This document shows, in pieces, positions 1 to 64,000 of a DNA stretch of 64,000 nt. The first letter of the stretch is position 1, and each line of letters begins with the position of its first letter. The notes beneath the pieces were generated by a model. The model saw only the letters and a list, made by a program, of their open reading frames with translations. It searched no databases and was not told the DNA's origin. Position numbers and translations under genes: made by a program. Origin of the DNA: Oopsacas minuta (taxonomy: Eukaryota; Animalia; Porifera); the NCBI GenBank assembly GCA_024704765.1, contig JAKMXF010000111.1:1747627-1811626 (forward strand), written 5' to 3'.

Positions 1-1321
1 AGTGGATTTGAGAGGAAAATGTAAGGCAAGAATTCACACTAAAGATACAGAGATAGTAAAGCGCACGAGTGAACATACTCATGCGCCTGACGAGCAGGCA
101 ATGAGCTGCTGCGAGACGAAGCTAGGCATCAAGAGGAAAGCACAGGAGTCTCAGGATGGCGCACACCACATAGTGGGCGAGAGTTTGCAGACAGCATCAG
201 AGGGTACTGCTGCTAAACTCCCCAAACTGGACAGCCTGAAGCGGACGATACAACGCCAACGTGCTAGTGTACTTGCAGCTCCAGCACAGCCTACCACTCT
301 AGCAGAGCTAGCTCTACCAGCAGTCTACCAGTAGACAGCCAAGGGAGAACAATTCTTACTCTACGACTCTGGTGCAGACGATGTACACAGATTCCTCATC
401 TTCGCGACACAACACAACCTCGGGATGCTGCAGCGAAGTAAGATCTGGCTAGCTGATGGCACCTTCAAGACGGCACCTCCCTCTTCGCCCAGGTGTATGT
501 GGTGCATGGACTCCGTGGAGGAGATGATCCTATGAAGACCGGTCATCTGTTACCGAGCCTGTTCGTGCTACTGCTTAACAAGACGGAGGCTGCCTACCTG
601 AGGATGTGGGAACAGATCCGCCTACTGTGCCCACTTGCCCAGCCTCAACAGATGCTCCTGCACTTTGAGAAGGGCGCGATTACCAGCTTTGAGCATGTCT
701 GGCCTAACACAGTGGTGAAGTGTTGCTTCTTCCACCTCACTCAGAATATCTGGCGACACGTGCAGTCTGTAGGGCTGCAGTCTGCCTACACACATGACGA
801 AGAGTTAGCTATGCGCATCCGGAGGATACCAGCCCTTGCTTTTGCCCGACCAGCAGACGTACCCGATCTGTTTGATCAAGTGGCAATGGACCTCCCCTTA
901 CGCCTGAGATAGGCGAACTAGTCGACTACTTTGAGAGGACGTATATCGGCCGCACAGTTGCCAGCGGATACCATGTAGGGGTGAGGTACCCTATTCACCC
1001 GTGGAACAACACATCGGCACGCCGTTAGGACTCCTCCGTACAACCAACGCCGTAGAGGCATGGCACCGAAGCTTCAATGCCACTGTCGGCTGCCATCACC
1101 CCACCATATGGAAGTTCATCCTCTCCTTCAAGCGTGAGCAGGGCCTAGTGGAGGTGCGGCATACTAACTACCTTGTTGGCAAGCTGCCAACCAAGCGGAG
1201 GCGGTCCCAACAGAGTGAGGAAGCGTTGAAGACTCTAGCTCGTGAATATTGTTCTCCAGATCGTTCTAAAATGGAGTTCTTGCAGGGTGTGGCACATCAT
1301 TCCAGTCTGGGAGCCGATTAA
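1..1321 (+). pseudogene. FLYWCH + MULE DDE transposase pseudogene (left arm, copy 1)
   Basis: Joined frames give CKARIHT..EHTH (FLYWCH end), WLADGTFKTAP (D1), MLLHFEK (second Asp replaced by His at 661-663), KCCFFHL (CxxH) and RTTNAVEAWH (E). There is a nonsense TAG at 332-334 and three frameshifts near 480, 897 and 1007. Confidence 0.9.
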
Positions 1322-2690
1322 TATGTTAATCTAAAGGATTATCTCTAATCAATGTATTTGAGGATTAGATAGTACTTTGATTAACATATTAATCGGCTCC
1401 CAGACTGAAATGATGTGCTACACCCTGCAAGAACTCCATTTTAGAACGATCTGGAGAACAATATTCACGAGCTAGAGTCTTCAACGCTTCCTCACTCTGT
1501 TGGGACCGCCTCCGCTTGGTTGGCAGCTTGCCAACAAGGTAGTTAGTATGCCGCACCTCCACTAGGCCCTGCTCACGCTTGAAGGAGAGGATGAACTTCC
1601 ATATGGTGGGGTGATGGCAGCCGACAGTGGCATTGAAGCTTCGGTGCCATGCCTCTACGGCGTTGGTTGTACGGAGGAGTCCTAACGGCGTGCCGATGTG
1701 TTGTTCCACGGGTGAATAGGGTACCTCACCCCTACATGGTATCCGCTGGCAACTGTGCGGCCGATATACGTCCTCTCAAAGTAGTCGACTAGTTCGCCTA
1801 TCTCAGGCGTAAGGGGAGGTCCATTGCCACTTGATCAAACAGATCGGGTACGTCTGCTGGTCGGGCAAAAGCAAGGGCTGGTATCCTCCGGATGCGCATA
1901 GCTAACTCTTCGTCATGTGTGTAGGCAGACTGCAGCCCTACAGACTGCACGTGTCGCCAGATATTCTGAGTGAGGTGGAAGAAGCAACACTTCACCACTG
2001 TGTTAGGCCAGACATGCTCAAAGCTGGTAATCGCGCCCTTCTCAAAGTGCAGGAGCATCTGTTGAGGCTGGGCAAGTGGACACAGTAGGCGGATCTGTTC
2101 CCACATCCTCAGGTAGGCAGCCTCCGTCTTGTTAAGCAGTAGCACGAACAGGCTCGGTAACAGATGACCGGTCTTCATAGGATCATCTCCTCCACGGAGT
2201 CCATGCACCACATACACCTGGGCGAAGAGGGAGGTGCCGTCTTGAAGGTGCCATCAGCTAGCCAGATCTTACTTCGCTGCAGCATCCCGAGGTTGTGTTG
2301 TGTCGCGAAGATGAGGAATCTGTGTACATCGTCTGCACCAGAGTCGTAGAGTAAGAATTGTTCTCCCTTGGCTGTCTACTGGTAGACTGCTGGTAGAGCT
2401 AGCTCTGCTAGAGTGGTAGGCTGTGCTGGAGCTGCAAGTACACTAGCACGTTGGCGTTGTATCGTCCGCTTCAGGCTGTCCAGTTTGGGGAGTTTAGCAG
2501 CAGTACCCTCTGATGCTGTCTGCAAACTCTCGCCCACTATGTGGTGTGCGCCATCCTGAGACTCCTGTGCTTTCCTCTTGATGCCTAGCTTCGTCTCGCA
2601 GCAGCTCATTGCCTGCTCGTCAGGCACATGAGTATGTTCACTCGTGCGCTTTACTATCTCTGTATCTTTAGTGTGAATTCTTGCCTTACA
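20..2690. repeat. 2.67 kb near-perfect palindrome, axis at 1355
   Basis: ORF coordinates mirror exactly (1001+1709 = 1321+1389 = 2710). The only arm mismatches seen were 630/2080, 1291/1419, 1302/1408 and the apex. Confidence 0.97.
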
Positions 2691-2831
2691 AGTTCCCCTC
2701 TCCTAGCACTGCCAATGCACCACATCTCCAATCCTCCTCTGCATAGTATACATATAGCCTCCTTCCATCAACTTGCTGCCTCCTCTGATTGTCTTGATCA
2801 ACCTGAATGGTTGATCAGGAGGCTCTGCCAT
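1389..2831 (-). pseudogene. FLYWCH + MULE DDE transposase pseudogene (right arm, copy 1) with complete N-terminus
   Basis: Mirror of the left arm. It extends to an ATG at 2831 reading MAEPPDQPFRLIKTIRGGSKLMEGGYMYTMQRRIGDVVHWQC*ERGTCKAR (FLYWCH). It has an extra stop at 2703-2705 and the same lesions as the left arm. Confidence 0.9.
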
Positions 2832-3204
2832 TAGCAAATTAAATAATCAACAAATAATACAATAAAAACAGATAAATAACTTGTTTGAGAAACACTGATC
2901 TGAACAATGGAAGTAACCAATCGTATTTATTGAATTTTGAAGCTTATTGACTTCATAAAACAGCTGTACGATGTTTACAGAGTAAAGAATTTGATGATGA
3001 ATACTTGAGGTTACATTCCAATTTATGTATAAACATTATCAGTTGTTTCGAATTATTTGATTGAGGTAACTTCTGAAAATATACTCAATGCATTTAGACG
3101 TAATACTTTGAACGGCTTTACAAGAATCTAAACTATAACTTGGATTCTACAAGGGTAGATTTTATAATATTTAAGGGGATAATTTAATTATAAATAATAA
3201 TTAA

Positions 3205-3318
3205 AATTGACCAATCAAATAAGTAGCGATATGTCGTGTAACGAAATGTCGCTGTAGCGAAATGTCTGTAGCGAAATGTCGTGTAACGAAATGTCGTGTA
3301 GCGAGATGTCGGTATCCG
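3205..3318 (-). repeat. MULE TIR with six tandem GTA(G/A)CGA(A/T/G)ATGTC subterminal repeats
   Basis: Six 13-16 bp units run from 3223 to 3310 and end in GGTATCCG. The architecture matches the TIRs at 28795 and 33343. Confidence 0.8.
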
Positions 3319-4916
3319 ACAATAATCAGCCATCATGTTTGGAGAAACTTTCCATTGTGCTCATATCTTGATGAAATCTTTCACCAAGTTCATTACTCAC
3401 AGCACCTAGATTTTCTGGAAAAAATTGCAAAATGTGAGTGAAGAAACTGCATTTTTAGAGACATGTTACATCCCATTGTTCTGAATGCATCAAGTAGTGT
3501 CACAACAAGTTCTTCATAAATTGGTGATTTCTTAGTTCCTAAAAAGTTCTCAGTTAAAGATTTGAAAGAATTCCATGGTGCTTTCTCGACAGAATTTAGA
3601 CATGCTTCGAAGTTTAGATCCTTGAATTGTTCTCTAATTTGGGGACCTATAAATACCCCTTCCTTGATTTTAGCATCATTGACCATAGGAAATTTGTCCT
3701 TGAGGTATTTGAAATCTTCTTCTTCTTTATTGTATTTTACTATCGCCTTTACAAAGTTTTTCATCAAACCCAGTTTTATGTGCAGCGGTGGTAACAGAAT
3801 TTTCTCTAGATATACTAAAGACGGACAGCTTACACTCTTTACACCAGCAGTTAATTGATATTGTAGAGGCCACTCCTTAACTATATAGTGGGATTGCCTT
3901 GCTCTACTATCCCACTCACAGAGGAGCAACAATATCTCGTGTATCCAGGTTGCATACCCAACAAAAGTTCAATTACCTTCAGATCACCACAGATGTGCCA
4001 ATTGTAATAGTCATATCTGATCAGTTACAATAAGATATCCATATTCTCATGAGACTCCTTCATGTATACCGAATGACCTATCGGTATAGATGGTAATACA
4101 TTACCTTTATGAAGTAAGAATGCCTTGAGGCTGTGCTTAGAAGAATCAATGAAGAGACGTCACTCTGGTGGTTCGTGTTGAACACCTAAAAACTCCATCA
4201 CACAATCCACATTGTTACACTAACAAAGAAGGCCCTGCATTTCAAAATGTACAGAGAAATCACTTTGACGGGTCCTGAAAAATGAAACTTTAGTCTCCTC
4301 ATCCAATAAGTTCCAACCTTTCAATCCTAACCCAAGCAATTCACTTTGATCTTTTTGTCAAATTCAAGTCTCGAACCAAATCATTCAGCTCACTTTGATT
4401 AATGATGTGGGGAAGTCTTGTTTTATCAGGTGGCATAGGTGGAGGTATAATTTCCTCATCATCTTGATCTAACATAGCATATTCAACAGTATCGTCATCA
4501 AAGGAAACTTTCTTAAGCTTAGGTACTTCGAATTCTGTAGAATGCTAAACAGGACGAATCGCAGATTGAAGATTGGGATAACATATATTCTTTTTGGTCT
4601 TAGAAGTGATTCCTATTATATCAGTTAAACAGAAATAACAATCAATATAATGATCTCTTGGTTCCCTCCATATCATGGGAATAGCAAATTGCATTGAATT
4701 ACGTGAGCCAATTAGCCATTTACTAAGTCCTATTGCACATTTTGAGCAACAAAAATGAGGTACCCAAGGCTTATCTTGATCACAAATGTTGCAACCGAAA
4801 TATTGCTCATATCCCTTGTGTACAAGGGGAGACATGTCTCTCAGCTTAAATTTTGTAGTAAATTCTCCAAAAATATAACAGAGAGAATCGGTTGGGTTTG
4901 AACATCGACGAGACAT
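3319..4916 (-). pseudogene. Chapaev3-type transposase pseudogene
   Basis: Motifs CYIFG..YFG..DQDKPWVPHFCCSKC, WREPRDHYIDCYFC, ICGDLKV..LLGMQPGY..C..CEWDSRA, LLPPLHIKLGLMKNFVKA, MSLKMQFLHSH, FPENLGAVSNELGERFHQD and MMADYC (cut at 3319). Multiple frameshifts. Confidence 0.85.
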
Positions 4917-5219
4917 TACTGAAAAGGAATAAATACAAATACAATCAGATAATCTCCTCTTGAAAGAGCAAATAATATTCTATATATTTTAAGAAAATTT
5001 GAATTGTTAGACAATATATACGGAAGGTAATAATACATATACAATTACAAATTCTATCGAGACCTATGGAAACATGATTTTGGAAATTTCCGAATTTTAC
5101 AAAATCTCTGCCTGATAGAGAAAAGCTGATTGGATATTTGGAATCAGGGTACTTAAATACATAAGAAACACTACCGTATATTCCAGAAGCAAAAACTGAT
5201 GAAAATTTGTTGGACAGTG
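3319..5219 (-). mobile_element. Chapaev3 (CMC superfamily) DNA transposon, interrupted at its 3' end by MULE copy 1
   Basis: Terminus CACTGTCCAACAAATTTT (minus strand, 5219) is flanked by TAA, consistent with a TWA target site. The transposase pseudogene lies inside. Confidence 0.8.
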
Positions 5220-5344
5220 TAATCTAGTTGGTAAATATATAATCAGAACTCGAAAATTTTGGTATAGGCTCAATCTAATTTCGCTGCGATACGTCTGAAC
5301 AGATGATTAGGTTGTTTTTAATAAACATTTATTGAACATAATTA

Positions 5345-5760
5345 AGAGATAGTACGCGCTTGAAGTGATACCTAAATTTTGAATTCATAAACCATTTGAA
5401 GTTGGCCTCTTCAATAATTGATCTAATCTTGATCTATTACCTGTAAACCCTACCCAAGACCCAAAAGGCTCCAAAACACCCAAATATCCACATTAAATAA
5501 CAACTAAGTTGCAAATATCTCTAAGTGAGTAGCCCATTTCCCAACCATATTCATTTCCATTGTATTTACCCAATGCTGAATATTCCTAAATTACCTTTAG
5601 TATAAACATACTCAGTCTGTTGAAACGTTTTACAACTGGCACTTAATATACCAAGCTTTTTTTCAACGATAATTGCACGTATTTCTTATGGTATGTTATC
5701 AGATAAGAATTTGTCGAAAAATAACAATTTCCATCCTCATCTGATGTAGTTCTATCATTC
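5345..5760 (-). pseudogene. Degenerate OTU-type cysteine protease domain
   Basis: Manual translation across frameshifts gives DEDGNCYF (Cys motif), YHKEIRAIIVEK, MVGKWATHLEIFAT*LLFNVDIWVF and (Y)HFKRVL (His motif), in OTU order. Confidence 0.65.
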
Positions 5761-6155
5761 AGGGATCAAACACAAACAATTCTTCACCGTTATCAATTAA
5801 ATTATCTAAAGAATATGTATTCTGAGTTCTATTATCTAGTTCCCATTCCTACAGGTAGAAATTTTGCATTCAACGTGTCGCGGACGAAAGCTTTGTAAAA
5901 TATCCTGTATTATGATTGACTATACAAATTTTTCATCAGTAATAATTGATGCAGTCTTAATTTCTGGTCATTCACAAATCTTAAGTAACCTAGACAAAAT
6001 CAGATGACCCTAAACCGTTAACGCCCAAAGTGTTACGTTCTAACAAAAGGAAATCAATTCCCACACTCAAATCGAGATTTCAGTACCTTATTGACGTCAT
6101 AAAATCACACATTTTCCCGACCGTATTCGGTTAATAGGGATTATTGTATATTTTA

Positions 6156-6671
6156 CTAGTTTAATCTATTAAATTGAGGAAATTCATATGTTTTGACTTC
6201 GAGATATAAATTGAATGAGATCTCAGGTCTCCAATTTGATTTGAAATTCAAAATATCTAATATAACTATACGCATCCAGTTCTCTACAATGGCGTTACTA
6301 TAATATGAATGTTTCCAACTGAAACACTTTGAGGAACTAATATAACACCAGTCCATAATGGCAGAATAGATAGTAAAGTAGGAAGTTAAAATATATCTAA
6401 AAGGTAAACAGGAAAGATTCGAATTAAAAGCATTGGTATGATTATTGTTGATAGCATTTTCAGATTGTTTACTTATATCTGAAAAATGTTTGCCAAAGGG
6501 AGATCTGTCTCTTAGCGCCTTACCATCTTTAATATCGATGAAGTCATTATCACTATCCTCATAGTCTAACCTTTCATTTATATGACAGTTTAGACGATGA
6601 GATAGTGAAAATGATCCTATGTCATAATGATTTAGATCAGTCATTCTGATATAAATCAGAATGGCTGTCAC
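6156..6671 (-). pseudogene. Probable fragment of a NOF-FB/Rehavkus-like (MULE-related) transposase
   Basis: The ORF contains SAIM...YSNAIVENWMRIV.LDIL.....RP, resembling the catalytic-Glu region of NOF-like transposases. It lies upstream of the OTU remnant on the same strand. Recognition is from memory of the motif only. Confidence 0.45.
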
Positions 6672-7064
6672 TAATATAATACTCTAATCTATAATATTTG
6701 ATAGACATGTTCATTTAGAAATCTACCTTTAAACACATACTACAAAGAAGTAAACACAGAACTAACTGAGTATTATTAGTACAACCACGAGACATCCATA
6801 GGAAAACAAAATCTAGGTCCACTTTCTCAATTTAACAATAATTTTCTATAAATGTGAAAGCCAATGCCATGTGACATATGGGGAAATAAATGGAGAATCA
6901 ATATTAATTATAGTCCTAATTGGCAGAATTTGTATCCATTCTATTCCAACATTTCTCAAGAAATGTGTCGATATCACAATTAAGAACAGCATTACACACA
7001 TTATGAATTAATGCCCATCTGAGATCTATCTGAAATTGTCCTTTGTTAATATTATAACCTAATA

Positions 7065-7240
7065 CGGTAGAGTCTCCTTAATACGATCACGATTAAGGCG
7101 TAACTCCGGATAAGGAGTTTATACACTTTATCAGTCCCCTTCAATGCCTTTTCAATGTAAATCTGTTCGGATAATAAGGACTCGGGTAAGGAGTACGAAA
7201 TTTGGCAGTCCCCTTCTGTACGTATTAATTGAGTCTACTC
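7065..7240. mobile_element. Small pogo/Tigger-like MITE
   Basis: Imperfect TIRs CGGTAGAGTCTCCTTAATACG / CGTATTAATTGAGTCTACTC, each flanked by TA. Confidence 0.55.
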
Positions 7241-10200
7241 TATATTATTTGCACCAAGACGCCATTTGTGTATAAAATAATTAATTTCAGCGCTACTATG
7301 ACGAGAACTGATCATTTCTGCAAGGGGTAGGGGACTGGTAGATAAGTTGGATGTTGTACTGTGAGGAAATAATATGATACTTTGTCCTGGGAAGGTTCAA
7401 TCTTTCGAATGATTGGGCCAGTAGCATCTGGGTGAAGAATAATGCTTTAAAATAATTGAACAATTTAATTAAGCCTTCAGTATATATAAGTGAATAATAA
7501 GGGGTTATGTCCTAATGACTGAATATACCCTCTAAAATAACTACCCACTAAAGAATTCCGATAATACTGTTGCAAACTAATAACTACAATTATCATTAGA
7601 GTACATCTGTAAACCTGACAAATCAAATCTTTCATTCCTTAATACAGCAGCGCTTTCAATGGCTTGTTTCGATTAGTGAATTTAAGCGATGAAATCCATT
7701 TCCACTTTGTTCAAAACGAAAGAAGCATTTCCAAACAAATGCAAAATTCCACAGTTGATGTTGCCAACAAATTTCCATGCTAATGAACATTTAACTCTTC
7801 ACAAGACTTAAGTTTATTTAGTTGCTCAAGAATACACTTATGAAATTTTTGCACTCCTCATTTAACAACCAATTGATAAGCATGAAATGCCACTAATGCG
7901 TGGACATTCTGAAGCCAAAAAATTTTAGTGTGTTTAACCATGGAAGATTATCACAATTATGTATGTCCAAGAGGAGGAGAAAAGGCCAGGGTATATCTCA
8001 AACTATCTAGTTCAGGGTTTTCGCAACCAGATACCAATAGGCTAAATATATGCAATTTGGCACTTCCCGCTACAAACTTCCCATACTAAAATCTGTATCT
8101 AATTGACTACTAATATTACTATGATCTAAACTATTAACGTAAATATTATGTGAATCTAACCCGGTACTAACTTGTTCTACAACCAATTAGAACATATAAC
8201 TACCGGAATCGCTGTTCAACTTATTGCTGTTAAATTCTATACTTGATTCACCTAATCCTGAAAATGGATGCGGTTTACTTTCCAATTTAAGTAGAGAGAA
8301 GCACGTGTGTTTGGTTAATTCATAATGAATATGAGAATAACTTTCCCCATACTGACATTGCCCTCGCCAGTATCAGTTATCCAAGGCTACCTTAAGTTTA
8401 TCAAAATCATTGTAACCGAGTTGGGTAATTGCAGTCAGTAAATTTGCATAAAATTTTTAAGTAATCAATATATAGCTATAAAGCATTTAAATCATCTAGC
8501 ACAAATTGGTCTTAAAGGTAATTCCTATGTAAAATTCGGGCGTATTTCAAAAATAAGAATTTTAATTTATAATTGGATACAGAAAATGTAGAAAGTGAGA
8601 TGTAAACATGATTAAAAGGATAATTGTTGTCACAATTATTTCAGGAGAAATTAATAGAAAACATCAGCCAAAAATATAATGTAAAATTGCTAACTGATCA
8701 TGAAGAATTTCGTGACTATAAGTGATGATATGAAATGTACCAACTTTCTTCTCTACACTAGTGGTTATTTTAAAATAGAACCCATACAATTGAGTAAAGG
8801 TGCTTCAGTAGGGATTTGATTCCACTACTGAATCCGCTGCTAAATTAACACTCATAATGAATTCTACAATTTGGAGAAAAGGACGTACCAACCGAAAGTA
8901 CGTTTAGCAGAGCATATACAAGGCCGGTTCAACTATATCTAAATTCGTATGCAATTAGCTCGACTAGAAAACTTTCCAAAATATGATTCAGAAACTGATA
9001 CGTATAAGATTAATGAAATATTTTCTCATATTATTGCTAAGAAACATACATGCACGCAAATATTCAACATCAAAGTACAGTAGGACGTGTATTTAAACCA
9101 AGAGCACACAATCTTACCATGGATTGGTATTAAAAATACACCAATATTCAAAGGTTTTATTAGTCCAGAGGTCTCACCAAAAGTTCTCTTTCAGGAAAGC
9201 TGGGCTAGAATCCTTATCTCCATCAAAATTGGCGACGTAATGATTGGGTACTATGCCAGATTCTCCAGTCCGCTGATTCTTACACTCAACCCACAAATCA
9301 GTGTGTAGTTTTATTAGAATAAGATCATCTCCTGCAAGGAGTTCTATCTCATCTCTATGACGTGGAATGAATCTAACATTAAATCATACAATATAATCAT
9401 AATAAATCAAGGATAAGTCCGCAAACTACTAAGGATAAGTATTACTTCGGATTATTTCCTACCAAATATCTGAACAAACATTAATAACAGATACAGTAAC
9501 CATACGAAAGTATCTGGGTACTATTAAAATGACACAACCTCTTTGAGCGTGTTTGATCGGAAATTTTCAGTTGATGTTGAATGATTCAGATTATAAAATG
9601 AGCTAAGTAAATATTGGGCATGTGACCAAATATCCAGTTGTTAAGTGAAATTGACTGCATCCTATTAATCTTCATATATGGTAAAGAAATTTGAGGGCTG
9701 TATCAACTTAATTTAAGTAGACAAAACAACTACTTTTGTCTATCAACTCATTCAACTGATTCAAAGATGAGCCGATAATTTTTAGAGTCAAAAGTCAAAC
9801 TGATAATAATGAGCTTAATACAACATAACTGATTTATTGAAATCACGATTTAGGCAAAATATACTGGTATGTGGGGCCACAACCCACTTCAAATTTTTGG
9901 ACCTAAGTAAGCTAAGCAAGCCAAAAATTTCTAGGATGTACGACCCGAGATCTAGAATAGTTTTGTAAATACGGAATAATACTAGATAATATTTGCATAA
10001 AACTATTTCAGCAATTAAGAGAGGAAGAAACTATATCCATCATATTATAAATCAATTCTTTTTGTTTATTGATATTTGTCTAGTTGTCAGTTCTATTTGT
10101 CCGTTGGCAAGGAATAATATTATTGTATGCGAAACTCAAATTAATACTCAAATCCGAGATATCAGGTTGGCAGCCCTGAGATCATACAATATTTATATAA

Positions 10201-11680
10201 TCTCAGCGCTGCCGGCTCCAAATCATCAAAAGCGGGAGGTTTGCCATTTTAGTCGGAGATTTAACTAAAAGTGGGAGATTTAGTTTATTGCATAACTCTA
10301 GCGTGATCTTCAATATTTCACTATAACATAAATATTTAGATATAAAATAGAAAGTACTATAATATCCTCATTCTATTTGATTTAAACAAACATTTTGTCC
10401 AGTGAAAAATTTTAATATACAGTTTAACTTGCTTAACCGCCCTTTTGTATAACAGCCACATGCAATAGTAGTGCTTCAGATTAAAATGAGGGTGTGCAAG
10501 TAGAATGACAATTTACGCAAATTCTTTGTGAAACATAAACAGGGGTAACCACTCCGGAAATATTTGACCCATACCCGGGTGGTGGGTCCAATTTTCAGAT
10601 TTTTACCAATGAGGTACCTGGTACTTCGGTAGTCTGACATAGTTGGGCTACATCTTAAAATATAGGGCATGTTATTAATAAAGGAAGTTCAGTTTCATTG
10701 AAACTAAACATAAAGACACACAAATATATTTAGAGCAAATAGAAAGGTTTCGGTCCAATGAAAATTCAATATATCATTGTGCAGTTGATACTATTCATTC
10801 TGGGGTTATTATACATTGAGTTTTCACTTTTCATAGATACATTCTTCAACACAAGTAATGCATTTTGTGTCATAGTGCTACTTCAATTTTCTCTGTGTCG
10901 GACACAATTGACCAATGACCACTGAAGAGACACAGTTAGGTGTTCAAATCAGAGGCATAGCTAGCATATCCTCTTTGAGACTGCCCTTGGGGTTGTTAGC
11001 AACCTCAATCGTACAGAGAGTGCTAGCATCACCAGGAATCCAGGGGATTACCACTGGGATTGTTGACGGTAGCCCTGGGGTTGTCAGCAACTCCTTACAA
11101 CCTCCTAACTAGACCTATGTATCAAATCCACCCAGCCTCCCCTATTTGATCCAATTCTTTTAGCGTTGTTCGTAATCAGCGTGAATTCCCATCTTTCAAG
11201 CGGTCAATTGAATATATTTTGGAAGTTGTCATTCTTGCAAATCAGAGATGTGAAGAATGTAGCAACAAAGGTCACGACACTAGCTATATATAGAAATTTG
11301 GATAATACATTAACTTTATATTCAATAAATTTAACCATAAGTTAACTCGAAATGCGAAATTCGCATTCAGTGTACTTGATTACCCCTGTATGTCTATGGA
11401 GAGCACTTCTCCACATATAATTAGAGATTTGAATTTACATAGAAATTTATAATAATATGATCAATCAACAAAAGGTGTGAAAATATACACATTAGAAATT
11501 TTCAAATGTCAGGGGGACAATATATATAACTAGATAGCTACCATAGACTAACTATATAATATAGTCGGCAGAGTAAAAAGTACATTGTACATGCGCAGTA
11601 GATACAGTCAGTGGCGTATCGAGGGGGGACGGCACAATGCCTCTTAAAGGCCCGAATCCATTCACTAGTATCCATATAAC

Positions 11681-12105
11681 TAGGGTTAGGATCGTACGAC
11701 CATTGATCGCTCGATCACGATCGCGAAACTTTTTTGACGATCTGGCAACGATCGGCGATGATTGTTTTATTAAGGATCGGATGTAAGATCGCGATTCGTA
11801 TGTTGTACAAAATTTTGGGTATTTTTTCGATCATTTGTGTATACTTTGAAAGCTACTACATTAGGGTTATTAATACATAGGTAATTGTTCCAAATTTGTG
11901 TTCAACAATCAATAATATTCGTTCTTACAATGCGTTGATTCTCCACCTATGTTTATTTTGGCATAAGAAATGATGTAACTATCGAAAATATATGTATTGA
12001 ATAATATACAAACGATCGAAAAATGATCGAGATCGCCGATCAGAATTTCAGCTGAGATCGGGATCGGGATCGCGATCTTGTTCAACACGATCGACTAATA
12101 CCTTA
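11681..12105. mobile_element. Non-autonomous hAT-like element with GATC-rich interior
   Basis: 8-bp TSD CATATAAC at 11673-11680 and 12106-12113. Ends TAGGGTT... / ...TACCTTA, with many CGATC motifs inside. Confidence 0.7.
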
Positions 12106-12849
12106 CATATAACATAAATGCCAACCTTTGTCACATTAATCTTTGGAAACCATAATTAATTTTCTCTAGCGACGCTCGCTGGTCTAAGTAATCCATTTCC
12201 CTATAAAGATAAATATTGACAACTGACTCATCCAGCAATCCAACAAAACCACCTTTTAATGGCAGACTTGTGGATTTCATTTATCAAATCATTTGCAAAT
12301 GATGTATTTGATTTTTTCTACTAAAATTTGAATTGATATGATCTAAAAATTTACAACCGTGCGACAGCTTAGTCTATTAAGCAAATTTGTTTCAAAAGTG
12401 ACACAATAAATTAGAGGCACTATGTATAATGATATTAGAACCAACCTCTCATGGTGCCTCCAATTAACAGTGCCACTGTTTAAACAAATTTAATAAATAT
12501 ACAAGCTGCGATACAGGTTGTAATTCAATACTTTTCACCTACTCCACTCGGATATCAAATCCTTCAAACAATATATTACAATTTCTATGATCATCCTGTC
12601 ATTATAATGTTCAATTGTTTACAGTATCTATCGGTTGACTAAAGAATATTAATAGAAGGGAGTGTCTAAGGATTATTGCACAGTCATCAATAATAACATA
12701 TATGATCAATTTCAAGATTGCATTATAATTGTCAGAGACACTATTTTATTCCGCACGCTGTATATGCACCTCCCATATCTTATAATCTCATTGCTTGAGG
12801 GTTTGAATGTTTGTGCATTTTGAAGCATATGAATATTTTGATCCAAAAC

Positions 12850-13490
12850 TTTGTAGAACTTTGATTAAATTTTCTTATGTCGAACTTTGATCGAATGATG
12901 AAAAAGGCAAATTTTGACCAAAGTGCCACTAAAATGTCTTCAGTCGAAATTTGATTGAAAAATTGTAGAATCTTGATCGAAAAACAAGAATTTGATCGAA
13001 AAATTGTCGTGCTTCACGACACCACAATATTCAGGGGGCACCCTGACCCTCCATGTAATGCCACAATGGTCCGGACTCGACTGCTATCAATCTAAAACGT
13101 ACTAGCACCTATTATTATATTAATTAGAAACGAGAACCATTGGGAGGGCATTAGGGATTTAGTTTGTTACCTTACGGCTCTGTGAGTTAATTTTGTGTTC
13201 GTTACCAGTTATTAAGGGACAGGAGTGTGGAATTTATGCAAATTTTATGATTGGATGGAGTTTTATTGGATTGATTATTAGAAAAGTTTGAAATGGCGGA
13301 TTGTTGGATTGTTTGTTTTGTTTCCCCATTTTCTATCAAAGTTCTCACTTTTCGATCAATATTCTCGTTTTTGATCAAAGTTTTCTTTTTCGACCAAGAT
13401 TCGACAAATTTTCAATGAAAGTTCGACTGTAGACATTGTGGTAGAGCTTTTGATCAAAATTTTCCTTTTTAATAATTCGATCAAATTATA
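12850..13490. repeat. Diverged inverted-repeat pair built from TTTGATCGAAAA-like units
   Basis: About 12879-13009 aligns by eye with the reverse complement of about 13345-13490, with many mismatches and a spacer of about 330 bp. Confidence 0.6.
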
Positions 13491-14241
13491 CATATTCCCC
13501 TTCATTAGTCGATCACGATCCCAATCTTCAATTAAAAATGATCGAAGATCGTAATTCAGATCCTTGCACCAAAAAGGATCGCGATCACATTCACGATCAT
13601 TTTTCGATAACATTTCCGAATTTTATAAGCACCTCATATAGGGAGATGCTCTATTACATGCGGCAGTCCGTTCGTCCGGACGGCAATGCGAAATCTAGCA
13701 TTCCGATCGGCATAACAAATAGTACATACATTTTGGCGTCTAGAAATATAGCTAAATTATTGGCCATTTACACAAAGAGCAACTCGCTAGTAGAATTAAT
13801 TGGCTTGTGTAACCATAATTCTGATTAGAAATACTGTTTGATATGAATATGTATAATAGTAAATCAATATGAATTCTTGAGGCACCCATTAGGAGGTAGA
13901 AAAGTTACGCAAGCCGCGCAACCCAGCATGCGATGCTTTCTGGTTATAATTAACCCAATTTCTGCATAATATTGCGAAAGAATCTGGTAACTCATAGGGA
14001 AAACTTCATACGTATAATAATCAAAAAAGTTAATGTACGCTGGCAATCAGTCAAAATGTCAACCCTGGATTTTTTCGAGCTTCAACCTACAAGTACATGT
14101 TGCTTCCGAGTCCATTAAGAGCACTGAGATTTGTTAGTGACGTCATATCTTGGGGGCATTTTTGGTGCGAAATGTCGGTATACAGCATAAGCGAACGTGT
14201 ATACAGATTCAACATATTCTAGATAGCTTATAATACATATA

Positions 14242-15547
14242 CCGAGTGTTCAATAAGTTCGCGGAATCTATATGAAGTCCATCTAGTAGCGTTAATGTTA
14301 ATTAACCATAAGTAGTATAGCTAGCGAATGAATAGTAGATAAATTTTCAACATTCTAAGTAGTTTACTTTTCTGCTACACTCAATTTAGTAAAGTCATTT
14401 TCAACTTTTGAATTTTGAATAGAGAATTTGAATAATAGGGATTTTCGAGCCATAATGTTTTACAACTATAAACGTGGAATAAACGCTATGGAGTGCATCA
14501 CTGAGATGTTTTCTGTTTTTAGAGAACAGTCTCCAACCAAAACAAGCATTTACAAGTGTTACAGCCGATTTCGTTTGGGTTACATGTGCTTGGATGATGA
14601 TGATGTTCAAACCGGACGCCCGATTACGACGGCCACCGATGAAAATATCACTAAGGTGGAGGAACTGGTAGGAGAGGACAGACAAATTACTATCCGTCAG
14701 TTAGTTCACGATGCATCAGTATCATCGGGAACAATAGAAACAATCCTACACCAACACCTTGGTCTAAGAAGGGTTTTTCCAAGTTAGTCCCACATTTTCT
14801 AACTTTGGAGCAGAAAAATCGTCGGATCTAATTTTGTCGCTCTATGTTACTAAAGTACTCGAAAACGGATTCTAGGCGGCATTCAGAAGTAATAACGGGT
14901 GATGAAATTTGGGTCTACTTCTATGATACGCAAACGAAGCAACAGAGCTCTAAATGGATCTTTGAAGATGAGGTACCGAACACAATTCCCAAACGATTCA
15001 TGGCGGTAGGCAAGCGAATGTTCGCAATTTTCTTCACCACGAGAGAACTTCTTGAATTTGTGATGCTTCCAGCGAAGCATACAGTTACTGCAGCTTGGTA
15101 TACCGAATGTTGCCTTCCTAAAGTGTTCCAAGCAGTGGAGACGTTGAGACTAAAGTCTGGGATCCGTGGGATGAAATTTCATCATGATAATGCTCCAGCA
15201 CACACAGCCAGAAGGACCAAAGAGTTTCTTAAGCAATCAGGCTTAGAAATGATTGAACATCCACCTTACAGTTCAGATCTTGCCCCTTGTGACTTTTGGC
15301 TCTTCCCGAATCTAAAAAGACGACTAAAAGGCAGACATTTTGAATCAGAGTCCGAGCCAATCGCTGCGTTTTTAGAGGCAGTTGAGTGTATACCAGTAAA
15401 TAGCTATTCTAAGCTATTTGACATGTGGTTACATCGCTGTCAAAGGTGTATTGATGCTAATGGGGAGTATTTTGAACATTTATTATAGTACCTTGTTAGT
15501 TCACTGTAGTGGAAACATATTTTTCCGCGAACTTATTGAACACTCGG
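14242..15547 (+). mobile_element. mariner element (DD34D), full length
   Basis: Perfect 25-bp TIRs CCGAGTGTTCAATAAGTTCGCGGAA with TA on both sides; 1306 bp. Confidence 0.95.
14428..15488 (+). pseudogene. mariner transposase with a single frameshift near 14780
   Basis: HTH N-terminus, then VITGDEIWV, FHHDNAPAH and HPPYSSDLAPCDFWLF, with 34 residues between the second and third Asp. Confidence 0.92.
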
Positions 15548-16228
15548 TAATAGTATAATATTGACTTCTCGTGCTATCATTCATCAACTTCGACCTAGGT
15601 AGGAAAATAAGCGCACCCCCCAATTGTGGGAGACCCAACGTAATAGGAAATTCAAATTTGTATTTGGGGGTGTACACTAAATTTGGAGGAGCAGCCCATA
15701 TTGAAGGCAAAAATTTAAATAAATGGGGGGGGCCCACAAAAACAGAAGCTTACATTCAATACGTTAATACAATGACTACCAACTCATCGATACATTATTC
15801 CCATTCAATAAAATTAGTTGATTTTTCCAACTCAATATGAGTAGATAAAGTCCTGGTATGGTCAATTCATTTACGTGTAACACAAGTGCAGCGAGGAAAT
15901 GAAATAGTACAATGGGAATTCAGGTGGAAATAGGATAAATTCTACAGAGTCAAACATAGGCATACAACAAAACGATCGTATATTCTCTACAAACTATCGT
16001 ATGTTCATTTTTAGAAGCCATACTACCTTTGTACAACTAAGTTTTCCCAAGCACAAAAATGAAACTGTGCAAACTTTAGGTTACAGTAAAAGATGGCCAA
16101 AACCTTCCATTCGTAATCTGATTTTTCGTTAATGAAATAAAAACATAATTTTAATTCATCAACGATGTAATCTTTACTTATCCCTTTATCCCAAACTGAA
16201 AATATTTATGTTGCCAATATTTAAGTTA

Positions 16229-17544
16229 TCAGGGCGTTCAATAAATCTTGCGGGTCATGATATATCTAAGGAATTAATCAAGTAATATATCTAACTTTCA
16301 TATATTATAAGCCCATATAGTTAAACTCCATACTGAAAGCTTCAAGATTATTCAATACAAATGATAAATTTTTGAGATAGTTACGCGTAATTAATTTATA
16401 CCCACTGTTCAATTTATCGCTTCAAAGGATGATAATTTCAACCTCAAATGGCGAGCTGACATAGAGTTTCGCACAATACTCAAGATCCAGCCCGTACAGA
16501 TCTTCAGTGAGTTACAGGAGATATTGTACGTGATTGTCCTTCCAGATCTACTGTAGAGCGATGGGCTGCCAGTTTTAGATCTGGTGATGCTGATGTCACA
16601 GATTTGCCTCGATCTGGAAAACCGGTATCCGCCACCACTTCAGAGAATATCGCACTCATTGAAAGTATGGTCATGGAAGACAAGTGCATTACTGTCAATC
16701 AGTTAGAACAAAGAATGGAGATTTCATCGGGAGCTATTCATACAATTCTGACGACTGAGCTTGGCTACCGATCGATTTGTGGGAAATGGGTCCCGCATAA
16801 GCTGAGTGAGAATCAAAGGTTGGCACGATTGAATATTGCCAAGAAACTCTTGGAAACTTATGAGAACTGCGATTCTAGGCGCCTAACAGAGATTATTACT
16901 GGTGACGAGATGTGGGTATACTATTCAACACCATATAGCAAGTATAAGAAGCGATCATGGGTGAGGGGCGACGAACAACCGGCGAAAATTCCTAGGCTCG
17001 ACTTCAGAACCTAAGATTATGTATACCATCTTCTTCAGTAGTCATGGAATTGTCTTGCAATTACCTTGTAAGAGTAGCAAGGCTGTTACTGCTACTTTCT
17101 TTAGAGAGCAAGTGCTTCCAAATTTGATAAAATATAGAAAAGTACCTCCCGAAAACCGGAACTCGAGGAATGAAGATTTTAATTGATAACGCCAGTTCCC
17201 ATACAGCTAAGCTTGCAAAAATTTCTTGGATGTAGAAGTGTTAGAATTACTCCTCCATCCACCATACTCACCAGACCTAGTCCCGTGTGATTTTTGGCTA
17301 TTACCCAAGCTTAAATCTACCTTCAAAGCAAAGATTTTAACACATTACAAGCACTCGGTACCAGCACTTCAAATCCATCCCCGAAGAAGAGTACAGAAAT
17401 GTGTTTTACAAGTGGGTGGAAAGGTTAAAACTTTGTGTATCTGCAGGAGGGGATTACTTTGAATGAATAATATAGTGAATTAGTGTGTATAGTGTTTGTA
17501 TCATATTCTATGATATCACCCGCAAGACTTATTGAACCCCCTAG
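16229..17544 (+). mobile_element. mariner element with degraded transposase (about 16448-17476)
   Basis: Imperfect TIRs (..AGGGCGTTCAATAAATCTTGCGGGT / ..AGGGGGTTCAATAAGTCTTGCGGGT) with TA flanks. Motifs WVPHKL, IITGDEMWV, DNASSH and HPPYSPDLVPCDFW; several frameshifts and stops. Confidence 0.9.
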
Positions 17545-17864
17545 TATATATATTCCGTACGATGGTCGTACATACAATATGTTAATTCTTTGAGACTTGC
17601 TGCAGATCATGTATTCATTATCTCCATTGAATTTAGTGTACTATCAACCTAGGATAGAATATTGATATATTGATTCGAATGTGCCGTATAGACTTATAGA
17701 TTCCTACACACGATAACGCAGGCCAACAAAGGGTATTCATTATAAGATATTCAATGTTGTCGATCAATTTGTATGAGCTGATTGCAAATTTCAAGTCGAA
17801 TTTCATACTTCACGTCACAATTCTATTTTATTGAACTATAAAATCCATAAAAAGTTTCGAGATA

Positions 17865-19913
17865 CAGTAGAAGCTCGCAAACCGGGGCACCTTCCATCAA
17901 TTTTGGTTTTTCCCACCTAAATTTCTCTCCCAAACCGGGGCAAAGCTCGCAAACCGGGCGCCTTGTTTCCATTGTATCTGTGCCCTTAGTCTTCATTGTA
18001 TCCAGCCCTTAGGATGCACTAAGCTGTATAAATTGTAGCCAATCAATTCTGGACAACAAATCGTTGAACAGAGAACAACCAAATTTTATTAACTGCCTAG
18101 TTTTCATTTTTACTATAAAAACTACATGTCTACTATCAAATCTTCACACAAGTCTGCCCTAACCATCGAACAACGACACAATGCTCTTAGGATGTTGGAT
18201 GATGGCAAGAGTGAGCGTATAGTGGCTGAATTCTTCAATGTGGGTAAAGGAACAATTAACCGTATCAAATCTATTCGCGTGGCCATTCAGTTACATATAG
18301 ACGAAACAGGTGAAATCCCTGAGAACATCAGGAAACGAAAGCACCCTGTTGTTGTTCCCATGTACGAAGATATCGAGACTGCTGTTATTGAATTCCTGAA
18401 ATTAGCACGAGATCGAGGAATGGCCGTACCTGGCCCTATGCTTCGTATCCTAGCTGAGAGAGAAGCTAGTGCAAATGGAGTGGAGGGATTTAAGGCTTCA
18501 GAGGGATGGCTTTCTAGAATGAAGGCGCGTCATGGAATCTGCGGAAGAGCACTTAGCGGTGATGCAGCAGATGTTGAAAAGGTGGTTCTCAAGAATTGGG
18601 AAGAGGACTTGCCTAGGATTATTGGGTCTTATAAGCCGGAAGATATCTATAACCTAGATGAAACTGGGTTATATTTCAGGGCAACAACCACCAAGTCCCT
18701 TGTTCTTCCTAAAGATACCGCTCATGGTATTAAACAGGACAATCTCGCCTCACTCTCATGGTCTGTACATTCATGCTTGGTGAAAAAGAGAAACTACTCT
18801 TGATATGGAAGAGCGAGAAACTAAGGGCTTTGAAAGGTGCAGACATGTCCAAATTACCTGTTGTGTACAAGGCTCAGAGGAAGGCATGGATGACTGGTCT
18901 TATATTTTGCTCTTGGATGAAGGACTTCGACAACAGAATGTACAAATCAGGTAGGAAAATCCTAATGTTCATGGACAATGCAAGTGTCCACAAAGCCTCT
19001 GATGAGCTTAGTTTAAAGGCAGTGCAACTCGTATATTTCCCTTGCAACATCACGAGTTGTACTCAACCATTATATGCCGGTTTATCCAGTCTCTCAAATT
19101 GCTATATCGTAAACAGGTGCATGAGCATCTATTGACACATATGGTGAATATTGACACCATAAATAAACCCAACGATGACCCTTACAAATGATTGCAATAG
19201 CCCTTGCTATAGTTTGGGCATCTCGAGCCTGGAATCAAGGCAATGCCCGAACGATCTCCAAATGGTTTTCAAAGTGCGGGTTTGGAGTTGCGACTGTCGT
19301 CCTCGAGCTATCCATGATCATAAATCCAGAGGAGATTCAAATTCAGATAGAAGAAAATGACGAATGCGGGATTTTTCCCCTCTGTAATCAGTCCTGAAGG
19401 GCTCTTGGAGGAAGCATTAATTAATGAGACCCAAGGTTAAACGTCCATGACATAGATTGTGGAATTGAATGCAAGTCTGAGGGTGATTTGTCTGAAGCTT
19501 TTCCTATCCCGACTTCAAAATCCGCACTAGAAGCAATTCAAGTGCTTCAGATGTATGCCTTGGGTTGTGGTGATGAGGAAGTTCTTGGGGGAAAATTTAA
19601 GCTTGAAAACTACTTGTTGGTAGTAGCTGCAAGACACACCCAAGAACAAAAACAGTCCCAAATTAGTGACTACTTCGCCAGCGATCATAAGTAAGCCCAA
19701 TATTGGTTCGAATATTCGACTATATTACCATTAATTGACTAGCAAAATAGATATTGGTTGAAATAATCTATTAAAAATGTAGTCATGTCTATTTAAGTGA
19801 AAAGAAATCTAGACTGTAGCATAATCCAAATTCATTTTGAAAATATTGTGAAGCTCGCAAACCGGGGCACTTTTCAGAAACGCCAAGGTGCCCCGGTTTG
19901 CGAGCTTCTACTG
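17865..19913 (+). mobile_element. pogo/Tigger element, full length
   Basis: Perfect 28-bp TIRs CAGTAGAAGCTCGCAAACCGGGGCACCT with TA flanks. Internal repeats of AAGCTCGCAAACCGGG occur near 17944 and 19851. Confidence 0.95.
18126..19694 (+). pseudogene. Tigger/CENP-B-like transposase pseudogene
   Basis: HTH_psq and CENPB HTH (FKASEGWLSRMKARHGI), IYNLDETGLYF, KAWMT and LMFMDNASVH; several frameshifts. Confidence 0.9.
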
Positions 19914-20899
19914 TAGCACTACATTAATCTCAATTCAGAAACATCATAACATGTTTATTCATCTGCCATTTTAATTATTTTTGCATTAGGAACTACATAT
20001 AGAAAACCCTCAGATCTTATAGATCAATACATTATTCTTCCTATTTAGGAAATAGACGATCCTCAATTATAGGATCTCTGGATCCCGATCACGATCCCGA
20101 TCATAGCTGAAAATATGATCGGCGTTCCCGGTTCCGATCATACATTCTAAAAGGATATACGATCCGATCACGATCCAATTTACGATCGTCTAATATTCTA
20201 ATTGATGATCCATTTTTTGAAATAAAGTTGAATATTTTGAATACTATAGCTAGACTCTCGATTATAAGTTATAATATGAATATCTATATATTTATGTATA
20301 CAAGGGCGCGGTACGATTTATACTTTTCTCGATCCGGCCTAATTACATACTAGTGCTTATTAATATATGGTCAGTTAAGAAAAATATTATAGGTGACAAT
20401 AATTTCCGGACACCCTGCACACTAACCGAACATAAATATATCAACACATCTAAATGTACAGTTGCATATCCTGGATATACGGCGAATATTTGAAAATCCA
20501 TAAATAGCATAACTGAAAGAACTATACAGTATTAATAAACATTATCCCGACTAAATCCATTAATATATATTTAATTAGATTTTTGGTAAGCTCACTCTGC
20601 TCATTATATAGATAATGGGCTAATTACATATTCAATTCATAATTGCACAATATTCAAATGAGATGGCATAATTCTGATGGTATTTTTAAATTCTATGGGT
20701 CTATATTACCCCTATATGAATATTTCGAGGTTTACAACAAAAGTTCTTGACGAATTAGCGTATTCATATTTGCGCCACTTGTAGCACGAGTGAAAATTTC
20801 AAATATGATTGCGCCACTTCGGATGTGAATAAAAATGTTGCAATAATCGAAGCATTTCAAACTATCAAAATATTTGCAAGTCACTTTAGAGAATATGAG

Positions 20900-21870
20900 A
20901 TGATTTTCATACTGTATTCCATCCTGGCGCCAATATCATAGAGATGTGTCACTTCTGCAACATGTGGCACAAAAATGTAGATGCAAAATAGTACTTTTCC
21001 TCCTAATGTCCAATTTACAATATGGGATGATAATATGATAATTTCTGCTTTGCCTTGTTATTCTTCTATTCCTTCTGGAAAGTAGGCAAAATAATTACAT
21101 CATATTTAGAGGTAGGAGATTATTGAGAGCTTTGTAAATAGAAGTAGATGCTAAGAATTTATTCCTCTGCGGAAATGGTATAATCTATAGTCGATGGAAC
21201 AATGGGGGAGAACTTGGCGAGTCATGAAGAATCATTCTTATTCTTCATGTTCTTAAGATGATTATCTACTATAACTCACAGAAGCTTATGACTCTCAACA
21301 CTTTTATTGATTTTACTTTGAAGACAAGCTTCAGGGATTTCTCAGTAAAATTGCAAATCTTTGATAGGTTGTAATGACCATACAGCAAGTTTTTCAAGAT
21401 TCAATACCATTTTGTTGTCATTGCACCATTCCGATATTTGATATAGAAGTGGGACTATGCATCTTCTAGCTTCCTACTCCCTGTTGTCAGGGTAGTCATT
21501 TACAAAGAGAGTTGTCAATGAATGTTACCGTTAAGAGAAGATCATCAACAAACAATAGAAAAAGTGGAGGTCCATTTATCGAGCCTTGTGGCACTCCATA
21601 TTTCACAAATTTCTCTTCAGATAATAGTGATTTAAATTGAACTTGTTCACACCTATTAGCAGATAAGAAGTCATCCAGTTAATGGAAACCTGCCAAAGTG
21701 ATAGAGCTCTTATTTCTTAATTAACACATTGACTAGGACAAAAGATTCCCTAAAGCCCAAGCATAATACACCATCTAGGTAACCAAGTTCTATATTCATT
21801 GTCCATTCATTAAGGAGTTTATTCAAAGCTGTTTGACAGGAATGGAGTCTTCTGAAGCCAGATTAAAGAA
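20900..21870 (-). pseudogene. LINE (CR1/L2/Jockey-type) reverse transcriptase remnant
   Basis: Manual translation gives KYGVPQGSINGPPLFLLFVDDL (about 21550-21610) and MVLNLEKTCCM (about 21380-21410). Heavily degraded; boundaries are approximate. Confidence 0.7.
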
Positions 21871-22355
21871 TCATAAATTAATTAATGTGATAAAATTGAT
21901 CTATTTACTCGTGAACATGCCTCTGAATTGTTATACTTAATTTTGAAAGCACAGACTATATACTACATTTTTGGAGGATGAGTGAACTCTAACTCTTTCT
22001 AGACATTTCGGAAAATACGAGTGTGAAGTTAGCAGACTATTCGACCATGTTACTTCAATCACTAATTTAATCCATTTCCACTTATCAGATTATAACGAAA
22101 TTAATCTCATTCTATTGAAAAGAATTCAACGTTTTACGCAATACGATTTTGTGTAAAGGGATTTACATTTTATAGGAGTTTAATGATCAATTACCCATGT
22201 AACGAATTCTTAAAATACACCTCCTAAATATCAGAATTCGATTCTGAAAATTTGTACACACATTTGTGCCATATGAACGTTTATAAAATTAAATTTCATT
22301 AAAAAATATTGAAAACTCGCGGGTTATGACCATTCAAATTTTTAGTTGGTAGTGG

Positions 22356-25300
22356 TGTTTTGACGAAAATGATCCCCCTATTGTGCAATAAATTTCTGTT
22401 ATATCATTGTGGTATGAAATCATATAATGCTATTCATTATAATCGTGATACGACACAATCGGTGATGTTTCTATTTAATGAATAATACACAAATATTAAA
22501 CGTTTAGGAATTATTTTTTGTAATTTTTGTAAGAAATAATTGATATTATTTACGCGGCCTATAAAGTTAGTTTAATTTCGGCTTTCCATCCCATCATAAG
22601 AGTACCAAATACCATTATATTTAACTCTCATAGAAAAATGTATGCCCATAGAGATAGTAAAGGCAATCAGCGAGTAGTGCAACAATTCATCTCTGTGTGG
22701 TACTGACATTGTGTCGTTGATATCGCATACGCGGACATTTTGAATCAGATGACCAACCTCGAGAATGAACATGGGTGATTTTTCTGTGAATTCATTTGAT
22801 AACAATTCAATGATGGCACCTGAATCTCGACATTTTAAGCAAGAATGACAAGAAGAATTTGATTGTAAATGGAAGTTTGACAATCAGAGGCAAACTTTGT
22901 CAGACAAGCGAGATTAACTTGTTTTTCAGACTGGAAACAGCAGCTCCAGCACTGAAAGGTTATAATGTACTTATCTGAACATATAGATAGACCCTTGCAC
23001 AAGAGCTGAATTACTTGTCCCTCGTAGCCCAAGAGGTTAAACTGCGAATTCACGAGTGGTATCCCGAGCATTTGAGAAATCTCGAATCTGACTTGATCAA
23101 ATTGACGTCTGTGAATTAGTGATAGAAATTATTCGAGATTCGAATTGGGAGAGGATTGTATGAGGTTGAAAGTTGTGGAAAGCGCATCTCTATGTAAGCT
23201 AAGTAATGTAACGAAGTTATCCATAGGGCATGTATTAACTAATTCAATTCCATGAACATAGCCACCCCAAGTAACACACAAATCTTCAAGGGATTGGTCT
23301 GATAGAAAATGTGCTTGTAACGAGAGTTGAGGCACGGATAACTCCTTTTCAGATTTAGGACTATTTATCATCATCACAGACAAAACCGGATATAGGACCT
23401 TTGTAATATAATCCATGCTTTTTTGTTGCCCCTTTGTGGATAACTCAAAGTCTTCTTTTGTATATTGGAGTATAGGTATTTTGGTTTCAAAACTTTCTAA
23501 GTACCATTGAATTAATATTTCAGTAACTTCGTGACTTGTGTCTAAAGTCATCAATCTAGTTTCAGGAATCTTAGTAGAAGGAAAATGTTCTTGGCTCCAT
23601 TCGAGTAAATTCTTAAAGGAAAAATTCTGTCTTTTCTCAAGTTCTCGATGGAAATCGTTAAGTGGGCTATTCGTCTTAATGGATTCTATTATGCGATCTT
23701 TCATTGAATTGAGAAATTCGAATACTTCTTCTCGTGATTTTCGTATGACATTGGCTTCAAACGTTGACTCTTCAGCCCCAGTAAAAGGAGACGAAGGAAT
23801 CATAAGATCTTCATCTGATATTTCATGTTGGATATTATTCTCATCACTTTGGCTGTCTAAATGACCCTTGTTTGGTAGCGCATGTATGGCTTTTTTGGGG
23901 ATTTTGTAAAGTTTGACTTTTGATCTCTTCACACATCTAGTAGCTTTATTTCGGAGAATCTGAACTGTACTACGATTCACTTTAGTCACAGGGTATCGAC
24001 CAATCCATTTATCCAGCAACTTTCCGCCCTTTTTACTTCGATAAACATTCTCAATCAATACATTATCCCCTATCTCAAGTTTCCTGGATGAAACTGGGTT
24101 CAATTTCTTGTCAAACTGCTGCTTTATCAGGTTTTGTGAATGTAATAGCTGTTCTCCAGCTATTTGACTATTCGACTCATGGGCTTCTTGCATGAAATCT
24201 ATCAATTTTTCAAACTGGTGCTCTCCACCCCACTGATCTAGGATACTGTCTTCTGGATGCTGATAGTCCTGGTTTTGTGCTTCGGTAGGGAGTCGAGCTT
24301 TTCGAGATCCATGTATCAACTCAAAAGCTGAGAAATTTGTTGTTGCCCTTTGTCTAATATTGATAGAGAATGTAATCTCTTCTAGGAAAAGTGACCAGTT
24401 TTCATTCTTTTCTTCTAACGATTTAACTAGAGCCTGTTTGATAGCTTTATGAGACGATTCAACTAACTCATTAGTCTACGGATGGTAAGGAGTAGAAAAG
24501 ATTAGCTTGGTATTATAAGTTTCATGCAATGCGCGACAAATATTATTCTTGAATTCAGTTCCGTTATCTGTAATTATTCGAACGGGGGCTCCCTGTCTAC
24601 AATATATCGAGTGGATTCCCCTTGCAACTTCCGTGGCTTCTTTAGATTTGAGTGGACGGGTTTCTATCCACCTGGTGAAATGATCAATCATGCTCAAAAT
24701 ATGTTTGTAGCCATTTGATTCGATAAGCGGACCTGTTAGGTCCATTCCTACACGATACCATACTTTTGTAATGATTGGCAAAGGTTTCAGAGGAGTAGTA
24801 GGACTGTTTAAGCTTGATTGGTTCTTTTGACAGCGAACACATGTAGTGACATAATTTTCAATATCTTTGTACATACTGGGCCAATAGTATCGGCCTTTTG
24901 CTATATTACATGTGTATCTAGCACATTGGTGCCCAGAATTATCATAAATCTCTTTGAGAATTCCCTCCAACTCATTGTGTCTGATAACCAATAACTGACA
25001 TCCTTCTAAGGATCTGAAAAGTTTTCCTGCCACTAATTCGTACCTCTTAGCTTTCTTGCGAATGATTCTCTTCTGTTCCTTAGTAGAATGTAGAGGGTAT
25101 GATTTTGAATCTAGATAATTTGAAATTGCTTCGTACTCAATAGAGTCCATACTGCTGTGTAGAGGAATTCTATTTTATTTTTCACTGTTTTTGAGCTACT
25201 GACAAAGCTTTTATGCTTCTGTAAACCACTACAATATACTTACTCACCACTACACAAATATAACCATCGCAGGCCCTATATTATTCATTAAATAGAAACA

Positions 25301-25410
25301 TCACCGATTGTGTCGTATCACGATTATAATGAATAGCATTATATGATTTCATACCACAATGATATAACAGAAATTTATTGCACAATAGGGGGATCATTTT
25401 CGTCAAAACA
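22356..25410 (-). mobile_element. Ginger (Ginger1-like) DNA transposon
   Basis: 132-bp TIRs (22356-22487 / 25279-25410) with TGT...ACA ends and a 4-bp TSD GTGG on both sides. It encodes a Gypsy-like integrase with no RT or gag. Confidence 0.92.
22572..25150 (-). pseudogene. Ginger integrase-like transposase with a long C-terminal extension (putative USP-like protease)
   Basis: ORFs 25150-24476, 24319-23129 and 23071-22835 are in one frame, split by single stops at 24476 and 23129; one frameshift lies near 22880. Motifs: H2C2 finger (SGHQ..YYW..CVRC), VGMDLTGP, IITDNGTEF, E at 35-residue spacing (TNELVE) and a GPY/F-like module KLLDKWIGRY. Confidence 0.88.
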
Positions 25411-28400
25411 GTGGGCATTTAAGAAGTACTACATAAAGTAGGGTCAGTTCAAACTCATGTTTCTTCCCCTAAATATAACTGAATCTCAATTATTTTGATA
25501 TTAATCAATAGATGAGATGTAAACGTGTATAACAATATCAATTTTATCCAGAAATATTGAAAATTATCACCCGCATCAACCTTCTAAAAATCGATAATTT
25601 CCGATATTTTTGTGAATTACGAGTCCCAACTTTGAACTCAATTTTGGAAATTTTTATCAACAGAATCGCCTCAAAATTTACAAATACCTTCTTTGGTATT
25701 CTATAAATCAATTCCCTTAAACAAACCAAGGGGTCTCTAGTACTTTATTAAAGACTTTTGTCATCTATAAACTTCTAATCTTCACCATTTTCCAACTGAA
25801 TTTACAAGTATGACAGCCTCCAGTAATTGTTTGTCATGTTTACAATATGATTGACTTCAAGTTTAGATAGTTACGATACGAAATTGGAACGGTCTATTTT
25901 TATCTTTTTGCTTTTGTGTTTGCTCTCATACTTAATATTAGTTGTTTCATGCTCTTCATTATTTTGTCTGACTATAACATATTTTCATTGATCGGACATA
26001 TTCATGATTACCATTGAGTTGTGGCATGCTCGCATTGCATTGCACTCTCTTCGGAAATGCTCCAATTGTTCAAAAACATCATTTACTCTCTCATTTCTCT
26101 CATTTCGATGTCTACAGTCATATCTTATAGGTGCGCCTGTGTAATTTCAATTCTACTCTTCATTGGTGGTATCGAGATGGAGAATGTGTAATATATGTAA
26201 TACACATACTACAGAAGTTTTCGTGCAGTATATTGGAATCATTCAGTGTGTAGAATTACTAAGATAACTGATATTTGTATGTTGGTGATAAATGGTTGGT
26301 GTTTTATGGTTGTTTAACTCATGGATTAAAATAGTTCTGTATATTAAACAAGGTAATAGGTTAACATAATAATATAGTGTAAATATCAACGTAAATAGCC
26401 AGCCAATGTATAAGGTTACTCTAGTTAATTATGCAATATTGAAATTCAAGTTGCAGAAATAAATTTCTATAAAATTATGAGAAGTGTTTGCGGCCTCCAA
26501 TCTAAAATAATCTGAAAATTGTATTATGCTCCGTCTAAGTTGAATGAGAATTAGCATGAAAAATGGTTATTATAGAGCCAGATCATGGTAAAATAATAAG
26601 ATACAGAAAAATAGAATGTAAAATATACATGAGAAGACTGGAGCATATGGTAAGGGGGAAATTATACCCGAAACCTTTCGCCGAAATACAAATATAAGAT
26701 ACTTTCCTCAAAATAGAAAATTTTGTCAGCGACAAAAATTTCAGAAATATGCGCACTAATGCTTACTAGTTAAAAATGGAATCGAATATGCTCTTGGACG
26801 AACTACCTTCCACGTATTGAATATTTGGTTAGTGACAGAGTAGCTAATGCTAAAACTGCTACACCTATCTTCGTCCACATAACTATCTGGAACGTCACAT
26901 CTAATTTGTGATCTAAATAAATTCAGGGATATTCGGGACTTACGCTAATTAGAATACAACTAACTTCGGTGAACATTTCTTTTAAGGAGCTGTTTCACCG
27001 TCAAAAGATATTTCAAAAGAGGCCTGACGCTCTCGTTTATCCTGAAGGCAGAGAGTACGGTCTTCACTCCTTTCCATTGTCCCGCAATTCCAGAAGTCGG
27101 AGCTCAACAGTCAGTCGAGTGGCCTGACATTCACTCAAATCAAGAAGTCTGAGCTCTCGGTCTTGATCTGCCTAAGCAGTCATCCTAGTGGTTTGAAGTT
27201 CGCCAAATCCAGGCTTCGCATAACGCTCTTTCTAGGAGTTTCAGCTTTCAAAAAATGTTGCCGGTCAATCATCTGTTTGTGTGAGGCTTTGCTTTTGGTT
27301 GCAGTCTCCCTGTTCAAGCGCAGTCTACTATATTGTCGCAGCTCTTGGAGACGCTTTCCATTTTGTTTAGGAGTCTGAACTCAACTCATATTTATAGTCA
27401 AATTTTACTATAAATTGATAGGGCTATTGATTGCGTCATTATGGTTAGAATTAGTGACTAATCATGATTAAAAGTGTCTAGATATCCGCCGTCTCCCTAG
27501 GCCGCAGCGCGACAATTTTATGCCTCATGTTAGCACATAGATTACACAGCTAAATTTATAGGCTCATTTTGCCGCTAGGCGACGGTGATACTCCACGCTT
27601 CATTACTCAAGTGATGAAATAGCAGAAATGGACAATGGATAAGATCAGGGCCGATGTTTGGTATACAGGGGTATTTTGGGCCTGCCTTGGATAATTTGAG
27701 TCGTGGACGAAAATTCTCACCTATGACGAAATTATGACGTATTTGTCACCGTCATGCATTTTCGAAAAATCACATTATTAGCTGCTCAGCCAATAAAACT
27801 GATAATGGTTGAAATTCGAATCAAAAGATATTCATATCTCTGACGCTGAGCGGAAGCACCAGGTTAGGCAGAATGAAATAGATGATGATCGCACTCCCGC
27901 GTGCTGCAGATGTGAGATCGCAGGTTGCTCACCAAATTTGACTAAACCTTGAATCCGTGAGAACTAAGTCTTGCTTCTCTTCCAATCCAAACCATAAATG
28001 AATAACACGACTAGTATCAAGTACAAATAATACTGAAAAACTATTAGAATATGTAACTCGAAGACAGATCTTACCACATTTTCTGTACTTTTGCCGAAAT
28101 TTAATGTTTTAGTATGCGTTTTACAACGAATATCAGTAATATACTTCTTTTGTGATGAAATGTATATTTGGATACTTGTACAAAGAATATACTTAGCATT
28201 TATTTACATTAATATATCAGATTATTTATCGAAAATCTTGCACAAATTCTGCAAAAATTTACCAAATTTCCGTATCTAGAGGTGACGTTTGGTTGCGGCA
28301 TTTAAATTTTCTGCTAATTCTCTCACTCGACCGGTGAAGTTCCTATATACCCCGCTTAGCGATCAATTGGACGTATTAATTTAGCTATTTAATACTGAAG

Positions 28401-29214
28401 CTATTTGAGGCACTAAGTTGTCGAGCCAAAGAATCAATTATAACCGAAATTAGCAATGACACAATTATATCACTGGATTTATTCTTTGTTTTTGTTGAAT
28501 TATGATATTTGAATTGCTTTCTTGATTACTTATAGATAAATACTAGCACCCTTCGCTTGCTAGATCGCTTGCACTACAACTTTGTTCCTTCAATTTAATT
28601 AACGTATGAAACAACAAATTTCTCAGTGCTTTTAGCAGCTACGCAACTGGATATACAGGGTATCTAATAAGTTCTGTTATACATTTTCGCGCCTTAGAGA
28701 GTAGCTATTACTATACTTCTGAAGTAATCTTCTAGATTTTCTTGTAGCATTTTTGGCGCTCTTTCGAATTATACCAAGTATATATCATTCAAGTCGGATA
28801 TCGACAATTCACACCGCGACAATTCGCACCACCGACAATTCGCAACTAATTTGATTGGCCAATTTGATATGATATTAGTTAATTAATTTGATCTAAGTAC
28901 ACGTAAATAATCAATTTTCTAATAATTATATCTGCACACGGAAAGTCCTAATTGGATAGATAATTCTAATTATGATTCCATGAATCCATTTAAGGATATG
29001 AATTCCAAAGATTGCTATAGTAAGTATTAAGTAAACACACACGAAGTAAATACTCTTAGGGCTGTATTTGGTAAAGAGGAATGTAGTAAACAGGATGTGA
29101 TCACCTGTGATATTTGCAATCCTCGGACATAAATAGAAATGACCTAGTTCTAACTCAGATTTGCTTTCTCATTAACAATCATTACATTTTCTCTTTGAAA
29201 TTATAACTTTACTA

Positions 29215-30659
29215 ATAGCGGAACCTCTTGATCATCCGACCTTTAGGCTGATCAAGTCACAAAGAGGAGGAGACAAGCTGTCCGAGGATGGATATGTATT
29301 TGGAGTGCAGAGGAGAGTTGGAGAAGGGCGGATTGGTTGTGTGAGCAAAGAGGGGTCTGCAAAGCTAGAGTTCATACCAAAGGGATGGTGATAGTCAAGC
29401 GCACGAATGAGCACACCCATGGACCTGAAGAGCAGGCAGCGGACTGCTATGAAGCGAAGGCAGGCATGAAGAGGAAAGCACGGGAGTCCCAGGATAGCAC
29501 ACACCACATAGTGGGTGAGAGTTTGCAAACAGCATCAGAGGATACTGCTGCTAAACTCCCCAAACTGGACAGCCTGAAGCGGACGATACAACGCCAACGT
29601 GCTAGTGTACTTGCAGCTCCAGCACAGCCTACCACTCTAGCAGAGCTAGCTCTACCAGCAGTCTACCAGCAGACAGCCAAGGGAGAACAGTTCTTACTCT
29701 ACGACTCTGGTGCAGACGATGTACACAGATTCCTCATCTTCGCGACACAACACAACCTCGGGATGCTGCAGCGAAGTAAGATCTGGCTAGCTGATGGCAC
29801 CTTCAAGACGGCACCTCCCTCTTCGCCCAGGTGTATGTGGTGCATGGACTCCGTGGAGGAGATGATCCTATGAAGACCGGTCATCTGTTACCGAGCCTGT
29901 TCGTGCTACTGCTTAACAAGACGGAGGCTGCCTACCTGAGGATGTGGGAACAGATCCGCCTACTGTGCCCACTTGCCCAGCCTCAACAGATGCTCCTGCA
30001 CTTTGAGAAGGGCGCGATTACCAGCTTTGAGCATGTCTGGCCTAACACAGTGGTGAAGTGTTGCTTCTTCCACCTCACTCAGAATATCTGGCGACACGTG
30101 CAGTCTGTAGGGCTGCAGTCTGCCTACACACATGACGAAGAGTTAGCTATGCGCATCCGGAGGATACCAGCCCTTGCTTTTGCCCGACCAGCAGACGTAC
30201 CCGATCTGTTTGATCAAGTGGCAATGGACCTCCCCTTACGCCTGAGATAGGCGAACTAGTCGACTACTTTGAGAGGACGTATATCGGCCGCACAGTTGCC
30301 AGCGGATACCATGTAGCGGTGAGGTACCCTATTCACCCGTGGAACAACACATCGGCACGCCGTTAGGACTCCTCCGTACAACCAACGCCGTAGAGGCATG
30401 GCACCGAAGCTTCAATGCCACTGTCGGCTGCCATCACCCCACCATATGGAAGTTCATCCTCTCCTTCAAGCGTGAGCAGGGCCTAGTGGAGGTGCGGCAT
30501 ACTAACTACCTTGTTGGCAAGCTGCCAACCAAGCGGAGGCGGTCCCAACAGAGTGAGGAAGCGTTGAAGACTCTAGCTCGTGAATATTGTTCTCCAGATC
30601 GTTCTAAAATGGAGTTCTTGCAGGGTGTGGCACATCATTCCAGTCTGGGAGCCGATTAA
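29215..30659 (+). pseudogene. FLYWCH + MULE transposase pseudogene (left arm, copy 2)
   Basis: Starts at ATA (probable former ATG) AEPLDHPTFRLIKSQRGGDKLSEDGYVF, with a 1-bp deletion near 29325. It has the same three frameshifts and Asp-to-His change as copy 1. Confidence 0.9.
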
Positions 30660-32059
30660 TATGTTAATCTAAAGGATTATCTCTAATCAATGTATTTGAG
30701 GATTAGATAGTACTTTGATTAACATATTAATCGGCTCCCAGACTGAAATGATGTGCTACACCCTGCAAGAACTCCATTTTAGAACGATCTGGAGAACAAT
30801 ATTCACGAGCTAGAGTCTTCAACGCTTCCTCACTCTGTTGGGACCGCCTCCGCTTGGTTGGCAGCTTGCCAACAAGGTAGTTAGTATGCCGCACCTCCAC
30901 TAGGCCCTGCTCACGCTTGAAGGAGAGGATGAACTTCCATATGGTGGGGTGATGGCAGCCGACAGTGGCATTGAAGCTTCGGTGCCATGCCTCTACGGCG
31001 TTGGTTGTACGGAGGAGTCCTAACGGCGTGCCGATGTGTTGTTCCACGGGTGAATAGGGTACCTCACCCCTACATGGTATCCGCTGGCAACTGTGCGGCC
31101 GATATACGTCCTCTCAAAGTAGTCGACTAGTTCGCCTATCTCAGGCGTAAGGGGAGGTCCATTGCCACTTGATCAAACAGATCGGGTACGTCTGCTGGTC
31201 GGGCAAAAGCAAGGGCTGGTATCCTCCGGATGCGCATAGCTAACTCTTCGTCATGTGTGTAGGCAGACTGCAGCCCTACAGACTGCACGTGTCGCCAGAT
31301 ATTCTGAGTGAGGTGGAAGAAGCAACACTTCACCACTGTGTTAGGCCAGACATGCTCAAAGCTGGTAATCGCGCCCTTCTCAAAGTGCAGGAGCATCTGT
31401 TGAGGCTGGGCAAGTGGGCACAGTAGGCGGATCTGTTCCCACATCCTCAGGTAGGCAGCCTCCGTCTTGTTAAGCAGTAGCACGAACAGGCTCGGTAACA
31501 GATGACCGGTCTTCATAGGATCATCTCCTCCACGGAGTCCATGCACCACATACACCTGGGCGAAGAGGGAGGTGCCGTCTTGAAGGTGCCATCAGCTAGC
31601 CAGATCTTACTTCGCTGCAGCATCCCGAGGTTGTGTTGTGTCGCGAAGATGAGGAATCTGTGTACATCGTCTGCACCAGAGTCGTAGAGTAAGAACTGTT
31701 CTCCCTTGGCTGTCTGCTGGTAGACTGCTGGTAGAGCTAGCTCTGCTAGAGTGGTAGGCTGTGCTGGAGCTGCAAGTACACTAGCACGTTGGCGTTGTAT
31801 CGTCCGCTTCAGGCTGTCCAGTTTGGGGAGTTTAGCAGCAGTATCCTCTGATGCTGTTTGCAAACTCTCACCCACTATGTGGTGTGTGCTATCCTGGGAC
31901 TCCCGTGCTTTCCTCTTCATGCCTGCCTTCGCTTCATAGCAGTCCGCTGCCTGCTCTTCAGGTCCATGGGTGTGCTCATTCGTGCGCTTGACTATCACCA
32001 TCCCTTTGGTATGAACTCTAGCTTTGCAGACCCCTCTTTGCTCACACAACCAATCCGCC
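29327..32059. repeat. 2.73 kb near-perfect palindrome, axis at 30693
   Basis: 30339+31047 = 30659+30727 = 61386. The apex is identical to that of copy 1 (offset 29338). Confidence 0.97.
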
Positions 32060-32066
32060 ACATCTC
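30727..32066 (-). pseudogene. FLYWCH + MULE transposase pseudogene (right arm, copy 2), 5'-truncated
   Basis: Mirror of the left arm. Homology stops at about 32066 (..DVADWLCEQRGVCKAR). Confidence 0.9.
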
Positions 32067-32498
32067 TTTCTCTTCTCACTCCACTCCTCTTCCCTCCTCT
32101 ATCATCTCCATTGAAGTGCAGCTATCATGGAAGAAGAACACTGGTTATGATGCGGTAGTGCACTTCTCTTGATCTTTCTCCTACAACTCTCTTATATATA
32201 TTATTTTAGTTTATCATAATTATTTATTCTCTATTTTTATTATATTTATCATTATTTTTATCATTATTTTATGCAATTAGTTTGTAGACACATGCATATT
32301 AGGCATTAAATATAGTTTATTTATGACTTGACTTGATTCATCTGACTTGTTATCGAATAGAAACCTAAGGGTTAATTTCCTGGCACGAACGGGGTGGTTC
32401 AAACTTCACGTGACACTTAATACCTGAATTGGATATCCTACTGGCAAGTATTCTCATGTCCCCATTTTGTAGGATAATTGTGTAGGGGTATAACTGAC

Positions 32499-32552
32499 AC
32501 TTCATACCACCCTATCTTTAGAAGTACTTCAAGAGATAGGGTAGTATGAAGT
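32499..32552. repeat. 54-bp hairpin
   Basis: ACTTCATACCACCCTATCT...AGATAGGGTAGTATGAAGT (one mismatch) around a central GAAGTACTTC palindrome. Confidence 0.8.
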
Positions 32553-33371
32553 TCATTTAATCATGACCTACGTGATATCATGATTACAAGTTAAAGAACA
32601 AAATATCTGTTACAGATATCATTCCGATCTATCCCAGCAAGGCCAATATTTAAAAGTGGATGACTAGTTTACTTAACCGAAACAGTACCCATCCAGAGAT
32701 TAAATTATCACTTATATTTACTGGATAAAGGTGTTGGCCAGAGTAACCGGTGGCTCTATTAAGTGGAGTCCACCGTATTATTAAAGGAATTTAAGTAGCA
32801 ATTTTGAGTTAGGCCAGCACAATGTGGGGAAATATAAGAAAGATTTTCCATAGAAGAACAGCTTCAAATTGTATTATGATAAATCCGGAATGATTTTATT
32901 TATATATTTTCCAAATGCATGGACAAACTCTTTGATTACAGATTGTGCAATCCATACTTTACTGCTCGTATAGTTCAAAAATTCAACATACACAAGTAAG
33001 CTACTCTTCCTTGCGGTACGCGGTTACGGACAGGAAGCGTCCTCATTAGGCATCTTTCGGGCGCCTAGGTTACTCCTAATCAACCGATAATTTGTGTTAT
33101 GTATTACTAAGTATCCTATGTATGTTTTGAAAGTCACTCTCTAAGTCGAATATTCACGATATGCTATTCGAACACCTGATTACCTCTGTAGCCGTTAAAA
33201 GTATACGAACTTTTGGAAATTTCTTTACTTTATGTACATAAATAACAACAAAAATTGATCATACAATGCTAAAAATCATATTCGGAATCAATTGACCAAT
33301 CAAATTACGTGCCAATTGTCGCGGTGCGAATTGTCGGTATTCCCATTCAAGTTGATGATTCCCAGAAAATC

Positions 33372-34400
33372 ATGTTAGAAGAAATTCGTTCAAAAATTGT
33401 CACTTTTCACGAATCTGGATTTAGCAATAGTGAAATTCTAAAAAGGCTAAAAAATGATAAACTCAATCCCATGTCGATCTATCACACAATAAAACGATAT
33501 ACAGAGACTGGGAGCGTGTCTAACAGGAAACGAGTTGGTCGTCCAAGATCCGCTCGCACACCAGCCCTGAAGAATAGTGTTAGATGTCGAATCCTGAGAA
33601 ATCCCCGGCGTTCAATGCGAAAAATGTCTCGTGAATTCTGTGTCAATCACGAAACGATGCGGAAATTGGTTGTAGAGGACCTAGGAATGAAGTCCTATAA
33701 GAGGAAAACGTACACCATCTTAACGACTCCATACGTCGTAAGCGACTCGAAAGATGCATACAACTAAAAGCCCGATTCGCTCCTGGGGCTGAAGATCAGA
33801 TTCTCTTCTTAGATGAGAAGCTGTTCACGGTTGAGGAGGCAAGCAATCGTCAAAACGACCGCATACTTGCTTCTCGAAGTCAGGATATCCCAGATAGCAT
33901 CAAGTACATTGATAGAGTCCAGAAGCCACTTTCTCTGATGGTATGGGCGGGAGTGTCGGCAGACTCACGGACAAACCTAATTTTTGTCCCCGAAGGAGTG
34001 AGAATAAACTCCCAGACGTACAGAGAGCTGGTCTTGGAGCCTGAAATTGCGTCTGCTGGTGAGAAGCTATTTCAAAACCATCCTTGGACTTACCAACAAG
34101 ACTCTGCGCTGCACATGCTTCAAAAGTATCCTAGGGTTGGTTCCGAGTGCAAAATATCGATTTCACAAGTAAGGATGAATGGCCACCATCAAGCCCGGAT
34201 TTAACCCACTCGACTATTTCGTTTGGGCAAACTTGGAGAACAGGTCCTGTGCGAAATCTCACAAGAGTTTGGTGTCCCTCAAAGTTAGTTTGTTGAGGGA
34301 ATGGCAGAAAATCCCACAGAAGGAGCTGCGAAAAGCTGTCCATCAGTTTCGGGGCAGACTAACGTCCGTAATTCATAAAAAGGGAGGTTATATTGAATGA
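33372..34400 (+). pseudogene. DD37D transposase pseudogene
   Basis: ATG at 33372 (MLEEIRSKIV), paired-like HTH, FLDEKLFTVE, YQQDSA and W.PSSPD.NPLDYFVW. The reconstructed spacing between the second and third Asp is 37; several frameshifts. Confidence 0.88.
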
Positions 34401-35928
34401 TATTTGTAATGTGTAATTAGGAACATAAGTCCTAAGAAAATGGAAGGTTTCATAGCTTTGCAATAGATAAATTTTGAAATAATTGGGGAATTGATATATA
34501 ACAGAACTTATTAGGCACCCTGAGGTACTCAGGGACCACACCACGGAGGGAATCGGGGGTAATACCCCCTCTAGTAAACTCTTTTGCCCCGGTGATGCCC
34601 CTTGGTAAACTCGTGTTTAATAGCGAATCCACCAGGATAATCATAAATTATCTGGATTGATCGTAGTCTAGTAATATTAACTTACTGCACACATTCACAA
34701 GTAGATCCTCAATATCATGTGAAATCACCCAAATCTCAGGTATGTACCCCGAATTCATTTAGAGACCGAGGTGACTGAGGTTGTAACTGTATGAGAAAGT
34801 ATTATGAGTACCGAACACACAATATTTCCTGATAATACGTTTGCCCAACTTGAAACACAATAATGCATTATTACATAAATTATATATTTCATATTTATCC
34901 GAAAAGTACATTGTGGCATGCAAATTCGTTTAACAGATACATATACCAAATGATTTCATGGTTCTATGTTACTTGACAGTCTAAGAGTACATGTGATAGC
35001 AATTATTGATTGTGGTCCAGAAGATTTGTATGTTCGGAATTGATTCAAGAAACGTGAAGCACCCAGTGCTGGCTTTGGGCATACAGGGGTATTGTGAGAC
35101 ATTTCTAATTTTGGACGAAAATATACGCTATTTGGAAGCTTTTACGATTTCAAAAAAGTCACATTATCAACTACTGCTGAGAAAATATTATTAACCAAAC
35201 GAGTACATGTCAATCCGCCAAATGGGCTGATGTCATGATTTTCACGGAATGCAAACTCCCCACGACAATATTACGTTATCATGACTGAACAAAACTCAAA
35301 ATTTTACCAATTACAAAAATTCGAGTATTTCTACATACCCAAGTTATGAAACATGCGTGTTGTAATTTCTCTGAAATTTTTCGTCTGCCAACTTTCCCAT
35401 GCTGTCTTCAATGTTTCTCAACCTTTTTCGAACTGCGGCACGCGTCTTTCATCTATATATTTTAAGACACATTTTCAAGGTAGAATTCAACTTTAATAAC
35501 CGGCGGTGCGAAAATTTACATATTTATGCAGTAAATATTGGAATTAATGAGCTGTTCCTATTTACTCTTAACACTTAGGCATCCTGAGGTCCAGAAACTA
35601 AGCCCCTTGAAAGAATCTACATTGAAAATCTCAACTATTGTCTGTCTGTCTCTATTGTTGTTTTGTGAATATAATGTAAACAAATTAGATAAATCTCAAA
35701 GTGTACGTAGATACTTGCTCTCAACGTTTACAAAGTTTGTTGACCTTGCAAATAATTCAATAATTTATATGCCAGTGAATTACATTGTTCTAAGTATATG
35801 TACATTATTATACTCAAAAGGACGTCAATTTGGAGATTAATGGATACTTCGAACTGTAATGCGAAAAGCTCATTGCGAAGCTACGAGCCTTAGGTTCGTA
35901 TTAAATAAATTGAATTTATGGTAGTGAC

Positions 35929-38900
35929 CACAGTGCCACGAAATGGCTAAAACCTGGAAGTAGGTATTAGGGTACTAGATAACGTATGAAACTATATTAT
36001 TGACATATGGGGAATCGTACCCAAGGAATCGATTGACGTAACTGGATTTTTTCTAAGTCTTTGGGTGTGAAAGTAATGACGTCATTGTCACATTCAAAAA
36101 TATTTTGATTTTTCTATCGATTTTAATTAAACCAATTTGTGAGTTATAAGTTCAGAAATTGAATGTTTTATGTTTTGATATTATTAACACTATTTAATGT
36201 ACATTTTTATAAACTTATGAGACCACATTTCTTGTTGAAATAACCTACCGTTCATTGAACTGCAAACTATAACGTATTCATAATTAGAGACTTCACCAAA
36301 ATATCTTGACAGCTCTTTAACTCAGATAGATCTGGCTCCGAATCGTTTTTGGTAATATTACGAAATGATGCTAATATTGGATCACTTTGAGAGATAAGCC
36401 TGACGAACACATCTTTAACGTTGTCCTCAAAGCTAAATTTTCTTGAGAGTCTCTCACGGTATTGCCAGACCAATTTATTGCAAGATTCAAGGCCTTCTTC
36501 AGACAAATCTTCTAAGCCAAACCCATCGTTATGATCTGCAATTATTTGTGGTGCATGGGCTAGAAGTTTATGTAAAGTTGGGGTTACATGTGCCCATGAA
36601 AAATTGATTAAAATGGATTCGTAAGTCTCTCGGCATACATTATCAAGGCCTTCAGTATCCACTTTCCTGTTGCTATTATACAATCTCAGGATAGCACTCA
36701 AATTATTAAAGATTGTAGTGGCAACTTGATGTGTCTCTTGAGGAACAACCGTCAATACCCAATAGAGAAAATCTTCCACAGTATCATCGCTACGTGTGAA
36801 GCATCTCCGAACAACATTTCCGGTTGTGGTGGTTCCTCCTTGGACTGATGGTGTGTCAATGGATATACTAAGTTTTTCTTCAATAAGGCTAGTAATAAAT
36901 TTCCTAGCCCCAAGAATTATTGGCGAAGTTGGTGACCATTGTTGAATAGCACCATACTGTAAATGGCAAATCAATAATAGGAACCAACTAAATGTTCTCA
37001 AATATGCATGTAGAGGAGAAGCTGATATGATGTCTTTTTCTGAGATCGGTTTGTGTGTTAAATTGAATCTTTGATTTGTTGGCAAAGACAAAAATACTTC
37101 CTCATCAACCTCATCAAATACATCACGTGCATCACGGATAGTCCTATTTATGGGAAAGCCATTTTGAACTATGCTAATATCGTGTATCTGTTGGAACGTA
37201 GCAGTACACATTTGACAATTAGCACCACCAGCACCGCTTAACATTTTTGCCATCTTTGTATCGAAATGAGATCATATGATCTTGACCTCTGTATTTCCAT
37301 TGTGTAAACACAAACCACTCTCTTCAATAGTTGAAGTTTCGTTATTTATTAATGAGTCCATCAAAAACTTGACACTCTCTTCATTTTCTGGAAGGGCTAA
37401 GAGGGCAACTGGTCGAGTGCAAAATGGCGAATCTGGATGATGAGGTTTCCATAGGATATGATCATTTGCATTTATGATTGCATTAACCTTGAAACCAAAT
37501 AAAATGAAGGTTTTAGTCGAGAGGTCAGGGTTAGATATAGCTTGCTGGTAAACTCGATGACGCCCAGAGCCATCTAAGCCATCGGATACTCGAACTTTCA
37601 GCGGATAGACAAGGTTATCAGGACTTAAGTTAGATACAATTCGTTCAACTGTATGGGTGAGTAGTCTGGTGTAAGAAATACCTACTCCACATGGAAATTC
37701 TCTATGAATTATACGCACCTCATCCAGCAAATTAATTTGAGCCCGATGTCTAGCTAGACTATTGTAGCCTGGTAACTTGAGATCTTCAGATAGTAACGTA
37801 CACCGAAGTTCTAAATACTTTGTTTTACCGATCTCAAGCGAATCGAAAAGAAAGGCAGATTTATCAAGTGATAATTGTGGATAGATAGAAGATGAGTTTC
37901 CCTTCTCGAGTATCTCTTTACAAATATTGGCACTATTCATGTCCTGCTCCTCATTGCAACAAAGTAGTAAGAGATAAGTTGCAAGAGTCTTTGGAGATAC
38001 ATGCTCGTTTTCAGCGACTGATTCGAGGTGAGACTTAAGAGAAGAGAGCCGATTTCTCAAACCTTTGGTGGTTAAGTCAGCGAGCGATATCTTTTTGAAA
38101 GATTAAAGTCTCTTCAAAGTTAATGGTTAATGAAGAAGAGGCACTTAACCTAGGCTTCTTTGGCAGAGGACAGAAGCACATGGAATTCCAAGTATCAAGG
38201 CCCGAATAATTATGAAAAGAGGCTCTCTCTTTTTGAATATCATTGAACTTCAGACTAAAGAAATTTTGCTGATCTCGATCAAAACCATGAGTTGAAATAA
38301 ATTGGTCTGCGATTGAACGGGTGCTAAGTAATTTATGCTCACAATAAAACTGAAAAGCTTGAAGGTTGTTCATTTTCTAGATAATTAATATATTATTTAT
38401 TAACAATATTGTAAATACAGGGCAAAAAGTAAGATTATAATTATATATGCATGTTTGTTTTATGAGCTTATAAAATACATTCTGAAATCTAAGAATTAAG
38501 GAACTTTTGACGAAACTTTTTCTCACAGTAGAAGACTGTTGATTTTTAATGGAATCTTTGTAAAAATACGTGATGAGAACATTTATTTATATTAATTACA
38601 AGCTGAATTTTGTAAACACAAGCATAAAAATGTAAATAACTTCACGTTTTGATTATATCGCTAAGCAACCATAATATTTATATAAATTTTGAAAAGATAA
38701 TTTTTAAAAATATTAGATAAATTCAAAAGTTAATGTGATTGAAACCATATTTGCGCGAATTTTAGGGAACCTGGAAATTGTTGTATTTTATAAAGAATTA
38801 AAAATGCTGTCTTATAAAACTCATGACACAACTTGACAGAACGCGACAGATGAAGTTATGAGACTTCGAAGTTGAGTGACGACAGAAATCCAACAGAAAA

Positions 38901-39257
38901 TTTATCAAAATATTTGAGCTATTTTAAGGATTTATTATTTGAACTCCGCTTATATAATCACTATAATAAGAGAGTAGTCTAAAATGCAATGGAATGAAGT
39001 CTTTGGAATGTATTAGTTGCTTAGATACTGGAATTTAAGTTCATTGATATAGATGAATATCTGTGGTTTACAAGAATAATTTCTGAGCAAGAAATTGTAA
39101 TGCTTATATACATTCCAGTTGTTCCTAAACTAAATGATGGATCATAACAATTTTAGACATTTCAAGTAATTGGATATTTCTCTTTCCAATGAACTTTAAA
39201 TGGTTACTAAATATCGGATTGAAATTTTGACCAATTTCCAGGGGATGTGCCACTGTA
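35929..39257 (-). mobile_element. Transib DNA transposon, full length
   Basis: Left end CACAGTG at 35929 and right end CACTGTA at 39257 (terminal base deviates). 5-bp TSD GTGAC at 35924-35928 and 39258-39262. Confidence 0.92.
36267..38373 (-). pseudogene. Transib (RAG1-core-like) transposase, about 700 aa, with one frameshift and one stop
   Basis: NBD-like KISLADLTTKGLRNRL, VSDGLDGSG (D1), HFDTKM (D2), CQMC, LHKLLAH and SEEGLESCNK (E). Frameshift near 38095; in-frame TGA at 37272-37274. Confidence 0.92.
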
Positions 39258-40559
39258 GTGACATTTTGGCGGCACACTCAATCGCTAGGCCACAACTGGG
39301 TGGCACCATGGTGACACAAATCATTTCTAGGGGACTACAAATTTTTGAGATACAGACTACTTTATGTAGTGCAGTGAAGATAGAATAGTAGGCTTTGTAA
39401 AAGTTTGAGGGAAAGATTATTCATTTCGCCAAGAAATCAATTTGTATTCGTCTATTATAGTGCATACACCACAGTAATATGTATATTTTATCGCTTAAAG
39501 TGGGAATAAAAGACAAATGATGACCATGCTTCTACTGACGGAAGTTTGTTCCCCTGGCGCCGTGAATAGGCACACTTGACAAGATTCATGGACACACCGG
39601 TTGAGATCCACTGGCATAGCGAGGCAGTATTGAATTCATTGCTTGATGTATATATTCTCTACGTGTCATTCTACAGTCAACATATAAAACAATCAAGGTG
39701 ATAAATAATGAATTAATTCTGTTGGATATTTGTCGAGTCTGATTCTCCCCTTTGCTATTCGATCGGAAGTCCAGTGCCAAAGAGGTGTAGTTTCCCAAAA
39801 CAGACACTCTGAAAATAGGACAATCCATCTACAACAAAAAACCTCCCGCAACAGAATGAATTTTCCATCGTAAAATGTAATACTTAAGTAGCCTCCGAGA
39901 TGCGGACAACTTTCTAAAACGAACAGAAGCCAAGTCACAAACTTGTCCGTTATTCGGGGACCCCACTGTATGTATATGATGCTAGCCAAATTTTGTCTGG
40001 CCTATAGCTAAAATAGATAAAAAGATAGATAAAAAGATATACAATAAGATTTACACCATTTGGATGAGAGAAAAAGCTTTCAACTTTTCCCACCAATATT
40101 TATATCAGGGGCCAGCTCCTCATAGCTCTCCGACTTCAACCCCTATTGTACTAGATATATAAAATAGTTTATAAATATTTACATATAAAACTCTATTGTA
40201 TCGATGATCCCGGAATTTTTGCATTATTGATACAAGGGTATTATGAAGGCGTATGCTACTCGGACGAAAATTTGGTCAACCTTCCTATGCTCTCGGTAGT
40301 TTCTCAACCTCTGCCCCTGCGACATTGTCATACATATTGCACTAACTGCGAGCTGCACCAACTGTGGTTATTCGTCCACATTAGTAGTAAATGGATTGAG
40401 CACGAGTAGATGAAATTTGTCTATGTCTCAGGAAATTATTGATAAAATTGCTTTTACAAACTGGAGAGACCTCAGAAATTCAGCCACTGAAACTACATAA
40501 CGTCATTTCATACGATTCTGGATGTTTGTATACTAACGCAAACATACGTATATATTTCT

Positions 40560-40990
40560 TCAATGCAAATTTCTGATCCAGAGATTGACAATTTGTTGAA
40601 AGCCGTTAGCTTGCTACAAATTCCATTTTGGTAGCATGTTTCCCCTGAAGAGAGAGATTGAGGAAATACAGTTTTTGGAAAAGTTCACGTAGGTAACAGA
40701 GCCAAAAACATCATGATTTACCAGTGATTAGGCAGCCTTTTGAAATTTACCACTTTGCGTCAGGAACTCTCTCATTCTAATATTCAATTCAAGAAAACGA
40801 TAAAATAAGTATCCTTTTGACAACCCCCGAAATTTGGTATGAAAGAATGACTCTTGGTGCCCAGAATCCATTGTAGAACATAAATTGTGGAACAGACACG
40901 TGTTTAATGCGCTTGCTTTGGCATAGTTCAACTATGAATTGCACCTTTCCTTTGTCTTCCAATTTAATCCTCTAGCAGACATCAGCTTTA
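40560..40990 (-). pseudogene. hAT (Buster/Charlie, ZBED5/8-like) transposase fragment
   Basis: NYAKASALNTCLFHNLCSTMDSGH..FFHTKFRGLSKG resembles the VNYIKS.ALN.RLF..LC..M....LLFHTEVRWLSKG motif. Confidence 0.75.
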
Positions 40991-43049
40991 GAATGAAAAA
41001 ACGTTAAATGTTTGTCTTTCAAATGTGGATTTTTATCAGTTTATTCGTCTTCATAAACTCAAAAGTCAAGACTAACATGAGTATAACGCATTGAGGTAGT
41101 TCAACACTTCGGACAATGATGATTCTTGTATATCCAAAGACATTAAAATCATCAAAATATTTCTTTTTAGGTATTTATTTTACTAAAATAAATTGATATT
41201 GCAGTCATAATTAGGGTGACCAGCATGTTTAGATCTAGATCCTGTTCATTGCAGCAATTCAACACAATTAATCCTGGATTTTCCTGAACAAAAATTGAAA
41301 ATCCTGATTCAATCCGGGGCACCCAATTATTTGATAAGTATTCTATATATATAGGGATTTTAATTGTATAATAGAAACAATATGAATCTCATTTAACATA
41401 TTTGCAGCTGGGATTAATATCTAGTTGAAGGAAAGTTTTCAAAGGTAAAGGCAGAGCTATGTGAAATCAAGATTGTCTACTAGCTACATGCAGGTTCAAA
41501 ATTAATTATGATAAGTTTAATTCGTACTTTGTGAAAATTCGACATCTTCAGGGGCTGTGATTTCTAATCGCATAATTATTATTTCCTTCTATTCAAAAAA
41601 ATATTCTTGAGAATCCTGTATTAATGTACTTATATATATTTGATAAATATACACAACAGCATAATCATTTTAAACAACTCCTACGAAATGCAGTTGCGAC
41701 TCTAAGGTTAGTAACTACTGGTCTTGGTAGAAAATATTGAATATTCAGTTTTATGCGTATGACCATGAAACCTGGATGAAACTCAGAAAGATACTCAGCT
41801 GTACACAATGTCTATACTAAAGAATCTATACCTAAAATCTATTAAAGGATCGAAATGATGTAATTTGAACGCTTACGAGCGATTTTGTTAACAAAAATGC
41901 TCCAATTTGGAAGCATTCTGAAGAAATAACTATTGGCTTTACAGCTAGAAATTAACTCATTTTGTTCTAGAGATGTGTTTACATAGACTAGGTTATCAGG
42001 TAATGCGTAAATATTTACCAAAATATGCTATCCTTGGTCAATATAATAAATTACAATATTGAAATTTTGTAAGAGTACATCCTTAGAACAAATGTGCAAA
42101 TTTTGTTTGTTGCAAAGTAATAGTAAATTCTTCATAGTGTTTTCTTTAGGTGCTATATGGTTAAATCACATCTTCGTCTAATGAGAATTTATCTCAGAAT
42201 AATTTCCATTCTTTGATGTATTGTAGAATGTTTATTATTGTTTCTTTCATTTCAAAGTTAACCCCGAAGTTGTCTAAAGATGTTAATGAACAAAATACCA
42301 AAGTTTTGTCATTATAAACTTTGCTTGTCCTATTATAATTTTAGAAGCGACAACCATGAATGACACATTATAATGTGGTATCAATAGTTTAAATTATTAC
42401 AAATCAGTAAGCCAATTTTAGTATATACCAGGCTCCCAATGCCCTAATGATATATCTTGATATAATGACTTTTACCAATATGCGTAATCTGGGATATGCC
42501 CTTATATGTCACTTTCAAACATTACGCAATAATCTTCTGACATAACATACATACTTCCAACCCCTTGTAGCTGTGATTCCCTAGATATTTTTCTCGAAAT
42601 CCCTGGATTTTTACAAATTTCCCTGGATTTCTAATTTTCTATGCGACAAATAAGTAGCTGGGATAAGATGGTGCACTCGTTGTGTTTGAGGAGGCAAATT
42701 GAGTTGAGTTTGCATATACTGCATGTTTTGATCTAATTACTTGCTGATGTTAATACAGGGCATCTTCGTTAATCAGTAAAGCAATGACAAAGAGGAATGC
42801 TAATCGTTTAAATAACTGATTTCGAGAATCAAAGAATACTAATTGATAAAGTAGTCAAATAAATTTTGTAAATTGATTACCTATGAAAGAATTTTAGTAT
42901 GGTATAAGAACGATACCTTGTACTACCTCGTCGATTCATTCAAAGTAATTATCTTGGAATATCTACTTGATTATAAGTAGATGTCGGAAACCCTAAGGTG
43001 TTACCTATATAAATGTTGCTTACTTATATATAATTATAACCTGTCGACA

Positions 43050-46000
43050 GCTTAGCGACAAAAATTTTAGAAAAAGATGCCCACTAATGCATACTAGCTA
43101 TAAATGGAAGCAAATATTTCGTTGCACGGACTAGCCCGGTATGGATAGTTTCGAGACATGAGCTGTATGACTGCCTAAATTTGGGAGAAGCGTTTGGTAG
43201 TATTAGTCATGCATAAAGTTCCTACTTTGCTATAAGAATGGGAAGGTAGTTATATCCCATTTAGCTTCAATGACTGAACTGTTAATGCATTTCCCCACTG
43301 CTACTGACTCAGTTGGAAGAGCTTTTCGATACTAGATCTTGGCTTACAATGGTGTGTTTTGCGTTTGCTTCAGCTAATAGACAAGTGTCTGGCAAATGCT
43401 AAGGAGGGAGTATACACATTTCGCATCCACGGTGAAGTATACCATTGCATTAAACAGCTGTTAAAGATAACGAGACACCCAAATACGCGGAAATATATAT
43501 TCATGACGGAACTGCTGATGCTGGGGTGGAGAACCGCCTGCAGCACCTTGGAGATGCGTTTCTTCATTAGTTGAGTTGAATACTTCAACAGATGCTGTAT
43601 GATAATAAGCCTTACATTTCATTTTTAGACATGTTATACAGGTGATACACCAAGAAGGGCATAATGAACTGAGAATGCTTATTCGTTCTAAGGGGACTCT
43701 TTACTCTCGATGTTATACTACACCTACTGCCCCGAAGTAGCTGTCATTATGCGAGGTGCGGGCTATGGAGAGGAGGCAGCCAGCAGAGACAAGTGTTACA
43801 CGTACGTAAGGATGACTTTACCATTACATTATTACATGTAATTCGCAGTGGGAGGAGAATACGCACTCCAATGAATTCAAAAGGCGAGCGATCTTATAGA
43901 TTCAATTGTCCATGTGTATAAAATGAAGCTGCAAGCTTAATTGAGGATTTGATTAATGCTCATATAGTGGGCCAGCCGCAAGGCTATGTGTATACAATCG
44001 AGTTTCAAAACGTGATCTACCTGACCCTCATATTTTGGTTATCTTATGTAGTCATGATAAACCTCGCGATACCAGCAATTTTGATCATGTTGTTGTGCTG
44101 AGATCCGGGTCTGGGATCTCAACACAAACAATATGATCAAAATACTGGGATCGCGAGGTTTATGCTACATGGCACATGTGTGGTTGGGAAAAAGAGTGCA
44201 GCTTACCAATGTGGAGGGAGGTGCTCTAAAAAATTCCAGAAAACATTTTCACGCGCTACTACAACTGCTGAAGATGTCTACCCTGTATATCGTCGTCGTG
44301 ACAACTGCCGTTCTGTGAATGTGAACTATATATGTAAGGGGTTATGATAGAGCTATTGTGGAATTTAGATAAGGTGGCGAGGATGTAGATGCTGCCCAAT
44401 CTAAATCAGTGAATGAAATTTCTGAGTATTTAGAGAGTAGGTATGTGTCTGCTTTCGAGGCGTGATATCGTATCTCTGGGTAACAGCTCCATGCCAGAAT
44501 GTCACATGTGTTAAGGTTTGCTCTGCATATCAAGGATCACCAGCAAGTGTATTCCTCTACGCAGGATGATCTTGAGGAAGTATTAAGCAGACAACATAAT
44601 AAGACTCTGACAGGATATTTCATGCAAATCGAACACATACCGGTGCAAAGGATGTAACCTATCAGTCTTTTCTTGATAAATTTGTTTGTGATAAGTCTAA
44701 GCACATGTGGAAAGTTAGAATGAAAAGACATGGCACCATGATTGGGTGGATCCTGGAGAAGTTTAGCGTTTATATATGCGAATGCTCCTGAACCATGTTA
44801 ATGAAGCAAGTGTTGAGGGCATGCGAATTTTAGTTGATGGTACGGTATAGTTACTGTAAGGAGGACGGAAGCGGACTAGAACTATTAGAAGATTATAGAG
44901 AAGTGGATAAGGATTTGACGGCTGTAGCTGCTACACACCTGCAAATGCGCCAACTGTTCCCCATTATGCTCCAATTAAATGTCCCAACAGATCCATTAGC
45001 CATATGCGAAACACACAAGGTCGCTTAAGTGGAAGACATTCTTAATTTAGCTAGGCTGAATGTTCCGAGTGTCCAAATGGATGAACATATGTTAAATAGT
45101 GTGTTGTTGGATATCCAGGAGCACCAGCAACAGTAAGGGAAGTTGTTACCGGATTTTCCAGGTGTGCTTCGTACCTAAGGAATTTCTTACTACTACGAAG
45201 AACCCTGAATAATCCAGCATGAGCTTGATCTTTGTCTTGGTGTTCCGTTGTAAGATGAGTTTCACAATGTTTCTCTCTTTAATGCTGAACAAATGAGAAT
45301 CTTTGAAATGGTTATGGAATGTATAGATAATCATAAGGTTTGCACTAGGTAAGGTACGGTCAAGGGGGGAGATTGCCCTAGCAGTGGTTTCTTCTCTCAA
45401 TAGCTGCTCTCCTGTTAGATGGTGGTAGAACTGTCCAATCTCGACTGAAAGTTCCTCTCTCAATCAAAAAATCAAAGAGCATTCTGTGTGCAACATCACT
45501 AAGCAGAGCTCTCTAGCTCAACATATCCAGGACGCAACGCTACTGTTTTGGGATGGCATCTATGGCACAAACACATGTAGTCAAGTGTATGAATCGTACA
45601 TTACGGGATATCTGTTCTTACGATTTACCATTCGGTGGCAAGGCTGTAGTGTTTAGAGGAGACGTTGACGAACTCTGATATTTTTTAGGGTGGGTTTTAC
45701 CCATTCTGGTTTGTTCATTGCCGAGATAAATATTGGTTGACACTTGTCAATTACCCTACTTGCATTTATCTCCAGACATGTGTTTTCCAAATGTAAGTGT
45801 TATAATCATAATTAGTATTATATATTGAGGTCATGTGGCAAGTATTATCGAATATAACTAGAGCACTTGGATTGGTTTCTTTGAGCATTTATATTTATCC
45901 ATGTAGATAATTATCCTTAGTTGTAATAAGTTTTGTCTCAGGTTCGAAATTCTGTCAGTAATTTAATTGAGCAGGGTGAATTCACTTCCGCAATTCCAGA

Positions 46001-46800
46001 AATATAGAAAACCTCTAGCATTTTAAGACGTTAATATCATTCATATTATAGATTAGATTTGTTAGTAAACAACAATAAATTGTATCCAAAATTCGCTAAA
46101 TAAATATTTGGGGTTTAGATGTGTTTAACCCACTGACCAAATTGAGTTCTGACGCCTATGACAGTGTGAACATCTATGAAAATCAGGAATTCATCAGTCA
46201 GCGCATCATCACAGCTCCAAAAAATGAGACCTAAGATGCGGTAAATGATTACATGATGGGATCGACACCTGGTGATGAGAAGGTTTTCTAAGTGCTGATA
46301 CTGTTGATGATAGTCAGGCATCCAGGTCCAAACAGAGCTTTGGAATACTTTGAGCCCTAATGGTATGCCCTCTCATTGGCTAATTCTTAAACAGTACGCG
46401 TACATCAATCTCTCGCGTAATCTCGATCCTACTCAGGGTTTGTGTAATGGGACCCGCATAATAATTTGATCTGCTACCAAACATTTATTAATACTGAGGT
46501 AGTCACATGTAGTCATGTGGCGAGTAGAATATTGATTACTTGCATACCACTTCTTACTTCGCACGATTCTCGATTCCCGTTCACTTTAAAGCAGACAGTT
46601 CCCAATCCGGCCTGCTTTCTGCATCAGTATAAACAAAGGTTAAGTTCAGAGTTCTTACCTCTCCTGAAGCTATATTCAGTCATGGTCAACTTTATGTGGC
46701 GCTGGGCAGAGTTGAATCCTAGAGGTTTGAAATCATGGTTTGTCGAGGGAAGATTCTGTCAATGGTTAAGAATGTCGTTTATCGGAAGGTCTTCCTAAAT
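43050..46800 (+). mobile_element. Degraded Helitron Rep/helicase, with an apparent insertion at about 45700-46320
   Basis: YNGVFAFAS, VYTFRIHGEVYH, YTIEFQ.RDLPDPHIL (HUH region), MLHGTC..CSKKF..YPVYRRRD, RYVSAFEA, DGGRTVQSRLKVP, FGGKAVVFRGD, LCNGTR and QFPIRPAF appear in Helitron order. Termini were not found. Confidence 0.85.
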
Positions 46801-48992
46801 CACTTCGAGAAACCTTGGTCTTCATGCTTGGATATAATTAGCTCATTTCCCAGGATGCCCTCGATCAATTCCTCACAGTATTTGGCTGTATCCTCCCCAT
46901 ATTAAAAAGAGTTTTAATAACTGTAATTTTGAGCGTCAGAGTAAAGGTCCAAGATCTTCGAGTTCAGTCATGATGACGTTGTTCTGATTGGATATCCCAA
47001 TCAGGGTGTTCCCTCGAACACTGATATTTCTCATGGAGCATCTGACCAAGTAGTCTTTCGGGTGAAATTATTAGGTTTCGAGAGATTTAATCGAACATTT
47101 GGGAATTGGTTCTATATATAATTTTACTCTCGCCATGAGGTCTAAACTGGCTAAATCCATTTGGCTAGGTAGCGAAGTGATCTTACCGAATAGGGAACAT
47201 CTTTCTAAACGTAGAACATTATGACATTGTTGTAGATCACTCACCAAGCGAACTCATGTTATTTAAGGAATTGAATTATAGAATACAAATGAAGGTACAC
47301 GTAAAATTTGAGCCGAGTCTGTTGACAAATAACTACAAGAATTGAGTTCAAAGTTAGAGTTCACAATTCAAAAAAAATGAAATTTTATCAATTTTAGGAA
47401 GCAGGTGTAGGTGATAATTTTCGGGATTCGGGATTCGGGATTGATATTGTTATAAACGTTTAGATATCAACTATCGATTAGTATATTATAAATGAGATTT
47501 AGTTAGATTTAGATAAAGAAATACTACTTTGAACTGACCCTACTTCATGTAGTATCAGATTCATCCCCTTTCGGCCCCATTCTTAACATAAAATTTGAAT
47601 GGGCATAACTCCAGGAGTTTTTGACATTTTTTAAAGGAAAAAATTAACCTAAACCTTCCTATGGCACAAATGTGTAAACAAAATTTCAGAAGCGAAATTA
47701 TAACTGTTATGGTATTTATTTAATGAATTCGCAAGCATAGGTAATTGAATCTCAAAAATAACAAAAAAATAAAATTTTGCCAAAAATCACATTCCATAAA
47801 ATGTTCAACTCTCCTCTACCAAATGGTACCTTGGCCTAATGGTACAAATTCCGTTAAAATCTTATAAGTGGATGCGGGTCATTTAGTGACTGAACTATAC
47901 TCACTGGAATAGTCTGCAAAGTTAACAATCATTTGTGATATATAATCGCACAAATTATCTTCGCTCAAATGGAATTAGCTCACATGATTATCCCCAAGTG
48001 GGGGCGAATCTTAATCGAATACTGTCAGGAAAAAATGTAATGTTAAGTAGTCAAAAAAGGTGCTAAAATCTCGTTTCTGGTGTAAGAATTAGTAAAATGG
48101 ATTCAGTGCTCCTTTTCATAACGAATATAACACTTCGGAAGTAATTGGCTATATTGCAAACGAAATTGCATATGGGTACTAGTTTTAGAATTTTCTAGAA
48201 GTTAATACAATTTTTCAAAGAGGAGATTAAAGTGGATGTGAGATCAAATCGTATACCAAGGTGCAAATTGAGAGTCCATAATGAGCATTTTGACAAGGTT
48301 CAACTCTTAGCCATAAAAGATATGAGCTGTAGAGCGGATACGGGGAAAAATAACTTTGAACTGAGATCAAAACTGAACATTATACAAAACCATAATATGC
48401 CCAGTAAATATAATGTACTATAAATTGCAAGACATCTAATCTTGCTCACTTAAGTTGGGGGGGGGGGTGAGAATTTTCATACTAAAACTTAGCTATAATA
48501 GAGAATAGCAAAATAAATTTGTTGGTTGATACAAAGACTATTTGTTGAAGAACATGCAAAATAATTTTCAATCTCTGAGCCTCTTCATCTATGAACGAAA
48601 ACAAGGAATAGTCGATGGAAATAAGTGGCGAAAAACAACACAAATAGCAGAATAAGAATGGTGAGGCTGCCTCTTAACTTCGGAGGAGCACCCAAAATAC
48701 AATTTCGGTGAGCACTATTTACAATCAGAATTTGATTGTTTGTAACTGGAAAAATTCTATTTCTCACCCTGGTCAGGATATAAGGTGCGCAGCATTGGCA
48801 CAGCCAGGCTCAGGAGTCAGGGCGGGGAATGATGACGTCATGCACGCCAACCCTATACTTTTTGAATTATGGTTGAGTCAAATCTAGGTGCATATGGTGC
48901 TAAGCACTCCAGTTATTTACTAAAGGTCTCCGAGAAGAGAAAAAACCTTGAAAATCACTGATAAAGAATATATCATATATGGTACATAATAG

Positions 48993-49502
48993 TTACCTAT
49001 GAAGAGCGCGGTAAATCACTTCAGGATGAGAATATGATGTGGGAGGGTAATGTGGAGAAACTTTAAGAATTCTACATGCATTGTTTCTATCTTCAGTGCT
49101 TATAAGACTCTCATAGTTACCATGAATTTGCTGGATTCTAGTCAATTGATTCAGTTCGGTGTATTTTTCCTCCTCATCCTGATGTAAGGGATCTCGTACC
49201 TCGTAGTGAGATCCCAGGGATGTCCGCTCCAATGTTGAGTATGTACTTAAATCACTATTTAGAGGTCTCTTCAAATCAGATGAAGTAGGAAAATTGTCCT
49301 CAAGGCACAATGTAACAACGGGAGGTTGAAAGTGGGCACTTCCATGAGAGGGATTATTGTCATTGAGTTTAGAATAATTACTCATAAGCTGAGGGACAGA
49401 AATCTGCCCGAAGAAGTCTCTTTCCAAGTTAGAGAGTTCTCTCTCTTGTATGGAGGGTAAATTAGATAGTTCTGAATATAATACATTCTCTTGAATAGCC
49501 AT
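48993..49502 (-). CDS. 169-aa low-complexity protein or terminal exon rich in YxxL motifs; the only apparent non-transposon ORF
   Basis: Uninterrupted ORF from an ATG, rich in S/E/N/P, with six YxxL motifs and no transposase motif. A GC box and TATAAG lie about 90 bp upstream, as does a possible splice acceptor just before the ATG. Confidence 0.55.
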   Translation of the reverse strand: MAIQENVLYSELSNLPSIQERELSNLERDFFGQISVPQLMSNYSKLNDNNPSHGSAHFQPPVVTLCLEDNFPTSSDLKRPLNSDLSTYSTLERTSLGSHYEVRDPLHQDEEEKYTELNQLTRIQQIHGNYESLISTEDRNNACRILKVSPHYPPTSYSHPEVIYRALHR

Positions 49503-49690
49503 GCTATATCACAGAAAATACAAGGAATAAGGATAACTTTCATACAAGAGGAAAAATAGTCCAGGCGATACAGGGATTTTAGTGTAGCCTTATAGGGGGC
49601 GGGCGAAGTCCGTACGTCCGTCTGCTCTGCCGTGCGAAATCTAACAGTCAGATCTACATGAAATTGGTCCAACAATAGCTGACATTAATG

Positions 49691-52600
49691 TAGGCACGTA
49701 GCTACGGGGGGCAAGGGGGGCAGTCGCGTCCCCAAAAGTTATTCTCGCCCCCCCAGATAAATTTGGAAGTTTTCGTTTTTATATACAATGTAGTTAGCTT
49801 ATTAGTAATATTGCTCTAAAAGCAACCAGCTTTTGGGTCCCAAACGGGATTATAATGTTAATTTCGTTGCCCTATTAGCAACCAAATCTCTGCAAAATCC
49901 GAGTTGCTAATAAGCGAACTCCACTGTAGTTAATAGCCTATGTACTTCAACTGCATCGTCAAAACTATGAAATTAATAACTCCCGTTGCGATGATGTTTT
50001 CAATACTAGACATAAAGTAACGCTCATTGATAGTAAACTTGTTCTATTTTGACAGGCACTGAATTTCTACTATAATTTTAATTGAATTACCACGACCGCT
50101 AGTAATTGTTGTCAGAAGTTAGACTGTCCATTGAAGTAATTGAAGCATTGGTAATGCTCTTAGGGTTTCAGTTTTCAAAGCTTGTTTTGAAATTTACACA
50201 TGAGTGAAGCCAATTTCAGAAATTCTCTATAAGTTATAAAGTCATTCTATATCATCATATCTTTCACATTTTCTGTTCTTCAATCAGTTCAGTGACTCGT
50301 ATCTCTAACAATTCTAAATGACTAAAAGACTACAACAAAGCAAAGTTCAGGCATATTTTAAAAGAAATCGAATAGAAATCGAAGATCATGTCGTCTCCTC
50401 AAATGATGAGGAGGTAGAGCCTGTTGTTACGAATCTTCAAGTTTCGACCCCTTTAACTTCCGATTCTTGTACAACTATTTCAACTCCGACTTTAACACGA
50501 CTCATATACAATCACCAATTGTGACTGTAAATGATTTGTCCAAAAATGGTGAGAAACCGAGGCAGCTTTCTATTATCTTCCCAAAAAATGAGGCCGGTAG
50601 ACATTTTAGTACTCATTGGTATGCCCAATTCTCCTAGATAGAGTATAGCAAAGAACTCGATGCTATATTTTACCAACCGTGTCGGCTTTTTGGAGGATCA
50701 ACAGCTGAAGCAACGTTTTCAACAAAAGGACTTTGTGACTGGAGGAAACTTGGCGACAAGTGCAGAAAGCACGATAGTTCTGTGTGTCATATGGCAGCTG
50801 TTGAAACACAGAAAGTCTGGGCAATTCATCAAATAATAGGGACGGTAGATAAGCAACTGGATCCCAATTTTCGAAATGAGAAATTCATAGATGGCAATCG
50901 GAAACATTTAATGACTGTTCTTGACATTATTACTTTTTGTGCCAAACAAGATATTCCTCTTTGAGGAGATGATGAATCAGGTCAGTCGCTTAATAAAGGG
51001 AACTTTCTTGAAATATTAGAATTTTTAGGAAAATATGATAGTAATGTGACCAAGAGGATAGAAAGTCTTCCAGGAAATGCAAAAATGCTAAGTCCAGATA
51101 TTCAAAATGATTTGTTCACATCACTCGCTTCAGTGCTTCTAGACTATGTTAAAAGTGAAGTAGAAATCGCGTCTTGTTATGCTATTCTAGCTGACGAAGT
51201 AAAAGATGCATCTAAGAAGGAGTTGTTAGGTGCTTCTTTGCGATATATCCATAAAGGTAATGTCCGAGAAAGAGCTATTGGCTTTATTGAATTGAAGGAC
51301 ATGGATGCGGGCACCATCTCTGAAAAACTGATAGAGCTACTTAAGCCTTTTGAGCTCGATCCTCAGAAATGTGTAGGGCAGGGTTACCACGGGGCTAGTG
51401 TTATGTCAGGAATACACGGTGGTGTCCAAGCCCGCATGAAAGGAGCAGGTTATCGCAATGCAACATATGTTTATTGTGCTTAACATAGGCTTAACTTAGT
51501 ATTAGCTGCAACTGCTGAAGACATCCTCTGATGAAATCTTTCTTTGATATATTGAATTTGACGTATTCGTTCATGAATGGAACAAAGCGACATGCAGTTT
51601 TCATAGACGCCTAGGATGAGCGCTATCCTAACGTCCAAGCTCTTGAACTTGCAAGCTCATGTAGTACTCGTTGGTCTTCCCGTTCTTTGGAGGTGGAAAG
51701 GTTTCTGCGTCGGTTTGATTGCATACTTGATACTTTAAGCATATTTGGAAATGATAATGATGCAGACATAAGTTTAGCAGCTAAATCTTTACTAGGTGGT
51801 CTACAAACAAAGAAATTTATAACCATCTTAGTTTACTTTGGTAGGCTGTATGATTACTCTGACTTTTGCACTGAAGTTTTTCAGAAGTCGACAGCAACTG
51901 TTTCTTCTTGTTTGATATTACTTGCCGATCTGAGGGAAAGGTTGGTCAATTTCGATTTTGACAAGGTTGTCGAATATGCCAAAGATTTGTCTAGTAAATA
52001 TGAAATCGAAAAATTTGATGTAAGAGACACAATCAGCAACGGCGTCTTCCAGAAAGGTTTAGAGAAGGATATCTAAATAGCTCTGTTGGACACATAAACG
52101 CATCCAACTTTGAAGAGCTTGAAATATTGTTACGCCAAAATGTCCGCGAGATCTTAGCAGAATTGGATGCCCGTTTTGGTACAGATCAATCAGGCATCAT
52201 GAAGGCTGCTGATTGTTGCTTACCAAGGTCTCAAAACTTTCTTAACAAACAGGAATTGAATACACTATCTGAACTGTATGCAATAGATATCAAAGATTGT
52301 GAAATAGAAGTTTTCCGTTCGTTTATTGCTCGGAAAGGTGAATCTCAGCTAAATACTTTGATCGGTGTACTGGATGTGATTGACAAAGATATTTTCCTTG
52401 ATGTTTTCAACATATACCAAATTCTTGTGACTATCCCTCAGACGTCTTGCAAGGTTGAGAGAATGTTCTCATCTGTTAAGAGAATAAAAACACGTTTGCG
52501 CTCACAAATGACCACTGAGCGTCTCAACCATCTTGCCTGTTATCTATTGAAAAAGATATTGCAGAAACACTTTGTTATAATGATGTGATCGAACATTTTA

Positions 52601-52883
52601 AGCAGATGAAGCACCGCCGCTTTCTTTTGTAATGTCAAATAGTATCCCTGAATTGAGTTTAGTATCTTAATAAATGCTCTTACTATAATGTAGACTAATC
52701 TAATGCTCCCTAGCTTAGTAATCTGGTACTTTATGAATTAAAATGGTTATACATGTAAGAAAAGGAGACTGGGTCGTACTTGTTATACACAAGTAATTAA
52801 CTTTTCAAAAATATTTATCCCTGCAATTGCCCTCCCGAAATACTTCTTGCCCCCCTGAATGTCTTGCTCTAGCTACGTGCCTG
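49691..52883 (+). mobile_element. hAT element (ZnF-TTF/DUF4371 type), full length
   Basis: TIRs TAGGCACGTAGCT / AGCTACGTGCCTG; 8-bp TSD CATTAATG at 49683-49690 and 52884-52891. Confidence 0.95.
50318..52632 (+). pseudogene. hAT transposase pseudogene (ZMYM1-like architecture)
   Basis: TTF finger remnant, GNFLEIL, SPDIQN, YAILADEVKD, GQGY.GASVMSG, YVYCA.HRLNL, STRWSSR and a dimerisation motif TIPQTSCKVERMFS..KRIKTRLRSQM. Several stops and frameshifts. Confidence 0.9.
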
Positions 52884-53310
52884 CATTAATGGAATCGGAA
52901 CACATTCCAGTGCTTCCAAGGGAACCTGTTTTCATTTGTTTAAGCTATAACCCAAAACCCAATAACCCCAAAGTGCTATGGCTCTAAAATATATACCAGT
53001 AGCTCTGTAATAGTCAACTTCCCATCCACTAATAATAAAATTCAGCTGCGTGTTGTTCATACTTTTGAGATATTTTGACAATTGCTATATAGATGATAGT
53101 CATATAATATATGAGAAATGTCAAAATATCTCTAGTATCAACTGAAATATAATGGAATATATTATAGTGAATAGGAAGTTGACTATTACGGAACTATTGG
53201 CATAAAGTTGAGAGCCATAGCATTCAAAGTATCTGAGTTATAGCTTCAAAAATAAAACACGTTCCCTTAGCAGCACAGGAATGTGATCACATTCCATTAA
53301 TATCAACTAT
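52884..53310. repeat. Diverged foldback/MITE palindrome whose left arm was hit by the hAT
   Basis: The arms align by eye around an apex at about 53097. AACAATAGCTGACATTAATG (49671-49690), left of the hAT, matches the reverse complement of CATTAATATCAACTATTGTT (about 53296-53315). Confidence 0.75.
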
Positions 53311-53804
53311 TGTTTTCGAAAATACTATTCCCTCTGTCATTATATAGAACCGTCAGACCCGGGTTAAGTTTTTATCCGAGCCCTCGTTATATTTCGGGCC
53401 AATATTGAGTCTTACACTTGGAAGTTACTAGTACATTGTGTCAATTAAGTTTTAGAAGTCAATGCTATCTCGCTAAATTAATTGCTTTGGAATTCATAAA
53501 TAATTGGGATAGTTGGCAAGCCTGGTATATATTTACTGCTAATTGCTAACCGTACAAGATTTTGCCTATACCTGTTCCTCTGTACAGACGTACAGGGATT
53601 TAATAGATTTGTACATGAATTGTAGTTGAGATACTTATTGATTATAAGTCCAATAACCTAAACTCCTAAGGTAGGCACATTATGTGCTGTAACTCAACGG
53701 TTCGAATTCAAGCGTAAGATATTCAAGGATATATTGACTATCTGAACTCCGTAAGCACAAGCGAGAAATAGTCTGTAGGTGTACACGGTTCTGGCCAATG
53801 TAAA

Positions 53805-56553
53805 CACGGGTAACTGAAAAACATTATGACAAAAAAATGAGGTCGTTGAGATTTTTTCACTTTCTTATACAGAATTTTATGAGGAATCCGAATATACACT
53901 CCAAAAGATTTTCCTACCATTTAAATTTATTTACAGATTATACAAAAATTTATGAAATCAAAAAAATTCTGGCTACAATAATTTTAACATATCCGTATTT
54001 TTAATATATTATCGTGATACTTCGCTGATATACTTCTTTCTAGAATTCAATTTAATTACTAGTTACCTAATAGAATTGATGTTTTTAACGAATTCCTACC
54101 CAAAATGTCATTACCATGGCAACAAAATGAAACGTAGGAATTTACGCAATAGTTTTCAATCTAACTAAGTAGTACTTGTATGATATTACATTTAGGATAT
54201 ATCCGTGTAATTATTGATTAATTCAGTTAAAGCAAATGAGTGAAGAAACGAAACACGAACATGCAAAAACTAGAATATGTCGCTAGTGTTGTTCGAAAGT
54301 TGGCAAAATTGTTTTGAGGAATAATCACCTAAAGGACACTAAGTTAGGTGAATTATACAACCAATATTTGGAACCAATCAATATTTTAGAAGATAATCGC
54401 CCTTATATCGTGTGCATACTTGTAAACTCTGCTTATTTACTCTGTCCTCAGGGGATACGACGAGGAAAACACCCGTACGATATGATCGACCTATAATTCG
54501 TAACATGCGCTTAAACACCTGCCGCATTGGGAACTTGTGTTCAATGTGTACCGAGAGTTCAAGGTTCGGTCGCAAGAATCAAGCTTCATCTTCGATAATC
54601 CATATAAAGCCAGGAAGACCAACAATCAATTCACCTCAAAAGATGATCAAGATATGTAACAAATGTGCGAGTCATGTTAGTCCTGGAGTTAGTCATATCT
54701 GTTTGAAAAAGACATTGATTACCAACGCACATAATATGTTGGAACACCATAACGCTATTGATACATTCGTTGGTGATAATGTATACCAAAGATTACATGA
54801 ATGTAGCCACAACAAATCTTCAATTCAGTTGCCTAAAACTTCAGGCGGGAATCCGTTTCATCTTTCTGTCTCCTCTTCCAGTACTGACGAACGTCCAGCC
54901 AAATTACCAAAAATGGATTTCTCTTACATCGCGAATTTGAAGTGTTCAGGAATGTCATTGTTTAATAAGCAATTAAAGGTGGTAACTCGGCTTATTAGAG
55001 ATGTTGGAGGTCCATGTCCATCAATGGATAGCTACTATAGAGAACGACATTTGTTGTGCGACGAAATATTCGAATGCATCCAGATTGAGCTGGACTATAG
55101 TAAAGAGAAATACAAGTTTAGAATATAGGAACTCCTGGATAGTGAGATGTTGTAATATCGATGCCCTAACTTCTCCGTTATGCTTCAAGAAGACCAGATA
55201 AAACGGCTGATGGAAGAATACAACGTTTCATTTACGGGAGATTTGAAAGCTTCTAGTTGTTGCTTGGGAATAATGAACGGACATCACCCTTGTATATGGT
55301 GTACTTGGGACAATAGAAGGGGTTTAGACAGTGTTCAGTGGGAAGAATGATCATCTGCTCACCATCTAGAGATGTTTCAAAAGCTTCAAGATATGTATCG
55401 GGGAGATTCTAAGAATAATGCAATTGACTGCGATGGTATTGAGGATCGCCAAGCACTAAATGTATGGTTGGTAGATTTCATGCAAAAATGTTTAATCTTC
55501 CCGAGTTACATCTGTTACCTGGGATAGGACAGAAGTTATACGATGCCATCCTCATCACAATGTCTGAGGACGAAAAAGAACACCATGAGCAATACTAATA
55601 AAACTGAATATTCATAGAAGTGCTTACCATGGAGGAGCATTTGAAGGTAATGCAATGAGGAGAATCACAAAGGAGGTACTGGAACTCGGGTTTCCAAAGA
55701 GTAATTCATCTTATATCACGCTTGTAAAATTCAGGGATGTTGTTGATTCTTGCTTCGGGAAACACATAAAGGAAGATTTCAAAATGGCAGTATACCATTT
55801 TAAACAATCATTTAAACAATCAGGACTTTCTTGCTCTACAAAAGTTAATGTTCTATGTAGGCACCTAATTCCGTTTAGCACGAAACATCTTCCAGATGGA
55901 ATGGGTTTAGGATCAGTTTCAGAACAAGCATTTGAATCTGCCAATTCTAGATTTGGCAGAGTTTGGGAGACAAGATATAAATGTCAAGAGGAAAATAAAA
56001 ATTTCCAGAGTGCTTATTAAACACGGTATCAGATGTTAACTTCGTCAATTTCATAAATAAATCATAGTATGGTAAGCTAGGTCATGTCCTACATTACATT
56101 ATATTTGGAATAATAATAATTGGTTAAGTTAAGGTTAAGCAACAATAATTACCCGGATATATCCTAAATGTAATCATACAAGTACTACTTAGCTAGATTG
56201 AAAACTATTGCGTAAATTCCTACGTTTCATTTTGTTGCCATGGTAATGACATTTTGGATAGGAATTCGTTAAAAACATCAATTCTATTAGGTAACTAGTA
56301 ATTAAATTGAATTCTAGAAAGAAGTATATCACGAAGAATCATGATAATATATTAAAAATGCGGATATGTTAAAATTATTGTAGCCAGAATTTTTTTGATT
56401 TCATAAATTTTTGTATAATCTGTAAAAAAATTTAAATGGTAGGAAAATTTTTTGGAGTGTATATTCGGATTCCTCATAAAATTCTGTATGAGAAAGTGAA
56501 AAAATCTTAACGACCTCATTTTTTTTGTCATAATGTTTTTTCAGTTACCCGTG
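53805..56553 (+). mobile_element. Chapaev (CMC) element with very long (about 410 bp) TIRs
   Basis: Ends CACGGGTAACTG... / ...CAGTTACCCGTG with a 4-bp TSD TAAA. Near-identical TIRs at 53805-54216 and 56143-56553. Confidence 0.9.
54236..56068 (+). pseudogene. Chapaev transposase pseudogene, probably internally deleted
   Basis: ATG at 54236; Cys/His-rich N-terminus (H..TRIC..C...P..VC.TC...C..C..C), FTGDLKA..LG....HHPCIWCTW, FPELHL and VSEQAFES. The first catalytic Asp region was not found. Confidence 0.8.
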
Positions 56554-57099
56554 TAAAGAGGAAATGAGAACTCGATACTGGGATATGACACAAATATATT
56601 CGACTTTACATATATGAAATAAGTATAATTTTTGAAATTCGCATGAAGACTTGTATTGATTATAGAAACGCCTGGCCGGTATTTGGTGGGAGAGAAAATT
56701 CAGTAATTTTTGCCCCCTGCACACACTCTCGACGCAACTGCGTGTAAGTATAGGCGCAAGGAGGGGGGGGTGACGGTTCGGTTTAGGGCCGTATGTGCCC
56801 CTTAAACTGAATCTACATCTCAGACTGCAGTTCGCCCAATTTCTCCAGCGATTTCCCAAGGATTCACCCCACTTGGATTGTCTCCTACGTCTCAAGAACA
56901 AGATTGTTTTCAGTTGATAAATGCATGGAACACCCTTGAAAGCGTCGCTTCTATGGAAATATGTATACACTTGTACACCATCTCTTACTGATGTGCAAGA
57001 CCTGGCAGAACTGCTTTATCCGAAACCTCCTAAGTCAAAGAATCGCAAATACCTAAAGGTACTCACACGCAGAGGTTACATTGCTAAATTTCGCATTCC

Positions 57100-57420
57100 A
57101 AACCTGTGTTACTACTTTCAGGTTCATGAGAAAAAGGAAATACACCAACCAACTGGCATGAGAATTCTTGATGTTGACATCCTAGAAGACGCATTCTTAA
57201 CTTGTATTGGAGCGAATGTGTTGGGAGTCTTTATCATTACGAAGAAAATGGATTCATGGATTCATTCATACCAGTAGAGTGCTATGGCTGTACACTCTAT
57301 TGGTATGTCGTGGCGTAATTTTCACAAGCTATCTACAATATTTGATATGCCTCCAACAGTTCAGAGCATGCCATCTCCATATTTTAACCGGCTGAATGCT
57401 GTTACAAAAGTTACAATAGG
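57100..57420 (+). pseudogene. Kolobok-like ('Mutator-like' zinc-finger) transposase N-terminal fragment
   Basis: G.RILDVDIL, C..EC.GSL...EE.G....VEC.GC and AVHSIGM..NFHKL..IFDMP across frames. A GTGCCCC|TTAA terminus-like site lies at 56795-56805. Confidence 0.5.
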
Positions 57421-58681
57421 GACACTACTACTACCCACGCTTAACGTTATCCCTTGCATAATTTAGTGATTACACATGATAACTAGATCTCACTACGAGT
57501 ATACATTCCAAACATGGTGTCTTAATCTCTAAAGGTGTGAACAGAAGATAAATATGATAAATCCGATGCATGTAGTAATTAATAAGTTGATTTGGCAATT
57601 TGGACTATGGATTATACATAACATATATCTTGCTGTTGGTGATAGAAAATGTCCAATACATTAATAATAAAATTGGTGTGTCTATAAATCAATATTATTA
57701 AATCTCAATGAATGTTTGTTTGTCCGTTGTCAAGGAAAGGATTTACGGTATGCAATTTTAAATTGTCGCATAACTAGGTATTATCGTGTCTATCAAGGAA
57801 GTGAAAGAATTCAATAAAACTGCACTAAATCTATCGGACATGCTGAATCCGATTTTCACACTTTTGGGGTAATCATGTGAAGGTATTTGTTGTCTTTATG
57901 AATATAAGTTAAACAAATTATCCAAATTTCAAAATATACGTACTAAAAAGGTTACCCTGAATCCGAATATCGTATTATCAAATTTCAAGTAGTTACTCGC
58001 AACCAACGGCTACAAAGGGGGTTGATCTTACAAAATTGTTCAATTATATACATGCCATATAAGTATATTCGTGAATTACATTTTCTAAATATATCTATAT
58101 TGTAACACTCAAAGGACGGTCAATTTGGAGAATATGGATACCTCGAGGCGCAATGCGCCGAGTTCACGAGACGATGAACGAAAGGCTCATATTCATTAAA
58201 TTGGAAGACAACACCTAGAGGCAAACAAAAACTTCTCATCCCTCAAAGTATGATTTCTGTAAGAATTTTATATTAATGCTACATTCCCAGTCCTTAAATT
58301 CCCATACCGCAGAAAGCTACGACGATTAGATAATGAAATAATAGACACTTTGTGATGACCTAGTTTTTTGTCTAGATAAACATCTTATGAAATACAAGAT
58401 ATTTACAGTTAATGTGGAAAGATTCAAAGTAAAAACGTGGATGCCACCATATTTAGCACTTTTAGCTGAAAATCTAAGGAAATATAAACGACCCTTATAC
58501 AATAATTGGATAATACAAAAATATATTACTTGGGAATATAATGTTGAACTCTAATTTCTATTGAATAATATTGTCAAATAATCTAAATACTTCCATAAAG
58601 TAGCTCCTTGATTTCCCCCCCCCCCAATACATCTCTGCTTGTAACAGAAGAGGTTGCCACTGAGGGTGCTTAAGACGACAC

Positions 58682-60655
58682 ATGAGCAGTAGAACAAGCA
58701 CAGCTGGGCAGAAGAAGTTGATGCTTAGCGTACCAGCGGCACACACGCGGCCCTATGACACCAATTCCTCAAGTCCACTGCTAAATGCAATCTATGCCCA
58801 TCAGAAATATCTAGTTCTGCTAAGGGAACATCAAACTTATTTCTCCATCTCAAGGTATTATTGGTTTGTTAAATAAGGTTTCCTTGTTGTATATGTAGAC
58901 AGTACTAGTATTTGGCGAGAATTAACTTGAATAATCAATTAAATAAGTACAAAATATTTTAAAGTAAATACACAGTTATGTAAATTATCTTTCTTATTTT
59001 CAGAGAAAGCACAAGGAAGCATTGGAAGAGGAACAAGCAAAAACAACAGTAAAGAAAAGCAGTCAACTCTAATCTCATTGATTGCTCCACCTAAGAAGAC
59101 AGTGCCAAAGATTCCCGCCAAACAGAACGGACAGATGCCGTTGTCACATATATTGCAGGCGACTTGTTGCTCCTCCACGAGTAAACGATTCCGAAATGTG
59201 ATAAACAAGCTGACCCTAAATACCAAATCCCCAGTCGAAGCACCTAACCAAAGAACTACTGCGTCTCAAGATCACCAAAATCCAAGACAACTTATCACTC
59301 AACTCAAGCAAGTTAAAAAGGTATCTGTGACTATTGATTTGAAGAACAGCAGACTTAGGCGAAGTTACGATGGCATTACATGCTACTTCATCATTGATTG
59401 GAATTTGGAATCTGTTATGCTCACTTGCTCTAGTTTTCGTGTATCTCATACAGCTGATTCCATCGATGAACAGTTTAAGAACACAACTGGCAGCTTTGGG
59501 ATCTCCAATAGGTATTACACATCGTCAAGGACAACGCTGCTAACCTGATCAGAGCCTTCTTATTACCTGGCTTCGAGGAAATTGGGTCGTATGATTCAAG
59601 TGACGAATCGTCTGATGATGGGGAAAGTGATGTGTTATCACCTGTTTGTAACAACTCCCTGTACTAATATGTGAATGAGGACTTTTCTTGTATCGCTCAT
59701 CAATGCAGCTAGTGATCAAAGATGTTTTTATCAAGCTACTATCCTTAACCAAGTTCTCGCAAAAGCCTCAGCAATCGTATCGCATTTTCTCAAATCAATA
59801 CATGCATCAGAATTACTGGAATCGCAAAAACGGGTCCAAACTGCTAACACCACAAGATGGAATTCACAACTTGTCATGGTGCGATCCATCCTGCATATTC
59901 CAGAAGAAATATTGGCTCCCTATATACACAGCACCAGATTACTGCATATGACCGTAATACCCTGAAGGACATGATTGAAATTTTGAAGCCTTTCGAAAGT
60001 GTCACACACTGTGTTCAAGGTTAGAAGGTAATCACTGGGAGTATTGTTGTCCCCTGTGTACGTATACTGAATGTGGAGATGGAAGTATCGTGTTCCAAGT
60101 ACTGTTCCGAGTTCCTTGCTACACTGAAGGACTCTCTTTACAAAAGACTGTCACACTGTGAAGAACACAACGGTTTTCTAAATGCAGGTGCTTATGATCC
60201 AAGGTTCAAGTTACAATGGTGCTCTCAGGCTTAAAAGCCTAGGCACAAGTACAGCCTCATAGCTAAAGCTATAAATATCGCTCCTAACCAGCCTGCATTT
60301 TTTCCTACTGAAATCATTCCCAATCCCGAACCTGCGACAACCAAACGTTGAGGATCCTTAGTTCGCTGATCAATGTTCCTGTCAATGGTATCAATACTAG
60401 AAGTAGTATTGAATTGGAAATACAAGACTATCTAAGTGCTCCATGACACCCAGATGAATCAGACCCCTCAGTTCCTGGAAGCCACACGCCCAAATTCCCA
60501 CACTTAGCTTATTAGCAAGGATTTTTTGTGTATACCAGCATCTTCTGCTCTTGTGGAGAGGTTATTTAGCATTGCAGGAAAGCAATTCGCCCAGGGAGAA
60601 CTCGTCGAATAGACAAAACATTTGAACAACTGATGTTCCTGAGATCTAATGACTC
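58682..60655 (+). pseudogene. BED-finger hAT (ZBED1/4-like) transposase pseudogene with one intron
   Basis: AKCNLC..GTSNLFLHLK|RKH (GT-AG intron 58855-59003), VSVTID, SHTADSI, KDNAAN, ANTTRWNS, ERLFSIAG and FEQLMFLRSN. TIRs were not resolved. Confidence 0.82.
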
Positions 60656-61039
60656 TAATGATATACAGTATTGTAGGTGATATTTGATTAAGCAATAATA
60701 TAAGTAGCAGAATATTTTGCAGGTACATGGTATTCATTTGGTTATAGTATAGTATTGGTTTTTTTTAACAGATAATATAAAGTGAATTGCTTATTCATCA
60801 TCATTTGTCTATTAATTAGAGACGGGTACAGATGATGAGAATCTTGTTAATAAAATATCCACGGTCGGAACAGAACATATCAGAATTTGCATCAGTTTGG
60901 CGAATTGTATTTGTATTAGTACTTAAATACATTCCAAAGTACTTGGTGAGACACAAAAGTAATGAGACTCTATTTCTGCGTGATTATTTAGGAGAGTTTA
61001 ATAAGCTATCATATTGGATTTATGAGACGTAATCTCCCA

Positions 61040-62078
61040 ACATTCAATCACAGACTTGCAATGCCTATAAAATCTTCGAATTTCCAGTGGGAAACGTTCT
61101 GCTAGCAGCTGTCTCATGAATTGCAGCATTTTCTTTTGGATTTCTTCTGCACTAGAATATTCATCTTGCCATAGATGCTTTTTCGCGCCTTGAAGACCCG
61201 CCTATCGCACTGAATCAAGTCTGGACTGTATGGCGATTGTTTAATTAACATCATATCCCTCCTTTTAAGGTATTTCATTTTCGCTCTAGCAGTATGGAGT
61301 CTAGCGTTGTCATGTTGCCACAGTAATTCACAAAGTTTTGTTGGATTTGAGTGAAGTTTATGCCATCATTCTCCAGTGGATTGAATAAAGTCAACATCTA
61401 CCTCTGCATTTATTGTCCCTTTGGGGGTTGGGAGAACAACGCTGAATTTCCTATAACCAGTAAATCCCAAAATGATTTATGCCTTACGATTTGTCAGTTG
61501 AGGTCGGACAACTCGAGGACGTTTCTGATCAGGGTTCAGCCATGCTTTGTTCTCTGCCTTTGTTAGATGAGAATCAAAAACACCCAATTCTCGTCCTCAG
61601 TTGCCCAACACCTTAGAAGTTTGGCCATTGAGTATTTATCAATCATCTCGACGATTTCTTGAGCACAGACCACCCTAGAGCCCATGTTAGCTTTAGAAAG
61701 CAGGTATGGGACCCAGACAGAGCAGACCTTTCTCAACCCCATCACCTCATCTAGGATGCGTCTAACCGATTCTCTACTAATCTCAGTTGCATCAGCTAGT
61801 ATTCCAACTGACTGTTTAGGTTTAGCTTCATTTAATTGACGAATTTGATGAATATGGACGTCGTTTGTCGAGTAACGAGGGCGACCCACTCTGGGATCGT
61901 CCTTTAACGAAAATCTCTCCTCATTAAACCTTTGATACCATCTAAGCACAGTCGCTCTTGACAGGGATTCATCAAGTTTTGTTTCCAGAAGTTGATCATG
62001 AATTTCTGACGGGCTTTTACCCCTCCTAAACTCGATAAATATGTAAGCCCTGAAATGTTCTTTGTCTAAATTCATCAA
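61040..62078 (-). pseudogene. mariner transposase pseudogene
   Basis: HTH (FRAYIFIEF..WYQRF..DDPRVGRP), WVPYLL, ATEDENWV, HDNARLHTA and YSPDLIQCD. Ends were not resolved. Confidence 0.85.
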
Positions 62079-62399
62079 CGCTATAGGAGCATATTCTCTA
62101 TGAGCAAATATAGTGAATTACCAGAAAACAAATGATAAGAATTGTGTATAAACCGAATTAGTACATTATATGGTGTAGTCTTTACAGTCATGGGCAAATG
62201 ACATATAATTTTGATTATCTACAAGTTACACATCGAGTCTCATTACTTTTGTGTCCCACCAAGTGTTTGTATTTATATGTATATACAATGTAATTCAAGT
62301 ATATTTGAGAGTTTCAAAAGTACTTGTACTTGTAGCTAAATACATTTCAGTATGGGATTAACCATCGAGCGAAACTTCAATGTTACAATCAAGAATAGA

Positions 62400-63807
62400 C
62401 AGTCTTTTTGGACTTGATGAAAATATACTGTAAATTGTTTTAGTTGTTCCTAGAAATGTTATTACATCTGTACAACATAAAGCTGATTTCGCACCACACA
62501 AGTTTTGACTATGATACCCACAAGGTGAGATAGTGCATAAAGGATTTTCTTGCTCTAAATGTTTTGAACTCCATTATGCCTTCCGAATAAAATACTTGCA
62601 TTATCATATCCCTGCCACCTGCAATCTTTAAAAGGAATTTCATTTTCTGTTAGAAATTATAATTTCATAGTAGCGATCTCTGAACTAGTTTGCTGGAGTC
62701 ATCAACGAAAGTAAAAAACTGTCCACGAATTATGTACTTATTCTGTTCCCGGGTCAAGTATCTAAACACAAAGGTGCTTTGTTCAATTTCTGAAACATTT
62801 AGAGTCGTATCTACCATGATGAAAAAGTATTTAGCATCATCTCGTTCTTCTCGGATGCAACGGGGAACATTATCTGCGGATATATGGATAAATTCGTTTT
62901 GAGAATCCTTAGAAAGTAATGGACCTGTAAACCTTTCCCTCCTTTTTGAGATTCTTGCACTATTGTAACGTGTCACGAAGAACTTGATCATAATGAGATA
63001 TAAATTCAATTATTCCAAGAAAATTACCATTGTGAACATCTCCCCTAAAGGACAGACTCCTTTCACCCAAGAGGAGAACAACATCAAAGATTTTTTGCAG
63101 TAATATCTTCCATTTGTTATTTCGATTGTCATGCTTGCAGTAAGTTGCATACCAATTGTAGAGTTGTGCAGTAAACGAATTTAAATTGATGCCATTCCAA
63201 GTAACATCGTTTGTGATTTGTGCTATTTTCATATTGAGATCTACTATAGAATAGTCTTTACATTTGACCTACGACCGAAACCAGTTACCGAAGCAAGATA
63301 TGAAGGAGTTGAGCTGATACATGCTTCTGTATATGCAAATAACCTACACGGAAACCAAGTATTCTTAGATTGACTGTAAACAAGCCAATCTGTGTTTTCA
63401 GTTTCATCATTTAGCCTTCCTTTCATAAACAAAGAGAAGGGAAAAGCTTAACCTGTGACATCTGGAGGAATGTATAATAGTTTGGGTTGAGACCGGGTAT
63501 TCACCCACTCCTCAATCCCTTTCTTTGAAACATGTGCATATAAGGCTCCAATGTAATATATTCTCACTTGATTCCTTTCAAATTCACAAGTGGCTTTAAC
63601 TTCGGAATGGTATTCTGAAACTTTGTTCTTAAAATTGTCCACGGCATCAAGAATATTCTCATCCAATACTCTTTCCATAAGTTTTGAAGAATTTCAGCTG
63701 GTCTGTGAATACCGACTTGAAATAATGTCTGCAATCCTTTCATCGACACTATCTCTTACCCGCTTCTCTTGACGATTTTGTGCACCTAACTTATGAGTGT
63801 AAGACAT
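62400..63807 (-). pseudogene. hAT (ZnF-TTF/DUF4371) transposase pseudogene, 3'-truncated
   Basis: ATG at 63807; WLVYSQSK..FPCRLF, LSFRGD..NGNFLGIIE, SQNEFI, YFFIMVDTT, QGYDNAS and PCGYHSQNL. Confidence 0.85.
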
Positions 63808-64000
63808 AATTACTGATCGAAATATTGAAGGATTGAAATACAGCAATTTGTAGAATTCAATATCAATAATCGTGTTGAAAGTAAAATAAATTAATCTCAA
63901 ATGAACTAATATGGTTTCAACCGATGAAATATAATTAGTAACAATTTATTAATGACATGTTGAATCCTTTGTCTGATTTGTGTGAGATCATAGCAATTAT

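Follow-up and report, generated by a model that had tools for sequence, protein, structure and literature searches.

Two putative palindromic Mutator-like elements of Oopsacas minuta and the mirrored variation of their arms

The window analysed here, a stretch of 64,000 nucleotides from the genome of the glass sponge Oopsacas minuta, contains two palindromes. Judged from sequence, each appears to form the inside of a transposon insertion, and the two insertions are distinct members of a single Mutator-like (FLYWCH-MULE) family. The element is a MULE carrying an inverted duplicate of its own gene, autonomous now or until recently. In the account that we consider likely, the two arms of this mirrored gene undergo conversion and crossover with each other, the core is sometimes overwritten between elements, and the core of copy 1 has been replaced by that of copy 2.

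Structure and distribution of the element

The palindrome is embedded in a transposon of about 4.5 kb that ends in terminal inverted repeats and is bordered by a target-site duplication of 9 bp. The inverted duplicate comprises codons ~38-481 (~92%) of the transposase gene, placed tail to tail behind the gene, and the arms of the palindrome code for the C-terminal half of the FLYWCH finger and the MULE DDE domain. On one side of the palindrome the A flank (~530 bp) continues the transposase gene 5'-ward, and on the other lies the AT-rich B flank (~1.3 kb); both are conserved between loci and both terminate in the terminal inverted repeats. The element of copy 2 spans 28795-33343 and is bounded by the 9-bp duplication CATTCAAGT, its terminal repeats being imperfect, ~60-75 bp long, with CGACAATTC subrepeats. 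The start of the window cuts the element of copy 1, the B-side flank of which lies upstream of the window. The palindrome centres are at 1355 (copy 1) and 30693 (copy 2), and the asymmetric 41-nt spacer is the same in both copies. The features of the two copies are as follows.

10-1334, plus strand: copy 1 left arm (B side), degenerate MULE transposase reading from the outer to the inner end
10-204, plus strand: copy 1 left outer segment of subfamily II, mirrored at 2506-2700
205-2505, no strand: copy 1 core, near-identical to 29543-31843 of copy 2, with 11 variants confined to these four arms
1335-1375, no strand: copy 1 spacer, 41 nt, asymmetric, 'flop' relative to its own 5' flank
1376-2721, minus strand: copy 1 right arm (A side, the side of the 5' flank), transposase; the mirrored arm is 1376-2700 and homology extends to 2721
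2506-2700, minus strand: copy 1 right outer segment of subfamily II
2722-3322, minus strand: copy 1 A flank of subfamily II type, with codons 1 to ~38, the region 5' of them and the element end
28786-28794, no strand: copy 2 left target-site duplication CATTCAAGT
28795-29326, plus strand: copy 2 left terminal inverted repeat (~28795-28870, CGACAATTC subrepeats) and A flank
29327-30672, plus strand: copy 2 left arm (A side), C-terminal half of FLYWCH and MULE domain, frameshifted
30673-30713, no strand: copy 2 spacer, 41 nt, 'flip' relative to the A flank
30714-32059, minus strand: copy 2 right arm (B side)
32060-33343, no strand: copy 2 B flank, rich in AT and conserved among the subfamily I loci, followed by the right terminal inverted repeat (~33285-33343)
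33344-33352, no strand: copy 2 right target-site duplication CATTCAAGT

Both copies in the window contain frameshifts and copy 1 additionally a stop codon. The piece 29831-30250 matched the MULE domain PF10551 with 28.5 bits (cut-off 27.6), and both peptides quoted by a first-pass annotation of the window were correct. An intact ORF of ~480 aa with FLYWCH and MULE domains, starting ~110 bp within the A flank, is kept in some palindromic copies; in locus C188 the 480-aa ORF is intact and scored 38.9 bits for FLYWCH and 33 bits for MULE. The dN/dS between subfamilies was 0.25-0.35.

A one-arm query against the whole O. minuta assembly (61.46 Mb, 365 scaffolds) gave 66 matches; of the loci that were read, at least 16 were complete and had two arms. 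Adding convergent pairs from a MULE-domain scan brought the number of two-armed loci to ~24 genome-wide. Three subfamilies (I, II and III) make up the family. Subfamily III includes copies 99% alike that are flanked by unrelated DNA, and it has terminal repeats equivalent to those of copy 2. A target-site duplication of 9-10 bp was found at C301, while none was seen at C327_94000 or C77. The target-site duplications, together with the 99%-alike subfamily III copies in unrelated flanks, indicate that the whole unit transposes. For the annotation this means that many O. minuta 'MULE domain-containing' gene models in convergent pairs are the arms of these elements; the O. minuta genome paper makes no mention of transposable elements (PMC10280926).

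A palindrome made by a chimeric read was rejected on the basis of the identical centre at ~24 or more loci with differing flanks, and an independent origin of the palindrome in each subfamily was rejected on the basis of the spacer and centre junction, which are homologous in all three. The long inverted arms of foldback (FB-type) transposons are non-coding termini composed of subrepeats; the arms described here are internal and coding, and outside them the element continues for ~0.5 kb on one side and ~1.3 kb on the other without being palindromic, the sole exception being the derivative at C77.

Mirrored variation and recombination between the arms

The four arms in the window were compared position by position from the centres, k being the distance from the centre. 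All of the two-against-two substitutions separating the copies (41/41) were mirrored on both arms, which rules out chance as the cause. Thirty-nine of the 41 are at k=1151-1345, the outer ~195 bp, and the remaining two at k=1003 and k=1023 (A352 and T332); at k=24-1002 there was no symmetric difference, in accordance with the near-identity of the copies that the first-pass annotation had reported inside ~205-2505. The positions it had quoted, T332/A352 with complements at 2378/2358 in copy 1 and C29670/G29690 with complements at 31716/31696 in copy 2, are mirrored as described. Its observation that the distal ~185 bp diverge between the copies while matching between the arms also held, since at arm positions 31-215 from the outer end 37/185 sites (~20%) differ between the copies and the arms within a copy agree. 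Only three interior singletons were confined to one arm, at k=376 (30317/31069, copy 2), k=725 (630/2080, copy 1) and k=1271 (84/2626, copy 1). Arm-specific mismatches at k=23, 53 and 64 are common to both copies.

The claim that the arms of each palindrome co-evolve was confirmed across the family. Maximum-likelihood analysis of k=110-1330, the interior of the arms, gave a tree in which the two arms were sisters in 16/16 palindromic loci, with shared stems of up to 0.036 and tips near zero. Substitutions private to one locus comprised 156 symmetric versus 43 one-arm changes, and 25 of these 43 came from two loci: C299, which has a truncated arm and where the changes are in the divergent outer boundary of that arm, and C316, which is a mosaic. 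Private deletions were found on both arms of C199 (22 bp), C222 (9 bp) and C295 (9 bp), and 79 sites were fixed differently on both arms between seven subfamily I and five subfamily III palindromes. Mismatches between arms are concentrated in two zones, the ~110 nt nearest the centre and the outer boundary, leaving the interior clean. Loci that have lost one arm carry 5-34 private changes, similar to the palindromic loci, with the divergent outlier C305 at 72; these counts are as expected from post-insertion mutation.

Taken from the sequences, recombination between the arms would best explain their symmetry across the copies. Non-reciprocal exchange (gene conversion) would copy a new mutation from one arm to the other, so that each locus gains its own symmetric variants, and reciprocal exchange between the arms would invert the spacer relative to the flanks. 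Private symmetric variants could in part predate insertion and derive from unsampled master copies; homogenisation would still be required somewhere. The sequence patterns, the hallmarks of transposition and the mosaic structure are seen in the data themselves; the recombination mechanism is inferred, and no conversion tract was observed directly.

Several loci show further features of exchange or insertion. A 15-bp deletion at k=580-594 is present in some, not all, members of all three subfamilies (C199, C222, C295, C308, C77, one arm of C316 and others) and is mirrored in every palindromic locus but C316; it is either recurrent or was spread by exchange between elements. Locus C316 itself (L013/L021, G000 C316:258357-261070), of subfamily I, has one arm with subfamily III sequence near the centre and in patches (k=27-100, 328-415), and the other arm is as yet without a mirrored copy of this inter-subfamily mosaic. 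At L037 and L041 (G000 C327:322831-327829 and C305:205845-210615), 2.3-2.5 kb has been inserted between the arms, which are still 97-100% identical in the part that was read.

Spacer states were scored with every element oriented A flank left. Two reverse-complementary states were found, 10 'flip' versus 10 'flop' loci, and both occur in all three subfamilies.

'Flip' loci: copy 2, C307_254828, C316, C343, C177_193761, C332_1322953, C177_672000, C301, C308, C327_94000
'Flop' loci: copy 1, C188, C332_872422, C199, C295, C299, C304, C307_301401, C317, C49

Loci C304 and C307_254828 are 98% alike and have opposite spacer states, and the tree requires at least six changes of orientation. Reciprocal exchange between inverted repeats inverts the centre and has been reported for insertion sequences (PMC3004938); the presence of both orientations in every subfamily thus points to crossovers between the arms.

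In the derivative at C77 (L042:5338-9121) an inverted copy of the A flank stands in place of the entire B flank, as far as the terminal repeats. The arms of this derivative, each 1789 nt in length, are 100% complementary and separated by 206 nt, making the element palindromic to ~10 nt from its ends. This would be the product of one long conversion tract, held at one end by the arm and at the other by the homologous terminal repeat, with outward fold-back copying as the rival account.

Fold-back (snap-back) re-synthesis might more generally be the main route to symmetry: after a break, or in the course of gap repair, a nascent strand running past the centre would anneal to its own arm and copy outward, so that one arm is remade as an exact copy of the other without heteroduplex-type gene conversion. 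The restriction of mismatches to the outer boundary and to less than ~110 nt from the centre fits outward copying that starts just off the centre, and in C77 copying would have continued through the entire flank. However, C77 is equally explained by the ordinary conversion just described, and ordinary copies retain a non-palindromic B flank, so outward synthesis would need to end and be rejoined at one constant boundary each time. Inverted spacers, moreover, require crossovers, and patchy one-arm tracts with the alleles of other elements (C188 at k=145-339; C316) indicate short conversion tracts. We therefore regard fold-back copying as an unlikely main route. The first-pass annotation had named snap-back synthesis beside intrastrand gene conversion. 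A stronger form, wholesale snap-back re-synthesis from the loop at each transposition, was rejected: centre-proximal differences between arms are inherited across loci, ~25 of them, with indels, being common to at least six subfamily III loci. The annotation's suggestion of local homogenisation of the arms is upheld in so far as gene conversion is the best mechanism, but the symmetric outer segments were not made at these loci; they were inherited by transposition.

Recombination between arms has also to be set against an artefact of assembly. In a de Bruijn graph an inverted repeat is a single edge used twice, and isolated differences between arms can be popped and path choices mirrored. For O. 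minuta, Illumina reads and PacBio reads corrected with Canu were assembled by SPAdes 3.9 in careful mode (k=21-99), after which SSPACE, Pilon and GapFiller were applied (PMC10280926). Such a method is prone to collapse of this kind. Arms and both cores could have been collapsed onto one graph path and then treated by Pilon with multiply mapping reads, in which case the mirrored variants, the core, its breakpoints and the spacer orientations would all be artificial; the traversal of one edge twice would mirror any bubble collapse or path switch automatically. Hybrid SPAdes assembly with Pilon may indeed collapse arms less than ~1% apart, and exact arm identity and single mirrored SNPs were read from this consensus assembly. 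The assembler might also have picked some of the spacer orientations, or routed copy 1 through the graph path of copy 2 where the shared core is perfect.

Against an artefact as the general cause, collapse requires shared 99-mers, that is, arms ~99% alike or more, and unhomogenised arms are expected to be 2-7% apart, twice the locus-private stems of 1-3.6%. Differing arms do appear in the assembly (C316, C299 and C188, 96.5-98% alike) and at least 12 isolated one-arm SNPs have been kept in it. Bubble popping cannot yield mirrored 9-22 bp deletions or outer segments that are 20% divergent on both arms, and the related element L051, from an independent assembly, has the same arms with an identical interior. 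An artefact is thus distinctly improbable; assembly collapse cannot create the main pattern, although it could exaggerate the identity of the arms and produce single mirrored SNPs. Mirrored single SNPs such as T332 are probably not assembly products.

Outer segments, the shared core and the divergence gradient

The outer arm segments mark the subfamilies. The outer type of copy 1 was found on both arms of C188, a complete subfamily II locus; the other four loci of subfamily II (C177_193761, C296_37000 and two C332 loci) carry it on the one arm that survives. That of copy 2 was found in ~13 subfamily I loci and on both arms of subfamily I palindromes. Outer types that are already symmetric in other loci indicate that the ends of both copies were inherited in symmetric form through transposition of the whole element.

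Copy 1 appears, on its diagnostic sites, to be a chimera of subfamily II ends and the core of the neighbouring copy 2. On both arms these sites are of subfamily II at arm positions 11-202 and of subfamily I at 232-297, placing the switch between positions 202 and 232. The flanks of copy 1 are of subfamily II on both sides and, over 4.8 kb, 96% identical to C188, the homology with that locus stopping at ~3322. The 11 variants that the four arms in the window alone carry are at k=116-916, and the one-arm variants at k=53 and k=64 are on the same chromosomal side in both copies. The simplest reading is that the shared core represents one recent transfer of ~2.3 kb, with the spacer and both arms, into copy 1, the donor being copy 2, 29 kb away, or a twin element. 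Donor and recipient would have been aligned in direct chromosomal orientation, and from copy 2 to copy 1 is the probable direction. T332 is private to copy 1, creates a stop codon and lies inside the transferred core, and so arose after the transfer and was then mirrored.

In the scenario of the first-pass annotation, taken literally, a single palindromic core became attached at these two loci to 5' ends of two kinds, after which each copy was made symmetric locally. Copy 1 is truly chimeric, with a subfamily II end and a subfamily I-like core; T332 is mirrored inside the transferred core and the private mirrored variant of copy 2 (k=1151) is at the edge of the tract, all as that scenario would have it. 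Yet the same outer types are already symmetric in C188, C304, C307 and others, the subfamily II flanks on both sides of copy 1 show that the core alone moved, and the symmetry of the outer segments is inherited and old (dS ~1). In its literal form the scenario is very improbable. The idea of one core on two 5' ends does hold as regards a young shared core (dS 0.055) on old, divergent 5' modules (dS 1.0-1.4), but not as regards joining at these loci. The preferred reading is that copy 1 was a subfamily II element whose ~2.3 kb core would have been replaced by that of copy 2, a few later changes, such as T332, being mirrored again.

Divergence between subfamilies falls steeply along the gene. 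The dS was 1.0-1.4 for codons 1-105 and 0.12-0.41 for codons 106-200, and for codons 201-440 it was 0.055 between subfamilies I and II and 0.20 between either of these and III. In nearly all segments and pairs dN/dS was 0.1-0.35, and in the outer segment 0.11-0.21. Fast or adaptive protein evolution was accordingly rejected as the source of the outer divergence; a dS of ~1 with low dN/dS means that the difference is old. An outer arm segment which is old yet the same on both arms is the strongest sign of long-term homogenisation from arm to arm.

The boundary between old and young dS (~codon 105) coincides with the end of the tract transferred from copy 2 to copy 1, which suggests that tracts spanning the centre halt where homology falls to ~80%. 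Under the proposed mechanism, the core of one element would occasionally be overwritten by that of another copy, in tracts that cross the centre and end near codon 105, where homology is ~80%; the catalytic core would thereby be young and common to the subfamilies, each of which keeps old flanks and 5' DNA-binding modules of its own. The dS values are consistent with a catalytic core homogenised between lineages and with 5' modules that are old and specific to each subfamily.

GC-biased gene conversion was considered as the cause of the GC-rich arms (53% versus 35% in the flanks) and rejected, since private symmetric changes run mainly from G/C to A/T (93 versus 41 in the opposite direction) and the gene is GC-rich in other elements too. 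In L049, a relative in which no inverted repeat was detected, the gene is equally GC-rich (55% GC), and in the plain element L048 it has 47% GC versus 37% in the surroundings.

Related elements, known systems and other transposon-like features

Three elements from other assemblies (L048, L052 and L053) are plain single-gene MULEs, 1.9-2.4 kb in length, whose terminal repeats measure 63-196 bp. As FLYWCH-MULEs they resemble the O. minuta elements in having a homologous transposase, 56-65% identical, and the terminal repeats of L048 contain CGACA-type subrepeats as in O. minuta; unlike the O. minuta elements, they have one gene and no internal palindrome. A palindromic relative was found at L051:1994-8781 (ENA ERZ25766962), a MULE with convergent genes at 4001-5284 and 7006-8388 and a transposase 66% identical to that of O. 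minuta. Its arms (3990-5212 and 7030-8252, 1223 nt) differ by ten mismatches, all at the two boundaries, and are identical in the interior; the spacer is 1.8 kb long, and 1994-2084 and 8691-8781 are putative terminal repeats. The outer boundary lies at the same FLYWCH codons as in O. minuta. In a protein tree the plain elements separate L051 from the O. minuta clade, so that this tree gave no support for a single origin of the palindromic layout in the two. One old origin followed by losses, or two separate origins, are both possible.

The finding that outer segments at dS ~1 between subfamilies are identical within each element, and the occurrence in L051 of the same layout with the same FLYWCH boundary codons and a mismatch-free arm interior, would be accounted for if the inverted duplicate were no accident and selection had long maintained it in this lineage of MULEs. 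We put this forward tentatively, as a doubtful though conceivable reading. If it were true, the mirror copy could act as a built-in conversion template that slows the decay of the transposase, or could supply a self-regulating hairpin RNA.

Conversion between palindrome arms and inversion by inverted repeats are both well known, mostly from sex chromosomes, organelles and bacterial insertion sequences. Arm-to-arm gene conversion is known from the palindromes of the human Y chromosome, and flip-flop isomers from chloroplast inverted repeats and the 2-micron plasmid. In the palindromes of willow sex chromosomes (PMC7023750), as here, the arms are >99% alike while copies diverge, changes are fixed on both arms, and a small unique spacer escapes. 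The arms of sex-chromosome palindromes, however, measure tens of kb to Mb, as against 1.35 kb here, and the present palindrome, unlike those, is inside a mobile element of ~24 or more copies that also exchanges sequence with paralogues. Inversion of insertion sequences through their terminal inverted repeats (Ling and Cordaux, 2010; PMC3004938) likewise gives rise to both orientations, but in O. minuta the recombining repeats are internal and coding, consisting of the transposase gene and its copy, and the inverted segment is only the 41-nt spacer with the inner ends of the arms. In O. minuta both processes would take place within a eukaryotic DNA transposon which contains its own gene a second time in mirror image and of which there are dozens of dated copies.

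Mu killer is known as one rearranged derivative locus, by which MuDR is silenced. Like the present element, Mu killer of maize (PMC3440606) is a partial inverted duplication of a Mutator-family transposase gene with the potential for a long hairpin RNA. Here, by contrast, the inverted duplicate belongs to a transposing family with target-site duplications and sometimes an intact ORF. It is a puzzle that an element resembling a built-in Mu killer has still multiplied. The family offers a natural replicate series for the rate of conversion versus mutation in short palindromes, for the way in which conversion tracts end at homology boundaries, and for a module of DNA-binding domain and terminal repeats that is lineage-specific while the catalytic core is shared.

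Other transposon-like features were identified in the window. Adjoining the right end of copy 2, the ORF 33309-33767 encodes a Tc1/mariner-type helix-turn-helix (HTH_32, HTH_SB, PAX), and the MULE of copy 2 appears to have inserted into another DNA transposon. Perfect inverted repeats of 132 nt at 22356-22487 and 25279-25410 bound an element (22356-25410) which contains integrase zinc-binding and rve domains (24476-25150) and a 396-aa ORF (23129-24319) with no Pfam match; it looks like a Ginger-like DNA transposon. Inverted repeats of ~350 nt (53831-54184 and 56173-56525) surround a 238-aa ORF (54412-55128), also with no Pfam match, and 53831-56525 is probably another transposon. The region 36267-38060 looks like a Transib/RAG1-like element, containing a 328-aa ORF with a weak match to the RAG1 recombinase core (PF12940, E=3.7e-4) and a neighbouring 262-aa ORF without a match.
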